From the NCBI RefSeq assembly GCF_006345805.1, contig NC_043009.1, positions 44,392,001 through 44,456,000 of the forward strand: 64,000 bases of DNA, in the 5' to 3' direction. Both the position numbers and the translations under genes were made by a program. Source of the stretch: Octopus sinensis. Its lineage: Eukaryota. The notes under the pieces were generated by a model. It ran no database searches and was not told the DNA's origin. It was given only the letters and a program-made list of their open reading frames with translations. Shown in pieces: positions 1-64,000 of the stretch; the stretch's first letter is position 1; each line of letters begins with the position of its first letter.

Positions 1-220
1 GGCTCCCATGGCTTTTATGGGGTTTTTCCACGTGAGGCCTTTTCTTTTTTCGAAGCTTCTCCTCTATTGGGAGTTTTGTAAATTGTTGAATTTTTTTCGT
101 TGTTGTAAAGCTTGTTTACACGGACTTTTTTCTTTCGAAAAACGGACAAAACCTTTTGTAACCTTTTGTCCTGTTTTGTCCCTTTATGTTTTCCAATCAT
201 ATTTGTCAGCCCTATCACAT
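1..220 (-). pseudogene. Fragment of Tx1/L1-like LINE ORF1
   Basis: Minus-strand translation ...NNEKNSTIYKTPNRGEASKKE resembles ...NTKEKTIIYKTYNIEKQKLE of the ORF1 at 4531-5220; truncated by the window edge. Confidence 0.4.
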
Positions 221-224
221 TTCC

Positions 225-378
225 ATCTTCATGGTCTTAGTTCAAATTCTACCAACAGCAACTTTGCCTTTCACCATTTCGTGGTCAATAAAATAAGTAC
301 CAGTTGTGTACTGGCGTTGATGTAATCAATCAGACTTCTCCCTCGAAATTTCTGACCTTGTACCTATAATAGAAATGA
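225..378 (+). mobile_element. Deu/Nin-domain-like SINE, degraded partial copy
   Basis: ttcaaattc...actttgcctttcaccatttcgtggtcaataaaataagtaccag matches the better copies at 1394 and 3693. Confidence 0.7.
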
Positions 379-422
379 TTATTATTTCTTTATATTTGAA
401 TTTTAATTTTTTTGTTAATAAT

Positions 423-613
423 AGGCGTAGGAGTGGCTGTGTGATAAGTAGCTTGTTTACCAACCACATGGTTCCGGGTTCAGTCCCACTGCGTGACACT
501 TTGGGCAAGTGTCTTCTACTATAGCTTCGGGCCAACCAAAGCCTTGTGAGTGGATTTGGTAGACAGAAACTGAAAGAAGCCCGTCGTATATATGTATATA
601 TATATATATATAT
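423..613 (+). mobile_element. tRNA-derived CORE-type SINE (octopus OR2-like), 5' half
   Basis: Head aggcgtaggagtggctgtgtg...ggttcagtccc (A/B-box like), CORE-like ctttgggcaagtgtcttct, ends in (TA)n; more than 15 copies in the window. Confidence 0.85.
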
Positions 614-1393
614 CGGGTGTGGAAGCAAGGGTTAGAATCAAAGGGCCTTAGAGTAAATGTAGCAAAGACCAAAGTTATAGTAAGCAGAAAGGCGAATTCA
701 GCACACACACCCTCGGGCAGGTGGCCCTGCTCGATCTGTAGGAAAGGTGTAGGTAGAAACTCCATAAGATGCACCCAATGTAAGCTATGGACGCACAAGA
801 GGTGCAGCAACATTAAAGGGAAATTAACAGATAAGATAGCTTTCATGTGCGGCAGATGCACAGGGACACCACAGACACTCAGAAAACAGATTCCATCACA
901 CTCCAGGGAGAGAAACTAGAAGTAGTTGATTGTTTCTGCTACCTGGGTGACCAAGTTAGTAGTGGAGGTGGATGCACAGAGAGTATCACCACTAGAATAC
1001 GAATAGCCTGGGCAAAGTTCAGAAAGCTCCTACCCCTACTGGCGACAAAGGGTCTCTCCCTCAGAGCGAAAGGTAGATTGTATGATGCATGTGTGTGAAC
1101 TGCCATGCTTCACGGTAGTGAAACATGGGCTGTGACTGCAGAGGACATGCGTAGACTTGAAAGAAATGAAGCTAGCATGATCCGCTGGATGTGTAATGTC
1201 AGTGTGCACGCACGACAGAGTGTAAGCACCCTGAGAGAAATGCTGGATATAAGAAGCATCAGATGTGGTGTGCAAGAGCGACGCTTGCGATGGTATGGTC
1301 ATGTGCTGCGGATGGATAAGGAGAGATGTGTGAAGAAGTGCCACTCCCAAACAGTTGAAGGTATCAGGGGGAGAGGTAGACCCAGGAAGACAC
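614..1393 (+). pseudogene. RTE-clade LINE reverse transcriptase C-terminal fragment with inserted PHD-like Cys/His finger
   Basis: GLRVNVAKTKVI...CSIC..CTQC..THKRC..CGRC...FCYLGDQ...RIRIAWAKF...MLHGSETW...RRLRWYGHVLRM...GRGRPRKT; one frameshift near 870 and a CGA>TGA stop at 1096-1098. Confidence 0.9.
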
Positions 1394-1624
1394 GGCGAGC
1401 TGGCAGAAACGTTAGTGCGCCAGGCGAAATGCTTAGCGGTATTTCGTCTGCTGTTACGTTCTGAGTTCAAATTCCGCCGAGGTCGACTTTGCCTTTCATC
1501 CTTTCGGGGTCGATTAAATAAGTACAGTTACGCACTGGGGTCGATATGATTGACTTAATCCGTTTGTCTGTCCTTGTTCGTCCTCTCTGTGTTTAGCCTC
1601 TTGTGGGTAGTAAAGAAATAGGTA
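1394..1624 (+). mobile_element. Deu/Nin-domain-like SINE, near full length
   Basis: ggcgagctggcagaaacg head, gagttcaaattc B-box, gactttgcctttcatcctttcggggtcgat..aagtac core. Confidence 0.85.
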
Positions 1625-1860
1625 TCACAAGAGCCAGCCAGGCAGAAGCCTGCACCAGACTTCTGTAACTGTTTTGGCAGAACTTTTACAGCTGGATGCC
1701 CTTCCTAACACCAACCACTCAGCAGAGTGGAGTTAGTGCTTTTTACATGGCACAAGCACAGGCAAGGTCAGTTTTGGCAAGGTTTTTACAGCTGGACGCC
1801 CTTCCAAACACCAACCAATTTTAAGTGGCACCTGCACTGACGGGATCACCAAGTACTTGC
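1625..1860 (-). mobile_element. Meta-type SINE fragment, continuing into a purine-rich body (to about 2280)
   Basis: ttttacagctggatgcccttcctaacaccaacc is the reverse complement of the GGTTGG..AGGAAGGGCATCCAGC core; internally duplicated. Confidence 0.7.
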
Positions 1861-2287
1861 AAAACAAAACAAAAAAACTCTTTTGAGAGGGGAGGGGGTC
1901 ATTGAAGGAGGTGACCTTGTGTTGGGTAATGAAAAGCTATAGTGAAGTAGATAAACAGAAACAGGTGTCTTGCTGTAGAGGAGGTACAAACAGATGTGCA
2001 GCTGCAATGAAGATAGAAACAGGTGTGCTGCTGTAAAGGAAATACATGGTTACCCAGCCTGAGGGAAGTGCAGGAGAAGGAGAGAGAGTGGGAGACAGCA
2101 GGATAGAGATAGTGGAAAAGTGCCAGGCATACTCACAAGAGCTGGAGAGAAGAATATAAATGGGATAGTTGAGTAAAGGAATAGAGAGATATACATGGTG
2201 GCAAGTGCCAGGGCATACCCTTGGGGTTCGAACTCTATAATATAAGTGGCAGGATATTGTGAAGGAAGTGTGATTAAAGAGTGTGTA

Positions 2288-2612
2288 GGTGCATGGCTCA
2301 GTGGTTAGAGTGTCGAGCTTACGAGCGTGAGGTTGTGAGTTCGAATCCCAGACCGGGCTGCGTGTTGTGTTCTTGAGCAAGACACTTTATTTCACACTGC
2401 TCCAGTTCACTTAGCTGTTGAAATGAGTTGCGATGTCACAGGTGCCAAGCTGTATCGACCTTTGTCTTTCCCTTGGGTAACACTGGTGGTGTGGAGAGGG
2501 GAGGCTGGTATGCATGGGCGACTGCTGGTCTTCCATAAACAACCTTACCCGGACTTGTGCCTGGGAGGGTAACTTTCTGGGTGCAATCCCACAGTCAGGC
2601 ATGACCGAAAGA
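2288..2612 (+). mobile_element. tRNA-derived SINE of a second head type (OK-like)
   Basis: A-box tggctcagtggttag, B-box gagttcgaatccc, then gtgttcttgagcaagacactttatttcac; other copies at about 17095 (+) and 63700 (-). Confidence 0.75.
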
Positions 2613-3047
2613 GTTCTCAATAGGTGGGGAGGGAGTGGCAAAAACCTGGGTATATATAGAGTCAAGGGGGCTACTGGATAACAATGATCAGAGGGGCTAG
2701 CAAATAGCAGTGATACATTGAGACAGTGCGTGAGTGGAACACACAGGTCAGAAGCTAGCAGAGAGCAATCATATAGTTGCACAGGGCCAAGAGGACAGGA
2801 TTGGGGAGTGGGAGGTGAGCTTAGTGCAAGAAGTGGAGATGTGAGGAAGAGAAGAGATGTAGTTTGGTTTGTTGTGGTAGAATGTGTGAGAAGTTTTCTT
2901 GATAAGTGCAAGTAGGACTTAGAGCACTTCTAAAACTCAGTTTTGCTGAAGTGCGATTAAAGAGTGTGGAGGAGGGGAGTGAGTGGCAAAACCTGGGTAT
3001 ATATAGCGTTGGGGGGTGGGGGCTACCGGATAGCAATGATCAGGGAT

Positions 3048-3419
3048 CCAGTTCCACTGCATGGCACGTTGAGCAAGTGTCTCCTACTATAGCTTTGGGC
3101 CAACCAAAGCCTTATGAGTGGATTTGGTAGACAGAAACTGAAAGAAGCCTGTGATATATATGTGTGTGTGTGTGTATCTATGTGTGTGTGTGTATCTATG
3201 TGTGTGTGTGTCTTTGTGCCTGTGTTTGTTCCTCACCACCGCTTGACAACCATTGTTGGTGTGTTTATGTCCCTGTATCTTAGTGGTTCAGCAAGAGAGA
3301 TTGATAGAATAAGTACCAGGCTTTAGAAAATAAGTTTTGGTGCCAATTTGTTCAATTAAAAGCATTGAAGGCGGTGCCAAAGCATGACTGCAGTCAAATA
3401 GCTGAAACAAATAAAAGGA

Positions 3420-3420
<1 letters not shown>
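3048..3420 (+). mobile_element. CORE-type (OR2-like) SINE, 5'-truncated
   Basis: Matches the family from the B-box through the internal (TG)n to the ...cagtcaaatagctgaaacaaataaaag tail. Confidence 0.8.
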
Positions 3421-3454
<34 letters not shown>

Positions 3455-3501
3455 CAACAAGAATAAGAATGGAGAAAAATCACATCTTCAATTGGTGACA
3501 A

Positions 3502-3901
3502 TAGGCGCAGGCATGGTTGTGTGGTAAGAAGCTTGCTTCCCAACCACAAGGTTCCAGATTCAGTTTCACTGCATGGGACCTTGGGCAAGTGTCTTCTACT
3601 ATAGCCTCAGACCAACCAAAGCCTTGTGAGTGGATTTGGTTGAGGAAAACTGAAAGAAGCCTGTCATATATATATATATATATATATATATAAGGCGAGC
3701 TGGCAGAAACGTTAGCATGCCAGGTGAAGTGCGTAGCCATATTTCGTCTGTCGTTACATGCTTAGTTCAAATTCCGCCGAGGTTGACTTTGCCTTTCATC
3801 CTTTCGGGGTCAATAAATTAAGTAGCAGTTATGCACTGGGGTCGATGTAATCGACTTAATCCATTTGACTGTCCTTGTTTAGCACCTTGTGAGTAGTAAA
3901 G

Positions 3902-3905
<4 letters not shown>
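3502..3905 (+). mobile_element. Composite: CORE-type SINE 5' half + (TA)n + Deu/Nin-type SINE
   Basis: OR2-like head 3502-3665, (TA)n, then aggcgagctggcagaaacg... Deu/Nin copy 3693-3905. Confidence 0.8.
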
Positions 3906-3957
<52 letters not shown>

Positions 3958-4199
3958 GACAGGCTACATACATACAACAGAATATATATGACAGAATACA
4001 TACATACAAATGTACACACATACATACATATGCGCGCACACACATACATACATACATATATACATGCGTATGCACACTCACACAGACTCACACACACGTG
4101 CACAAAAAAAAAGAATGCAGTGTGAATAATGGACAGATTCAACAACTATCAAAAAGGTTGCAAGATGCAATGAAAATTTTAGAAAAATAAAGAGGGAAA

Positions 4200-5335
4200 T
4201 GAGTGGAAATTTTACTGGTGAGTGTGTTAAATTATATGGCACTAAAAGAGAATGCACGTTTTACGATTTACACTGAAAACTTTGTTTGTTTGAAATCTGT
4301 TGCCTGTTTGCAGGATTTGTTATTTGTTTATTGTGGTTTCCCCGTAAGGGAAATGTTAAACATTTTTCTTGTGATAAACATTGTGAAACTGTTATCCTCT
4401 CCCAAGGGAGAAGGATTTGTAAATTGTGTATTATTATGAACTGCTTTTGGTGAGTTTGAACTGTGTTCTGTATTGGAACAATTTTTGAATATTTATATTT
4501 TTGAATATTTTTGGAAAAAATATTATTAATATGTCTTCAATTGAAGAAAGAAAAAAAAGAATTTTGCTGCCATTGTGGGTGGAATGGAGAACATTGTTTT
4601 AAAAAGAGAGGATATTCAAGCTTATTTTGGTAGGATTTCCGAAGATAATGGAGAGAGTAGGATCACTCCCCCAAATGAGATAATTACTAACACAAAGGAA
4701 AAGACTATAATATACAAAACTTACAACATAGAAAAACAGAAATTGGAACATTTGGAAGAAGGTACAGTTGAGAAGTGCCTTGGGCCAGTAATTAACCAGA
4801 TTAAATATCTAGCCCGAGGCACAAAATTTGCAACTATTGAAGCAAGGTTCAAGTCAGCAGAGAAGGCATGAGAGTTTTCGACTCAAAACTTGCAAAATGG
4901 AAACATTATGTTGTTGCCTCTATATCTGGGACTTAGAACATCCTGGATAAAGATAAAAAAATATCCCCCCAGAGATAGAGGACACATGGATTGTGGCCAC
5001 TCTCTTATTTGAGAGGGAAGACAAGATAAATATAATCCAGATTTCCAGAGACACACCACAAAACTGGCCGGGTCAAACTCTGGAAATTCTGGCACAGGCC
5101 ACAACAACCAATCTAGAAAACCTCCTCAAGATAATTCACATCAGGGAGGAAACCATTTTTGCAGTGTGTGTAGAGGAGAGATGACCCAGGTGTTTCAAGT
5201 GTGGAAAAAGGGACCCCTGAGGTCTTAGTGACCCCTTTTGAAAAAAGATAACAAAGAAGAAAAAGTCCCCAAAGAGGAGGAGAGAAAAGAAGAGGTGGCA
5301 CCCCCAATGACACACAACTGTAACTCTTTTCAACT
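4200..5335 (+). pseudogene. Tx1/L1-like LINE 5' region and decayed ORF1 (gag-like)
   Basis: ATG at 4531, then stop/frameshift-interrupted ...REDIQAYFG...IKYLARGTKFATIEARF...IKIKNIPPEIEDTWIVATLL... and a degenerate zinc knuckle PRCFKCGKRDP at 5185-5220 followed by a Lys-rich tail. Confidence 0.7.
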
Positions 5336-6174
5336 AGATGTCCTGTTGCGACTGCCGCTGCTGCTTCTGCAATCTTCGAACTGCATTCCGTCCTTTGCCG
5401 CCCTTTTACAATGAACACTTGTCTTCTACTGTGCCATTTTGGATTCCAGCATCTTCTCATGGTGATGCTTGTAGAGTTATTCTTTGCCAATTATGTAATT
5501 CACTATCATCTTAAATTGGACTCTGTACACAATGAACTTTTTGCATGTTTGTACTTTCAAAAGACTGGCTTTACATAATTTTTGCATATTTTCACTTTTC
5601 AGGACCCCTTTTTCACATTGTTCCTGTTTTTAATTTTGTTCACTCATTTTTGATTATCAAATATTTTTTGTTCAACGTTTATACATACGTACACACATAC
5701 ATGTTTTCTGCTTCACTCTGACATATCAATACTGAGCGTTGAATTTTGCATTTGATCCCAAAATGTTTATTTTGTTTTGCTTTTCTTCTGCTTCAGCAGA
5801 TTTTGAACAATTATTTTTTTTCAATTGTTTTTGGCTGTTTATACACCTTTTTGTACTTTGGTACATTCTCTCTTCTGCTGTCAGTCTCTTTATGCGTATC
5901 GCACATTTGTCGTAGACAAATGTTCTCGCAGGGGAGCAACTGTAGCAGTGATTAACAGTCATTATGTGTGATATGTTTTCGTTATGGACTAGGCTTAAAT
6001 ACCCGGATATCGGTTTCACAAGTCTTATCATTTGCCACAAGGGTAATAACTGAGGGAATATTATATGGATACATTACAAGAAGAGTCAAGGTTTATGTAG
6101 AAATCAAAAAAAAGAAATGGCAAAGAAAAATAGAATGAAAATGGAAGTCTGAATGGAACAGTAAGAGATATACA

Positions 6175-6520
6175 GTGGGCAATGCAACCACCCTGCCCTC
6201 TCTCATTCAGTGCCTATGCTTTACGAACTCATTAGCTTATTGTGAACAGCTGCTGTCATTTAAAAGACAGATCCGGCTATCAGTTGAATTTGTTATGAAA
6301 ATTGACCAGCTGCTTTCTTTTGACAAGGAAGGGCAGCTCATCTTTCTTTGCTTGGTGGATATGATGAAGGAAGTTGTTTGGTGATCAAAGTTAGAAGGTT
6401 TGAAGATAAAGATTTTTTTCTTTCTGGCCAAGTTTTCATCAACTTCTTTAAGTGGCACTTGAAGAGGAAGCTGAGGGTAAGGAAGGAAGTGCTGCTTTCT
6501 TGTGTGTTGTTAGTTTATGT
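6175..6520 (+). pseudogene. Tx1/L1-like LINE ORF2 C-terminal fragment
   Basis: ...LAYCEQLLS...IRLSVEFVMKID...IFLCLVDMMKEVVW*...FINFFKWHLKRKLRV resembles L1/Tx1 ORF2 C-termini (recalled similarity). Confidence 0.55.
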
Positions 6521-6999
6521 GTGTGTTATTGTTTAGTTCTAAGGACTGTTCTAAGGCCCTATTCTAAGATGAACCACCTGACCAGAGGAACATGTTCCTT
6601 CTGTAAGAGGTGAAAGCATATATGCTCCAGAATCTGGTTAGATTTTCCCTGGGACAAGACACAATAGTCAGGTAGTGCAACCTCACAAAAATGGTGTAAA
6701 TGTCATTCCCTTAACATGTGATCTTTCAAGAACAGCTTCTTCTCAAATGAAATTTCGGTCACACTGGCTCCCCTATTCACAACTTCTTTCCAGTTTTTAT
6801 CCAGCTGGTAATCTTGCCTGAATGACATCTGTACCTTGATTTAGCAACAGAAGTTGCCATCCTACATTGCCCTGTTTCTCTAGATACCAGTTTTTAAACC
6901 CATCATGTTTCCAGTTAATGCATGCTCTCATTCCTTCTGGTTACTTCTCAAGAATGGTACTAATGATCATGATTTCCAATATATGCAACACCATGATGG

Positions 7000-7200
7000 T
7001 GGCAAGCTGGCAGAATCGTTAGCATATCAGGCAAAATGCTTGGTAGCATTTTGTCTGCTTTTACATCCTGAGTTCAAATTCCACTGAGGTTAATGTTTTC
7101 TTTCATCCTTTTGGGGTAGATAAAACAGGTATTAGTTGAACACTGGGGACAGATTTCCCTCACCCCACCCCCTTGTGACAAAATTTGAAACCAGTATATG
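7000..7200 (+). mobile_element. Deu/Nin-type SINE, degraded
   Basis: ggcaagctggcagaatcgttagc...gagttcaaattcc...ctttcatccttttggggtagataaaac. Confidence 0.7.
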
Positions 7201-7599
7201 CAATACCATGATGGTATTGTATACTTATGCAGAATTGGTTTTCCTGTGTCCTTCTTTAAGTGTGATGCACCTCAATTTCTTTGACCTCTGCTACAAAGGC
7301 TCCAAAACATTAGAAGAGACCAGTGGAGTGGTATCCTTCTCAAACCAAGCATGGTTCTATTTCATGGTTGTTTAGGTTAACCACAGAAGAGATACTGCTG
7401 TACATTGTTGCAATTCAGCTTCTGAAGATGGGACTAAAACCAACTATATTTAGGGCAGTCAGCAACTAGCAACAATCAATCCTGTCATATGTTTTAATAT
7501 CTAAGCACAAAACCTAAAATCTGAAGGAAAAGTGTTATCAATTTTATTGACCTCCGCCAACTCCCACCAGTATTTGACTGGGGTAGAGGAGGAGGTCGG

Positions 7600-7950
7600 C
7601 ATCAGATATGATGCAACCACTAAACACACAGACATTCTTGATTACATCCACAGAAAAGTCAATTAAAGGGCATAAAGCCATTCACAAACATACTTCAGTG
7701 TCTGGTCCAAAGATGTGTTGTCTCTACCTTTTTAACTACTATGACATTGGCCTCTATTCCTCAGGGTACATCCATCAAGGAATTTTTATCTCCTTTGTCT
7801 TTCTGAGGCCACATACCAAAGAATACACACAGTTCTTCTTCCTCCCCAGAATGTCAACACTCTGGAGTTTTCTCCACGCACACATCCTTCCTGTTATTAT
7901 CGGCTTATAACAATTTAAACAGGACAAGAGTGATATCAACCTAACTATTC
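7600..7950 (+). pseudogene. CR1/L2-like LINE ORF2 3' end, heavily decayed
   Basis: HTKEYTQFFFLPRMSTLWSFLHAHILP...QFK resembles the ...SFFPRTS.LWNSLP...FK terminus of CR1-group LINEs. Confidence 0.45.
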
Positions 7951-8176
7951 TCAGAGACCTTGCAATGACCTTGGTCACTACTCTTCCTCCAGACTTTTAT
8001 TTTATCAAACCCAAAATGATGAAAAGCAACAATGGCTTCAATGAGAATTGAACTCAGAACACTAAGGGATATAACTAAATACAGCAAGTTATTTAGATGG
8101 CAGGCACTCCAGTGTTTCAGCTGCTTCAGACATTCATGGTTTTTAACTGTGAATGATGACATACTGGTGGAGAGGG

Positions 8177-8590
8177 CAGTTGAGTAAACTGACCCTAATA
8201 TTCAACCAGTAGGACAGTCAAATAAAGTGACCTCAGCACTTGACCAGGAGAGCAGTTAAATAAAGTGACCCCTGTATTTGTCTAGCAGGGAAGTCAAATA
8301 AAATGACCCAAGCACTTGACCAAGAGGGCAGTTAAATAAAGTGACCCAAGCACTTGACCAGTAGGGCAATGAAATAAAGTGACCCGTGTACTTGACCAAT
8401 AGGGCAATGAAATAAAGTGACCTTTGTACTTGACCAGTAGGGCAATTAAATAAAGTGACCCTTGTACTTGACCAGTAGGGCAGTGAAATAAAGTGACCCC
8501 TGCACTTGACCAGTAGGGCAGTGAAATAAAGTGAACCCAGTACTTGACCAAGTAGGGTCGTCAAATAAAGTGACCCCTGCACTTGACTAG
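8177..8590. repeat. 38-bp minisatellite, about 10-11 copies
   Basis: Unit cagtagggcagtgaaataaagtgacccctgcacttgac repeated head-to-tail with point variants and no spacers. Confidence 0.95.
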
Positions 8591-9429
8591 TACTTTATTT
8601 TACCGATTCCTAAAAGGACAAAAGTGATAGTCAGCACTGTTAGGATTGTAGTATAGGGTGTTTTTTTTTTTATTTTTGCATCCTATGTTGCTGTTTGTTT
8701 ACCAGCCATTAAGTAGCCATCTTCAAAAAGGAGTGTCTGAAAAAAAAAAAAATAAAATAAAAAACAAAACAATTTTTGTTTCTCGATATTTAAACATTTC
8801 TTTTTAATGTCATCAAGGACAGTATATTAATATCCATAATATTAATAACTCCACACCACCACCACCATCATCATCATTGCTACCACCATCTCTATCACAT
8901 ACTTTGCATCCTCCTTCATTGTTTTTGTTATCTTTGTCAGTTCCCCCATCACCAACCACTACCACCACTTGAAAAACTAAACAACAATAACAACTGCAAC
9001 ACCAATGCCAACAACATCAACAACAACAACACCTCTGCTACCATCACAATCATCATCAGCACCATAACTGCCACTGCTGTTATTTATCAGTTCTACTCGT
9101 CAACATTACTAGAGGAAGCCTCTCTCTCTACATATGTATATGGCTGCTTGGCATGCAAGACATAGCAAACAAATCTCCTTCGAATCACACCTTACTATCT
9201 AAAAAACAAAAAGTGACACATTCGACAATGTCATAGATATAGAAACCGATATGTTGGTTAAGGCAGAAAAGCCTTCAACCATAGGTCTAACCCAGGTTTA
9301 AGCAACAACAGCAACAGATTTCTGTTAGAATTTCTGGCCAAGGTTAATCCCTTTACCATATTTCTGGTGAAATCCACTGCCTTTGTTTTGGTTAATTCTG
9401 AAAATGAAGAACTTAGTAAAATAACTTTG

Positions 9430-9806
9430 CCAGGTGTGGCTGAATGGTAAGAATGCTTGCCTCCCAACCACATGGTTCCAGGTTCAGTCCCATTGTACGG
9501 CACCTTGGGCCAGTGTCTTCTACTATGGCCTCAGGCTGACCAAAGCACTGTGAGTGGATTTGCTAAACAAAAACCAAGAGAAGCTTGTTGTGTGTGTGTG
9601 TCTTTGTGTCTGTGTTTATCCCACTATCACTGCTTGTCAACCACTGTTGGTGTGTTTATGCCTTCATAACTTAGAGATTTGGCAAAAGAGACCAATAAAA
9701 TAAGTATTGGGGCTTAAAAATAAGCCCCAGGGGTCGATTTGTTCAATTAAAACCCTTCAGAGTAGTGCTCCAGTGTAAAATGATTGAAACAAGTAAAAGA
9801 ATAAGA

Positions 9807-9810
<4 letters not shown>
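9430..9810 (+). mobile_element. CORE-type (OR2-like) SINE, interrupting a piggyBac-type MITE fragment (9340-9428)
   Basis: Family match; preceded by ttaatccctttaccatatttctggtgaaatccactgcc..., which resembles the start of the MITE at 12343. Confidence 0.75.
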
Positions 9811-9853
<43 letters not shown>

Positions 9854-9879
9854 ATATATATATACATACACACACATAT

Positions 9880-10085
9880 ATATAAAGTTAATCCAAACAA
9901 GAAAACACAGAAAAACACAACAACGCAAGGACGTAGAACAAATAAAGTATTATTGGATGCTCAGGAAAGAAGGGAAGAAGGAGGGTTTAACGTTTTTCGA
10001 GCGGAGCTCTTCGTCGGAAACATAGAAGGAAAGATCCCGAGAAGGGAAGACAGAGGAAAAAAATCGCCAGCGGTACTCACAAGGT
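9880..10085 (-). mobile_element. Penelope-like pseudo-LTR carrying a hammerhead-like motif (9985-10021)
   Basis: Minus strand GTTT-CCGACGA-A-GAGC-TCC-GCTC-GAAAA-ACGT-T-AAAC; lies 3' of the GIY-YIG ORF on the same strand. Confidence 0.7.
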
Positions 10086-10088
10086 CAC

Positions 10089-10131
<43 letters not shown>

Positions 10132-10377
10132 ATCATAAATCAGAAAAAGAGCATACCCTATAAAATATAGAGCATTCTGTATGTGTAAAGTAACAGTTTC
10201 AGTAAAAATACCATTGGTTTCATATCTAGCGTGAATTAGACATATCTTCAGTTTCTCTAAATGATAACTGTTCTCTGCAAAGAATGTTTTTTAAAACCAC
10301 AAGAACGCCAGTGATAGTTGAAGAAATATTCCTCTGAAAAATTATGGCCAAACGAGTTGTCCTCCTTTGCTTGATAG

Positions 10378-10930
10378 CTAGGTTTTCCAATTTTGAAGTA
10401 AAAATTTCCGAAAAGGTGGACAACTCCCTACAGCTTCTGTCCTGGAATTCAGGTATCCTCTTGGCTCATGTGAGTTCATAAGGATTATATATCTTTCTGC
10501 CATACACAATTTACATAGTCTTGTTCCATTGGGATAGGGTTCACAAGTTTCTAGTAATTTCCACCAAATGCTAATGGGTGTATGATTGTCCTTTAGGTGC
10601 CATACGTATGCTGCAAATGTTGTGTTGCATCTCTCTGAAAGAAGATCGGGGGTTGTTCAGGCAAATTTTAAATTTGGATTCACAAGATCCGACATAAAAT
10701 TTTAGTTTGTGTCCCTGTATTGGCATTGATGTTACTAATATTTGTACTGCTCCTTTTTGAGGCTACCTCTGCTTGATACACTGTAGCCTTGGTGTTACAT
10801 TGGCCCTCCACTGGGCATTCATTTCTAATCCTGCATGAACAACCTGCCTCTGTCCATGGTTTAGGAGTGCTAAATAAGTTTTCCTTTAAATTATGTCTGT
10901 TAAAGATCTTACTATATTTGTGTGATCTCG
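10378..10930 (-). pseudogene. Penelope-like element ORF C-terminus (GIY-YIG endonuclease), decayed
   Basis: HKYSKIFNRHNLK...CSCRIRNECPVEGQCNTKATVYQAEV...AYVWHLKDNHTPISIWWKLLETCEPYPNGTRLCKLCMAE...LNSRTEAVGSCPPFRKFLLQNWKT*. Confidence 0.85.
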
Positions 10931-11559
10931 TTTACATTTGACATCTCAGATATGAAATGTTGTAACAAAATCAGTGCTGGCTATAATAACCTATAGAAAA
11001 TCTGTACAGATAACCTTAACAAGTAATGTAATAGCACTGCTAACACAGTAGAACATGGTATTGGCTTATAAAAACATTTAATATACTTTGTAGTATGTTA
11101 TGGTTGCATAACAAAATATCATGTTCCTACAAGTCATTAATGAATGTGTGTGTATCCATGTATATATTGTATAGCGATCTGTATTAAATGTCCTTTTGAA
11201 CGAACAGCTATCTTCTTACCAACAAGGCAAATATGTTAACCTATTGTGATTTATTATAAATGAATAAATAAATAAAAGATAAGATGAAACAAGTGAGAAC
11301 TTAACACTACCCAAATATAGAAATAACATTTGATTAACTGTGTCTCTACTACTACAACCACCACACCACTACCACCACCACCACCACTACCACCACTACC
11401 ACCACCACCACTACTACTGCTACCACCATAGCAGTGGCAACAGCTACAACAACAACAAAAAGGGATATTTTGACATGACACGGTTTATATGTAACAAGAT
11501 AATGCAATACTCTCAACAACCACAGTTGATATTTTGTTACTGGCACCCATGTTGGTGCC

Positions 11560-11845
11560 ATCTAGAAGCACTCATGATGCTGCTGTGTAGAAGCACCCAG
11601 GCTGGTGCCATGTAAAAAGCACCTGTGCTGGTGCCATATAAAAGGGACCTGTGCTGATGCTGTGTAGAAGTACCTGTGCTGCTGTCATGTAAAAAGCACC
11701 CAGTATACTCTGTAAAGTGGTTGGCATTGGAAAGGGCATCTAGCTGTAGAAACCATGCCAAAACAGGCAACTAGAGCCTGGCCAGCTCTTGTCAAACTGT
11801 CCAACCCATGCCAGCATGGAAAACGGATGTTAAAGGATGATGCTA
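11560..11845 (+). mobile_element. Meta-type SINE with RTE-like 3' tail
   Basis: Repeated gtgccatgtaaaaagcacc modules, ggttggcattggaaagggcatctagctgtagaaacc core, tail aacccatgccagcatggaaaacggatgttaaaggatgatg. Confidence 0.8.
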
Positions 11846-11970
11846 TAGAATATATATATATATATGTTGATGGAGTTTGGTCAAGAAATTTGCTTTGGAA
11901 ATATGTGGTTTTGGGTTCATTCCCACTAGGTGGCACTATTGGCTGGTTCTAGAATGGTCACACACTAACT

Positions 11971-12278
11971 CAATGGTTTTCAACGGGGGTTTCTATATTA
12001 GATTTTGGGGGATTCACGCTATGAAAATAGTAAATTAGGGATCCACAGTAGTATTTTAAGGATCCACATAAAATTTTGATTGAGAAAAATGCATTGCAAG
12101 AAACATTTCTTTCTCTAGCATTTTACATAGTTCAACATCTACGTATTAATAACAAGATAAGAATTTTGAAAGAAGTATCTATAAAACTAGTTTCTAAATA
12201 CCAAACAGCTATGAAGGTCCGCCAGAATAAAATAGTAATCAAAGGGGTCTAAAGATAAAAAATGGTTGTGAACCCCTG
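11971..12278. mobile_element. hAT-type MITE
   Basis: Ends caatggttttcaac ... gttgtgaacccctg resemble CAGTGGTTCTCAAC hAT TIRs; TSD not preserved. Confidence 0.6.
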
Positions 12279-12282
12279 CTTT

Positions 12283-12651
12283 AGATATATGTATTGGTAT
12301 ATATTGCAAGAAACAGCTAAGAATTATCTATAAAACTAATTTTTAGCCCTTTTGTTACTGTATTTATTTTGAGATGTTCTGTGTTTCTTTCAATTACGTT
12401 AAATATAACAAATAACTTAGTAAAATAACTTAGTTATCATTAAGCTAGTGTAAGGAACATAAATTGTGACTAAGGTTTGGTGGAAGATTTTAATTCAAAA
12501 TTTATGAAAACAAGACACTTGTACTCAAAGCAAGAGCCGGTTTCAGCCGGGTTGGTAATGAAAGGGTTAAACATCAAACGGTTATCGGGGTCCACTAGAA
12601 TAAAATAGTAATCAAAGGGGTCCTTAGATAAAAAAATGATTGAGATCCACT
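12283..12651. mobile_element. Second partial copy of the same hAT MITE with a nested piggyBac-type MITE (12343-12570)
   Basis: tta(g)cccttttgttac...ggtaatgaaagggttaa insert splits a sequence collinear with 12170-12278; right end gattgagatccactg. Confidence 0.65.
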
Positions 12652-13334
12652 GCACTAACCAATGCCTTGTGAAATACATCCAGCCATAGAAACCTTGGTA
12701 AAACAAACGCTTGAGCTCAGTATAGCCTATTGGCTATTCAGATACTGTCAAAGTGTTCAGTCTATGCTGGAATGGAATTCAGATGGATAATGATAATGAT
12801 GCAGTTGATGCTATAAAAAGTATGTAGTGTGTATGTGCATGCATATGTGTGTGTGTGTATATATATATATACATACATGTAGTGTGACATCATCATCATT
12901 ATTTAGCATTTAGCATAAGTTGAACAGGTTTATCAGAATCTGTGCTCCAATGCCTGCTTTGGCATGGTCTCTACAGCTTGATGCTTTTCCGAACTGCACA
13001 CATAGATTAATATCAGGCTTCTGACCTGTAGAATCCCTGTGGAATTTCCCAGTGTGCTAATGTCTTAAGACAGCACTGTCCACCACATGCAATCATTGCG
13101 TGTGTGTATGTGTGAGTATATATAAATGACAGGCTTCAATAAAGTCTCCCTCTAGCAAACACACTTACAAGACTTTGATTTACCAGGGGCTACAGTAGAA
13201 ACACTTAAAGTTAATGTACAGTGGAATTGAACCTCATACCATGTGGTTGCAAAGCAAACCTTTTAACCATACAACCATGCCTGTACCAATGAAAGAGAGA
13301 GGGAGTGCTTGTGTGTATGTGTGTGCATATATAT

Positions 13335-13635
13335 CATCATCGTTTAGCATCCGCTTTCCATGCTAGCATGGGTCGGACGGTTCAACTGGGGTCTGGGAAG
13401 CCAGAAGGCTGCACCCAGGCCAGTCTGATCTGGCAATGTTTCTACGGCTGGATGCCCTTCCTAATGCCAACCATTACGTGAGTGTAGTGGGTGCTTTTTA
13501 CGTGCCACCAGCACAGGTGCCAGACGAGGCTGGCAATGGCCACGATTGGATGGTGCTTTTTGCATGCCACCGGCACGAGGCCAGTCGGAGCAGCGCTGGC
13601 AACGGCCACGTTCGGATGGTTCTTTTACGTACCAC
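13335..13635 (-). mobile_element. Meta-type SINE with RTE tail
   Basis: catcatcatcgtttagcatccgctttccatgctagcatgg...ctacggctggatgcccttcctaatgccaacc. Confidence 0.85.
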
Positions 13636-14619
13636 CGATACACACACACATATATATATATATATGCACACACACACTAACAACATTCAGTGACACCTAT
13701 GAGCAAAATGTAAATTTTATAACTTCGAAGCCTATTATATCACCTGATGAAGTTTCTTCTGCATTGTGGGGTGCATTTTATTTCATTATATCATTCCCCA
13801 CTCAGTAGAGACCAGTGTAGAAGTTTACTGAAATGATTGTTGTGATAAATAAAGTTTCTAGTACACTCTTGTTTTCCATAAACACCAGTTGCTGACATCA
13901 CCTAACTCTAGACCAATGAAATTTTACCTCTGATCACAACCAAACTTCAGTAAATATAACAAAATGATGCTTTAAGAGAATCAACCTGGGACAGCTAATG
14001 ACCGTTCCCCACGGAGAAGTCAACCAAGCAGAATGACAAACTTGACCACCAGAAAAATAAGACGTCAACAGTACTTTAATGAATCAAAAATCAGATCCAT
14101 TCACTGATAAAAATTATAAATACACTGGATTCCAAAAAAACCCTGTTACAAGCGAAAATCCCTGTAACAAAACTCTTTTTTTTCACTCTCTTCATTTCTC
14201 CCTTGTCTTTCTCCTTCTTAACTCAGTATGACCGAACCTTTGGTGATCCACATTTCTTATCAATCACTTCTAACACTATCAAATTTTGTGCATTTAAACA
14301 AGATGATCCACATTTTTTATATTATTGAATGTTGCGAACATTTAAATTATATTTGATATTATTGAACTTTGTAAACATTGAATCTTTCGCAATTTTAAAT
14401 TTTTACCTTTGATAAACAAAAAATATTGTTGAAACTAGTTTGGCAAGTATGTAAATAAATTTATTAAAAAAAAATTACAAGTTTTTCAAATTCAGGTGCA
14501 TTTTCAACAACAAATTTTTCTCAATTTTTTCTTTCAAGAAGTCCTTTTTCAGGAAAATGAAAAACAGAAATTAACAAGACAGTGGTGTGTTACATCTATA
14601 TTCAAAAGCTAACTATAAA

Positions 14620-14965
14620 TATATATTCTTTTACTTGTTTCAGTCATTTGACTGCAGCCATGCTGGAGCACCACCTTTAAGGATTTTTTTAAGCAAAGAA
14701 ATCAACCCCAGGACTTATTCTTTGTAAGCCTAATATATAATCTTGCATTTTAAAATACCTTGGATCTCTCCGTTTTCAAACTTAATGATGATGATGATGA
14801 TATATACATGATGGGTTTCTTTCAATTTTCATCTACCAAATCCACTCAAGAGTTTGGCCAGCCTGAGGCTATAGTAGAAGACATTTTCCTAAGATACCAC
14901 ACAGTGGGACTGAACCTGGAGCCATGTGGTTGGGAAGCAAGCTTCTTACAACAGACATGGCTGCA
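14620..14965 (-). mobile_element. CORE-type SINE, internally deleted
   Basis: Reverse-strand tail (ttttacttgtttcagtcatttgactgc) and head (gggactgaacc...gggaagcaagcttc). Confidence 0.7.
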
Positions 14966-14982
14966 CCTATACATACATACAA

Positions 14983-15016
<34 letters not shown>

Positions 15017-15419
15017 TTGTACAAATAGAAGATATATAGGTTTGATGACGCAAACGTGAAAATATAACTTAAAACATGGGAGACTTCTTATGTTTTATGG
15101 GATCCAAAGTATGTAGTATGTTCCTCTTGAAGGTACAGGCTTGAGCAAGTGATTAGAAAACTATGCAAGTCTTCTATCTCCATGCCATTAATTTGATGAA
15201 GGGAAAGGTAAAGACCAATACATCTTGTCACCTGTGTTATCACAAGTGCTGCTGTTAGGGCACAAACAGCTAGAACAAACACAGCAAGGCACTTCGTCTG
15301 ATGCTCTCACAATTCTGCTAACCCACTGATATGGATCAGTGCTTTATTTATTGACCCTGACAGAATGAAAAGGAAAGTTGATCTTGACTGGATTCAAACT
15401 CAGTGTCTGGAGAACTGGA

Positions 15420-15660
15420 GCAAATATCTCATCACAAGTGTTGGTGCCACGTAAAAAGCACCTGTACTGGTGCTGTGTAAAAGCATCCAGTACACTCTGT
15501 AAAGTTGTTGGCATTAGGAAGGGTAATTCATCCATAGAAACCATGTCAAAAAAACAGAAAAAGACATGGAGCCTGAACAGCCCTTCAGCTGGTCAGTTTC
15601 TTCTGTCAAAGCATCCAACCCATGCCAGCATGGAAAACAGATGTTAAAGGATGATGATGA
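15420..15660 (+). mobile_element. Meta-type SINE with RTE tail
   Basis: gttggcattaggaagggta...ccaacccatgccagcatggaaaacagatgttaaaggatgatgatg. Confidence 0.8.
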
Positions 15661-15744
15661 AGAATCTATTCACAAAGAAACACATGTGCACGTTCCTCTG
15701 TCAGTTCATTCACACCTCTGTCCCTTCCTCCCTTATATTCTTTT

Positions 15745-16100
15745 ACTTGTTTCGGTCATCTGACTACAGCCATGCTGGAGCACTGCCTTAAAGGATTTCA
15801 GTTGAACAAATTGACCCTAGGACCCTTTTTCAACCCTAGTATTTATGCAATTGGTCTCTTTTGCCAAACTGCTTAGTTACAGGGACATAAATACACCAAC
15901 ACCAGTTGTCAAGCAGTGATGGTGAGACAAACATAGACGCAAAAATTCAAACACACACACATATATGATGGGCTTCTTTTCAGTTTCCATCTACCTAATC
16001 CACTCACAAGGCTTTAGTCAGCCCAAGGCTATAGTAGAAGATACTTGCCCAAGGTGCCATACAGTGGGACTGAACCCAGAACCATATGGTTGGGATACAC
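15745..16100 (-). mobile_element. CORE-type SINE
   Basis: Reverse-complement match along most of the family length. Confidence 0.8.
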
Positions 16101-16178
16101 TCACACACAGACACATACACACAACACACACACAGTGAAGGTGCATTTTGGTAGATGGAAACTAAAAGAAGCTTGTCG

Positions 16179-16210
<32 letters not shown>

Positions 16211-16331
16211 ATGTGTGTATGTATGTATGTATTTATGTGTGTGCGTGTTGTTTGTCCCCCCACCATTGCTTGAAAACTGATGTTGGTGTGTTTACAACCC
16301 GTAAGCTAGTGGTTCGGCAAAAGAGACCAGT

Positions 16332-16850
16332 AGGAGTGGCTGTGTGGTAAGTAGCTTCCTTACGAACCACATGGTTCTGGGTTCAGTCCCACTGCGTGGC
16401 ACCTTGGGCAAGTGTCTTCTACTATAGCCTCGGGCCGACCAAAGCCTTGTGAGTGGATTTGGTAGATGGAAACTGAAAGAAGCCCGTCGTATATATGTAT
16501 ATATGTATGTGTGTGTATATGTTTGTGTGTCTGTGTTTGTCCCCCTAGCATTGCTTGATAACCGATGCTGGTGTGTTTATGTCCCCATCACTTAGCGGTT
16601 CGGCAAAAGAGACCGATAGAATAAGTACTGGGCTTACAAAAGAATAAGTCCCGGGGTCGAGTTGCTCGATTAAAGGTGGTGCTCCAGCATGGCCGCAGTC
16701 AAATGACTGAAACAAGTAAAAGAGAGAGTAAAGAGAAGAATAAGTACTAGGCTTACAAAGAATAAGTCCTTGCGTTGATTTGTTCAACTAAAAGGCAGTG
16801 CTCTTGCATGGCTGCAGTCAAATGACTGAAACAAATAAAACAAATAAAAA
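16332..16850 (+). mobile_element. CORE-type SINE, full length and young, with duplicated 3' tail; partial copy just upstream (16140-16330)
   Basis: aggagtggctgtgtggtaagtagc...gtcaaatgactgaaacaagtaaaagag, then aataagtactaggcttacaaagaataagtcc...gactgaaacaaataaaac repeated. Confidence 0.9.
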
Positions 16851-17968
16851 TATAATGATTACCATTTAAATGGCGGTGCCCCAGCATGGCCACAGCTCAT
16901 AAGCTGAAACTGGAAAAAATCAAAAAAAATCAAAATCAATTTATACCAAATACTTTAGCGTGTTCATAAGTTACATCAAGAAAATGGCCCAGCAGCCTTC
17001 CAGTATAGATCAACATTTTCTTTATTTTCTAAGTTTTCTTACGGTTTGATCCATCCTTACTCCAACTGTTTGTGAAAGAATGTGGCTTAATATTTAGGGT
17101 TGTGTCCTTGAGCAAGACACTTTATTTCACATTGCTTCAGTACATTCAGCTAGCAAAAATGAGTAGCACTTGTATTTCAAAGGGTCAGCCTTGCCACACT
17201 CTATGTCAAACTGAATCTCCATGAGAATTACGTTAAGGGTACGTGTGTCTGTGGAGTGCTCAGCCACTTGCACGTTAACTTAACAACTTCTCATTCATAG
17301 AAGTTCTAAATTTTCAGTTTTTAAAAAAATTTTTATATCTTCTTAGCAAGTCCTAACATTTGGTATATTTTAATATAGATTGTTATTAAGCAGTAATTGT
17401 ATCAGGAGTGGCTATAATGTACTTTGTTAAAGTGTTTCTTTCTCTCTCTCTCGCATATATGTGTGTGTGTGTGTGCGTGCAGCATTTGCATGTCTTATTA
17501 CTATATGTGTGTGTGTGTGTACATATACATATACACTTAGCAACAAGACATGCATACTACACACAAACATATGTAAGCACAGACACATGTATCATCATCA
17601 TCATCATCATCATTGTAGATAGATACATAAATGCATGCAAACATACACACATACATACATACATACATGCATACATGCATACATACATACATACATACAT
17701 AAGCGGTCTCAAAATCAGTGGAACTGTAAAAATATGTAAAACTTACCAAAAGTTTAGTATATTAGCACATGTTTACACATCTAAACATGCAGTTATATGT
17801 ATGAGTACAAGTCAGTAAAACAAAATATTCAGAGCTGCACATGCTAAATAATTGCACATTTACACACATAAATGCACAATGCCTTGTTGGTATTGTTAAA
17901 ATTCCTATGAAAAAGACTTGGATCTATAGGCAAAAAATAAAGAAATAAAATTCAAAAACATACACATA

Positions 17969-18365
17969 TGTGGCTGTGTGGTAAGTAGCTTGCTAACCAA
18001 CCACATGGTTCCGGGTTCAGTCCCACTGCGTGGCATCTTGGGCAAGTGTCTTCTGCTATAGGCCCAGGCCGACCAATGCCTTGTGAGTGGATTTGGTATA
18101 TGGAAACTGAAAGAAGCCTGTCGTATATATGTATATATATATGTATATGTGTGTATATATTTGTGTGTCTGTGTTTGTCCCCCTAGCATTGCTTGACAAC
18201 TGATGCTGGTGTGTTTACGTCCCCGTCACTTAGCGGTTCGGCAAAAGAGACCGATAGAATAAGTACTGGGCTTACAAAGAATAAATCCCGGGGTCGATTT
18301 GCTTGACTAAAAGGCAGTGCTCCAGCATGGCCGCAGTCAAATGACTGAAACAAGTAAAAGAGTAA
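17969..18365 (+). mobile_element. CORE-type SINE, full length
   Basis: Nearly identical to the 16332 and 47070 copies. Confidence 0.9.
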
Positions 18366-19249
18366 AGAGTAATATATATATATATATACATAAATATATG
18401 CATGCATGCAGGATTTTACTGTTGTTGGATTCTCTCATTGTTCCAATGAATGCAGGTTCAGCAAGGTGTTCGTGCCTTTATTTTTGCAGAGCAACTTGCA
18501 CAATGATATTATTATAGTAGACATCATTTGTGCAGAGCCAGTCCCATTTTTTTGTCTTTCAAACTTGTATTGGTCTGGTGTAGCAACTGCCACAAGCTCT
18601 GTAGTTATTAGGATTTGTATGGAGTTACCTTCTCTTAGACAAGAGCCCTGGGTCAAATGAAGTATCTGTAAGTGACCGTCTTCTGGAGTTAATTCTGTGA
18701 CATGCTAATTAATCCATAAGCACCCTGAGAGATGCTTCTGTTCCAGGGGGAAAGTGTAGACCTGAGAACAATAGTGACTAAGAAGTAATTTTACACTCCT
18801 CAAAACACTAGCGTTTTAAGTGAAGTAAGAAGCTCACTTGGGAACTGCATAGTGGTGAGTTAAATTTCAGTGGCGACTGCTCATTGATCTCTTCTACTAT
18901 AACCACGAGTTGGCTAATACTGTCCCACTAGCAGATACACTTATAATCATGCATACATACCTCAGCAATATTTGAATTCAGAACATAAAGAGTTGGAAAA
19001 GTGCTGCAAACCACAATGCTGACAATTCTGCCAGCTTGCTGCCTTTGTTTAAAATGTTGGCATGATGGTAGTAATTTTTTTTTATATATATGATTTCAAG
19101 GTTCAACTGATACTTAACTTATTGACCCTGATAGAAGAAAGGTAAAGTTGGCCTCAGTAGAATTTGAATTCAGAATGTAAAGGGCCTGAAGAAATGTCCC
19201 TGAGCATTTTGCCTGATGTGCTAATGATTTCGCTCACCCACAGCCTTAG

Positions 19250-19440
19250 TCCTTAAGCATTTAAACTGGCCATATTCTACCAGTTTTATGTTCAAAATGG
19301 CCAGATCCAGCCTCTTACACTTACACTACGATGTCATTTTAAAAATTGAAATCTTGAAGCTATGAGACAAAGTACGATTAATTCAAAACAACGTGAATAA
19401 AGAAGCATTACATTTGACAGAGTAAAGCTAAAGGGTTAAA
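19250..19440. mobile_element. piggyBac-type MITE (second family); related copies at about 21205-21340 and 45250-45420
   Basis: Ends in ctaaagggttaa (AAAGGG + TTAA); body agcatttaaactggcc...cttgaagctatgaga is shared in reverse with the other two copies. Confidence 0.55.
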
Positions 19441-19530
19441 GACCAACTTTAACATATTATGTGGGTGAGAGAGAGTTGACCGGGAGGTCATGGAGGTCGT
19501 CTAAGTGTACTGATACTGATCTTGATGGTA

Positions 19531-19581
<51 letters not shown>

Positions 19582-20184
19582 ACAACTACTAGTACATTAT
19601 AGGATCATAAGATTCGAAAAAGCAGTGACTAAGATATAAGATTTCAGTTCCTGTTATTGTCATTTCAGAAAAATCTTCCAAAAATTTCCCAGATCCAAAA
19701 GACGAGAGACATACAGCTTTGTAAGTGGGCAACTTAATAGGCATCTAAGTTCAGGATGAAGTTGAGGAAGTGCTTGGTTTGTCACTGATGTTTACAAGGC
19801 CTTGGTCAGAATATGTATGTAATCTGATCAAATCCCTGATGTTAGTTAGCACTCTTGGCATGAATTTACAATCTGAGTTCAGGAAGCTCACTTTGGAACC
19901 ACATGGTGAGGAGTTCAATCTCAATGTAGAGACTGCTCGTTCATTTCTTCTACTATAACCATGGGTTGGCTAATACTATATATACTATATACTACATACA
20001 TAGGTGTATATGTATATATATATATATATCAATAATAAAGGGTGAAACTAATTAATTTAGAAATAATTATTAATTTCACCAAGTAGAGTTCGGCATGTAA
20101 AAGACCCATTCAAGGAAGGTTTAAGTAATACTAAGTAATCGTTGCTGAACCCTTAATTACTTACTATATATATATATATGTGTG

Positions 20185-20449
20185 TGTGTGTAGTGGCTAA
20201 CGATCTATCATGGCGTCTGACTCGGACAGATATATATGTATATATATATCTGTCCGAGTCAGACGCCATGATAGATCATTAGCCACTACACACATTTTTT
20301 TTCTCTCCTTATTTTCTGTGTCCCTTTCTGTAGAAGAGCGTAGGCTCAAAATGTAAAAGACTTTTTCTATTCCTGAGTGTTATACTAATACAGCTGTTAG
20401 TTTTGTACACCACCTGTCTTCGTCTTTTGTTGATTTTTTCGTAAACTCT

Positions 20450-20455
<6 letters not shown>
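20185..20455 (+). mobile_element. Penelope-like pseudo-LTR with a 110-nt terminal palindrome (20185-20294) and hammerhead-like motif (20324-20359)
   Basis: About 53-bp inverted arms with one mismatch; CTTT-CTGTAGA-A-GAGC-GTAG-GCTC-AAA-ATGT-A-AAAG; same family as 52040-52245. Confidence 0.7.
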
Positions 20456-20506
<51 letters not shown>

Positions 20507-21029
20507 TACATACCAGTTACAGGCAACCATTTGTACAAAATCATCTGACTTATCACCTTACTTTGTCAATTAAGCATGGGGTAATCTTTCTCTACCTAGT
20601 TGTTATGGCAATAGAAGTTACGCAAGGTTTGAGAAAATAACTTTTCCTCTCAAACCAAACACTCAGCAACTGCTGACCCTAACTGATACCCTGACTGTTG
20701 CAATGACAACTACACTCAACTCCAAGATCCTTGATCCACAATGCAGAAGGTAGCTACATAATAATGCTTTATTGTGAGATTAGGGTATGTGCATTATCCA
20801 GTATTACTGTAGATTAGGGGATATGCATTACCCAGTATTACTGTCTTTACTGTGAAGGAGATAAATCCAATGGCAAGGGTAACATAAAATGACTGGTACT
20901 TCCTTTTGGCTGCAGGAAGCTACTAGAAATCCAGGCCATCACAAACTGCATTAAGATTACTCTCAAATGCATCACCACCACCACCACCACCATCACCATC
21001 ATCATTATCATCATCACCATCATCGTCAT

Positions 21030-21190
21030 CATCATCATCATCATTTAATATCTGTTTTCTATGCTGGCAAGGGCTGGATGGTTTGATCAGAGCTGGTAAG
21101 GCCACTGGCCATACCAGGCTCCATTGTCTGTTCTTGCATGGTTTCTATGGCTGGATGCTCTTCTTAACCCCAACCACTCCACAGGATGTA
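21030..21190 (-). mobile_element. Meta-type SINE fragment
   Basis: (cat)n tail then ...tttctatggctggatgctcttcttaaccccaacc. Confidence 0.7.
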
Positions 21191-21654
21191 CTGACATGTA
21201 ACGCATGTTTTGAATTAAACATGCATTATCTTGTGGCTTCAAGATTTTGATGATGTGATTGTTTATCTTTAGAATAACATTGTCAAGTATGATGTGTGAG
21301 AGGCTAGATCTGACCATTCAGTTTAAACACTGAAGGGTTAAAGCAGACCTCCTTGTTTTTCTCTCAGGTTATACTTCTAAGCTTTTCTTTTCCCGGATTC
21401 ATACCCATAAGGCAACAGGACAGGGGTTGATAAGTGTTAGGGTATATCCACCAGAGCAGGTTAGCCTGTCTACTGGGTCTCTGGAGCTCAATGCTGTTTC
21501 TGAGATTTGCCAAGTTGGTCTTAGGCCTGTAAAGCACCTGGTTATCATTATTGGCCATGGAAAGGTAGGATAAGAGTCTTTGTGAGAGAGGGGCTGTATA
21601 CTAGAAGGGAAGATTCACACACACACACACACACACATACACACAAGAACACTT

Positions 21655-22370
21655 CTTATTTCTTTATTGCCTACTAGGGGCTAAACATAGAGGAGACAAA
21701 CAAGGACAGACAAACGGAGTAAGTCTATTATATCGACCCCAGTGTGTAACTGGTACTTAATTTATCGACCCCAAAAGGATGAAAGGCAAAGTTGACTTCG
21801 CAGAATTTGAACTCAGAACATAATGGCAGACAAAATACCTATTTCTTTATTGCCTACTAGGGGCTAAACATAGAGGAGACAAACAAGGACAGACAAACGG
21901 AGTAAGTCTATTATATCGACCCCAGTGTGTAACTGGTACTTAATTTATCGACCCCAAAAGGATGAAAGGCAAAGTTGACTTCGGCAGAATTTGAACTCAG
22001 AACATAATGGCAGACAAAATACCTATTTCTTTATTGCTTACTAGGGGCTAAACATAGAGGGGACAAACAAGGACAGACAAAAGGAGTAAGTCGATTATAT
22101 CGACCCCAGTGTGTAACTGGTACTTAATTTATTGACCCCAAAAGGATGAAAGGCAAAGTTGATTTCGGCGGAATTTGAACTCAGAACATAATGGCAGACA
22201 AACTACCTATTTATTTACTACCCACAAGGGGCTAAACACAGAGAGAACAAACAAAGACAGACAAATGGATTAAGTCGATTATATCGACCCCAGTGCGTAA
22301 CTGGTACTTATTTAATCAACCCCGAAAAGATGAAAGGCAAAGTCGACCTCGGCAGAATTTGAACTCAACG
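21655..22370 (-). repeat. Head-to-tail tetramer of 5'-truncated Deu/Nin-type SINE (about 183-bp unit)
   Basis: Unit starts cctatttctttattgcctactaggggctaaac at about 21655, 21838, 22021 and 22205; each carries atcgacccc..aaaggatgaaaggcaaagt. Confidence 0.9.
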
Positions 22371-22404
22371 TAACATTAAATGATGGTGATGATGATGATG
22401 ATGA

Positions 22405-22700
22405 ACATCATCATCATCAACATTTAATGTCTGTTTTACATGCTGGCATGGGTTACATGGTTTGATAGGAGCTGGCTAGGCAGAAGACTTGTCTGTTTAG
22501 GCATGGTTTTTATGGCTGGATGCCCTTCCTAATACCAACCACCTTACATCTTACAGAGTTGACTAAGTGCCCTTCACATGGCACCAACACTGGTGCGGTC
22601 TGTTTTGACATGGTTTTTACGGTCGGATGCCCTTCTTAATGCCATCCACTTTGCAGACTGGCCTGGGTGCTTTTTACGTGGCACCAGTACCGGCAAGATC
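22405..22700 (-). mobile_element. Meta-type SINE
   Basis: RTE-like tail and two copies of the ggatgcccttc.taat.cca core. Confidence 0.75.
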
Positions 22701-23275
22701 ATACATACATAACAGGCACACACACAAACTTCAGTTCAATAATGAATTTATCTCCGTTATTCGACCCAATACGTTTTACCAGTGTCTGTTTTAGTTTCGT
22801 ATTGATACGAATATAAATTACACTTTCGCTGATTTTGCTTCTCATAGAAATTAGAATAATTATACGGTTCATTGAACTGGTCATATTTACCCTCAGAAAT
22901 GACCCTTGTGTGTAGTTTAAAGAGATCAATAATATACTAGATCAATAAAAAATCACTTTATGAGCCCTTCCCATAAAAATATGACTAAGAATGGTGTGAA
23001 TATTTGTCAGATGCAGTACACATACACATGTATTTGTGTAGGTAAATGTGCGTGAATACGCGCGCACACATGTATGTATGTATAATTGTATAAATACGTG
23101 TGTATATTTTGTAAATTTGTATACACAAGAGTTACTCATGCATGTTTTTTTTATATAAACACACACATGGTTTGTTTTAATGTATAGTTATATAGTTATG
23201 TATAAAATCAAGCATGTATTGAAAGATCAATGAACACATTTAATTAGTATATCACATTTATTATGTTTACAAGGT

Positions 23276-23379
23276 AAAAGTTGATAGTGACATCGAAGTT
23301 TCGGTTCCGGTGCCTTCCTTGTTTTGACAATTTCACGAAAGCGATAGAACCAAAACTTCGAAATCACTATCAATCTTTT
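23276..23379. repeat. Imperfect inverted repeat (about 32-bp arms, 39-nt loop), related to 28531-28614
   Basis: aaaagttgatagtgacatcgaagtttcggttc ... gaaccaaaacttcgaaatcactatcaatctttt. Confidence 0.8.
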
Positions 23380-23395
23380 GTAAGCATACAGTAAT

Positions 23396-23430
<35 letters not shown>

Positions 23431-23614
23431 TGCGCGTGTGTGTTTGCATATCGAGTGGTGAGCAAGATCGAGAAATTTATTTTTACTAATTAGAAACTTA
23501 GTCAAATTTTGCCCTTCTTTTTCTTTTTTCTTCTTAGTACGGGAGAAGAAAACAACGCACACAAAGATATAAGAAACACCAAAAACTACAAAAGAAAAAC
23601 CGTAAAAAAAGGAA

Positions 23615-23695
23615 AGGAAGGCCATTTTGAAGATTATGAAACTTCCAACCAATCAGGTTCGCAACCACTGAAGGAAGTGCTCGGGCCATTTTATT
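23615..23695. promoter_or_regulatory. Possible promoter-like motif cluster (YY1-like x2, CCAAT, ETS-like)
   Basis: GCCATTTT at 23621 and 23685, CCAATC at 23649, GGAAGT at 23673, in apparently unique, CpG-retaining DNA; motif match only. Confidence 0.25.
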
Positions 23696-24669
23696 TACAA
23701 CCACAGTCGTTGTTAAACAGCTAATTTCAACTTTCTGATACACTTTTTTCTCCAATGAACGACGATAAAAACTTGCCAAAAAGTTGAATTCTAATTCTCC
23801 ATAAAGCAAATATATATATATATACCTCACACAATATATATATATATTTTTGGGGCTATGTGTCGGTTGTCTATATCAGTGTGACAAGACTTGTTTGTTA
23901 CCTATTTCGTTGGTAAAATCCCGACCACAATACTTTCGTCAGCTGCTACTGCAATTTGTCAAGTTTCTTCTAACTGTTCAACCTTTCTTTTTCCGTCTAT
24001 TTCCACTCCTTCCTCTTATTGTTCTTTTAACTCCGACCCTTGCTGTCTCCCTCTCTCTCCCTCCATGCATGTGTCATTATTGACGAGGTACCTTCGTCAC
24101 TAATTACATTCACCTCTTCAGACATTCGTACACCCTTCTTATTCTTTTATATTCTTTCTCTCACACACTCACTTTAGTTGCCACTACAGATGGGTTCGAA
24201 CTAATTGAATCCATTCAGTTCACCCTCTTTTAAACACGACTGTTTCCCCACCCCCGCTTCTTATATCTTCCTGTTGGGGGAGAGACAGAGAGACAATATG
24301 ACAAAAGAAAGGGGAGAAAGTAGTCAGTCAATAACAGTTTAAATAATACAATCAGTCACATACTGAACATAAAAACCTAATAATACCCCCACCTCCTCAT
24401 CAAAAAGATAAAAAGAAAAAAAAAATTTTATTAGAATAAATTATTTAGCTAGGTCTATTATCTTTTATTTCTCCTTGATGTACCCCATCCACCCCCCAAA
24501 AATTACTAAGTCCAAAAATTATTAACTCAGTTATTTCATTTCTTTATTTATTGTGGTTTGGGTAACCAGCTGAGGTCATCTATGTCTCAGTTGACCACTT
24601 AATATCCACAGCACTTTGGCCTTGTCTCGCTTCCCGTTTCTTTCTTTACCATATAGCTTCGCTGATATA

Positions 24670-25176
24670 TATATATACATACATACATACATGCACCATT
24701 CAAGTGTATGAGCGTTTTATTTACACGCCAATTCCACCGACGACACAAAGCAAATCTTACTAACCATTATCATCGGCGTAGTCGTCGTCATCATCATCAT
24801 CATCATAATACAATTGCAATTACTACTACTACTATTGCCACCACTATTACCATTGCTGCTGTTACTGCTGCTGCTACTACTACTACTACTACTGATAGTG
24901 TGTTCTGCCACCGCAACTAAATTATAAGCTTCCGTCGGCACCGCTGCTCTTTCTGGTGGCAACTACTTCCCACCAAATATCTTCGTCCCACACTTCTGTT
25001 TAATAATGTTTTTTTAAATCTATTTTTTAAAATTACAAACACTCATCACCTTAAAATATATATATATACATACAAATATACACACATATATATTCCAACC
25101 TCGGTCCTGTACTTGTTTAATTAGCATTGTTTAATTACACCTCTCTATCTATCCTTCCTTATAATTCCGAGAAGGA

Positions 25177-25210
<34 letters not shown>

Positions 25211-25738
25211 ATATATATATATATACATACATACATGCACCATTCAAGTGTATGAGCGTTTTATTTACACGCCAATTCCACCGACGACACAAAGCAAATC
25301 TTACTAACCATTATCATCGGCGTAGTCGTCGTCATCATCATCATCATCATAATACAATTGCAATTACTACTACTACTATTGCCACCACTATTACCATTGC
25401 TGCTGTTACTGCTGCTGCTACTACTACTACTACTACTGATAGTGTGTTCTGCCACCGCAACTAATTATAAGCTTCCGTCGGCACCGCTGCTCTTTCTGGT
25501 GGCAACTACTTCCCACCAAATATCTTCGTCCCACACTTCTGTTAATAATGTTTTTTTAAATCTATTTTTTAAAATTACAAACACTCATCACCTTAAAATA
25601 TATATATATACATACAAATATACACACATATATATTCCAACCTCGGTCCTGTACTTGTTTAATTAGCATTGTTTAATTACACCTCTCTATCTATCCTTCC
25701 TTATAATTCCGAGAAGGAAGTGTGTGTGTGTATATATA

Positions 25739-25740
<2 letters not shown>
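24670..25740. repeat. Near-perfect 544-bp tandem duplication bounded by (TA)n/(TG)n
   Basis: atgcaccattcaagtg at 24691 and 25235; the copies differ only by about 2 single-base indels. Confidence 0.95.
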
Positions 25741-25791
<51 letters not shown>

Positions 25792-28530
25792 CTTGCTTGC
25801 TAGAGAAGGAACACTAAGCCGTATATATTTTGGTTTGAAAAAAAAAAAAGGAATCGCGACGAAGTATACTACGAAAATAAATTACAAGAGACAAGAAGGA
25901 GATCTGTTTTTATAAGACGGTAAAAAGAAAGGAATTTGTTTACATTAAATGGATTACATTTTGATGTGAGGAAAAATATACCCGCTTCAATTTTTCTCTG
26001 GATAATTTGTCTACGATGATGGTTATATTACGAGGAAATACCAGAAATATATATAACTAGATCATTTAAAACATATATATATATATAAATTTATGTGTGC
26101 CTATGTATACGTATGTGAGTGTATGTGTTCATTTGAAAGTAAATTTGAGAGGCGATAAGGCCATAAAAGAAATTAAGGCAATATGAACAAACTAGATTCT
26201 ATATTACATTCGGGATGGATGGTGAAATCCCCTCCACACCAAGATCAACATAAGAAGTTAGGATCATGGAAACTATTCCAGCCTGTAAGTACTTCCCAAA
26301 TTGTTTTTCTTCAAAAAATTTCTCCTGCTTTTTATTGACAAATGAACAAAATTTCAATTTCTGAAAGTAGCCACCCTATATATACAAGCAATATCTGTGT
26401 CTATATATTTATATATATTCACACGTGCAGTGTGTATAATACATATTATTATAATATACGCCTATTCCTAAAATATTTTAGCTAAATTTTTTATTCTTTT
26501 TCTACATCATCCTTAAATCATTGATTGAGATTCTTTAAATTCCATTAAAAACTTGATTCGCTTCTTTAAAACTTGGACGACCAGCTCGTTTTCTTTTCAG
26601 AGATAGTTTCAGATCTCTCCAGATCTTCAAACATTCCTCTGTCATTGAACGAGGCCAGAGAGATTTTCTAACTTCATATTTCAATTTGCTTAGACTTGTG
26701 TTTGCTACTTCACTAATAGCAACTTATTAATTTATCAGCGACTTCAACTTACATTTAACAAGCACGTTGTTGAATTTTTACTTCTGGATAAACACACACA
26801 CACACACCTACACACACACAGAGTCACAATAACGAAACCACATACAAACTACTGCTCACATACATACACACACTATCTATGAAATAACTCCAGTTTTAAA
26901 TTCATTGAGCCAATAAATAGCTTTAATAAAGGAAGGTCTTCTTGTCTTCATTAATTGTGGACCCCAACAAAGATGTAGAGTTATGTTTAAATGGCCAAAA
27001 TCTGACTTTATCCTTCTCCTTCTCTCCTACAATTTTTCTGCGGGCGTTGTTTTTCCCCTTTTTTTCTTTTGTATTCTTGTCAATTATCACTCTGGTAAAA
27101 TGTGTTGGTTAGTGTGTATATTTCAGTGTGTATATTTCCAGTGTATGTTGAGTGTATAAGGTGTCTCAGTGTGTATATATATTTGACCGATGATACCGTT
27201 TATTGAATTTTGGGACTATTCTTTTAATATCTAATTTGTGTGTGTGTGTGTATCACGTTTACTACATATATACGCAATATATATTTACACAATATACGTA
27301 TTTATATTTATAATGTGTGTATATACATGCAATACGTGTACATATAAACAGCATATGTGTTTACACACACAGTTTTTGGGCGTCTGTATACTCATTGTAT
27401 ATGAATGTATTATACATACAGTATATGGATATACACACCATATATGTATATATGTATGTGTAATACGGACACGAAATGTTTCGGCCAAAAATTTAGAGAA
27501 AACATAGAGAGAGAGAGATGTAGAGTTCGTCTGTTGTGTCGGTGATGGGGAATCACATTGTCAATAGACTTCCATCTTCATAACAGTCCAAGCCTTTTTC
27601 TTCAGCTATGCCTCCCGGAAACCGAGCCTTTTACCAGATTTTTTCCAAACCTTCCTCTTGACATTTTCCTTATCCACTCAGCTCTGCATGCAATTCTTTT
27701 TTCCTGAATATTCTAATGTCTCTCTCTCTCTCTTTCTTTCCAATTTATCATGTTTGTTGTCAGACGTGCAACTCTAACGGTAAATTTAAACTGTCAAGTT
27801 TTAGAAGTTGCTGATTTAACTTCTTACAGTAAATTAATTTACTGTACTGTTTAATATTGTGCGGTCATTTCATTGGTGCTTTTGCTTTACTAATTACCAA
27901 GACTTTGTTAAAGAATCTAGCAAAAATAACAAATTTACGTTATATGTATACTCTCTCTATCTCTACATACATTTATACATCTCTCTGTATATACATGTCT
28001 CTTAGTGTGTGCATGTATATATATATAACTTAACTATATATTTTGATGATCCGTCTTAATAAACTTCCCATTGAATTCACTTTTAAGTTTATGAAACAAA
28101 ATAAACAAAATGTTCAATTAGAAACATTTATACCGAACTCATTAAAGATGAAGACAAAAAACAAAGTAATGATAATAAAATAAACCGACATAATTAGCAA
28201 TCATTGATTGCAGGACCTTAATAATTACCGATTTAATTGATATTAGTTTCCTTGTGAGTTGTGTACTTGTGACATTGTATTGCGATGTTGACATGTAACC
28301 TCATTTCACTTCACACACACACACACACACACGCACTTTTCATCCTCTAAAATTTACCATTAAGACACAAACAACAAACTTAGAGCTACGCCCCTCTTTT
28401 ATTTCATTTATTTTTCCTAAAATCATCTTTTGTCTTGGTAAGAATTTCTACCTCTAATAAACACCCCCTTCTCTCTCTATATATAAAATTTTCTCACAAA
28501 CACTAGCACACACACACATACGAAGAACGA

Positions 28531-28614
28531 TGACTGTCTTCGAAGTTTCGGTCTGTTAACTTCGTTAGACAGTCTGACGAAATCTAACAGTCCGAAACTT
28601 AGAAGTCACAGTCA
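28531..28614. ncRNA. 84-nt palindrome with a type-I hammerhead-like motif on each strand (candidate)
   Basis: Plus strand: GACAGT-CTGACGA-AATCTAACAGTCC-GAA-ACTT-AG-AAGT-C-ACAGTC. The minus strand carries a mutated mirror copy. Confidence 0.5.
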
Positions 28615-29389
28615 CCCCCCGCTTGTAAAAATTTAATAAACATGCACCCCCACCTAAAATATTGATAAAATTTTCAGTTTAAAGTTAAATAGTTTATATA
28701 TAATAACTTGACATAAAAGCACACACTTTATATATATATGTGCTTGTGTTGTTTTAATTTTTTATCTGATCGGCCGTATTTTGTTTCCATTAATCTACAT
28801 GTTAGAAACGATAAATAAATGATGAGTCAAAAATCTGGGTAATGGGTGTAGTCGATCATATCGAACCAGTACAAGGGTATTTCATTTTATCGAATCCAGT
28901 GAGACGACGAGCAAAGTTGGTTGAACTCTGACTGAACGTAAAGAAAAAAAGTGCGAGCAAGTAAACAGCGAGGTAACATTAGTTGATTATTATTGTTGAT
29001 TTCCAAATTCATATTCTACGGTGTTTGGGGATGTATGTTAGTGAATTTGGAGTTTTTTTCTTTTCGAAAATCTTAATTTACCAAGTATTAATGGTCAAAC
29101 ACTCGCAAAGCCATTACAGTTTGGTTTTGGCATATACATTGATATTGGTAACTCTCTGGTCATTGCAGATGAAGATTACAAATGCTATTTCTTAGAGATG
29201 CTTGTGGATTCTTTACAGGCGGTAACTCTTTCTCTCTTCGAGCATCTCAATTTACCAAAATGTATTGCTTAAACAATTTAGAGGGTTATATAATAGGAAA
29301 AAAGTTATCTTTCTCTTACATGGGCCTCAATATTTGCGACATTAATCTCTATTGCCGACAGTTAGAGAAAGAATTTTCGATGTCTAGAT

Positions 29390-29580
29390 CAGTGCTCCGC
29401 AATCGTTATGTCACCGCTCATTGGTGTCACACGAAACGACGCTAGGTGTGCCGCAGTGTAACTTGATTATAATTCCACCACCCCCTATACTTTTAGTTGT
29501 GTTTTTAGTCCAGTTGTGCCGCCGAATTTTGAAAAGTCTTATAAGTGGTACTGCAAGTGAAAAAAGGTTGCAGAGCGCTG
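29390..29580. mobile_element. hAT (Charlie/Buster-type) MITE, 191 bp, intact TSD
   Basis: TIRs cagtgctccgcaatc / ggttgcagagcgctg; exact 8-bp TSD GTCTAGAT at 29382-29389 and 29581-29588. Confidence 0.9.
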
Positions 29581-29689
29581 GTCTAGATCACAGTTGTCAG
29601 ATAAGTTTAACGAGAAAGTGGCACAAGATTTTATCGAAGAGTAGAAAAATAACGCAAAATGAAAATTTCAGTCATGGACTGCAGCTAAG

Positions 29690-29910
29690 TTACAGGGACG
29701 TAAACAAACCAACACCTTGTCAAGCGGTGTTAAGAAGCAAGCACATACACACGATAGGCTTCTACACAGTTTCTGTCTACCGAATTCACTCACAAGGCAT
29801 TAGTCGGCCTAGGGTTATAGTAGTCATTTGCCCAAGGTGCCTTGCAGTAGGACTGAACCCGGAACTATGTGGTTCCGAAGCGAGTTTCTTAATCGCACAG
29901 ATATTTAGTA
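29690..29910 (-). mobile_element. CORE-type SINE, partial; another partial copy at 30470-30640
   Basis: ttgcccaaggtgcc..gggactgaacccggaactatgtgg reverse match. Confidence 0.7.
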
Positions 29911-30724
29911 CGCCTATATATGAAGGTTTAGATATTAAAGTGTATTGAAAATTTTCTCAGTGGCAGAAAATAGCAATGTACAATTTGACCCCAGGAATAT
30001 AGCTTAAGGAACCATATGGGGACTAGTTCTTTTTGTAAAATATATATCGATGACTTCCCAGAAAATTTTCTCATGAACTCGTACTGCTTTGTGGTTGGGG
30101 GCCAAGATTTTCCTCACTGCAACTAAGGAGGAAAGACCATGCTAAATTGTAAGGAGAACTACAGAAAATGTAAAACTGAAATGATTCATGGTTGTTAGTT
30201 TTCTAACAGATTGAAATGTGAAGAATACGATGATCATCATTGTTTTCACGTTCACTTTTTATTCTTTTCCTGGGTTGGAAGGAGTTTATTTGAGGCAGAT
30301 TTTCTACGGCTGAATGTTTTTCTTGTTGCCAACCATCTCGTTTCTAAGTAAGGCAATATTTGCCCATAGCCGGGCATGTATGTTCTCACCGAATAATGGG
30401 CATGAATGATTTAGTGACACTCATTTACAACCACTACGCGATGTCAAGGCAAGGAGACACAAACATACACATCTATACACGCACGCACATATGGCGGTCT
30501 CCTTTCAGTTTCCGTCGACCAAAATCTTCTCACATGTCCTTGGTTGGCCCGGGGCTATAGCAATGTTACACAGTGGGACTGCCCCCGAAATTGTGATTCG
30601 GAAGCAAACTTCTTAATCACACAGCCACACCTGCGCCTAGCCGGCAAGGCGCAGGTGTGGATGGTGGGTATAAAGAGAACTTTTGAATAATTTAACACAA
30701 ACAATTCTACATCGTCTGACAGAT

Positions 30725-30975
30725 GTATTTTTGTAAGATCCTATTTAGATGATGCAACTTCTGTCTGGAGTCATACCATCACCTCTTTTACTATAAAGAA
30801 CTCATGGGGGGGGGGGAAGAACTGAATGTATACCAAGAAGAGCTATTAAACGAATACCTGGATAGAAAAATCTGACGTCTAAGTATCCAGAGATTGCAAA
30901 AAACTCAAATTACCGAGATAGAGATGAGTCAGAGCGGATATACCAGAAATATTATTACAGAATGGTAAATAGATT
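30725..30975 (+). pseudogene. CR1-like LINE RT C-terminal fragment
   Basis: VRSYLDDATSVWSHT...RRAIKRIPG...RLQKLKLP resembles VRPHLEYA..VWSP...RRATK.IPG...ERL..L.LP. Confidence 0.6.
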
Positions 30976-31654
30976 TCATGAAGAGGGTTTATGTAACTTA
31001 ATTCACTCCTGTGTCGAGAACTTAAGCTGAATATTGAATAAGGAGTAAAACTACCAAAATATAAACAAGAGACAGTAAGTTTGAAGTAACAAATAGTTTA
31101 ACAGTGAAAAATTTGTATCAGTTTCACGGGAGGGGCAGCAGATGAAAACGGTGATAATATATTTTAAACAAGTATATATGGACAAACGTTGTGAGCAATT
31201 AGAAATATAATTTTCGAGCTAGTCATATATAAGTATTTGGGAATATATAAACAATATATAGAGTAATGATGATAATCATAATACAAATATATATATAGCG
31301 TGTAATTAACTCTTCATATTATTAATGTATATATTGTTTACACACACACGTGTATGTATGTATATATATATATATATATATAGAAACGAAACAGCGGATG
31401 GAGGGAGTGTCCGGTAGACTAGTCTGCAGTACATATATAGTACACATTTAGTAACTGATGTAACGTTCCGCAATCGCTGCGGATGTCCATTGGAGATCAG
31501 TGTGTGTCTAAATACCTGGACAACGTTAAAAACATGATTATTAATGTAAAAGAGAACAGCTACTAATAAACGTTTTGGGGTGTTAAATACGAGAAAAGTG
31601 TCTAACCACGCCCTATACACACATATATGAATATATATATATATATGTATGTAC

Positions 31655-31943
31655 ATGTACATGTCAGTGTGTGAACAGATATATGTGTACGTGTGTATAT
31701 ACTACATACTTATGTGTGTGTGTGTGTATATATATATGTACATGTCAATGTGTGAACAGATATATGTGTACGTGTGTATATACTACATACTTATATGTAT
31801 GTGTGTGTGTGTGTATATATATGTACATGTCAGTGTGTGAACAGACGTGTGTATATACTACATACTTATGTGTGTGTGTGTATATATATGTATGTACATG
31901 TCAGTGTGTGAACAGATGTGTGTACGTGTGTATATACTACATA

Positions 31944-32004
<61 letters not shown>

Positions 32005-32150
32005 GTGTGTGTGTGTGTATATATGTGTGTGTGTGTGTGTGTGTATATATATGTGTGTGTGTGTGTGTGTGTATATATGTGTGTGTGTGTGTATATATAT
32101 GTGTGTGTGTGTGTGTATATATATATATGCGTGTAAATATGTGTGCATAT
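31655..32150. repeat. Four-copy 70-85-bp minisatellite grading into compound (TA)/(TG) microsatellite
   Basis: atgtacatgtcagtgtgtgaacaga..gtgtacgtgtgtatatactacatactta x4 (31655-31950), then (TG)n(TA)n blocks. Confidence 0.9.
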
Positions 32151-32260
32151 ATATATATACTTATGTAGATACGTATATGTACGTACATATGATTGTGCAT
32201 AGGCGTGTGAGTGCAAGGTATGTTTATGAAATAAATGTAATAAATGCTGGTAGATTAATT

Positions 32261-34474
32261 GGTTAATATAGGGCGTAACAAATATCAGAAAATCAAAAAA
32301 AAAATGTGTGTAATAGGTGTAAAACAACTTCCTATGAACGAATATGAAAAAAAAAATTCGCGCACGCGAAAGGGGGTGGGGGAGAGGCCTCGGAAAATTC
32401 ACATCGGGAAGTTCCGAAAGCGTCTGAGGGGCTGACCCGGGCACCAAAACAAAAAAAAAAAAATAGTGTAATATGTGTAAAACAACTTGCTCTAAACGAA
32501 TATGAAAAAAAAAATGCGCTCTCGAGAAAGAGGGGTGGGGGAGAGGCCTCGGAATATTTATATCGGGAATTTCCGAAAGCGTCTGAACCGGGCACAAAAA
32601 CAAAAACAAAAACAGCGTAATAGGTGTAAAACAACTTGCTCTAAACGACTATCATGAAAAAAATGCGCGCTCGCGAAAGGGGGTGGGGGAGAGGCTTCGG
32701 AAATTTCACATCTTCAGTCCACGGCCTTTAAACTAAGAAAAAATAGTGTAATTGGTGTAAAACTACTTGTTCTAAACGAGTATCAAGAACACACACTCAC
32801 ACATGAATCATAAACTCCGTATTTCGCAAAAAAAAAAAAATAAAGAGAAGAAATTCTGGAAAAAGTGAAGAAATGTTGGATCTCCGCCATGTGAATCAAA
32901 ATACGTGTCAGAAACATCTTGAAATACTACAGAAATTATGTTACGAAAATGATAATGTATACATACCTCTTTGAGTGGTCCATCGATAATGATGATAAAG
33001 AAATGAGTTGGATTTGAACTCAGAATATTGACTAACACAACTACATACTACAAGACTCAAAATATTCAGCCAAGTCACCACCCTTTAACTAGCAATAATA
33101 ATAACATCAATAACATAACAGCCAAAAGATTTATTTGTTCTGAAAATAACAATCATAGTAAATAAATATGTTCTTTAATATTCACATTCATGTGCACGTC
33201 ACGCATGCATAATACAGAACGGAACACATAAATGAAGGATGCATTACTTAGTATATATTACATCTAGAGAATTTTGATTAATAAGTCAAATATGCAAATT
33301 ATAAAGATAATTAATTGCTTTACTAAACAGTGTTGTAAAGGTGAAAAAATAAATTTGGGAAAAAAATACACGCCAAAACTAATTAATAAAGGATAATTAG
33401 GGAAGGATTGACACAAAATAATAATTTTTTCTGTCTCTTTTTTTCTGATAAATGCATCTTAATAAGTGAGAAGAATTGCATATATCTGAACTATTTCAAA
33501 GAAAAGCATAAATTTAATGTTTAAAATAGCTTTAACCAAGGAATGAGATCCAACATTTCTTCACTTTTTCCAGAATTTCTTCTCTTTATTATTTTTTTTT
33601 GCGAAATACGGAGTTTATGATTCATGTGTGAGTGTGTGTTCTTGATACTCGTTTAGAACAAGTAGTTTTACACCAATTACACTATTTTTTCTTAGTTTAA
33701 AGGCCGTGGACTGAAGATGTGAAATTTCCGAAGCCTCTCCCCCACCCCCCTTTCGCGAGCGCGCATTTTTTTCATGATAGTCGTTTAGAGCAAGTTGTTT
33801 TACACCTATTACGCTGTTTTTGTTTTTGTTTTTGTGCCCGGTTCAGACGCTTTCGGAAATTCCCGATATAAATATTCCGAGGCCTCTCTCCCACCCCTCT
33901 TTCGCGAGAGCGCATTTTTTTTTTGTCATATTCGTTTAGAGCAAGTTGTTTTACACATATTACACTATTTTTTTTTTGTTTTGGTGCCCGGGTCAGCTCC
34001 TCAGACGCTTTCGGAACTTCCCGATGTGAATTTTCCGAGGCCTCTCCCCCACCCCCCTTTCGCGAGCGCGCATTTTTTTCATGATAGTCGTTTAGAGCAA
34101 GTTGTTTTACACCTATTACGCTGTTTTTGTTTTTGTTTTTGTGCCCGGTTCAGACGCTTTCGGAAATTCCCGATATAAATATTCCGAGGCCTCTCTCCCA
34201 CCCCTCTTTCGCGAGAGCGCATTTTTTTTTTGTCATATTCGTTTAGAGCAAGTTGTTTTACACATATTACACTATTTTTTTTTTGTTTTGGTGCCCGGGT
34301 CAGCTCCTCAGACGCTTTCGGAACTTCCCGATGTGAATTTTCCGAGGCCTCTCCCCCACCCCCCTTTCGCGTGCGCGAATTTTTTTTTCATATTCGTTCA
34401 TAGGAAGTTGTTTTACACCTATTACACACATTTTTTTTTTGATTTTCTGATATTTGTTACGCCCTATATTAACC
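32261..34474. mobile_element. Non-autonomous foldback DNA transposon with long modular TIRs (Merlin- or MULE-like)
   Basis: Left arm 32261-32884 is the reverse complement of right arm 33545-34474, which has one extra 307-bp dimer. Ends GGTTAATATAGGG..CCCTATATTAACC; direct repeat GATTAATT at 32253-32260 and 34475-34482; 660-bp AT-rich spacer. Confidence 0.9.
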
Positions 34475-35189
34475 GATTAATTTAGTTAAAATTAAAAAAA
34501 AAAAAAAAAACGTTGAATTTCGGAAGAACCCTAAATGTTTTATTAATAGATCTCTCTGCCTCCCCTAACTGACCGATGGTCCGACAAATGTCCAACGTCC
34601 CAAAGTTGGCGATGCTGCTACTACTGTATGTACATGTGATGAAGAATTTTCATTGCATATCTGACGGTTGTATGGAACTGCGCATCAACTAGTTGCTATT
34701 TCCCCGGTCATGCTGCTACTGGAAGCCAGTACACTTTACGATAACCAACCACATGTTCTCCGCAGTTCGGCATGTCGTGAAAACCATTATTAGTCTTCTC
34801 TCTCTTCTAGAGGAATGGTTTTTTTTTGTCTCTTAATACAGACCTATATTAATATTCAGAGGTAGATACATTTATCTACAATTTCGGGTGTGACAGTTCT
34901 TCATTACTATCATTCTCACGTGTTTGTTTGTGTAATAAATAAACACACACACACACACACACACACAAATGGTTTGGATACTTCCTTTGCGTTGGTAAAG
35001 ATGGGTAGTTGTGAGGGCGGTGGAACCGGCTGAATTGAATAAACTTGTCTGACATCAGTGATGGTCACTATGCCATCATAGTTTTTTTTTATGTATGTAT
35101 GTGCGTGAGTGTATATATATATATATATATTTCGTTTTTGAATTTGGTTTGCTAGATTCTTTATATGCGTTCGTGTGTTAAAGCATATT

Positions 35190-35334
35190 CTGTTGTGTCT
35201 GGGGAGAGTCATTTTCTTTTTGTGCCTTATAATGTAACACGCTCACCGGTAAATAAGAAATAAGTGGAAATTTTACCGGTGAGTGTGTTACATTATAAGA
35301 CTCAAAAAGAAAATGACTCTCCCCAGACACAACA

Positions 35335-35335
<1 letters not shown>
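35190..35335. repeat. 146-nt palindrome (about 64-bp arms, 18-nt loop)
   Basis: ctgttgtgtctggggagagtcattttctttt..ttataatgtaacacgctcaccggtaaa / tttaccggtgagtgtgttacattataag..aaaagaaaatgactctccccagacacaacag. Confidence 0.9.
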
Positions 35336-35381
<46 letters not shown>

Positions 35382-35681
35382 CTTAGCTCATACATATGTC
35401 ATCCATATATTACACATACCGGCAAATATGTGTGTTTGTCTCGTAGGTGTATGTATTTGTGTGTATCTGTCTATGGTGGAATATTTTAGGCTATTTCTAG
35501 CTGTGTTGATCACCTCATTAGTTAAATGAGCTTCAAAGTTGTGCATGTTTAGAAGTCAACTTGTGCGAACTAAACAGATTGATTTGACATTCCTTCAGAA
35601 AGCTGCTTTCTTCATTTCTGCTAATAGCCAGAAGTCTCGGTCCTCTATAATGTTTCCATTCACACCTCTGCGGTTTTATAG

Positions 35682-35721
<40 letters not shown>

Positions 35722-35735
35722 ATAAAACGAGACAG

Positions 35736-36019
35736 ATGAGTGACAACCTGGCCACTGGTGGTGGTGTAAAACGCCATACTAATCATATCTGTCGGGCATG
35801 TGGAAGAGAGTGTAATTCGGCAGGAGGACTTAAACGACATGCAAGGGTACATGAAGCCCAGTTACAACTACAGCCGGCTATTATCGGTAAAGGTTTTAGT
35901 TGCCAATTCTGTACAAGACATTGTAGATCTTTAACTGGGCTAAAAAGTCATATTCGATCACAGTACCAGTAACAGTTAAGCTTCGTGCAATGGCCATACT
36001 CGATAACGAGGGGGCAGCC

Positions 36020-36050
<31 letters not shown>
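35736..36050 (+). mobile_element. Probable RTE LINE 3' end: two C2H2-like fingers plus (AAT)n tail
   Basis: ICRACGRECNSAGGLKRHARVH and SCQFCTRHCRSLTGLKSHIRSQ, stop at 35972, about 50-nt 3' UTR, then (aat)n; no zinc-finger linker (TGEKP). Confidence 0.6.
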
Positions 36051-36098
<48 letters not shown>

Positions 36099-36574
36099 GG
36101 AGAGAGAGAGAGACTGTTACTTCATGTTATCCACCTCAGATGGATGAAAGGTGAAGCTTACTCCGACTGATTTTGAACTCAAAATATGAAAAGTCTTTGT
36201 GTTCTGAGATTCAAATCTGGCTGAAATCAACTCTACCTTTCATCCCTCCGGGAACGATAAAAACCAAAGTACCAGTAAAGTGCTGGCAGTCAGTTTATAT
36301 TTCCATAACGTTTGCTAGATGTGGATTGAATATATAATACTGTAATTAAATTCAGCAAGGCGTGTTGAGAAACTCTAACGATCTGCCATTCCACTGTAGG
36401 GTGTATAAGAATTTTTGGTAATGTAGATCTAGCAAATCGCTCAACATAGATATTTAGTAAATAAGGTTGTTTTAACCACCATTTCAACATCCATCCAAAG
36501 AAATTGGCACAGAACCATATCTTGTTAATGTAGAAATTGCGGCTTTACATAATGTATACGTATGATATATGCAT

Positions 36575-36740
36575 GTGCAGGTGTAAGTGTCTGGTAAGAA
36601 GTTTGCTTCCCAACGACATGGTTCCAGGTTCAGTCCCACTGCGTGACCCTTGGGCAAGTGTCTTCTACTATAGCCTCGGGCTGACTAAAGCCTTGTGAGT
36701 GGATTTGGTAGAGGGAAACTGAATGAAGCCCGTCGTGTAT
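36575..36740 (+). mobile_element. CORE-type SINE 5' half
   Basis: Family match. Confidence 0.8.
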
Positions 36741-36989
36741 GTATGTATATATCACATTGTAATGTGAGGATATTGCTACGTAGTTCTTAGAATATGCTGT
36801 TGAAAGATTGCTTATTTGTTAGACTACACTATTTAGGATTTTCAGAGATGTGAGGAGCGTACAATCCCCAAATTGTATTTAACTGTAATGGATTAGCATC
36901 TGTTCAGGAATGAAGTATTTTCTAGCAATGAAGAGCCAGCTCAGCCTGTCATCTTGGTTATGTAAAGACCTTCAGGTTCCATCAAAATA

Positions 36990-37190
36990 TTGTCGGAAAT
37001 AGTAAAGAATTTGAACAGAATGAATGAATATTGTGTTCATTAATGTTGGTTCCTTCGAGATTTGCCATGTTTGAACTTGGGTATTGGTTGAAGGAGTCCG
37101 GACGTGTTAATTGATCGATATTGTAGGATGTTTGAGAGATTTCCGTTTGTGAGAGTTACACAAGCATTGGTGAGAATAGTTCAGGTTACA
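36990..37190 (-). pseudogene. CR1-like LINE 3' end, decayed
   Basis: Minus-strand ...ttctttactatttccgacaa resembles the F...IPD terminus of CR1 ORF2; weak. Confidence 0.35.
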
Positions 37191-37199
37191 TGCGAAGTA

Positions 37200-37410
37200 A
37201 CCTTTTCTACTCTAGGCATAAGGCCCGAAATTTTTTGGGAGGGGGTCAGTCGCTTTGATCGACTCCAGTATGCAACTGGTACTTAATTTATCGACCCCGA
37301 AAGGATGAAAGGCAAAGTCGAACTTGGCGGAATTTGAACTCAGAATGTAGCTACAGACGAAATACCGCTAAGCATTTCGCTCGGCTTGGTAACGTTTTTG
37401 CCAGCTCGCC
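37200..37410 (-). mobile_element. Deu/Nin-type SINE
   Basis: atcgaccccgaaaggatgaaaggcaaagtcgaacttggcggaatttgaactc...ccagctcgcc. Confidence 0.85.
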
Positions 37411-37597
37411 TCCTTCCTCATATTACAATAATGGTATATCTGTCTGGCACTGTTATACATCGATCTCAACCCATTCAATGCATTCTCTTTCTGTTCCCAT
37501 TGTCATTATTGACGCGAACGTCCCTTGGAATCCCTTCACCTTCTTTGCACCAATTACACCCTGTTATCATTAATCTCTGTTCTGAGTCTATCTAGGC

Positions 37598-39960
37598 CAG
37601 GGATGGGGAACCCTTTTGTGCATGGAGGCCACCCTACAATTCATTATCCCTCATAGAGGCCGCATTAAACAAAAATTATTTTTCTTGTATTCAATTATTT
37701 TATCCTCTAAGTAATTTATTAGTAATCTAATAAAAGAAAGACAGGTGTGTAGAAATCGAAAACCTGACTTTTCAAAAATTTTATTTAAGTACTTTTATAC
37801 AAATAATAAGTAAACGAATAATATCGAAAGCATGATACTTTCAAATATTTTATTTAAGTAAGTAGGTACTTTGTATACAAGTAATAAGTAAATGAATAAT
37901 CTTTATATATAAAAGTGAAGTTGTGTGTCTGTCTCCTACGATTTAGATTCCTAACTATTCCCACATTTTGCGGTGCAGTGTAACCAAAAGCAGGTATCTT
38001 ATAGTCGTGATTCATATCGAGCCCTTCTGGGTATTAGCGCGCGTCTACGATGAGTCTACGATTTAAAAAAAAAATTACCATAATTTTTTCCATTTTAATG
38101 CATTTTTTTCGCTATTATATAAGGGAAGTAACTCTCTAAAAATGTCTACGATGAGTCAACGATTTAAAAAAAAATTTACCATAATTTTTTTCCCATTTTG
38201 AATGCATTTTTTTTTGCTATTTTTTGGCTATAACTCTCTAAAAATGCTTATATAGTTATATTCCTTACAAATCCGAGCAACGCCGGGCGATACTGCTAGT
38301 GATCTTATAAAAAAGACAGCTTATGAACATCGAGAATATTACATTTTCAAATATTCAGTTCAGGCATGTAGGTACTTTTTATACAAGTTTTTGACTTCTT
38401 TGAATTTTTTTTTTTTTTTTTTTTTGAGAAATTATTTTGATATCGGGCTCTAAACATAATGGTTCTTAGTTTCCATTGGTCCTCCAAATGCTCATCTTGC
38501 CAATTGCGTTCTCAGCGAATTCTTGATTTGCGTGAAGTACGAGAATGTGGATTCACAACACTATGTTGAAGAAAAGCAGGAAATTAGTCGGCGTGCATGT
38601 TCACGAAGACGAAGATATTCTACCTCACTTTTCGAAATTTCGATGGGATTTCCCCTCTTGTCAAAGAGATTTCAGGATATCATCTTCAGACATTTCAATA
38701 AGTTCCATTTATAACTCTTCGAGAGCCTCTGAAACATCAACAAGGTGAGGCTGAAAAGCAAGTTCCAGAGCGATGTTATGTTTTTCAAAATCGTTGAATC
38801 TTTTATTATATTCTTCTATTAATGAATCTAAAACTGGCTCGTATTCTTCAAAAGAGTCATAGATACCTTCATTTTCACTCATTAATTTCGTAAACTGAGG
38901 AAAGTGTTCTGAAAGTTTTGATTGAACCGAAAGGAACTTGAAAAACGACAATTTTTTTCTAAATGCCCAAATTTTTGGCCACATACCATAAATACATTTA
39001 TTTATGCTTTATAACGAAATGTTTAACTCATTTTGTTTTGACATCACACCACATAAAAATGCAACATCTCTGTAAAAGTTTGGCTCTGGTAAATCACAAT
39101 GTTTTGTTGTTGCTTTCTCTGAAAAAGTCAATTATTTTGCCTTCGTAAAGACAAAATTTTGACCAATACTTGAGTGATAAGGTAAATCCACATTAATTAC
39201 TTCATCATCCATCATCAGCATATTTCGAAATTGACGATGCTTCAGAGCATTTGCCCGAATATAGTTTACTTATAACTTTCTGCAAAGTGTCATTTAAAAC
39301 GACAGATTTTGCTCAGAGATTTTGCTGATGTAAAAACACAATAAAAAGAAATCAGTACATTTGGTTCTTTGGTTACTCTTTTAAGATGTGCAGTAAATCC
39401 TTCATTTTCTTCCATCATAGCTGGAGCATCATCCGTGTACACACCAAATTAGTAAAATTTAGTCCTACTTTATAACAAACATTGTTCTTTGAAGTTGTTA
39501 AAAATATCTAACCCTCGAGTCCTTCCTTTAAGGGTGCCTAAAGCAAATAATTCTTCATATAATTGAAAATCATCAGTTACAACACGAATAAAATACAATA
39601 CTTGTGCTGAATCTGTGGAATCTGTCGATTCATCCGAAGCTACTGAGCAATATACGTTTTCCTTTTGGATTATATTTTTCAATTGCTCTGCTACATTATA
39701 GGCCAATTCATGCTGTCGATTTGTATTAGTCCTTCTTGAAAGAGGCACCTCTTTATATTTGTTAACTTTATCGGGATCTATACATCCTACAACTTCTAAA
39801 ATACATTCCTTTATGAGTTCTGCACCGCTGAGTGGCTTACTTTTTTTTCCAAGCAAATATGCAACTTTATAACTGGCTTCTGTCGTAGCATTCCCTTGAT
39901 GCAACACAAACTGGAAAAATTGTCTTTGCTTTTGTTTTCGTGTTTTCTTAAATTTCTTTC
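37598..39960 (-). mobile_element. 5'-truncated hAT (Charlie/Buster/SPIN, GTF2IRD2-like) transposon with decayed transposase at about 38480-39960
   Basis: TIR cagggatggggaac at 37598 next to atctaggc; transposase motifs ASYKVAYLLGKKSKP..ELIKECI..PLSRRT..DESTDSTDSAQ..FIR..EEL..LKGRTRGLDIF, TD.APAM, CCESTFS; many stops and frameshifts. Confidence 0.9.
37900..38299 (+). mobile_element. Non-autonomous Helitron nested in the hAT element
   Basis: 5' TC (tctttatatataaaag), subterminal hairpin ccgagcaacgccggg, 3' CTAG, inserted between A and T, no TSD, internal dimer of about 100 bp. Confidence 0.9.
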
Positions 39961-40085
39961 TCTCTCTCTCTCTCTCTTCGCCACTGCCCTCACCGTCTTT
40001 ATGCCTACTATTTCTCTCACCCCAGCACGAGGAATAGTAGAAGTGTCATTAAATAGTGAGAGAGGGGGTTTCGCATTATTATATT

Positions 40086-40136
<51 letters not shown>

Positions 40137-40159
40137 ATATATACATACATACATACATA

Positions 40160-40325
40160 CACGACGGGCTTCTTTCAGTTTCCGTCTACCAAATCCACTC
40201 AGAAGACTTTGGTCAGCCCGAGGCTATAGTAGAAGTCACTTGCCCAAGGTGCCACGCAGTGAGACTGAACCCGGAACTATGTGGTTGAGAAACAAGCTTC
40301 TTATCACACAGCCACTCCTGCGCCT
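40160..40325 (-). mobile_element. CORE-type SINE 5' half
   Basis: Reverse match ending cagccactcctgcgcct. Confidence 0.85.
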
Positions 40326-43300
40326 ATGTGTGTGTGTGTTTCCTTTTTTGTCAAATATTTAGTCTGACACATGTATAGGTTTGTAATGGTTTAACAAATA
40401 GGTCAGGACTTAAAAACAAAGTAGAAAATGGCGAATGTTACCTGAATCTGAGTATTGAAGTTCGGAATGTGTCTACAGAATGAGAATGTCTGAGAGTGTG
40501 TTTGTACATTGATAAGGTCTTGAGGGCAGAGTTTAGGAACAGCTGTCTCCTCGAAGTTCCATACCTCATGGGAAATGTCAGAAACGGAAATTTTTGGAAA
40601 AACATTTCCATCGTATGAGAACAACAAATGTAATGTAAAAATGAAGGATAAAAACAAAAGGAAAAAAATACTCTTTTCCTTTCCCATGAGATATGGACTT
40701 TGAGGGACAGTTATTCCAAAACTGTGCCGTCTTCAATTGCAAAGTTTCTCTCGTTTATTTCTGCTTGCACTCCGTTACACTGCTATCACACTAGTTTTCT
40801 GTCTCAATCGGTTAAAGGAGACGAATGAAGAGAGAGATTAATGGGAGACAGCATAATGGATTATCTTGGTGCAGTTATCCATTTTCTTTTGTAATTCTAC
40901 AATACAACATAAAAAAAAAATCCCTTTGTGGTTCGAAGTACGAAGATACCTTCTTTCCCCCTATACTTTTTCTATTGTACAATTTATTTGATCGAACCCA
41001 GAGGGAGAAAAAGCGAAATCACCCCTCATGGGATTTGGATTCGGAATATGAAGCAACGAACACTGTAGATAGTTGTTGTTTAACCCCGGGTCAGTACTGA
41101 TCGAACAGATATACAATCAGACCCTCCAGCCATGCCTATCTTATCTTATTGTAAACCAAGGACTACATTGTCGTAGTTCCGAGTTCGATATCACTATACA
41201 ATATCTTGGACCAGTGTTTGTATTCTACAAGGTATTGACCCGGATTGATCAATACCTTGTAAGTGGTGTTTAGTAAACTGAAAATGCAGAACCCCGTTGT
41301 ATCTACAACTAATAATTCTTATTAATGTAATTTTGCGGTTATTATATTATTAATTATCAGTGTAACTTTGCAGACTTAGATTCCTTCATTTGTTTGTGAA
41401 CAATAATAGTAGAGCAGTCTTCGACTGACTGGAGTCTACAGAGCTCTTGAAGACCATGGAGAAAAATACGGAAAGACTTCCGTCTACTTTAGCAATATAG
41501 CAACCACGTTGTACTAAATCATTTTGAGAAGTAGTTCCGGAAGAGTTTCGCTATACCAAATTCCATTAGTTCTTTACTATGGGACATCTAGTCTCGCAGG
41601 AAAGTTGCACCTTTTCTTGCTCCCTTTTGATAATGGCTTCAAAGTTCCCCCACTAAAAGAACAAAAAAAAAAAAACAATAACAGCAACAACTCATGTTCC
41701 TAAGTCAGTAGACTCGATTTATCTTAATACGATAAGGCAGGGTTTGAAACAGAATCGTTAAGTATCTATTCAACTTTTAACCTGTTTATCAACTTAACCA
41801 TACTCGTTATTTTTTTTTGAATACTCATGTTTTTTTGTTTATAGGTAGGGCAAATGATTAAGTAAACAACTTGCATGAGAGACAACACAAAGACTGTAGC
41901 ATCATCCAATGCACTCCTTATCATTGATCTTAATTAATTATCATCTATGATGATATCGACTTGATTAGACAAGACGAGAAGAATAGATATATCTTTCGAA
42001 AGAAAGTGAATATGAAGAACTAGAAAGAACAAACATTGAGATATGCAATGTTTTGTGACATTTCTGGTATTTATTCTTTACGTTTGCAAATTGCAGTTTA
42101 CGGGAATATCCAAAATAGTTAAAGGATAATTACTCTTTGAACGAGTTGGCTGCTAAAATCATTAGCTTTTTTTTTTACCATCCATTTTAAATGGGAATCA
42201 AAGAAAGAGTGAATATGAGAATTTTTTTTTCTTTAACTTTACAGAGGCTGTCTGTCATCTCACGACTGTAGAGGTTGCTCTAGAATCGCTTCTGTGAGAC
42301 CTTAATGTCGGAATGTTGGTATTTTGATATACAATCCACGAAGTCCATCAACTTTCAGTCACGCATTTAGCTGTTTGGCCTCTCACCTCGCCTCTGCTAA
42401 TTTATTTGTATTTTGATTTCGTTCTGATTCCGTTTTCTTTCATAAATTTTACGTCTGCGCTTCTGTGTGGTATATTTATTTATAAATCATAAATGCCTTT
42501 TAGAAATGAAAGGTGATAAATACCATCACGTTATATACACACCAGAAGTGAATAGTTTTAGCTGTTGTAGGAATTACTTATTTATATATGACATAAATAT
42601 TTAAGTAATCTTTAAGGAATAAAGTGTTTATTTTATCAATGATTTTTATGTTCGCCTTTTATATCGAAAATCCTTAACGCACAACGAGGCGCCCCTAAGC
42701 ACATATGGACTCGGGCTGATCCCTTCAGCCGGTCATTTTTCTGTATATTTACTTACTATTACAAATCAAAGTATATTATTAACAGTAGATCTTAGGTTCA
42801 AAACTACCGTTTTAGCAACGAGGGACTACTCGTTTATATTAACCCCTGCTGGCTGGCACTTTATAAGTCAAGGAAATCGTTTAAGGCGAAACCAACCTCG
42901 GCATCATGATTTAAATTAATAACAACCAATTACCAGCTCTCCACTGGTTTTGCCAATGCCCTGTTATCATTAATATTTTTAGTATTAATAATAAAAACAA
43001 CTTCAGTTTTAATATGAAATATTTCTCCCGTCGTTTTAGTCGTATATAACTTAATACCCTAACTAACCCTAACCCTAAAACATTGAAATGCAATAGGTCG
43101 ATACTTGGGTCATAATTATGGGTGACAATTTCATATAACACAGCTAGAAAAAACTGCCGTTCAAACCGAAAAGATCCATTATTTCTTCTCTTTTCACTGT
43201 CAATTATTTGAATAGCTTTTATTTTGTGGCATGGCAACTCGGGTTACCACACCTTTTCAGCGATTTAGAACGAACAATTCACTGTTTAAAATAATATAGG

Positions 43301-45876
43301 GTAGATTTATGTAAAATGATGCTTGTTCTGTTTCTGAATGGTTTATAACGTGACCGCAGGAAAATTGACGTGCTCAACATTTATGATAAGGCAAATTTTC
43401 ATATAGTTTTATTATTAGGGGAATAAATGTCATATTTAAATGACGGTACACCATGCATAAAAATATGAAATAGTTATATAAAGTGTATTAGTTTCCCATA
43501 GCCTGGATGTGCGTGAGTGAGAGAGAGAGAGAGATCTTTGGTAAAGTGGTCCGTCAGCTATAACTTGCTTAAATAGGGTGTGTTTTCTTCGACGCTTATG
43601 TGGCAAACCCGAATATTGTTGCATAAAATGTCATGTTAAATGATGATAGTTTTAATAAGTGTTTGTAAACAATACGAAATGTGTGAAAGGGAAAGTAATA
43701 AAGTATTGTTAGCTTTTTTTTTTTTCAGTTGGCCTTTCAGTGACGTCTAACTGGAATTAAGGAAAAGTTTTGTAGTTATTTGTCAAAGCTGGGAGACAAT
43801 TGTATTGATAGACTCGGTTTTCACTGACAATTCAGTGTTAAATCACAAGTGTATTAATTACTAACAGCCTGATTAAACAGTCAACAAGGGGCTTCCAAGT
43901 GGTCATTCAATCTGCTAGAAATAACCAAATTTTCATTAAAGTACGTACACTGCTGTCTTAAAGGAGATGGGATATAATGTACTTTACCGTATTTGTTCTG
44001 ATATAATAACGCTTTGAGTTCAACTTCGTCTTTCATCTTTAAGGGGTCGATTTAAAAAAATGTACCAATCTAGGACGGTAGTTTGAAATTTTTTTTAGAT
44101 AATGCCTTGTGGTATTTGTTCCGGTACTTTGTGTTCTGACAGCAATGTCTGTGATAATACTGGTGCCAAGCTTTATTGTCCTGAGTTAGCAAACTTTGGA
44201 TGTGGCATGGCTAGAAAGACTGTTATGTAATTGGCAACTGCCAGTCTTTCTCTAAAATGCCTTACCCAAGCCTGCACATAGCGAGCATTTGCATGGTCAA
44301 CATTGATGAACGAAGAAGGCCCTACAATCCTGAATATATTGTGTCTAAAAAGATGAGATGGTCAAGACTAAAACATCTTTGATTATAGGTCTACTGTATG
44401 AAAGCTGACCTGAGCTAAGCAATAACACAGATTATTTCAATATTTTTTTATAACAGAAGATAGGGTGCTTGCCAAAAATGAATACAGATGAGAGAAAGAA
44501 ACAAGAGAGCATGAAGGGAAAAACAGTGGTTTGGGTGAAAGTGTGGAAGGAGAAGGAGAAATGGAAGACAATACTAAATAGTGGTTAATGGCAAAAGATA
44601 ATGGAGTAGAGGCACTAATATCTACTACATGTTTTGATAGTAAGAGACAGTGAGTGATGGATAGTCATAAAAACAGTCTATAGTAAAAGAGTATGATAAA
44701 TGTCAGTAACATGTCATCTGAAGTCGAGGAAGTGGTGGCTGGCTATGAAGGAGAGTAAATGGAATGGTAAATTGTGTAGTAATAGATCCGGTGTAATCTT
44801 TCATTATTTTGGATCAATATATGATATGATTGGACTTTTAAATTGTAGGAATAATTTTCTGTTGGGCTTCTTCACAGTTTCTATCTACCAGTTTTATTCA
44901 CAAAACTTGTGCTGACAGACCCAAGACTATGGTAAAAGATACTTCTCAAGATGGCATACAGTAGGATTAAACTTGCTACTTTGTAATTTCTTAATCATTC
45001 AGCCATGCTGTTGAACATATACTCTATCAATATCATCAGAATATCACTAGTCTTGGAGGACTTGCACTTGTCATGGGCACCAACCCCTTATTTCCCCACC
45101 TCAAAGGACTTATTATGGGCATTAACTTTTCTTCTTGTCTCAAAGGATTTGTGCTCATCACAGGCACTGGACCCCTTTCTTCCTACCCTTCAAGACCAGT
45201 ACTCTTCACAGATACTAACCTCTTCCTTCCTGTCTGAACCATTTACTCTTTAGCATCCTAATTGCTTATTTATTCACAAAGTTTTGAATTAATCATGCAC
45301 TATCTTATAGCTTTGAGATTTTGATGATGTGATTTTTTCAGTTTAGAATGATATTGAGGGCAGTAGTGAGAGCCTGGATCTTGCAAGTTTGAACATAAAG
45401 CAGAATATTTGAGCAAAAAATGGTTTTGTGTCGCTAGTGTAACTTAATGAATCAATGCATATAAATCAATAAAATAAGTACTGGAAAAGGTGGGTTCTAC
45501 ATCATCAACAGAATCCTTTGATGCTGTTCCTCGATATGGTTTTGGCTTCACAATTGAGAACTTGTAAAAGAATTTTTCTTCTTCATTCTAAAATGCAGCT
45601 GGTCAGATTGTCCTAAAGTTTGACACAAACTTACCTGTCAACAGCAATAGTGTAAGAAAAGATAAACTAGATGGACTCCTCAATAATTTCACTTTACAAT
45701 TTATGTCATCATAAAATTTAGCAAATTTCAATGTGAAAAAGACTTATGAAGTTTTAGCGAAGCCTTCAAGGGAAAGAGAAAGAGCAAACATATTCAAACA
45801 CATGCACACTCTCAAACATGCTCACAAGCACACAGTCTCACACACACACACACACATACACACACACATGCTCACA

Positions 45877-45938
<62 letters not shown>

Positions 45939-47069
45939 TGACACTTGGAGGTTGAGAGACAGATAAAAAGGACAGATAGACAGTTGGGCCAACGAAATAG
46001 TGAAAATTTAGGTCAGAATAAACTCCATGCAGATTATAACAAGGCTATTCTTGCTATGAAATTAGTACCAAGGAGAACTGAGCAGAACAAGCAAAAGGTG
46101 GTGTGGTGAGGGAGGAGAGAAAGCAAGAATTTAGTTAAGTAGGTTATTTTGTTTGGAACAATGCAATTTTCAAGCAGGCAATTGTATACTCAGAAGGAAA
46201 GAACAAAGTAAAAGCAAAAGAAAACAACACAAAAACAATGAAATCACACACACACACACACACATACACATTTATATAAAGTACATGCTTACACACATAT
46301 ATGATAGGAAAATGAAAATGTGACAAAATTGCTTAAAACAAGAGTGAATCTTAACAAAAAATTCTGATGTATTTAGCAAACCTCAAACTTTAAAAGTCTG
46401 ACTAAATGCACAAATACAAATTGCCGAGTGAAGTGTACTTCTAAAGTGTTTTTTGAACAGTTTTTATCGACGTCACATAAAAATAAATTGATTTGATTTG
46501 ATTTGATTGATTGGGCTCAGGTTTCTCCCAAAAGTTTTCAACTTTCTGACTTTGCAATTTATGTATTTGTAAGTAAACATAATCTCTAAAATTCAAGAAG
46601 TGATGACCTTCATCCGCAAGAATCTTTGTAGTAAAAATATATAAAAAATAGTTAGCTTCGTTAGTTTATTGTGTGCAGGCACAGACAATGCTTATGTGGC
46701 TAAGTGGTTTGTTTTGCCTCTTCATTGGTGGTGGCTTGTCTTGTAGCTCCACCACATTAAGCAGCAACAACGCCCTCGTCTCTTCACCGCTTGTTACCTT
46801 GTTGCATCCATCACTCCTGGGCCCTCACTAACCATTATGCTTAGTTCTTTCTCTCCAAAAAACATCATCCCTCTGGAATCTTTATGCAAGTGTTGAACTG
46901 TGAAAGACTAGAAACAAAAACTTAAGGTTTCTTCTTCAATTCCACCATTTGGCACTTTCGGCAAGTGTCTTCTCCCTTAGACCAAGGCTGACCAATACCT
47001 TGTGAGTGAATTTGGTAAGTGGAAAGAGAGAAGACCATAATATATATGTCTATAAACATATATATATAT

Positions 47070-47475
47070 AGGCACAGGAGTGGCTGTGTGGTAAGTAGCT
47101 TGTTTACCAACCACATAGTTCCGGGTTCAGTCCCACTGCGTGGCACCTTGGGCAAGTGTCTTCTACTATAGCCTCGGGCCGACCAAAACCTTGTGAGTGG
47201 ATTTGGTAGATGGAAACTGAAAGAAGCCCGTCGTATATATGTATATCTATGTATAAATGTGTGTGCGTGTATGCTTGTGTTTGTCCCCCTAGCATTGCTT
47301 GACAACCGATGCTGGTGTGTTTATATTCCCGTCACTTAGCGGTTCGGCAAAAGAGACTGATAGAATAAGTACTGGGCTTACAAAGAATAAGTCCCGGGGT
47401 CGAGTTGCTCGATTAAAGGCAGTGCTCCAGCATGGCCGCAGTCAAATGACTGAAACAGGTAAAAGAGTAAAGAGT
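47070..47475 (+). mobile_element. CORE-type SINE, full length; divergent inverted partial copy at 46930-47045
   Basis: Nearly identical to the 16332 copy. Confidence 0.9.
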
Positions 47476-47485
47476 ATATATATAT

Positions 47486-47520
<35 letters not shown>

Positions 47521-50244
47521 TACTTATGTGCCCTTTTCAAGCCTAGCCAGGCTAAATGGTCGATGACTGGAGAAGGACCTGACCATCCCATTACTGTAGT
47601 CTCGTGGGATACAAACTGCTGTCAATTTTTGGAATTCATGTGATTATCAATGTTGATTCTTCCAACTATATCCTGCTGAAATTACTCTAACATCACATAA
47701 ATTATCATAGTATCTAGTTTGCTGGGATGGATTTGCAGGTGCTCTGTATTGTAATTGGTGAACACTGTCACTTTGTATGTAATAGGTTCGTGGTTCAAGT
47801 CTGATCACTTTCTTGGTTTGTTACTCCTCTCTGTATCTGGTCATTATAATGTTTGCAATGTCATTAAATAAAAATCTATCAATAGTCGGTTGCAACAAAC
47901 TGGACATCTATGAGGTGCCACCTCCACTCCCCAATTGTAAATAAGATTCTGTGATGTTTGAGTAAAATGTTAATGGTTTCATTGGAAGAGTATCAGTCCT
48001 TGTGGTCTTTATCATGGTCACTAATCTGAGTGTAGTTGTCTCCTTTCTAATCACCTGTCACAGGTGGGTGGAAGAAGGTGATTAGTTTCAGGCCATAGAC
48101 CTGATCTGATGCTTACAATGGAATGGATTCCACTAAAAGCACTCAGAAACCATGTAGTGCTGTTAAACCTGTGGTAGATTTAGCCTTGCTCTATTTTTTT
48201 TAACTGGCTGGACCTGGAATAAGGTCTAGCCAACTTGACCTTTGTAGATTCTCTGAGACTGGTTACTTTTCTGAAATCTACCACCCAATTAGTTGGATAG
48301 CTCAGTAAGATAATTGATCTCAGGATAAAACATAGTTTTGTTAATTACGTATTGATTATTGCTTTATGAAATGAAATCTTAAATTATCAACTTGGTGTTG
48401 AACCTAATTTTACTGCTCCACTATGGGCAACCGCTGGTTTGAAGGAATAAGCTAGACAGACATAAGCAATTTGAAGGTGAGGATTGCCTCATCTGTTATA
48501 AATAATAGATGTAGCAACCAGCCTCTTTGGTCTCAACAGAGTCTGAGCATGTCTTGTCTTCAGAATTAACTGTGTTTGGTAGATGTGACACAAATCTTCT
48601 CCTTTCATAGATAAGGTGCCAGTCAACTGCAAGTGTCACTCTTAAAAGTTTTGGTAGCTGTTTCCGACAGCTAGCTTTAACTGAGGCATGTGGAACAAAG
48701 GACCTACACACATGCATTCTTTCTGTTTCTCACACACACTGGAATTATATGGTAAAGATACAAACTGCTGTTTCTCTTTGGCTTTTGTGTTCATTTGTCT
48801 GTTTCCAGTTTTCATTGTAGTGACTTTCTGAATCAATTCTGTCTGTATTTCACAATGCTTCAAATAGACTAATACACACACACACACACATATTCAATTA
48901 TGAATTAGAAGGAGCACTAGTGTTGTAAACATTATCAACTGCACACACTCAGTGTATGTGTTTTGCTTGTTTGTCAGTGCACATGGTTTAACGCAGTGGG
49001 GATGACTCCCTCAGACACCTGAAAGTCATAAACAGATGAGACATATATATATGTATGTATATATGTATATATAAGATCACTCGTTAAAACACCTGGAAGT
49101 CATAGACAGGCAAGACTATATATATATATTTATATAGTTACATACATACATATATATATACACACACACACACACACTCGAATACCAAAAGTAGAATAGT
49201 ATACTTTTTATTAAAAGTGTATATATACACACAAACGCACACACACACACACACACACACATGCACGCACACATATATTTATATAAGTGTAAGAAACTGA
49301 GTATTTGCTAGAAATGTTACTCGTAATGTAATTGTGTGATACAGTGTGCAACATGACTGACCCTGTTGAATTACTGATACAGAAAATCTGAGGTGCCTTT
49401 TCAGTCCTCATTTTTCAACTTACAAGGGCTGAGTCAATCTGGGGCTATGGTAAAATACATTTAAGATGTCTCACTTCTAGTGGGATCAAATGGAAGGCCT
49501 TGTGGTTGTGAAGCATTTAAAGATCTTTGTCACATTCATACCTTCACAGATACATAAATATCCATACATAGACACACATGCATTCATAGACACACAAACA
49601 TGCATAAATACATGCATACATACATGCATCAATACATATATCCATAGATATACATATGCATCCATACACACACATTCATACATGATTCCATAGACACATG
49701 CATACATTCATATTCACACACACACATGCTCATCTGTAGAGCATTAAATCCAACTTAACATCATTGTAGACATTTTGCCAAACCAATGCACTGAGGGATC
49801 CTTCATACACAATTGCAGTATATAAATTAGCATTAGGACCCAAGACTTGTTGATCCCTCTCTAAGCAGCTACCTTAAGCCAGAACAGCTCATAAATACAT
49901 ACATAGTAATGTCCTAGCATGGCCACAGAGTAAAACCAATAAAATTGCATACACACACAAACACACACGGTCACATACAAGAACAAAGTTTTTTTATGAC
50001 CTTGCTCATCAACTATGAATATTTTGTTGTATTGTTGAAGTCATAAGAGTTTAGAAACTTTGAGAAAATATGAAATAATTGTTTTTTAGAAACTCGAAGC
50101 AGATAAGGCTATAAATAAAATGTAAATATATATATGTACTGTGTAGCCTTTAACATATTTCTATCTGAAGTATTTTTTTTAATGTAATGTTTACATTCTA
50201 TTATTTATAACTTTATCTGCTCCAAGTTTCACTATTCCAAAAAG

Positions 50245-50275
<31 letters not shown>

Positions 50276-50630
50276 GTAGGATCCAAGGATTGAGGTGTAG
50301 GAAGAAGGTGAACTTTAAGCAATGTGTAGAAAATATAAAAAAACAACTTTCAGGACCAACTTTTTTTTCTTATATTCCTAATTTGTCTTCACAATCATAT
50401 TCTTCACTCCAACTGTGCTCTCTATGCATTCTGATTGAATTTTCTGTTTGTTAACATGTGCCTCCTGACAACAATCTAAACGTCATTTAATCAAGGTACC
50501 CTTAGCCTGAAGAGTAGCCTGCAGTATACACCTCACTATTTACTCCTCGATACACCTGAATATTTACTACTTCTGAAGTTGTGCTCACTATGAAACATAC
50601 CCCGGATTTTATTTACTCCATTCCTTAACT

Positions 50631-50679
<49 letters not shown>

Positions 50680-50709
50680 TGTATGTATGTATGTATATAT
50701 ATATAAAGC

Positions 50710-50935
50710 ACCAACCAATCGTGGCTGTTTGCCAACCTCCTCTGGCCCCTGTGCCGGTGGCACGTAAAAAGCACCCACTACACTCACGGAGTGGTTGGTG
50801 TTAGGAAGGGCATCCAGCTGTAGAAACACTGCCAGATCGGACTGGAGCCTGGCACAGCCTCCTGGCTTCCCAGACCCCGGTCGAACCATCCAACCCATAC
50901 TAGCATGGAAAATGAACGTTAAACGATGATGATAT
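50710..50935 (+). mobile_element. Meta-type SINE with RTE tail inserted in (TA)n
   Basis: ggttggtgttaggaagggcatccagctgtagaaac...aacccatactagcatggaaaatgaacgttaaacgatgatga. Confidence 0.85.
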
Positions 50936-51080
50936 ATATATATATGATAGACCTCTTTCAGTTTTTGTCTCCTAGATCACTCACAAAGTGTTAGTCAACC
51001 CAGGATGCTATGCAGTTGGAATGAACCTCCAACTAGGGGCTGTAAAATGAACTCCTTTAATCACATGGCTATGTCTATCC

Positions 51081-51117
<37 letters not shown>

Positions 51118-51540
51118 CATTAAAAGCTAAGTATTTCCTCAACTTTTGCTTCTCTATGTGTCAAAAGTGTCACTCACAGTTTTTGATTCAAAGTAGATTT
51201 ATGTTGGTTTGTTGAAGAATTCACTGTCATGGACTTCTGAATGCAGATTGAACTGCTGACCTTTGTTGTATAGTCCAGTGTTTTAACCTCTCTTGTCACA
51301 TCCGCTTTATTTAATACTACATTTATACTGATGTCTTGCCTTGATTATTAACCTTTGTGTTTGTTCTTACAAGAGATTTTAATCAATAGATTCTCCTATT
51401 GTCTTCAGATACAATATATGTATATGTGTGCTGGGTGGGGTGGGGGTGAGGAGATGTGTGAGTGTGTGTGTATATACATGCATGTACAAGCATGTATGTG
51501 TGCATGAATGTGTGTTAATGCATGTGGATGTGTATATGTA

Positions 51541-51569
<29 letters not shown>

Positions 51570-51571
<2 letters not shown>

Positions 51572-51720
51572 GTAGGTCCCGGGTTGATCCGGGGTTAACC
51601 ACAGTAAGTAAGGTACTCAATACATAGCAGAGTAAAATTAATTTATTATATAGAAGGAGCTTCTACAGGACTAGTACTGTTTCATTCAAGAGAAATCTTC
51701 AGGAAGCTATTTAACAAGAA
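51570..51720 (-). mobile_element. Penelope-like terminus with degenerate hammerhead-like motif (51656-51710)
   Basis: Minus strand AGCTTC-CTGAAGA-TTTCTCTTGAAT-GAA-ACAGTACTAGT-C-CTGTAGAAGCT. Confidence 0.45.
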
Positions 51721-51972
51721 TTGTATTAGCATTTATACATTTAGGCAGGTTTAAAGGAGTGGTGGTGGGGGACTTTTTTGGGGGTAGGCATAGCGCAAAA
51801 TATCATACTTGGGGGAGTGGTCAAGGAGTCAGTGGTAAGTTAGATGAAAGAATAGATAAATAAAAAAATAAAAAATAAAAAATAAAAAATAGAAAAATAA
51901 AAAATAAAATGTGTGCACATACATACATAAACACATATACATACACACACACATACGTACACATGTGTGCCT

Positions 51973-52009
<37 letters not shown>

Positions 52010-52039
52010 AATGTGTATCTAGCTACCTATCTATCTACC

Positions 52040-52245
52040 TATCTCGCCATGATAGATCGCTAGCCACTACACATTCTTTATTTTCTCTCCTTTTTTCTTT
52101 CTGTGTTCCTTTCTGTGGAAGAGCTTAGGCTCAAAACGTTAAAGACTTTTTCACTTCCCGAGCGTTAAACTAATACATCTGTTTGTTGTCTACACCACCT
52201 GTCTTCGTCTTTTGTTGTTTTTTTTTTTTTTGGTGAATTCTTCCC
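52040..52245 (+). mobile_element. Penelope-like pseudo-LTR (same family as 20295-20455) with hammerhead-like motif at 52109-52144
   Basis: gccatgatagatcgctagccactacac...CTTT-CTGTGGA-A-GAGC-TTAG-GCTC-AAA-ACGT-T-AAAG...caccacctgtcttcgtctttt. Confidence 0.7.
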
Positions 52246-52429
52246 CTATCTATCTGTTTATACTTACACCCACAAACATACATACAATGTATATTATGCA
52301 TTTGTTACAGTTGGAAGTATCTAGATTCTTTCATGCTTATTTGTCAAGATTTATGTACATTGTTTGTGTTGGTCTTCTTAGAACTGGCTACTTTATTGTC
52401 ATACTAAACACTTACATGTGATATCCTAA

Positions 52430-52650
52430 AACCAAAGTGCCACTTAAAAAGCACTGGTGACAATACCACTTAAAAAGCACCTAGTACACTCTGTAAAGTG
52501 GTTGGCAATAGGTAGGGCATCCATTTGCAGAAACCAAACCAAGCCAAAACAGACTGTGGGACCTGGCGTGGCACCTGGTCTTGCCAGACATGTCAAGCTG
52601 TTCAACCTATGCCAGTATGGAAAACAGATGTTAAATCACGATGATGATGA
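52430..52650 (+). mobile_element. Meta-type SINE, degraded
   Basis: gtggttggcaataggtagggcatcc...aacctatgccagtatggaaaacagatgttaaatcacgatgatg. Confidence 0.7.
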
Positions 52651-52699
52651 TGTAACCTGTTTGACAGCCAAATAGACTGAGGTAACATTTATGGTAAAC

Positions 52700-53014
52700 A
52701 CATGTGTGCTGAGGATGTAGCTGTACTCTGTCTCCAAGTGCAGAAGTTGATGTCGCACCAGGCAGTGAAGCAACTTTGTAGGTGGTTTGGCCCCTTCCAC
52801 CACAGCACCAGCGCTACCCACGGCCACCTACTGATGTAGGTAACAAAACTCCTGCCCGACAGCATAAGCTTTGTTGAATTGGTTGTTGCAACTCTGGACT
52901 AGATGATTCTGTCATCCTCAGTGCTCATTCTTGTTGCACCACTTGCTCTCTCTCTTTTGAGCCAGATGTCATGGCTTGTTTCTCAGCAGCTTCTGACAAT
53001 TTTCTGGCAACATC
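52700..53014 (-). pseudogene. RLE-type (R2/NeSL/HERO-like) LINE extreme 3' end
   Basis: Minus strand ...ARKLSEAAEK/SHDIWLKRE resembles the ..SEAAE.AS.WLW.KR terminus; recalled similarity only. Confidence 0.4.
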
Positions 53015-53214
53015 TTTCCAGCCCCAGTACTTAACTGGTACTTTATCTTAATCCTTTGAGAGATGAAAGACAGAGGTGACATCAGTAGGATTTAAACCTC
53101 AGAATATAGAGTTGGTAAAAAATGAGGCATTTTCTTCAATGCTGTAAAGATTTTGGTAGCTAGTCACATACATAGATGGGATCTATGTCTAAAATATACA
53201 TATATATATATAAG

Positions 53215-53613
53215 TACAGGCATGGCTGTATGGTAAGAAGCTTGCTTCTCAACCTCATGGTTCTAGGTTCAGTCCCACTGTGTGGCAGCTTGGGCAAATG
53301 TCTTCTACTATAGCCTCAGGCTGATCAAAGCCTTGTGAAAGTGATTTGGTAGATGGAAACTGAAAGAAGCCCGTCATATCTATATATGTATGTGTGTGTG
53401 TGTGTATTTGTGGTTTGTGTTTGTCTCCTCATCACCACTTGACAACTGGTGTTGGTGTGTTTACATCCCTGTAACTTAGTGGTTTGGCAAAAGATACCAA
53501 TAGAATGAGTACTAGGCTTACAAAGAATAAGTCCTGATGTTGAGATGTTTGACTAAAGCTCTTCAAGGTGGTGCTTCAGCGTGGCCACAATCAAATGACT
53601 GTAACAAGTAAAG

Positions 53614-53615
<2 letters not shown>
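53215..53615 (+). mobile_element. CORE-type SINE, full length
   Basis: Family match from head to tail. Confidence 0.85.
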
Positions 53616-53654
<39 letters not shown>

Positions 53655-53656
<2 letters not shown>

Positions 53657-53846
53657 TAAAACGGTAAGATAACAAAAGAATGAAAGAGACCTCAATATTA
53701 TGTAAATAGAGGAAATTTATCTATACAATAATATGTTACATTACTTGGTAGTCAAGATAAAACTCTGAGTTTCAGATGCCGAAGTGAAATCCACAACACC
53801 ATCTCTTCGGTTATCTGACTACCGAGTAATGTAACATATTATTGTG
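53655..53846 (-). mobile_element. Penelope-like terminus with a type-I hammerhead-like motif closed by a 36-bp stem (53725-53846)
   Basis: Minus strand ...GTAGTCAGATAA-CCGAAGA-GATG..CATC-T-GAA-ACTC-A-GAGT-T-TTATCTTGACTAC... Confidence 0.6.
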
Positions 53847-53889
53847 TATATATATATATATATATATATTTATTCTTTTTATTTTTTAA

Positions 53890-54225
53890 CTTGTTTGTCA
53901 TATGCTGGAGCACTTCCTTCAGGGGTTTTTAATTGAACAAATCGACCCCAGGACTTATTTTGAAGCCCAGCACTTATTCTGTCTCTTTTGCTGAACTGCT
54001 AAGTTATGGGGATGTAAACATACCAACACAGGTTGTGAATCAGTAATGGTGGGGGGAATAAACACAGACACATAGATACACACGACAGGCTTTTTTGCAG
54101 TTTCCATCTACCAAATCTATGCAGAAGGCCTTGGTCTGTCCGAGGCTATAGTAGAAAGCACTTGTCCAAAGTGCCATGCAGTGGGACTGAACCTAGAACC
54201 ACATGGTTGAGAAGCAAGCTTCTTA
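53890..54225 (-). mobile_element. CORE-type SINE, degraded
   Basis: Reverse family match. Confidence 0.75.
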
Positions 54226-54384
54226 TCTCACACACCACACACACACACACACATATGATATTCACAATAAAAATACATATAAACAAAATTATAATAAAAT
54301 AAATGCTTTATATATCATTCAAATGGTATAAAGGGACTTCTGAGTAACTGTGTGTTTATTTATATATATATCTCACTTTTCTCT

Positions 54385-54760
54385 CTTTTACTTGTTTCAG
54401 TCTGCAGCCATGCTGGAGCACCACCTTTAGTCGAACAAATTGACCCCGGGACTTATTCTTTGTAAGCCCAGTACTTATTCTATCGGTCTCTTTTGCCGAA
54501 CCGCTAAGTGACAGGGACATAAACACACCAGCATCGGTTGTCAAGCAATGCTAGGGGGACAAACATAGACACACAAACATATACACACGCATACATATAT
54601 ACGACAGGCTTCTTTCAGTATCCGTCTATCAAATCCACTCACAAGGCATTGGTCAGCCCGGGTCTATAACAGAAGACATTTGCCCAAGATGCCACGCAGT
54701 GGGACTGAACCTGGAACCATGTGGTTGGTAAGCAAGCTACTTACCACACAGCCACTCCTA
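54385..54760 (-). mobile_element. CORE-type SINE, full length
   Basis: Reverse family match ending cagccactcctatgcct. Confidence 0.9.
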
Positions 54761-54787
54761 TGCCTATATATATATATATTATATATA

Positions 54788-54835
<48 letters not shown>

Positions 54836-55604
54836 TCTTGCAGCCAGCTCCCTGCTTCCGTTATCTCTCTAACAATTGTTTTACTCATGGTGGCATCATT
54901 GTATGGACTTGTCTGCAATATTACTTTGTCATTTGTTTTTCCTTTTGCTAAACTCGCTTTCATGGAACCAAGAACCCCCCCAAAAAAAATCCTTTCTCTG
55001 GGGAATGGAATTCTCATGCCCCCCCCCCCCCCACTCTCTTCCATATCTTCCTCTTTGCATTTCGCGGCTTCCTCACTCACACTCAGCCTGTGCCTCTCTT
55101 CTTCCCTCCTCCCTTTTCCTCTTCCTCCCTCTCCTACACAGATCTGCTCATCCTCCCTCCCCTTCTCCTCCTCCCCAGCCGTATCAACCATGCCTGTTTG
55201 TTACCTTCTTGCCCCCCTGCCTCCCCTCCTCCTCCTCCTCCTCCCATCATCAGCCATACCAAGAAATATGAATGAAATGAAATCATGTGAAGTGATGGGT
55301 GCGTGCGGTGCTGGTGCCTGCTGGAGTCAACAACAGCAAGGAGGCATTGGGTAATTCTACAATTGGGTCACATTCTATGCATGTCTGCCTTCCTTATTTC
55401 ATTCAGACACGGGGCAACAATGCTCCTCCACTTTCTGCTGTTTTTCAATTTTTTTTCTCTTTTTTGTTCCTTAATTCAGTTATTCAGTTCTGTTTTCTTT
55501 ATTTATTTTCACACACACAAAGTGTGGAGAAATGCATGTGTATAAATATATATGCATATATATGTATATAGATGTATACATGTGTGTGTGTATATATATA
55601 TATA

Positions 55605-55825
55605 TCTATTTCTTTACTACCCGCAAGGGACTAAACACAGAGAGGACAAACAATGACAGACAAACGGATTAAGCCGATTATATCGACCCCAGTGCGTAAC
55701 TGGTACGTAATTTATCGACCCCGAAAGGATGAAAGGCAAAGTCGACCTTGGTGGAATTTGAACTCAGAACGTAAAGGCAGGTGAAATACCGCTAAGCATT
55801 TCGCCCGGCATGCTAACGATTCTGC

Positions 55826-55828
<3 letters not shown>
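55605..55828 (-). mobile_element. Deu/Nin-type SINE, young
   Basis: tatttctttactacccgcaaggg...atcgaccccgaaaggatgaaaggcaaagtcgacc...gctaagcatttcgcccggcatgctaacg. Confidence 0.9.
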
Positions 55829-55857
<29 letters not shown>

Positions 55858-55858
<1 letters not shown>

Positions 55859-56135
55859 CATCATCATCATCATCATCATCATCGTTTAACGTCCGCTTTC
55901 CGCGCTAGCACGGGTTGGACGGTTTGACCGGGTCTGGGAAGCCAGGGGCCGCTCCAGGCTCCAGTCTGAATCTGGCAGAGTTTCTACGGCTGGATGCCCT
56001 TCCTAACGCCAACCACTCCGTGAGTGGATTGGGTGCTTTTTACGTGCCACCTGCACAGGGGCCGGAGGGTCCGGCATCGTCACGATCGGATTCGAGCATT
56101 TTAACGTGTCAGCGGCACGGGGGCAACGAGGTCCG
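55858..56135 (-). mobile_element. Meta-type SINE with RTE tail, CpG-rich variant
   Basis: (cat)n, ccgcgctagcacgg tail hairpin (other copies ccatgctagcatgg), ctacggctggatgcccttcctaacgccaacc core. Confidence 0.85.
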
Positions 56136-56566
56136 GGGTACTTTGGGGATTGGGGTATTTTGGGGATCCGGGGTACTTTGGGGATCCGGGGTACTTAGAA
56201 GGGTAGGGGGGTACTTAGAATGGGTAGGGGGGTAACTTAGAATGGTAGGTGACGAGGCGGGAGGGTACTAAAAGGGGATGGTCGGATTGAGGCAGTGTCA
56301 GGAGGAAGCGTAAGATCGGTGGGCAGTTGATGAGCTATGGCGCTAGCAGCTTGTCTTAAGCATATGAGGAGAAGTGGTAGTGGGAGGAGGAGGAGGGAGT
56401 AGGGCGTACCCAGTGTAGATGAGTAAGGTGTATCCGGTGTGTAGATAGAGAGAACGGGGTATACTGGTATTGGTGGTGGGGGGGTGAGAACAGTGTTCAA
56501 CGGTATTGGTGGTGGGGGTGAGAACAGTGTTCAACGGTATTGGTGGTGGGGGTGGGGGCGGGCGCA
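56135..56566. repeat. G-rich linker with short tandem modules and satellite-like motifs
   Basis: (ggggtactttggggatcc) x2-3, (ggggggtacttagaa(t)gggta) x3, (ggtattggtggtgggggtgagaacagtgttcaac) x2.5. Confidence 0.8.
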
Positions 56567-59500
56567 CCGCCAATGACTGAAAGATGGGAAAAAGATGGGA
56601 TTACGGCTTGAGGCAGCCTGCGGTTAAATATTGTAGAGAGAGAGATAGGAAGATAAATCAAGTTATGGCGAAGGCTTGAAAGTATCTTAAAAAAGGTTAA
56701 ATTTTCGTAACAGTGTATGAATAAACGTATTAACAACGAATAAAAAAATATAGTAAGATAAATTTTTTAAGAACTTGCTGCGGTCATCGAGCGGGAGTTG
56801 AAATTGAAGAAGAAAGTAGTTGAACTGGGAATTTAAATTGCAGAATCGTAATAGTAATAGTAATGGCGGTTTTCAAGTTTTAGCATATGAAGAAGAAGAG
56901 GAGGAAAAAAAAAAGGGGAAAAAGAAGCCCGCCAATGACTGAAAGATGGGAAAAAGAGGATTACGGCTTGAGGCAGCCTGCGGTTAAATATTGTAGAGAG
57001 AGAGATAGGAAGATAAATCAAGTTATGGCGAAGGCTTGAAAGTATCTTAAAAAAGGTTAAATTTTCGTAACAGTGTATGAATAAACGTATTAACAACGAA
57101 TAAAGAAATATAGTAAGATAAATTTTTTAAGAACTTGCTGCGGTCATCGAGCGGGAGTTGAAATAAGAAGAAAGTAGTTGAACTGGGAATTTAAATTGCA
57201 GAATCGTAATAGTAATAGTAATGGCGGTTTTCAAGTTTTAGCATATGAAGAAAAGAGGAGGAAAAAGAAAAAAAAAAAGACCGCCAATGACTGAAAGATG
57301 GGAAAAAGATGGGATTACGGCTTGAGGCAGCCTGCGGTTAAATATTGTAGAGAGAGAGATAGGAAGATAAATCAAGTTATGGCGAAGGCTTGAAAGTATC
57401 TTAAAAAGGTTAAATTTTCGTAACAGTGTATGAATAAACGTATTAACAACGAATAAAAAAAATATAGTAAGATAAATTTTTAAGAACTTGCTGCGGTCAT
57501 CGAGCGGGAGTTGAAATTGAAGAAGAAAGTAGTTGAACTGGGAATTTAAATTGCAGAATCGTAATAGTAATAGTAATGGCGGTTTTCAAGTTTTAGCATA
57601 TGAAGAGAAGAGGAGGAAAAAGAAGACCGCCAATGACTGAAAGATGGGAAAAAGATGGGATTACGGCTTGAGGCAGCCTGCGGTTAATATTTTAGAGAGA
57701 GAGATAGGAAGATAAATCAAGTTATGGCGAAGGCTTGAAAGTATCTTAAAAAAGGTTAAATTTTCGTAACAGTGTATGAATAAACGTATTAACCACGAAT
57801 AAAAAATATAGTAAGATAAATTTTTTAAGAACTTGCTGCGGTCATCGAGCGGGAGTTGAAATTGAAGAAGAAAGTAGTTGAACTGGGAATTTAAATTGCA
57901 GAATCGTAATAGTAATAGTAATGGCGGTTTTCAAGTTTTAGCATATGAAGAAGAAGAGGAGGAAAAAGAAGACCGCCAATGACTGAAAGATGGAAAAAGA
58001 TGGGATTACGGCTTGAGGCAGCCTGCGGTTAAATATTGTAGAGAGAGAGATAGGAAGATAAATCAAGTTATGGCGAAGGCTTGAAAGTATCTTAAAAAAG
58101 GTTAAATTTTCGTAACATGTATGAATAAACGTATTAACAACGAATAAAAAAAAAAAATATAGTAAGATAAATTTTTAAGAACTTGCTGCGGTCATCGAGC
58201 GGGAGTTGAAATTGAAGAAGAAAGTAGTTGAACTGGGAATTTAAATTGCAGAATCGTAATAGTAATAGTAATGGCGGTTTTCAAGTTTTAGCATATGAAG
58301 AAGAAGAGGAGAAAAAGAAGACCGCCAATGACTGAAAGATGGGAAAAGATGGGATTACGGCTTGAGGCAGCCTGCGGTTAAATATTGTAGAGAGAGAGAT
58401 AGGAAGATAAATCAAGTTATGGCGAAGGCTTGAAAGTTATCTTAAAAAAGGTTAAATTTTCGTAACAGTTGTATATAACGTATTAACAACGAATAAAAAA
58501 TATAGTAAGATAAATTTTTTAAGAACTTGCTGCGGTCATCGAGCGGGAGTTGAAATTGAAGAAGAAAGTAGTTGAACTGGGAATTTAAATTGCAGAATCG
58601 TAATAGTAATAGTAATGGCGGTTTTCAAGTTTTAGCATATGAAGAAGAAGAGGAAAAAGAAGACCGCCAATGACTGAAAGATGGGAAAAAGATGGGATTA
58701 CGGCTTGAGGCAGCCTGCGGTTAAATATTGTAGAGAGAGAGATAGGAAGATAAATCAAGTTATGGCGAAGGCTTGAAAGTATCTTAAAAAAGGTTAAATT
58801 TTCGTAACAGTGTATGAATAAACGTATTAACAACGAATAAAAAAATATAGTAAGATAAATTTTTTAAGAACTTGCTGCGGTCATCGAGCGGGAGTTGAAA
58901 TTGAAGAAGAAAGTAGTTGAACTGGGAATTTAAATTGCAGAATCGTAATAGTAATAGTAATGGCGGTTTTCAAGTTTTAGCATATGAAGAAGAAGAGGAG
59001 GAAAAAGAAGACCGCCAATGACTGAAAGATGGGAAAAAGATGGGATTACGGCTTGAGGCAGCCTGCGGTTAAATATTGTAGAGAGAGAGATAGAAGATAA
59101 TCAAGTTATGGCGAAGGCTTGAAAGTATCTTAAAAAAGGTTAATTTTTCGTAACAGTGTATGAATAAACGTATTAACAACGAATAAAAAATATAGTAAGA
59201 TAAATTTTTTAAGAACTTGCTGCGGTCATCGAGCGGGAGTTGAAATTGAAGAGAAAGTAGTTGAACTGGGAATTTAAATTGCAGAATCGTAATAGTAATA
59301 GTAATGGCGGTTTTCAAGTTTTAGCATATGAAGAAGAAGAGGAGGAAAAAGAAGACCGCCAATGACTGAAAGATGGGAAAAAGATGGATTACGGCTTGAG
59401 GCAGCCTGCGGTTAAATATTGTAGAGAGAGAGATAGGAAGATAAATCAAGTTATGGCGAAGGCTTGAAAGTATCTTAAAAAAGGTTAAATTTTCGTAACA

Positions 59501-60917
59501 GTGTATGAATAAACGTATTAACAACGAATAAAAAAAAAAAAAATATAGTAAGATAAATTTTTTAAGAACTTGCTGCGGTCATCGAGCGGGAGTTGAAATT
59601 GAAGAAGAAAGTAGTTGAACTGGGAATTTAAATTGCAGAATCGTAATAGTAATAGTAATGGCGGTTTTCAAGTTTTAGCATATGAAGAAGAAGAGGAGGA
59701 AAAAAGAAGACCGCCAATGACTGAAAGATGGGAAAAAGATGGGATTACGGCTTGAGGCAGCCTGCGGTTAAATATTGTAGAGAGAGAGATAGGAAGATAA
59801 ATCAAGTTATGGCGAAGGCTTGAAAGTATCTTAAAAAAGGTTAAATTTTCGTAACAGTGTATGAATAAACGTATTAACAACGAATAAAAAATATAGTAAG
59901 ATAAATTTTTTAAGAACTTGCTGCGGTCATCGAGCGGGAGTTGAAATTGAAGAAGAAAGTAGTTGAACTGGGAATTTAAATTGCAGAATCGTAATAGTAA
60001 TAGTAATGGCGGTTTTCAAGTTTTAGCATATGAAGAAGAAGAGGAGGAAAAAGAAGACCGCCAATGACTGAAAGATGGGAAAAAGATGGGATTACGGCTT
60101 GAGGCAGCCTGCGGTTAAATATTGTAGAGAGAGAGATAGGAAGATAAATCAAGTTATGGCGAAGGCTTGAAGTATCTTAAAAAAGGTTAAATTTTCGTAA
60201 CAGTGTATGAATAAACGTATTAACAACGAATAAAAAATATAGTAAGATAAATTTTTTAAGAACTTGCTGCGGTCATCGAGCGGGAGTTGAAATTGAAGAA
60301 GAAAGTAGTTGAACTGGGAATTTAAATTGCAGAATCGTAATAGTAATAGTAATGGCGGTTTTCAAGTTTTAGCATATGAAGAAGAAGAGGAGGAAAAAGA
60401 AGACCGCCAATGACTGAAAGATGGGAAAAAGATGGGATTACGGCTTGAGGCAGCCTGCGGTTAAATATTGTAGAGAGAGAGATAGGAAGATAAATCAAGT
60501 TATGGCGAAGGCTTGAAAGTATCTTAAAAAAGGTTAAATTTTCGTAACAGTGGAATAAACGTATTAACAACGAATAAAAAATATAGTAAGATAAATTTTT
60601 TAAGAACTTGCTGCGGTCATCGAGCGGGAGTTGAAATTGAAGAAGAAAGTAGTTGAACTGGGAATTTAAATTGCAGAATCGTAATAGTAATAGTAATGGC
60701 GGTTTTCAAGTTTTAGCATATGAAGAAGAAGAGGAGGAAAAAGAAGACCGCCAATGACTGAAAGATGGGAAAAAGATGGGATTACGGCTTGAGGCAGCCT
60801 GCGGTTAAATATTGTAGAGAGAGAGATAGAAGATAATCAAGTTATGGCGAAGGCTTGAAGTATCTTAAAAAAGGTTAAATTTTCGTAACAGTGTATGAAT
60901 AAACGTATTAACAACGA

Positions 60918-60961
<44 letters not shown>

Positions 60962-62300
60962 GTAAGATAAATTTTTTAAGAACTTGCTGCGGTCATCGAG
61001 CGGGAGTTGAAATTGAAGAAGAAAGTAGTTGAACTGGGAATTTAAATTGCAGAATCGTAATAGTAATAGTAATGGCGGTTTTCAAGTTTTAGCATATGAA
61101 GAAGAAGAGGAGGAAAAGAAGACCGCCAATGACTGAAAGATGGGAAAAAGATGGGATTACGGCTTGAGGCAGCCTGCGGTTAAATATTGTAGAGAGAGAG
61201 ATAGGAAGATAAATCAAGTTATGGCGAAGGCTTGAAAGTATCTTAAAAAAGGTTAAATTTTCGTAACAGTGTATGAATAAACGTATTAACAACGAATAAA
61301 AAATATAGTAAGATAAATTTTTTAAGAACTTGCTGCGGTCATCGAGCGGGAGTTGAAATTGAAGAAGAAAGTAGTTGAACTGGGAATTTAAATTGCAGAA
61401 TCGTAATAGTAATAGTAATGGCGGTTTTCAAGTTTTAGCATATGAAGAAGAAGAGGAGGAAAAAGAAGACCGCCAATGACTGAAAGATGGAAAAAGATGG
61501 GATTACGGCTTGAGGCAGCCTGCGGTTAAATATTGTAGAGAGAGAGATAGGAAGATAAATCAAGTTGGCGAAGGCTTGAAAGTATCTTAAAAAAGGTTAA
61601 ATTTTCGTAACAGTGTATGAATAAACGTATTAACAACGAATAAAAAATATAGTAAGATAAATTTTTTAAGAACTTGCTGCGGTCATCGAGCGGGAGTTGA
61701 AATTGAAGAAGAAAGTAGTTGAACTGGGAATTTAAATTGCAGAATCGTAATATAATAGTAATGGCGGTTTTCAAGTTTTAGCATATGAAGAAGAAGAGGA
61801 GGAAAAAGAAGACCGCCAATGACTGAAAGATGGGAAAAAGATGGGATTACGGCTTGAGGCAGCCTGCGGTTAAATATTGTAGAGAGAGAGATAGGAAGAT
61901 AAATCAAGTTATGGCGAAGGCTTGAAAGTATCTTAAAAAAGGTTAAATTTTCGTAACAGTGTATGAATAAACGTATTAACAACGAATAAAAAATATAGTA
62001 AGATAAATTTTTTAAGAACTTGCTGCGGTCATCGAGCGGGAGTTGAAATTGAAGAAGAAAGTAGTTGAACTGGGAATTTAAATTGCAGAATCGTAATAGT
62101 AATAGTAATGGCGGTTTTCAAGTTTTAGCATATGAAGAAGAAGAGGAGGAAAAAAAGACCGCCAATGACTGAAAGATGGGAAAAGATGGGATTACGGCTT
62201 GAGGCAGCCTGCGGTTAATATTGTAGAGAGAGAGATAGGAAGATAAATCAAGTTATGGCGAAGGCTTGAAAGTATCTTAAAAAAGTTAAATTTTCGTAAC
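56567..62300. repeat. 347-bp satellite array: 16 full copies plus a 142-bp partial copy
   Basis: ccgccaatgactgaaagatggg starts at 56567, 56929, 57281, 57627, 57973, 58322, 58664, 59012, 59356, 59711, 60058, 60404, 60748, 61123, 61470, 61813 and 62159; copies differ almost only by homopolymer indels. Confidence 0.98.
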
Positions 62301-62779
62301 ATTCATGCACATGTGTATGTGTGTATATAAGTGTATGTATATGTTTGTATATGTATACATATGTGTATATATCTGTGTGGCTGTGTAGTTGCTTGCTTCC
62401 TGATCACATAGTTTCAAGTTCAGTCCCACTGCATGGCAACTTGGGCAAGTGTCTTCTTCGAGAGTCCTGGGTTGACCAATGCATCATAAGTGGATTCGGT
62501 CTGTGGGAATTGAAAGTAACCTACTCTGTGCGTGTGTGTGTGTATTGCATGTTGTGTTACATATCAGGACAGAAGATAACAGGTACATACAACTCATGCT
62601 CTGTTGAACTTCATCCTTAAACTCCAACTTGGAACTTCAACTATTAAGTGCAGGGATGTTATAGCTACCTAAACGAAGATTGGTCATAAGCAGTGTTTTC
62701 ACTGAACTGCTACTATAATCGTTATGAACATTCCTCACCTGTGGTGTATTGATCTTTTTGTTATTTAAATTTTCTCTTT

Positions 62780-63152
62780 ACTCGTTTACTTGTTTCAGTC
62801 ATTTGACTGTGGCCATGCTGGAGCACCGCCTTTAGTCGAGCAAATCGACCCCATGACATATTCCTTGTAAGCCTAGTACTTATTCTATTGGTCTCTTTTG
62901 CCGAACCGCTAAGTTACAGAGACGTAAACACACCAGCATCGGTTGTCAAGTGATGTTGGGGGCGACAAACACAGACATACAAACACATATATATACGACG
63001 ATCTTCTTTCAGTTTCCGTCTACCAAATCCACTCACAAGGCTTTGGTCAGCCTGAGGCTATAGTAGAAGACACTTGCCCAAGGTGCCACGCAGTGGGACT
63101 GAACCCGGAACCATGTGATTGGTAAGCAAGCTACTTACCACACAGCCACTCC
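62780..63152 (-). mobile_element. CORE-type SINE, full length; degraded + copy at 62375-62510
   Basis: Reverse family match. Confidence 0.9.
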
Positions 63153-63411
63153 ACCTTTAAGTTGTATAAATAAATGTCTTATTCTGATTTGATACCACTT
63201 GTCTACTTGTTTGCTCTGTTAATATATATGTGTGTGTGTGTGTGTGTGTCCTTATCTTGATAACATGTGACAGTTGTAAATGAGTGTCATTGTTGTACAT
63301 GCAGGATCATTTATTTCCAGTATTCTGTGAGAGCGTGTCTGGCCGTGAGGAAAATATTAATTCTCTGTCTCGATTTATCTCTAGTAAAAAGAGGCAAAGG
63401 TTACCTTCTCC

Positions 63412-63660
63412 ATCATCATCGTTTAGCGTCCGCTTTCCATGCTAGCATGGGTTGGACGGTTCAACTGGGGTCTGGGAAGCCAGAAGGCTGCACCAGGCCC
63501 AGTCTGATCTGGCAATGTTTCTACGGCTGGATGCCCTTCCTAACGCAAACCACTCCGTGAGTGTAGTAGGTGCCTTTTACGTGCCACCGGCACAGGTGCC
63601 AGACGAGGCTGGCAAACGGCCACGATCGGATGGTGCTTTTTACGTGCCACCGGCACGAGC
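63412..63660 (-). mobile_element. Meta-type SINE with RTE tail
   Basis: Nearly identical to 13335-13635. Confidence 0.9.
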
Positions 63661-63699
63661 CATGCCAATTCATAAGGGCTGGTTTCCATGGCATATAAA

Positions 63700-63890
63700 T
63701 TCCCCACCTGGATAGGGTGCCAGTACATTGTAAGCTTACTCATTTTTATCAGTTGAGTGGACTGGAGCAATGTGAAATTAAGTGTTTTTCTCAAGAACAC
63801 AATGTGCTGCCCGGTCCAGAAATCGAAACCACAATCTTACGACCATGAGTTCAGCACCCTAACCACCAAGCCATATGTGCCTCCACATGT
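63700..63890 (-). mobile_element. tRNA-derived SINE (OK-like) 5' part
   Basis: Reverse complement reads tggcttggtggttagggtg...ggtttcgatttc...gtgttcttgagaaaaacacttaatttcac. Confidence 0.7.
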
Positions 63891-64000
63891 CGATCTCTTT
63901 CTTTCTCTCAACCAGAAATTGAAACTGTATCCCCTTGGTTTGCTGGGAGCTTACCAACACTTTATGGCACTTGCATATGCATGTGTGTGTGTGTGCGCGT

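What the first reader, a model, noticed from the sequence alone, without database searches (positions are those of the whole stretch)
32261..34474. 2.2-kb foldback transposon with asymmetric modular TIRs, GG..CC ends and an 8-bp TSD
Seen: the 624-bp left arm and 930-bp right arm are near-identical inverted copies built from alternating A/B modules of about 155 bp; the right arm has one extra 307-bp AB dimer. The termini are GGTTAATATAGGG/CCCTATATTAACC, flanked by the direct repeat GATTAATT. The 660-bp spacer is non-coding. The arms retain many CpGs, suggesting youth. Known: GG termini with 8-9-bp TSDs fit the Merlin (IS1016-related) superfamily; MULE-derived foldbacks are the alternative. Inference: a recently mobilised non-autonomous foldback family whose TIR modules expand and contract. 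The TSD is partly palindromic, so the boundary could shift by a few bases.
Basis: partly seen in the sequence, partly recalled or inferred. Interest (0 to 1): 0.75.

Follow-up and report, generated by a model that had tools for sequence, protein, structure and literature searches.

The report
Merlin-type foldback transposon in an octopus genome
This is a real 2.2-kb non-coding "foldback" jumping gene in what looks like an octopus genome, most likely moved by a Merlin-type transposase; it is a tidy example of a known kind of element, not a new kind of biology.

Summary
Window 32261-34474 is a 2,214-bp element. Its two inverted arms are 624 and 930 bp, identical at 618 of 622 aligned bases. They are built from ~150-bp tandem modules around a 660-bp non-coding middle. 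The ends are GGTTAATATAGGG.../...CCCTATATTAACC, flanked by a perfect 8-bp direct repeat, GATTAATT. The longer arm carries one exact 307-bp tandem duplication.

No second copy lies in the window. A protein-space search with a spurious ORF of the arm found relatives in other public data. One is a 1.66-kb contig (L011). It starts with the same GGTTAAT end, has three homologous modules, and then runs into the C-terminal third of a Merlin (DDE_Tnp_IS1595) transposase. The others are three contigs carrying six modules beside an octopus-type SINE.

A separate Merlin family in Octopus sinensis and O. vulgaris also has GG ends, ~350-bp TIRs and 8-bp TSDs.

I therefore read the element as a non-autonomous Merlin-derived foldback element, structurally like Drosophila Tetris/FB. 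Merlin is favoured over MULE.

Copy number, empty sites and an intact partner could not be tested. The CpG-based argument for youth is weak.

The parts
32253..32260 (.). Left target-site duplication, GATTAATT
   Evidence: Exact 8-bp direct repeat of 34475-34482. It is not part of the element in relative L011, whose flank is CGCTAAAA.
32261..32288 (+). Left outer terminal domain (28 bp), GGTTAATATAGGGCGTAACAAATATCAG
   Evidence: Occurs only at the two element ends. Homology to L011 begins at its first base; GGTTAAT is shared and 14 of the first 19 bases are identical.
32289..32712 (+). Left-arm tandem module array: outer A (~158 bp), B (~149 bp) and a truncated inner A'
   Evidence: TRF period 149, 2.8 copies. 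Module alignment with L011 and L012.
32713..32884 (+). Left-arm inner domain: one degenerate partial module plus unique sequence
   Evidence: Pairs with 33545-33715 at 98.8%. Only its first ~77 bp resemble modules.
32885..33544 (.). Middle (loop) domain: 660 bp, 27.7% GC, non-coding
   Evidence: No ORF over 76 aa. No tblastn hit to 120 Merlin proteins. No similarity elsewhere in the window or in fetched loci. CpG observed/expected 0.63.
33545..33715 (-). Right-arm inner domain
   Evidence: Inverted copy of 32713-32884.
33716..34446 (-). Right-arm tandem module array, five modules (A-B-A/A' hybrid-B-A' read from the outside). It includes one extra 307-bp unit (33716-34022 duplicated at 34023-34329).
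   Evidence: TRF period 307 with 2.4 copies and period 158 with 4.7 copies. The two 307-bp units differ at only 2 positions, both at the A/A' junction. Module 3 is the 5' half of A' joined to the 3' half of A.
34447..34474 (-). Right outer terminal domain, ending ...CCCTATATTAACC
   Evidence: Exact reverse complement of 32261-32288.
34475..34482 (.). Right target-site duplication, GATTAATT

Best explanation
A non-autonomous, foldback-type cut-and-paste DNA transposon of the Merlin (IS1016/IS1595-related) superfamily, sitting in a probable octopod genome.

Shown:
- It is bounded by GG...CC termini and a perfect 8-bp target-site duplication.
- 70% of its length is two inverted arms. Each arm is a 28-bp outer domain, 3 or 5 tandem ~150-bp modules, and a ~170-bp inner domain. 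The middle is 660 bp and non-coding.
- A relative with the same terminus and homologous modules carries a Merlin transposase remnant.

Inferred:
- A Merlin DDE transposase supplied in trans by an autonomous copy elsewhere binds the terminal sequence. It probably also binds the repeated conserved motifs in the modules (GTAATAGGTGTAAAA, AACGAATATG, CGCTCGCGAAAGGGG, GAGAGNCCTCGGAAA).
- The transposase excises the element and reinserts it through an 8-bp staggered cut, which repair turns into the GATTAATT duplication.
- Module number changes by unequal exchange or replication slippage between modules. Here that gave or removed an exact 307-bp unit in one arm.
- The near-identity of the arms reflects a recent insertion, intra-element homogenisation, or both.
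For: Real insertion:
- Perfect 8-bp TSD with a chance of about 2.6e-5.
- Unique, unrelated flanks on the two sides.
- The terminal 28-mer occurs only at the ends.

Foldback anatomy. It matches the outer-domain / tandem-repeat / inner-domain / middle-domain scheme described for Tetris and FB (PMC4079207).

Merlin link:
- phmmer with the arm ORF 33775-34149(-) against 1.84 billion representatives returned P0142. Pfam scores P0142 as DDE_Tnp_IS1595 at 40.5 bits, above the 27-bit cut-off, E 3.6e-10.
- Its contig L011 aligns to the element from element base 1 at L011 position 290, at 64-69% identity over ~290-500 nt, E 1e-33 to 1e-47. The GGTTAAT terminus is shared.
- L011 781-1086 aligns without gaps to residues 210-311 of a 330-aa Merlin transposase, 45% identity, E 2e-25. 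The stretch includes the SDxWxAY and HTxxIERLW motifs and has one in-frame stop.

Superfamily hallmarks met here: 5'-GG termini and an 8-bp TSD (PMC8101967).

Host context:
- Octopus bimaculoides has 191 Merlin sequences.
- O. vulgaris has recently active Merlin families (PMC13282606).
- The Merlin copies in L001 (O. sinensis) and L003 (same assembly) share an ~8.7-kb homologous block and have ~350-bp TIRs starting GGC and 8-bp TSDs (GCAAATCT and CAAGGCTT).
Against: - No intact autonomous partner with these termini was found.
- L011 is a short (1,662 bp) metagenome contig of unknown host and only 64-69% identical. Its right arm is represented by ~25-30 nt at the contig end. 'Transposase remnant lies between the arms' is therefore only weakly shown. 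What is solid is that the inner side of the module array abuts the transposase remnant.
- The arms (624 and 930 bp) exceed the 24-462 bp TIR range quoted for Merlin.
- No second copy exists in the 64-kb window.
- The only octopus Merlin family whose ends I could read has unrelated terminal sequence beyond GG.
- An 8-bp TSD is also compatible with hAT, some MULE/Phantom elements, P and others.
Confidence: 0.68

Rival explanations
1. A foldback element of the Mutator/Phantom (MULE) lineage, like Drosophila FB, Tetris or Meloidogyne Tm1, mobilised by a MULE transposase.
For: Most described foldback elements have been assigned to Mutator. Tetris has 8-9-bp TSDs and ~220-bp TIR tandem repeats with no partner found (PMC4079207). 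Tm1 has 8-10-bp TSDs, mostly 9, and a Phantom transposase (PMC3169594). G-starting termini are common in MULEs (my own knowledge).
Against: The only transposase sequence found physically joined to homologous modules is Merlin-type, not MULE. The TSD is exactly 8 bp, not the 9 bp that is modal for FB and Tm1.
Confidence: 0.12
2. A non-autonomous element of another superfamily that makes 8-bp duplications (hAT, P, Zisupton, Novosib), with L011 being a secondary chimera.
For: TSD length alone does not discriminate. L011 is a single short contig.
Against: hAT termini usually start YA(R)NG and favour nTnnnnAn targets (my own knowledge). Here the termini start GG and the target GATTAATT fits that pattern on neither strand (direct reading). 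P/Galileo elements make 7-bp TSDs. The inner edge of the L011 module array abuts Merlin coding sequence with no intervening terminus.
Confidence: 0.06
3. The TSD is TTAA (piggyBac- or Kolobok-like), the element starts at TATAGGGCG, and GG/CC plus GATTAATT are flanking DNA.
For: TTAA occupies bases 3-6 of each end.
Against: This reading needs an 8-bp direct repeat placed symmetrically in the flanks by chance, about 2.6e-5. The GG preceding TTAA is also present in the independent relative L011, where the further flank differs. The termini would not start with the CCC/GGG typical of piggyBac (my own knowledge).
Confidence: 0.02
4. An assembly or chimeric-read artefact, or a non-transpositional inverted duplication.
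For: Long palindromes and tandem arrays are prone to mis-assembly. All small arm differences but one are homopolymer-length differences typical of long-read error. The exact 307-bp extra unit could be an array mis-count.
Against: The structure lies between two different unique flanks with a TSD, rather than folding the contig back on itself. Homologous modules and the same terminus exist in four independent public contigs. A 660-bp unique middle separates the arms.
Confidence: 0.04

Closest known systems
Merlin superfamily (Feschotte 2004; survey in PMC8101967), including the octopus Merlin copies read here (L001 and L003 in O. sinensis, L002 in O. vulgaris)
   Same: 5'-GG termini and 8-bp TSD. 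Long TIRs (up to 462 bp reported; ~350 bp in L001/L003). Some Merlin copies carry ~160-bp tandem repeats (Symbiodinium). A relative of this element carries a DDE_Tnp_IS1595 remnant. Merlin is abundant and recently active in Octopus.
   Different: This copy encodes nothing. Its arms (624 and 930 bp) are longer than the reported Merlin TIR range and are almost wholly modular. Its terminal sequence beyond GG is unrelated to the L001/L003 family (GGCGATGTTTCG).
Tetris / DAIBAM foldback elements of Drosophila virilis (PMC4079207)
   Same: The same architecture: short outer domain, variable number of ~150-220-bp tandem repeats in the TIR, inner domain, and a non-coding middle domain. TSDs are 8-9 bp, the elements are non-autonomous, and copies are rearranged or asymmetric.
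   Different: Different host phylum and no sequence similarity. Tetris was tentatively assigned to Mutator with no transposase found. Here a Merlin link exists.
Drosophila FB and Meloidogyne Tm1 (Mutator/Phantom foldbacks, PMC3169594)
   Same: Composite TIRs of variable length made of tandem repeats. The TIRs of a single element differ in repeat number.
   Different: FB and Tm1 repeats are short (Tm1: 13-15 bp), the TSD is mostly 9 bp, and the transposase is MULE/FLYWCH.
Galileo (P superfamily foldback-like, PMC3573991 and PMC4168063)
   Same: Long, internally repetitive TIRs that vary between copies. This shows the foldback shape arises independently in several superfamilies.
   Different: 7-bp TSD and a P-type (THAP) transposase.

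Membership tests
Merlin superfamily | Target-site duplication of 8 or 9 bp | tested here: met
   GATTAATT on both sides, exactly 8 bp.
Merlin superfamily | Conserved terminal 5'-GG-3' on both TIRs | tested here: met
   GGTTAAT... and ...ATTAACC. Also GG in L011 and in octopus Merlin L001/L003.
Merlin superfamily | For a non-autonomous element: TIR homology to an element encoding a DDE_Tnp_IS1595 (IS1016-like) transposase | tested here: met
   L011 shares the terminus and modules (E 1e-44 to 1e-47) and carries a Merlin transposase remnant (Pfam 40.5 bits; tblastn E 2e-25). Caveats: it is a remnant with an in-frame stop, on a 1.66-kb contig of unknown host, and only 64-69% identical.
Merlin superfamily | Transposase gene between the TIRs (autonomous member) | tested here: not met
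   The 660-bp middle has no ORF over 76 aa and no tblastn hit to 120 Merlin proteins. The copy is non-autonomous.
Merlin superfamily | TIR length within the described 24-462 bp | tested here: not met
   The arms are 624 and 930 bp. This extends the known range and does not exclude membership.
Foldback-type elements (structural class) | Very long TIRs making up most of the element, with outer domain, internal tandem repeats and inner domain, around a short non-coding middle domain | tested here: met
   Arms are 70% of the length. 28-bp outer domain, 149/158-bp modules, ~170-bp inner domain, 660-bp middle.
Mutator/Phantom foldbacks (FB, Tm1) | MULE/FLYWCH transposase in autonomous relatives; modal 9-bp TSD | tested here: not met
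   The TSD is 8 bp. The one transposase remnant linked to homologous modules is Merlin. No MULE relative was searched for genome-wide, so this is not an exhaustive test.
hAT | 8-bp TSD with nTnnnnAn preference; termini YARNG | tested here: not met
   The TSD length fits, but the termini start GG and GATTAATT/AATTAATC does not fit nTnnnnAn (the consensus is from my own knowledge).
piggyBac / Kolobok | TTAA target duplication | tested here: not met
   A TTAA reading is possible only if the flanking 8-bp direct repeat is coincidence, about 2.6e-5. GG before TTAA is conserved in L011.

The most novel reading that the evidence does not exclude
The ~150-bp CpG-rich modules may be a functional cassette: a multi-copy transposase-binding or regulatory unit. 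They carry motifs conserved between relatives that are 30-35% diverged (GTAATAGGTGTAAAA, TCGCGAAAGGGG, GAGAGNCCTCGGAAA). On this reading a cephalopod Merlin lineage has amplified the cassette into foldback arms well beyond the known Merlin TIR range, and the cassette seeds satellite-like arrays (at least 6 modules beside a SINE in L012) and hairpin-prone fragile sites. That would make this the first Merlin-derived foldback family, parallel to the MULE- and P-derived ones.
Probability: 0.3. Interest if true: 0.5.

Novelty: new member of a known kind. Interest (0 to 1): 0.35.

Why it matters
Foldback elements are hard to classify because they rarely keep a transposase. Most have been assigned to Mutator by default, and Galileo to P.

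Here a spurious-ORF search found a deletion derivative that ties an octopus foldback family to Merlin. That adds a third superfamily in which the foldback shape has arisen, and it extends the TIR length known for Merlin.

Long near-perfect inverted repeats with expandable modules are also sources of inversions, hairpin-induced breaks and new satellites. A young family in the repeat-rich, rearranged octopus genomes is therefore a reasonable marker and candidate driver of structural change.

This is still an ordinary class II transposon. Nothing about its mechanism is unexpected.

Tried and rejected
- Other copies in the window: none for the terminal 28-mer (up to 3 mismatches) or for any part of the element.
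- Exact terminal 26-mer and 19-mer in metagenome contigs and genome contigs: none.
- A degenerate module motif in metagenome contigs gave one bacterial chance hit, L015; viral contigs gave none.
- The 127-aa arm ORF (34102-34482 +) against 5.8 billion proteins: no homologs. The other-strand ORF, searched without a word index, is what succeeded.
- Rfam and tRNA scans of the window: nothing. I suspected a SINE or tRNA fragment in the middle domain, but no similarity to any repeat held here was found.
- Orthologous empty site through the neighbouring hAT gene's O. sinensis homolog (L010): only the hAT copy matches (83%) and the flanks are not collinear.
- Empty-site paralogs of the joined flanks: none.
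- Autonomous partner among known Merlins: 17 loci were fetched. L001-L004 (O. sinensis and O. vulgaris) and L006 (O. bimaculoides) have unrelated termini or no clear TIRs. L005, L007-L009, L016 and L017 are from other organisms. The best match to the L011 transposase remnant is only 45% over the 102-aa remnant (up to 61% over its last ~58 aa).
- Run and sample accessions of L011-L014 were not found in the paper library, so their hosts are inferred only. L012 carries an octopus-type SINE fragment at 77-82% identity.
- Rejected readings: TTAA TSD; each arm as a separate element (the arms have no internal termini); assembly palindrome.

Full report
**1. What is in the sequence**

The window is eukaryotic. 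It has 37% GC, CpG observed/expected of 0.56, abundant (GT)n/(AT)n runs, and SINE-like repeats. Its repeats match Octopus sinensis loci at 88-90% identity. A hAT/FAM200-like ORF at 39473-39907(-) has O. sinensis LOC115216280 as its best named hit, at 77%. The host is therefore most probably an octopod.

The element occupies 32261-34474 (2,214 bp).
- The left arm, 32261-32884, was aligned with the reverse complement of the right arm, 33545-34474. The alignment gives 618 identities and 4 substitutions.
- It also gives five 1-2-nt indels, four of them in A or G runs.
- One block of about 304-307 bp is present only in the right arm.
- The arms are separated by 660 bp (I19).

TRF reports periods of 149/158 bp and a 307-bp dimer.

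Read from the outside, each arm has three parts:
- a 28-bp outer domain;
- tandem modules, A-B-A' on the left and A-B-A*-B-A' on the right;
- a ~170-bp inner domain.

Module A* is a hybrid. Its 5' part is identical to the innermost A' and its 3' part to the outermost A. The two 307-bp units differ at only two positions, both at that junction. This is the footprint of one recent unequal exchange or slippage event within "GAAAGGGGGGTGGGGGAGAGGC". It could be a duplication in the right arm or the reciprocal deletion in the left arm; the polarity cannot be told.

**2. Ends and target site**

The terminal 28-mer GGTTAATATAGGGCGTAACAAATATCAG occurs only at the two ends, in inverted orientation. None is expected in shuffled sequence.

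It is flanked by GATTAATT on both sides, exactly 8 bp. At the window's base composition, an 8-bp match has a probability of about 2.6e-5.

Because ATTAAT is palindromic, the inverted repeat formally runs 10 bp further out, with mismatches (I5).

The flanks themselves are unique and unrelated to each other. The left flank is the end of a compound microsatellite.

An alternative TTAA-target reading (GG|TTAA|TATAGGG) would require the 8-bp repeat to be coincidence. It is further weakened by the conserved GG in an independent relative.

**3. Coding capacity**

- Nothing in the middle domain exceeds 76 aa.
- tblastn with 120 Merlin proteins finds nothing in the middle domain.
- The window has no Rfam match and no tRNA.
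- The long ORFs in the arms (127-129 aa) are repeat translations with no Pfam match.

**4. Relatives elsewhere**

There is no other copy in the window. Exact-match scans of the prokaryote-centred DNA collections were empty. One arm ORF had no protein homologs.

The opposite-strand arm ORF (33775-34149, -) was searched with phmmer against 1.84 billion representatives. It gave two meaningful hits: P0141 (Logan contigs L012-L014) and P0142 (ENA metagenome contig L011).

*L012.* This contig holds six ~150-165-bp modules that are 64-72% identical to ours. They lie next to a fragment of the octopus-type SINE that is 77-82% identical to the window's copies.

*L011.* This contig is the informative one.
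- After 289 bp of unrelated flank it begins GGTTAAT.
- 14 of the first 19 bases are identical to ours, and the BLAST alignment starts at element base 1.
- Three modules follow (start-to-start spacing 178 and 159 bp).
- At position ~781 the array runs straight into sequence that aligns without gaps to residues 210-311 of a 330-aa Merlin transposase. Identity is 45% and E is 2e-25.
- That stretch includes the SDxWxAY and HTxxIERLW motifs and has one in-frame stop.
- Pfam scores P0142 as DDE_Tnp_IS1595 at 40.5 bits, above the 27-bit cut-off.
- The last ~25-30 nt of the contig read as an inverted module core (CGCGAAGGGGGTGGGGGCGAGAG). This is consistent with the start of a right arm, but it is thin evidence.

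The simplest reading is that L011 is an internally deleted Merlin element whose TIRs belong to the same module family as ours.

A multiple alignment of 15 modules from the three sources shows motifs conserved in at least 80% of them:
- AG.GTAATA.GTGTAAAA
- AA.GA.TAT
- T.CGC.CTCGCGAA.GG.GG
- GTGGG.GAGAG.CCTCGGAA..TT

**5. Merlin in octopus**

The literature (PMC8101967) defines Merlin by 5'-GG termini, 8/9-bp TSDs, TIRs of 24-462 bp and a DDE_Tnp_IS1595 transposase. It reports 191 Merlin sequences in O. bimaculoides. A 2026 repeat annotation of O. vulgaris lists recently active Merlin families (PMC13282606).

I took one O. bimaculoides Merlin protein from that paper's supplement and used it to retrieve Merlin loci. 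In O. sinensis, two copies with identical transposase (L001 and L003) share 8.7 kb; the O. vulgaris copy (L002) matches over most of that block. L001 and L003 have ~350-bp TIRs beginning GGCGATG.../GGCATAG... and perfect 8-bp TSDs, GCAAATCT and CAAGGCTT.

So long-TIR, GG-ended, 8-bp-TSD Merlins are active in this host lineage. That particular family is not the partner of our element, since there is no similarity beyond GG.

**6. Interpretation**

The element is a non-autonomous foldback-type transposon. I assign it to Merlin with moderate confidence (about 0.7).
- Shown: the structure, the TSD, the terminus, homology to a Merlin-bearing relative, and a module-number change by a clean 307-bp event.
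- Inferred: trans-mobilisation by an as yet unseen autonomous copy, binding of the transposase to the repeated module motifs, and recency.

On recency: the perfect TSD and 0.6% arm divergence fit a young insertion, but arms of one element can homogenise each other. The high CpG content of the arms (observed/expected 1.3 against 0.54) is not good evidence of youth, because the CpGs lie in motifs conserved across relatives that are 30-35% diverged. Constraint or lack of methylation would explain them equally well.

**7. Comparison with known elements and novelty**

In architecture the element is closest to Tetris/FB-type foldbacks. By its ends, its TSD and the linked transposase it belongs with Merlin.

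Foldback shapes are already known to have arisen in Mutator/Phantom and P. A search of the paper library found only three papers containing all three search terms (Merlin, foldback, transposon), and neither of the two listed is, by title or abstract, about such elements. I cannot exclude that curated repeat libraries already hold this family.

I therefore rate it a new member of a known kind, of modest interest.

**8. Limits**

The tools hold no searchable eukaryotic genome DNA. Copy number, TSD diversity, empty sites, an intact partner and read-level support for the arm asymmetry remain untested.

Noticed in passing
window 56566-62301: A 346-bp satellite: 16.4 tandem copies, 90% matches. It has strong GC and AT skew (about +0.47 and +0.2) and a high CpG observed/expected (about 1.5-1.8), unlike the rest of the window.
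   Followed up: partly
window 31600-32215: Compound (GT)n/(AT)n microsatellite with a higher-order ~71-83-bp period. It ends about 45 bp to the left of the element's insertion site.
   Followed up: no
window 38396-39939 (-): Remnant of a hAT/FAM200-ZBED5-like transposase. It is 83% nt-identical to a copy in O. sinensis chromosome CM016868.1 (L010), and its best protein hit is LOC115216280 at 77%. The flanks are not collinear, so it is a paralogous copy.
   Followed up: partly
window, e.g. 16329-16724, 17970-18376, 47066-47480, 54402-54769, 62774-63152: Many copies of a ~400-bp SINE-like repeat, 86-90% identical to copies in O. sinensis and O. vulgaris loci (L004, L002). This is the main evidence for the host lineage.
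   Followed up: partly
window 563-1461 (+): ORF fragments that look like the C-terminal part of a retrotransposon protein. One has a PHD-finger hit (PF00628, E 1e-5).
   Followed up: no
window 35682-35969 (+): Short ORF with C2H2 zinc-finger-like hits (E 1e-5 to 5e-7), embedded in microsatellite-rich DNA. It could be an exon or a TE fragment.
   Followed up: no
L001 265-8996 and L003 252-8997 (O. sinensis): An ~8.7-kb Merlin-bearing element. It has ~350-bp TIRs containing a microsatellite, a second internal inverted-repeat pair (638-981 / 5412-5755, 99%), GGC termini and perfect 8-bp TSDs. The copies are 99.4-99.6% identical between loci, and the O. vulgaris copy (L002) is 98.1-99.4% identical to L001 over most of the block, so the family is apparently young.
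   Followed up: partly
L005 5936-9196: An ENA contig, not octopus, with Merlin DDE fragments repeated in tandem every 1,473 bp.
   Followed up: no
module motif, e.g. window 32569-32578 (GGGAATTTCC): B modules contain GGGAATTTCC, which fits the kappaB-site consensus GGGRNWYYCC. All modules contain the palindrome TCGCGA. There is no evidence of function.
   Followed up: no

What the first reader, a model, noticed from the sequence alone, without database searches (positions are those of the whole stretch)
56567..62300. Highly homogeneous 347-bp (about two-nucleosome length) satellite array of 5.7 kb
Seen: 16.4 head-to-tail copies with very few base substitutions. Differences are homopolymer indels, including expansion of one A6 tract to A9, A12, A15 and more than 35 A (about 60919-60957). 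The plus strand is strongly purine-skewed, CpGs are retained, and motifs recur within the unit (ctgcggt, ggcttga, agttgaa, atggcg, agataaat each twice). It has a sharp left start and ends mid-unit at 62300. I recognised no 5S, snRNA, tRNA or histone gene in the unit. Inference: a young or actively homogenised local satellite, possibly a nucleosome-phasing sequence, piRNA source or small-RNA gene array. Many indels may be long-read errors and the true array may be longer.
Basis: partly seen in the sequence, partly recalled or inferred. Interest (0 to 1): 0.7.

Follow-up and report, generated by a model that had tools for sequence, protein, structure and literature searches.

The report
Young 347-bp non-coding tandem array
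A real but ordinary stretch of "satellite" DNA: one 347-base non-coding segment copied head-to-tail about 16 times very recently, with no sign of a gene, RNA or mobile element in it.

Summary
Tandem Repeats Finder places the array at 56566-62301 (period 346, 16.4 copies). Splitting it gives 16 full units and one 144-nt partial unit, with a 347-bp consensus. Only 4-6 clean substitutions occur in 5.69 kb. The other differences are small, deletion-biased, mostly homopolymer indels, length changes in a purine tract at the unit junction, and one A-tract that runs A6, A7, A8, A12, A14 and A38.

The unit has stops in all frames and no Pfam, Rfam or tRNA match. It has no Pol III boxes, folds no better than shuffled sequence on either strand, and shows no clear 10.5-bp AA/TT phasing. 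No second copy exists in the 64-kb window, and I found no terminal repeats around it.

The array ends a 6.2-kb purine-rich block (56126-62301). That block starts with 18-, 21- and 34-bp G-rich minisatellites and lies between SINE-like repeats.

Most likely reading: a recent local amplification by slippage or unequal exchange, roughly 0.3 My old or less on a published octopus TE clock, with no product. The small-RNA-array idea is not supported. piRNA, nucleosome and centromere ideas could not be tested, because no cephalopod genome DNA was searchable. Interest is low.

The parts
56566..62301 (.). Tandem array of a 347-bp unit: 16 full units plus one 144-nt partial unit. Unit starts are 56566, 56928, 57280, 57626, 57972, 58321, 58663, 59011, 59355, 59710, 60057, 60403, 60747, 61122, 61469, 61812 and 62158. 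The purine-rich strand is the + strand.
   Evidence: TRF; anchor positions; monomer alignment.
59710..60056 (+). Reference monomer m10, identical to the 347-bp consensus (m14, 61122-61468, is also identical).
   Evidence: Zero differences from the consensus.
60920..60957 (+). A38, the largest expansion of the unit's A6 tract. Other expanded copies are A12 at 58146-58157 and A14 at 59530-59543. In every unit the tract directly follows an AATAAA hexamer.
   Evidence: TRF period-1 row; regex table; motif scan.
56889..56927 (+). Pure purine tract at the unit junction. It is 25 nt (GAAGAAGAAGAGGAGGAAAAAGAAG) in 8 of the 16 units and 22-26 nt in six others. It is 39 nt here in unit 1 and 33 nt in unit 2 (57247-57279).
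   Evidence: Regex table; alignment.
62158..62301 (+). Last, truncated unit. The array breaks after ...TTTTCGTAACA, about unit position 147.
56126..56565 (+). Unique G-rich, purine-rich leader (45% G, 67% purine) directly left of the array. It holds minisatellites of 18 bp x3.7 (56132-56196), 21 bp x3.0 (56188-56249) and 34 bp x2.6 (56466-56554). It also holds the only canonical G-quadruplex motif in the window (56135-56165).
   Evidence: TRF; the repeat finder; composition; G4 scan; no other copy in the window.
55874..56125 (+). Left flank: a full-length copy of a roughly 250-bp dispersed SINE-like repeat. Other copies lie at 63411-63659, 13333-13583 and 50702-50933, at 82-93% identity. It marks where the purine-rich block begins.
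   Evidence: blastn against the window.
62302..62522 (+). Right flank: TG/TA-rich microsatellite (62302-62376) followed by a 5' fragment of a second, abundant SINE-like family (62377-62522). More SINE-like copies follow up to the window end.
   Evidence: TRF; blastn against the window.

Best explanation
This is a recently amplified, non-coding tandem array (a young satellite or large-unit VNTR) with no gene product. A 347-bp segment at the right end of a purine-rich, slippage-prone block was duplicated in tandem. It was then expanded to at least 16 copies by unequal sister-chromatid exchange or replication slippage, and a single rolling-circle-type burst cannot be excluded. The copies are nearly identical because the amplification is recent, because exchange within the array is still ongoing, or both. 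The A-tract after the AATAAA hexamer behaves as a nested microsatellite. Most of the 1-3-nt deletions are probably errors of a long-read assembly. The right end was cut mid-unit by a later event, either a deletion or insertion of the microsatellite/SINE cluster. The structure, the homogeneity and the absence of coding or RNA signals are shown. The amplification mechanism, the neutrality and the age are inferred.
For: Structure: 16.4 head-to-tail copies.

Homogeneity: only 4-6 substitutions in 5.69 kb. On the octopus TE clock used in PMC13282606 (JC 0.09 = 25 My), about 0.1% corresponds to roughly 0.3 My. The flanking SINE-like copies are 7-18% diverged from their relatives.

No product: stops in all six frames, longest ORFs 82-99 aa (start codon to stop; up to 144 codons stop to stop). 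No Pfam hit. No protein relative among 5.8 billion clusters. No Rfam family and no tRNA. No Pol III boxes, TATA or CENP-B box. Folding is no better than shuffles on either strand.

Slippage-prone context: the same strand-asymmetric block shows tandem duplication at many scales. These are 6-bp x3 and an 11-bp-spaced duplication inside the unit, 18-, 21- and 34-bp minisatellites in the 440-bp leader, then 347 bp x16.4. The unit junction is a 25-nt pure purine tract, longest and most variable in the two left-edge units. The leader holds the window's only G4 motif.

Edge effect: variants concentrate in units 1-6 at the left edge, while units 7, 10-12 and 14 are nearly or fully consensus. This is what exchange-driven homogenisation would give.

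Indels as noise: 25 deletions against 2 insertions, 72% in homopolymers. Indel density matches that of an unrelated duplicate despite a roughly 15-fold difference in substitution density.

Base rate: long-period tandem arrays are common in this window (119, 149, 158/307 and 184 bp).
Against: No genome-wide or cross-species data could be reached, so 'local' and 'neutral' are untested. Other arrays of the family may exist elsewhere, and the unit could be transcribed. CpG observed/expected of 1.47 against a background of 0.50 is unusual for old methylated junk DNA, although a young array simply inherits the content of its progenitor. The non-integer copy number requires an extra event. Only 1.7 kb of right flank lies inside the window, so a larger element that contains the array cannot be excluded. 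A shared two-deletion variant in units 8 and 13 is unexplained; it could be gene conversion or recurrent error.
Confidence: 0.7

Rival explanations
1. The array belongs to a mobile or dispersed repeat family. It could be an internal VNTR of a composite element (SINE + minisatellites + large-unit array), cargo of a Helitron or other DNA transposon, or one of many short arrays of a satellite family seeded by a transposable element.
For: The purine-rich block starts exactly where a complete SINE-like copy ends, at 56125/56126. The window holds a clearly TE-derived tandem array: 184 bp x3.9 at 21657-22367, whose unit also occurs singly at 55602-55826 and elsewhere. The unit contains AATAAA followed 16 nt later by AATAAA plus an A-run, which resembles an old polyadenylated 3' end. 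From general knowledge, mollusc satellites are often linked to MITE or Helitron elements.
Against: Neither the unit nor the G-rich leader has a second copy in 64 kb. No terminal inverted repeats, LTR-like direct repeats or target-site duplications were found around 56126-62301. No transposase or RT ORF is adjacent. The array boundaries do not coincide with the A-tract, as tandem retroposition into poly(A) tails would predict.
Confidence: 0.15
2. The array is a functional RNA source: a tandem array of an undescribed small-RNA gene, a piRNA or siRNA precursor locus, or a repeat-rich lncRNA transcribed from one strand.
For: There is strong strand asymmetry (66% purine) across the leader and array, and CpGs are retained. 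A CCAAT motif and two AATAAA hexamers sit on the + strand of every unit. Homogeneity could reflect constraint.
Against: There is no Rfam family; the best hit in the array is 21 bits at E = 0.68. No tRNA-like gene or Pol III boxes were found. Fold z-scores are -0.62 and -1.01. There is no hairpin beyond 10-13-nt AT-rich arms and no TATA box. Homogeneity extends equally over the whole unit, including low-complexity tracts, as expected from youth rather than from selection on a sub-region.
Confidence: 0.07
3. The array is an assembly artefact. Its copy number, or much of its length, was created or distorted by the long-read assembler, and the real locus has far fewer or far more units.
For: The indel-to-substitution ratio is abnormal: 66 gap openings against 12 mismatches over adjacent pairs. 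The indels are deletion-biased and mostly homopolymer, which shows this stretch is poorly polished.
Against: Individual units carry private, non-error-like markers: A12, A14 and A38 tracts, 39- and 33-nt purine tracts, and point substitutions in m2 and m4. Both junctions to unique flanks are clean. Units were therefore resolved individually. A tandem repeat certainly exists; only the count is uncertain.
Confidence: 0.05
4. The array is an outlying piece of a chromosome-structural satellite (centromeric, pericentromeric or subtelomeric) of this cephalopod.
For: The monomer length of about 340 bp is typical of satellites, and the array is highly homogeneous. No cephalopod centromeric satellite is described in the searchable literature, so nothing argues against its identity with one.
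Against: The array is only 5.7 kb, embedded in ordinary SINE- and TE-rich DNA on both sides. It has no CENP-B-like box or telomeric motif. It shows no higher-order repeat structure. There is no further copy in 64 kb.
Confidence: 0.03

Closest known systems
Macrosatellites / large-unit VNTRs (locus-specific arrays with units of 100 bp or more)
   Same: Unit well over 100 bp. Head-to-tail array of a few kb inside otherwise ordinary DNA. Very high identity between units. Neighbouring G-rich, strand-asymmetric minisatellites.
   Different: Single-locus status and copy-number polymorphism, which define a VNTR, were not testable here. The well-known macrosatellites have kb-sized units, and some contain ORFs; this unit has none.
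Classical satellite DNA, including the short euchromatic arrays described in satellitome studies
   Same: Non-coding, AT-rich (35% GC) monomer about 340 bp long. Tandem arrangement. Homogenised copies, with more variable units at the array edge.
   Different: Genome-wide abundance is unknown. The array here is only 5.7 kb and has no higher-order structure. No sequence match to a catalogued satellite could be sought, because no satellite or repeat library and no cephalopod genome were available. The searchable literature holds no cephalopod satellite catalogue.
Tandem arrays born from or carried by transposable elements (for example the 184-bp array at 21657-22367 in this window, or mollusc MITE/Helitron-associated satellites)
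   Same: Sits directly beside a SINE-like element. The unit contains a poly(A)-signal-plus-A-tract relic. The same window shows TE-to-tandem-array conversion.
   Different: The unit has no similarity to any dispersed repeat in the window, and no element termini were found.
Tandem small-RNA gene arrays (5S rDNA, snRNA, tRNA clusters)
   Same: Unit length of a few hundred bp and high homogeneity.
   Different: No Rfam or tRNA match, no Pol III boxes, and no stable fold.

Membership tests
Satellite DNA | Head-to-tail tandem arrangement of a monomer, many copies | tested here: met
   16.4 copies, period 346-347.
Satellite DNA | Non-coding monomer | tested here: met
   Stops in all frames; no Pfam hit; no protein relatives.
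Satellite DNA | High genomic abundance or long arrays, usually heterochromatic | not testable with these tools
   No eukaryotic genome collection is available. The array in the window is only 5.7 kb, and no other copy exists in 64 kb.
Macrosatellite / large-unit VNTR | Unit of at least 100 bp in a discrete array | tested here: met
   347-bp unit; discrete array 56566-62301 with unique junctions.
Macrosatellite / large-unit VNTR | Single (or few) locus; copy number polymorphic between individuals | not testable with these tools
   Needs the whole assembly and population reads.
TE-internal or TE-derived tandem array | Element termini (TIR or LTR) and target-site duplication around the block | tested here: inconclusive
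   None found, but only 1.7 kb of right flank is in the window.
TE-internal or TE-derived tandem array | Unit homologous to a dispersed repeat | tested here: not met
   Sensitive blastn of the consensus against the window gives only low-complexity hits with E > 0.2. A genome-wide test was not possible.
Small-RNA gene array (5S, snRNA, tRNA, snoRNA, miRNA) | Match to a covariance model or tRNA detector | tested here: not met
   Rfam E-value mode: the best in-array hit is sR52, 21 bits against a gathering score of 50, E = 0.68. The mir-297 hits lie in the flanking TG/TA microsatellites. ARAGORN found 0 genes.
Small-RNA gene array (5S, snRNA, tRNA, snoRNA, miRNA) | Stable secondary structure; internal Pol III promoter boxes | tested here: not met
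   z = -0.62 (+ strand) and -1.01 (- strand); no box A or box B.
piRNA cluster | Dense, often strand-biased piRNA production | not testable with these tools
   No small-RNA data.
Centromeric satellite | CENP-A association; very long arrays, often with higher-order repeats | tested here: inconclusive
   This is a short array flanked by SINE-rich DNA, with no higher-order structure and no CENP-B-like box. Chromatin data are lacking.
Nucleosome-positioning repeat | AA/TT periodicity of about 10.2-10.5 bp | tested here: inconclusive
   z = 1.96 at 10.0, -0.75 at 10.5, about 2.1 at 10.75-11.0, and 3.1 at 9.0. There is no clear peak.

The most novel reading that the evidence does not exclude
The 347-bp unit is not a one-off. 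It could be a member of a still undescribed octopod satellite family with a chromosomal or regulatory role, for example the centromeric or pericentromeric repeat, or a strand-specific piRNA or lncRNA source whose CpGs are kept unmethylated. In that case this 5.7-kb array would be a recently seeded outlier of the family. Nothing here excludes this, because no cephalopod genome, small-RNA or chromatin data could be consulted.
Probability: 0.06. Interest if true: 0.55.

Novelty: new member of a known kind. Interest (0 to 1): 0.15.

Why it matters
As it stands it matters little. It is one more young tandem array in a genome reported to be 40-66% repeats. Three practical uses remain. First, it flags an under-polished stretch of the assembly with deletion-biased homopolymer errors. 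Second, it is a likely hypervariable copy-number marker if it proves to be a single locus. Third, cephalopod satellites are essentially uncatalogued in the searchable literature, so the consensus unit is a ready probe for asking whether octopods have dispersed or centromeric satellite families. It also illustrates tandem duplication at several scales (6, 11, 18, 21, 34 and 347 bp) within one purine-rich, G4-capable block.

Tried and rejected
1. Protein route to other assemblies. An exact look-up of the 82-aa minus-strand array ORF found nothing. A homology search with the consensus form of that ORF (83 aa, one extra proline) found 1 word-sharing candidate and none that scored.

2. Exact 24-mer scans with two different unit k-mers. 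All returned 0 hits: JGI metagenomes, IMG/VR, GTDB genomes. These collections hold no cephalopod genome, so the result says only that the unit is not microbial or viral.

3. Leader as a decayed, G-richer copy of the unit. Several patches look alike by eye. The best local alignment scores 43, against 35.3 +/- 5.5 (maximum 55) for shuffled flanks. I rejected the idea as unsupported.

4. Dimer or sub-repeat structure of the unit (2 x 173). The repeated k-mers share no common offset. Rejected.

5. Higher-order repeat. The A-tract expansions fall in units 5, 9 and 13, and units 8 and 13 share a two-deletion variant. No other variant follows a 4- or 5-unit period. Rejected.

6. Tandem retroposition into poly(A) tails. 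The array ends do not coincide with the A-tract. Rejected.

7. TIR, LTR or TSD search around the block. Only microsatellite matches and common SINE copies appeared.

8. Inverted relation between the C/T-rich block at 54950-55300 and the G-rich leader. Only (CCT)n/(AGG)n low-complexity matches appeared.

9. Bacterial-type promoter and terminator scans, and the phage, plasmid and E. coli collections, were not used. They are irrelevant to an animal genome.

10. Literature. No cephalopod satDNA catalogue was found. Octopus genome papers only run TRF in bulk.


Full report

Yes. Tandem Repeats Finder reports one array at 56566-62301 with period 346, 16.4 copies and score 9364. It also reports a nested A38 run at 60920-60957. 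The exact 20-mer CGCCAATGACTGAAAGATGG occurs 17 times, at spacings of 342-375 nt, and nowhere else in the window. Cutting at these anchors and aligning gives a 347-bp consensus. Monomers m10 (59710-60056) and m14 (61122-61468) are identical to it.

Only 4-6 positions in about 5.69 kb are clean substitutions. They are m2 A>C and A>G, m4 G>T and A>C, m8 A>T, and one inside a complex change in m6. Everything else falls into three classes:
- About 25 small deletions against 2 small insertions, with 18 of the 25 in homopolymer runs.
- Length variation of the pure-purine tract at the unit junction. It is 25 nt in 8 of the 16 units and 22-26 nt in six others, but 39 and 33 nt in the first two units.
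- The A-tract after CGAAT, which is A6 in nine units, A7 in m1, m7 and m2 (with one G interrupting it in m2), and A8, A12, A14 and A38 once each.

TRF's '90% matches' is an indel and low-complexity effect, not substitution divergence.

**2. Anatomy and surroundings**

The unit is 40% A, 9% C, 26% G and 25% T, so 66% purine and 35% GC. It has 12 CpGs, giving an observed/expected ratio of 1.47 against 0.50 for the rest of the window.

It contains micro-duplications: AAAGATGGGA twice, 11 nt apart; GTAATA x3; (GA)5; (GAA)3. It has no half-unit periodicity. On the + strand it carries one CCAAT and two AATAAA hexamers. The second hexamer, 16 nt after the first, runs straight into the expandable A-tract. 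This looks like the relic of a polyadenylated 3' end inside the progenitor sequence, which is my inference.

The array is the right-hand part of a 6.2-kb purine-rich domain spanning 56126-62301. The first 440 nt (56126-56565) are a unique, 45%-G leader. It holds minisatellites of 18 bp x3.7, 21 bp x3.0 and 34 bp x2.6 and the only canonical G-quadruplex motif in the whole window, at 56135-56165.

The domain starts exactly where a full-length copy of a roughly 250-bp SINE-like dispersed repeat ends (55874-56125). Other copies lie at 63411-63659, 13333-13583 and 50702-50933, at 82-93% identity. The domain ends against a TG/TA microsatellite (62302-62376) and a fragment of a second, very abundant SINE-like family (62377-62522). 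More SINE-like copies follow to the window end.

Neither the unit nor the leader has another copy in the 64 kb. No terminal inverted repeats, LTR-like direct repeats or target-site duplications bracket the block. No transposase or RT ORF is adjacent.

**3. What it is not**

- Not coding. All six frames are interrupted, and the longest ORFs are 82-99 aa from start codon to stop (up to 144 codons stop to stop), on the minus strand. They have no Pfam match and no relative in the 5.8-billion-cluster protein collection.
- Not a known RNA gene. A permissive Rfam scan of 55000-64000 gives only sub-threshold miRNA-model hits on the flanking TG/TA microsatellites. Inside the array it gives a 21-bit sR52 hit at E = 0.68. 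ARAGORN finds no tRNA or tmRNA in the window. There are no Pol III A/B boxes, TATA box, CENP-B-like box or telomeric motif.
- Not a structured RNA. The unit folds no better than dinucleotide shuffles on either strand, with z = -0.62 and -1.01. Its inverted repeats are 10-13-nt AT-rich arms.
- No clear nucleosome signal. AA/TT periodicity shows no clear peak near 10.2-10.5 bp.

**4. Are the indels real?**

I used an unrelated young duplicate in the same window as a control. This is the foldback-like inverted repeat at about 32.25-32.84 kb and 33.59-34.48 kb. Its best gapped alignment has 20 mismatches and 5 gap openings in 598 nt. Adjacent monomers of the 347-bp array have 12 mismatches and 66 gap openings in 5300 nt.

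Indel density is therefore similar in the two (0.84% against 1.25% per aligned base). Substitution density differs about 15-fold (3.3% against 0.23%). A roughly constant indel floor, a strong deletion bias and a homopolymer context fit residual long-read consensus error in repeats that short reads cannot polish. That interpretation rests on general knowledge of sequencing platforms.

The A12, A14 and A38 tracts and the long purine tracts of units 1-2 are too large to be such errors. They are probably real slippage products.

**5. Age**

On the calibration used for Octopus vulgaris TEs (Jukes-Cantor 0.09 = 25 My, 0.065 = 18 My; PMC13282606), a divergence from consensus of about 0.07-0.11% corresponds to roughly 0.2-0.3 My. 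This is an upper bound if some substitutions are errors. It is meaningless as a date if exchange within the array keeps homogenising it. Either way the array is far younger than the SINE-like copies around it.

**6. Most likely mechanism (inferred)**

A purine/pyrimidine-asymmetric, G4- and triplex-capable tract is prone to replication stalling and misalignment. The same block shows tandem duplication at 6, 11, 18, 21, 34 and 347 bp. The 347-bp junction lies in a 25-nt pure purine run.

I therefore read the array in three steps. First came an initial tandem duplication with breakpoints in or next to purine tracts. Then came expansion by unequal sister-chromatid exchange or slippage, although a single rolling-circle-type burst is not excluded. 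Units at the left edge escaped homogenisation somewhat, since variants concentrate in units 1-6. The fractional copy number needs a later truncation at the right end, by deletion or by insertion of the microsatellite/SINE cluster. Whether the array resumes beyond 64000 cannot be seen.

I assign no product and no function, at confidence 0.7.

**7. Rivals**

- A TE-borne or dispersed-family array (0.15). This is favoured by the SINE adjacency, by the poly(A)-like relic and by the TE-derived 184-bp array elsewhere in the window. It is disfavoured by the lack of termini and of any second copy.
- A functional RNA, piRNA or lncRNA source (0.07). Strand asymmetry, retained CpGs and the CCAAT/AATAAA motifs hint at it, but every RNA test run here was negative.
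- An assembly artefact in copy number (0.05). Unit-specific markers argue that the units were resolved individually.
- An outlier of a structural or centromeric satellite (0.03).

**8. Comparison with known kinds**

By definition it is closest to a large-unit VNTR or macrosatellite, or to a short euchromatic satellite array. It meets the tandem, unit-size and non-coding criteria. The abundance, single-locus and polymorphism criteria could not be tested. It fails the tests for small-RNA gene arrays.

I could not compare it with catalogued satellites. No repeat library or cephalopod genome is among the tools. The searchable literature contains no cephalopod satellite catalogue, and octopus genome papers report TRF output only in bulk.

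**9. Source organism**

A hAT/FAM200-like ORF at 39470-39907 (minus strand) has as its best named relative an uncharacterised Octopus sinensis protein, at 77% identity.

**10. Verdict**

The array is real, very homogeneous and young. It is also non-coding, non-RNA-like and embedded in ordinary repeat-rich DNA. It is an uncatalogued member of a familiar class, so interest is low (0.15). The only route to higher interest is a genome-wide, small-RNA or chromatin result that I could not obtain.

Noticed in passing
window 32251-32839 and 33589-34484: A long inverted repeat with arms 98-99% complementary over 92-185-nt gapless stretches and about 750 nt between the arms. The arms are themselves built of tandem subrepeats of about 150 bp (149 bp x2.8; 158/307 bp x4.7/2.4). 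This is a foldback-type element or a young palindrome. It is CpG-rich (GCGCGCTCGCG) with long A/T runs.
   Followed up: partly
window 21657-22367: A 184-bp x3.9 tandem array (93% matches, no indels). Its unit is a dispersed SINE-like repeat also present singly at 55602-55826, 1402-1625, 37258-37402 and 7009-7148. It is an example of TE-to-tandem-array conversion in the same window.
   Followed up: partly
window 56126-56565: A G-rich (45% G) unique leader holding three different minisatellites (18, 21 and 34 bp) and the only canonical G-quadruplex motif of the 64-kb window (56135-56165). It lies directly between a SINE-like copy and the 347-bp array.
   Followed up: yes
window 54950-55300: A C/T-rich low-complexity block ((CCT)n-like, C14 run) on the + strand, with skew opposite to the array 1 kb downstream. 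Only low-complexity complementarity to the G-rich leader was found.
   Followed up: partly
window 38900-39907 (- strand): Fragments of a hAT/FAM200-like (ZBED-type) transposase ORF. The best named relative is Octopus sinensis LOC115216280, at 77% identity over 90% of the 145-aa ORF. There was no Pfam hit at E <= 0.01 in my scan, although the relatives carry PF27073 and PF14291.
   Followed up: partly
window about 600-1700: Retrotransposon-tail-like ORFs. One is a PHD-finger ORF (Pfam PF00628, E = 1e-5). A neighbouring ORF (…YGHVLRMD…) resembles the C-terminal part of LINE reverse-transcriptase proteins; this resemblance is from memory and was not tested.
   Followed up: no
window 8173-8592: A 38-bp x11 minisatellite (82% matches) with unit AGGGCAGTGAAATAAAGTGACCCCAGTACTTGACCAGT. 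It shares the 'GACCCCAGT..ACTT' motif seen in the SINE-like repeats.
   Followed up: no
window 59011-59354 (m8) and 60747-61121 (m13): Two units five repeats apart share the same pair of 1-nt deletions (ATAGGAAGATAAATC becomes ATAGAAGATAATC). No other variant follows a 5-unit period. The cause could be gene conversion between units or recurrent consensus error.
   Followed up: partly
window 24001-44000: CpG observed/expected is 0.76-1.02 across this 20-kb stretch, against 0.23-0.54 in most of the rest of the window. This is a regional difference in CpG depletion, possibly reflecting methylation state.
   Followed up: no
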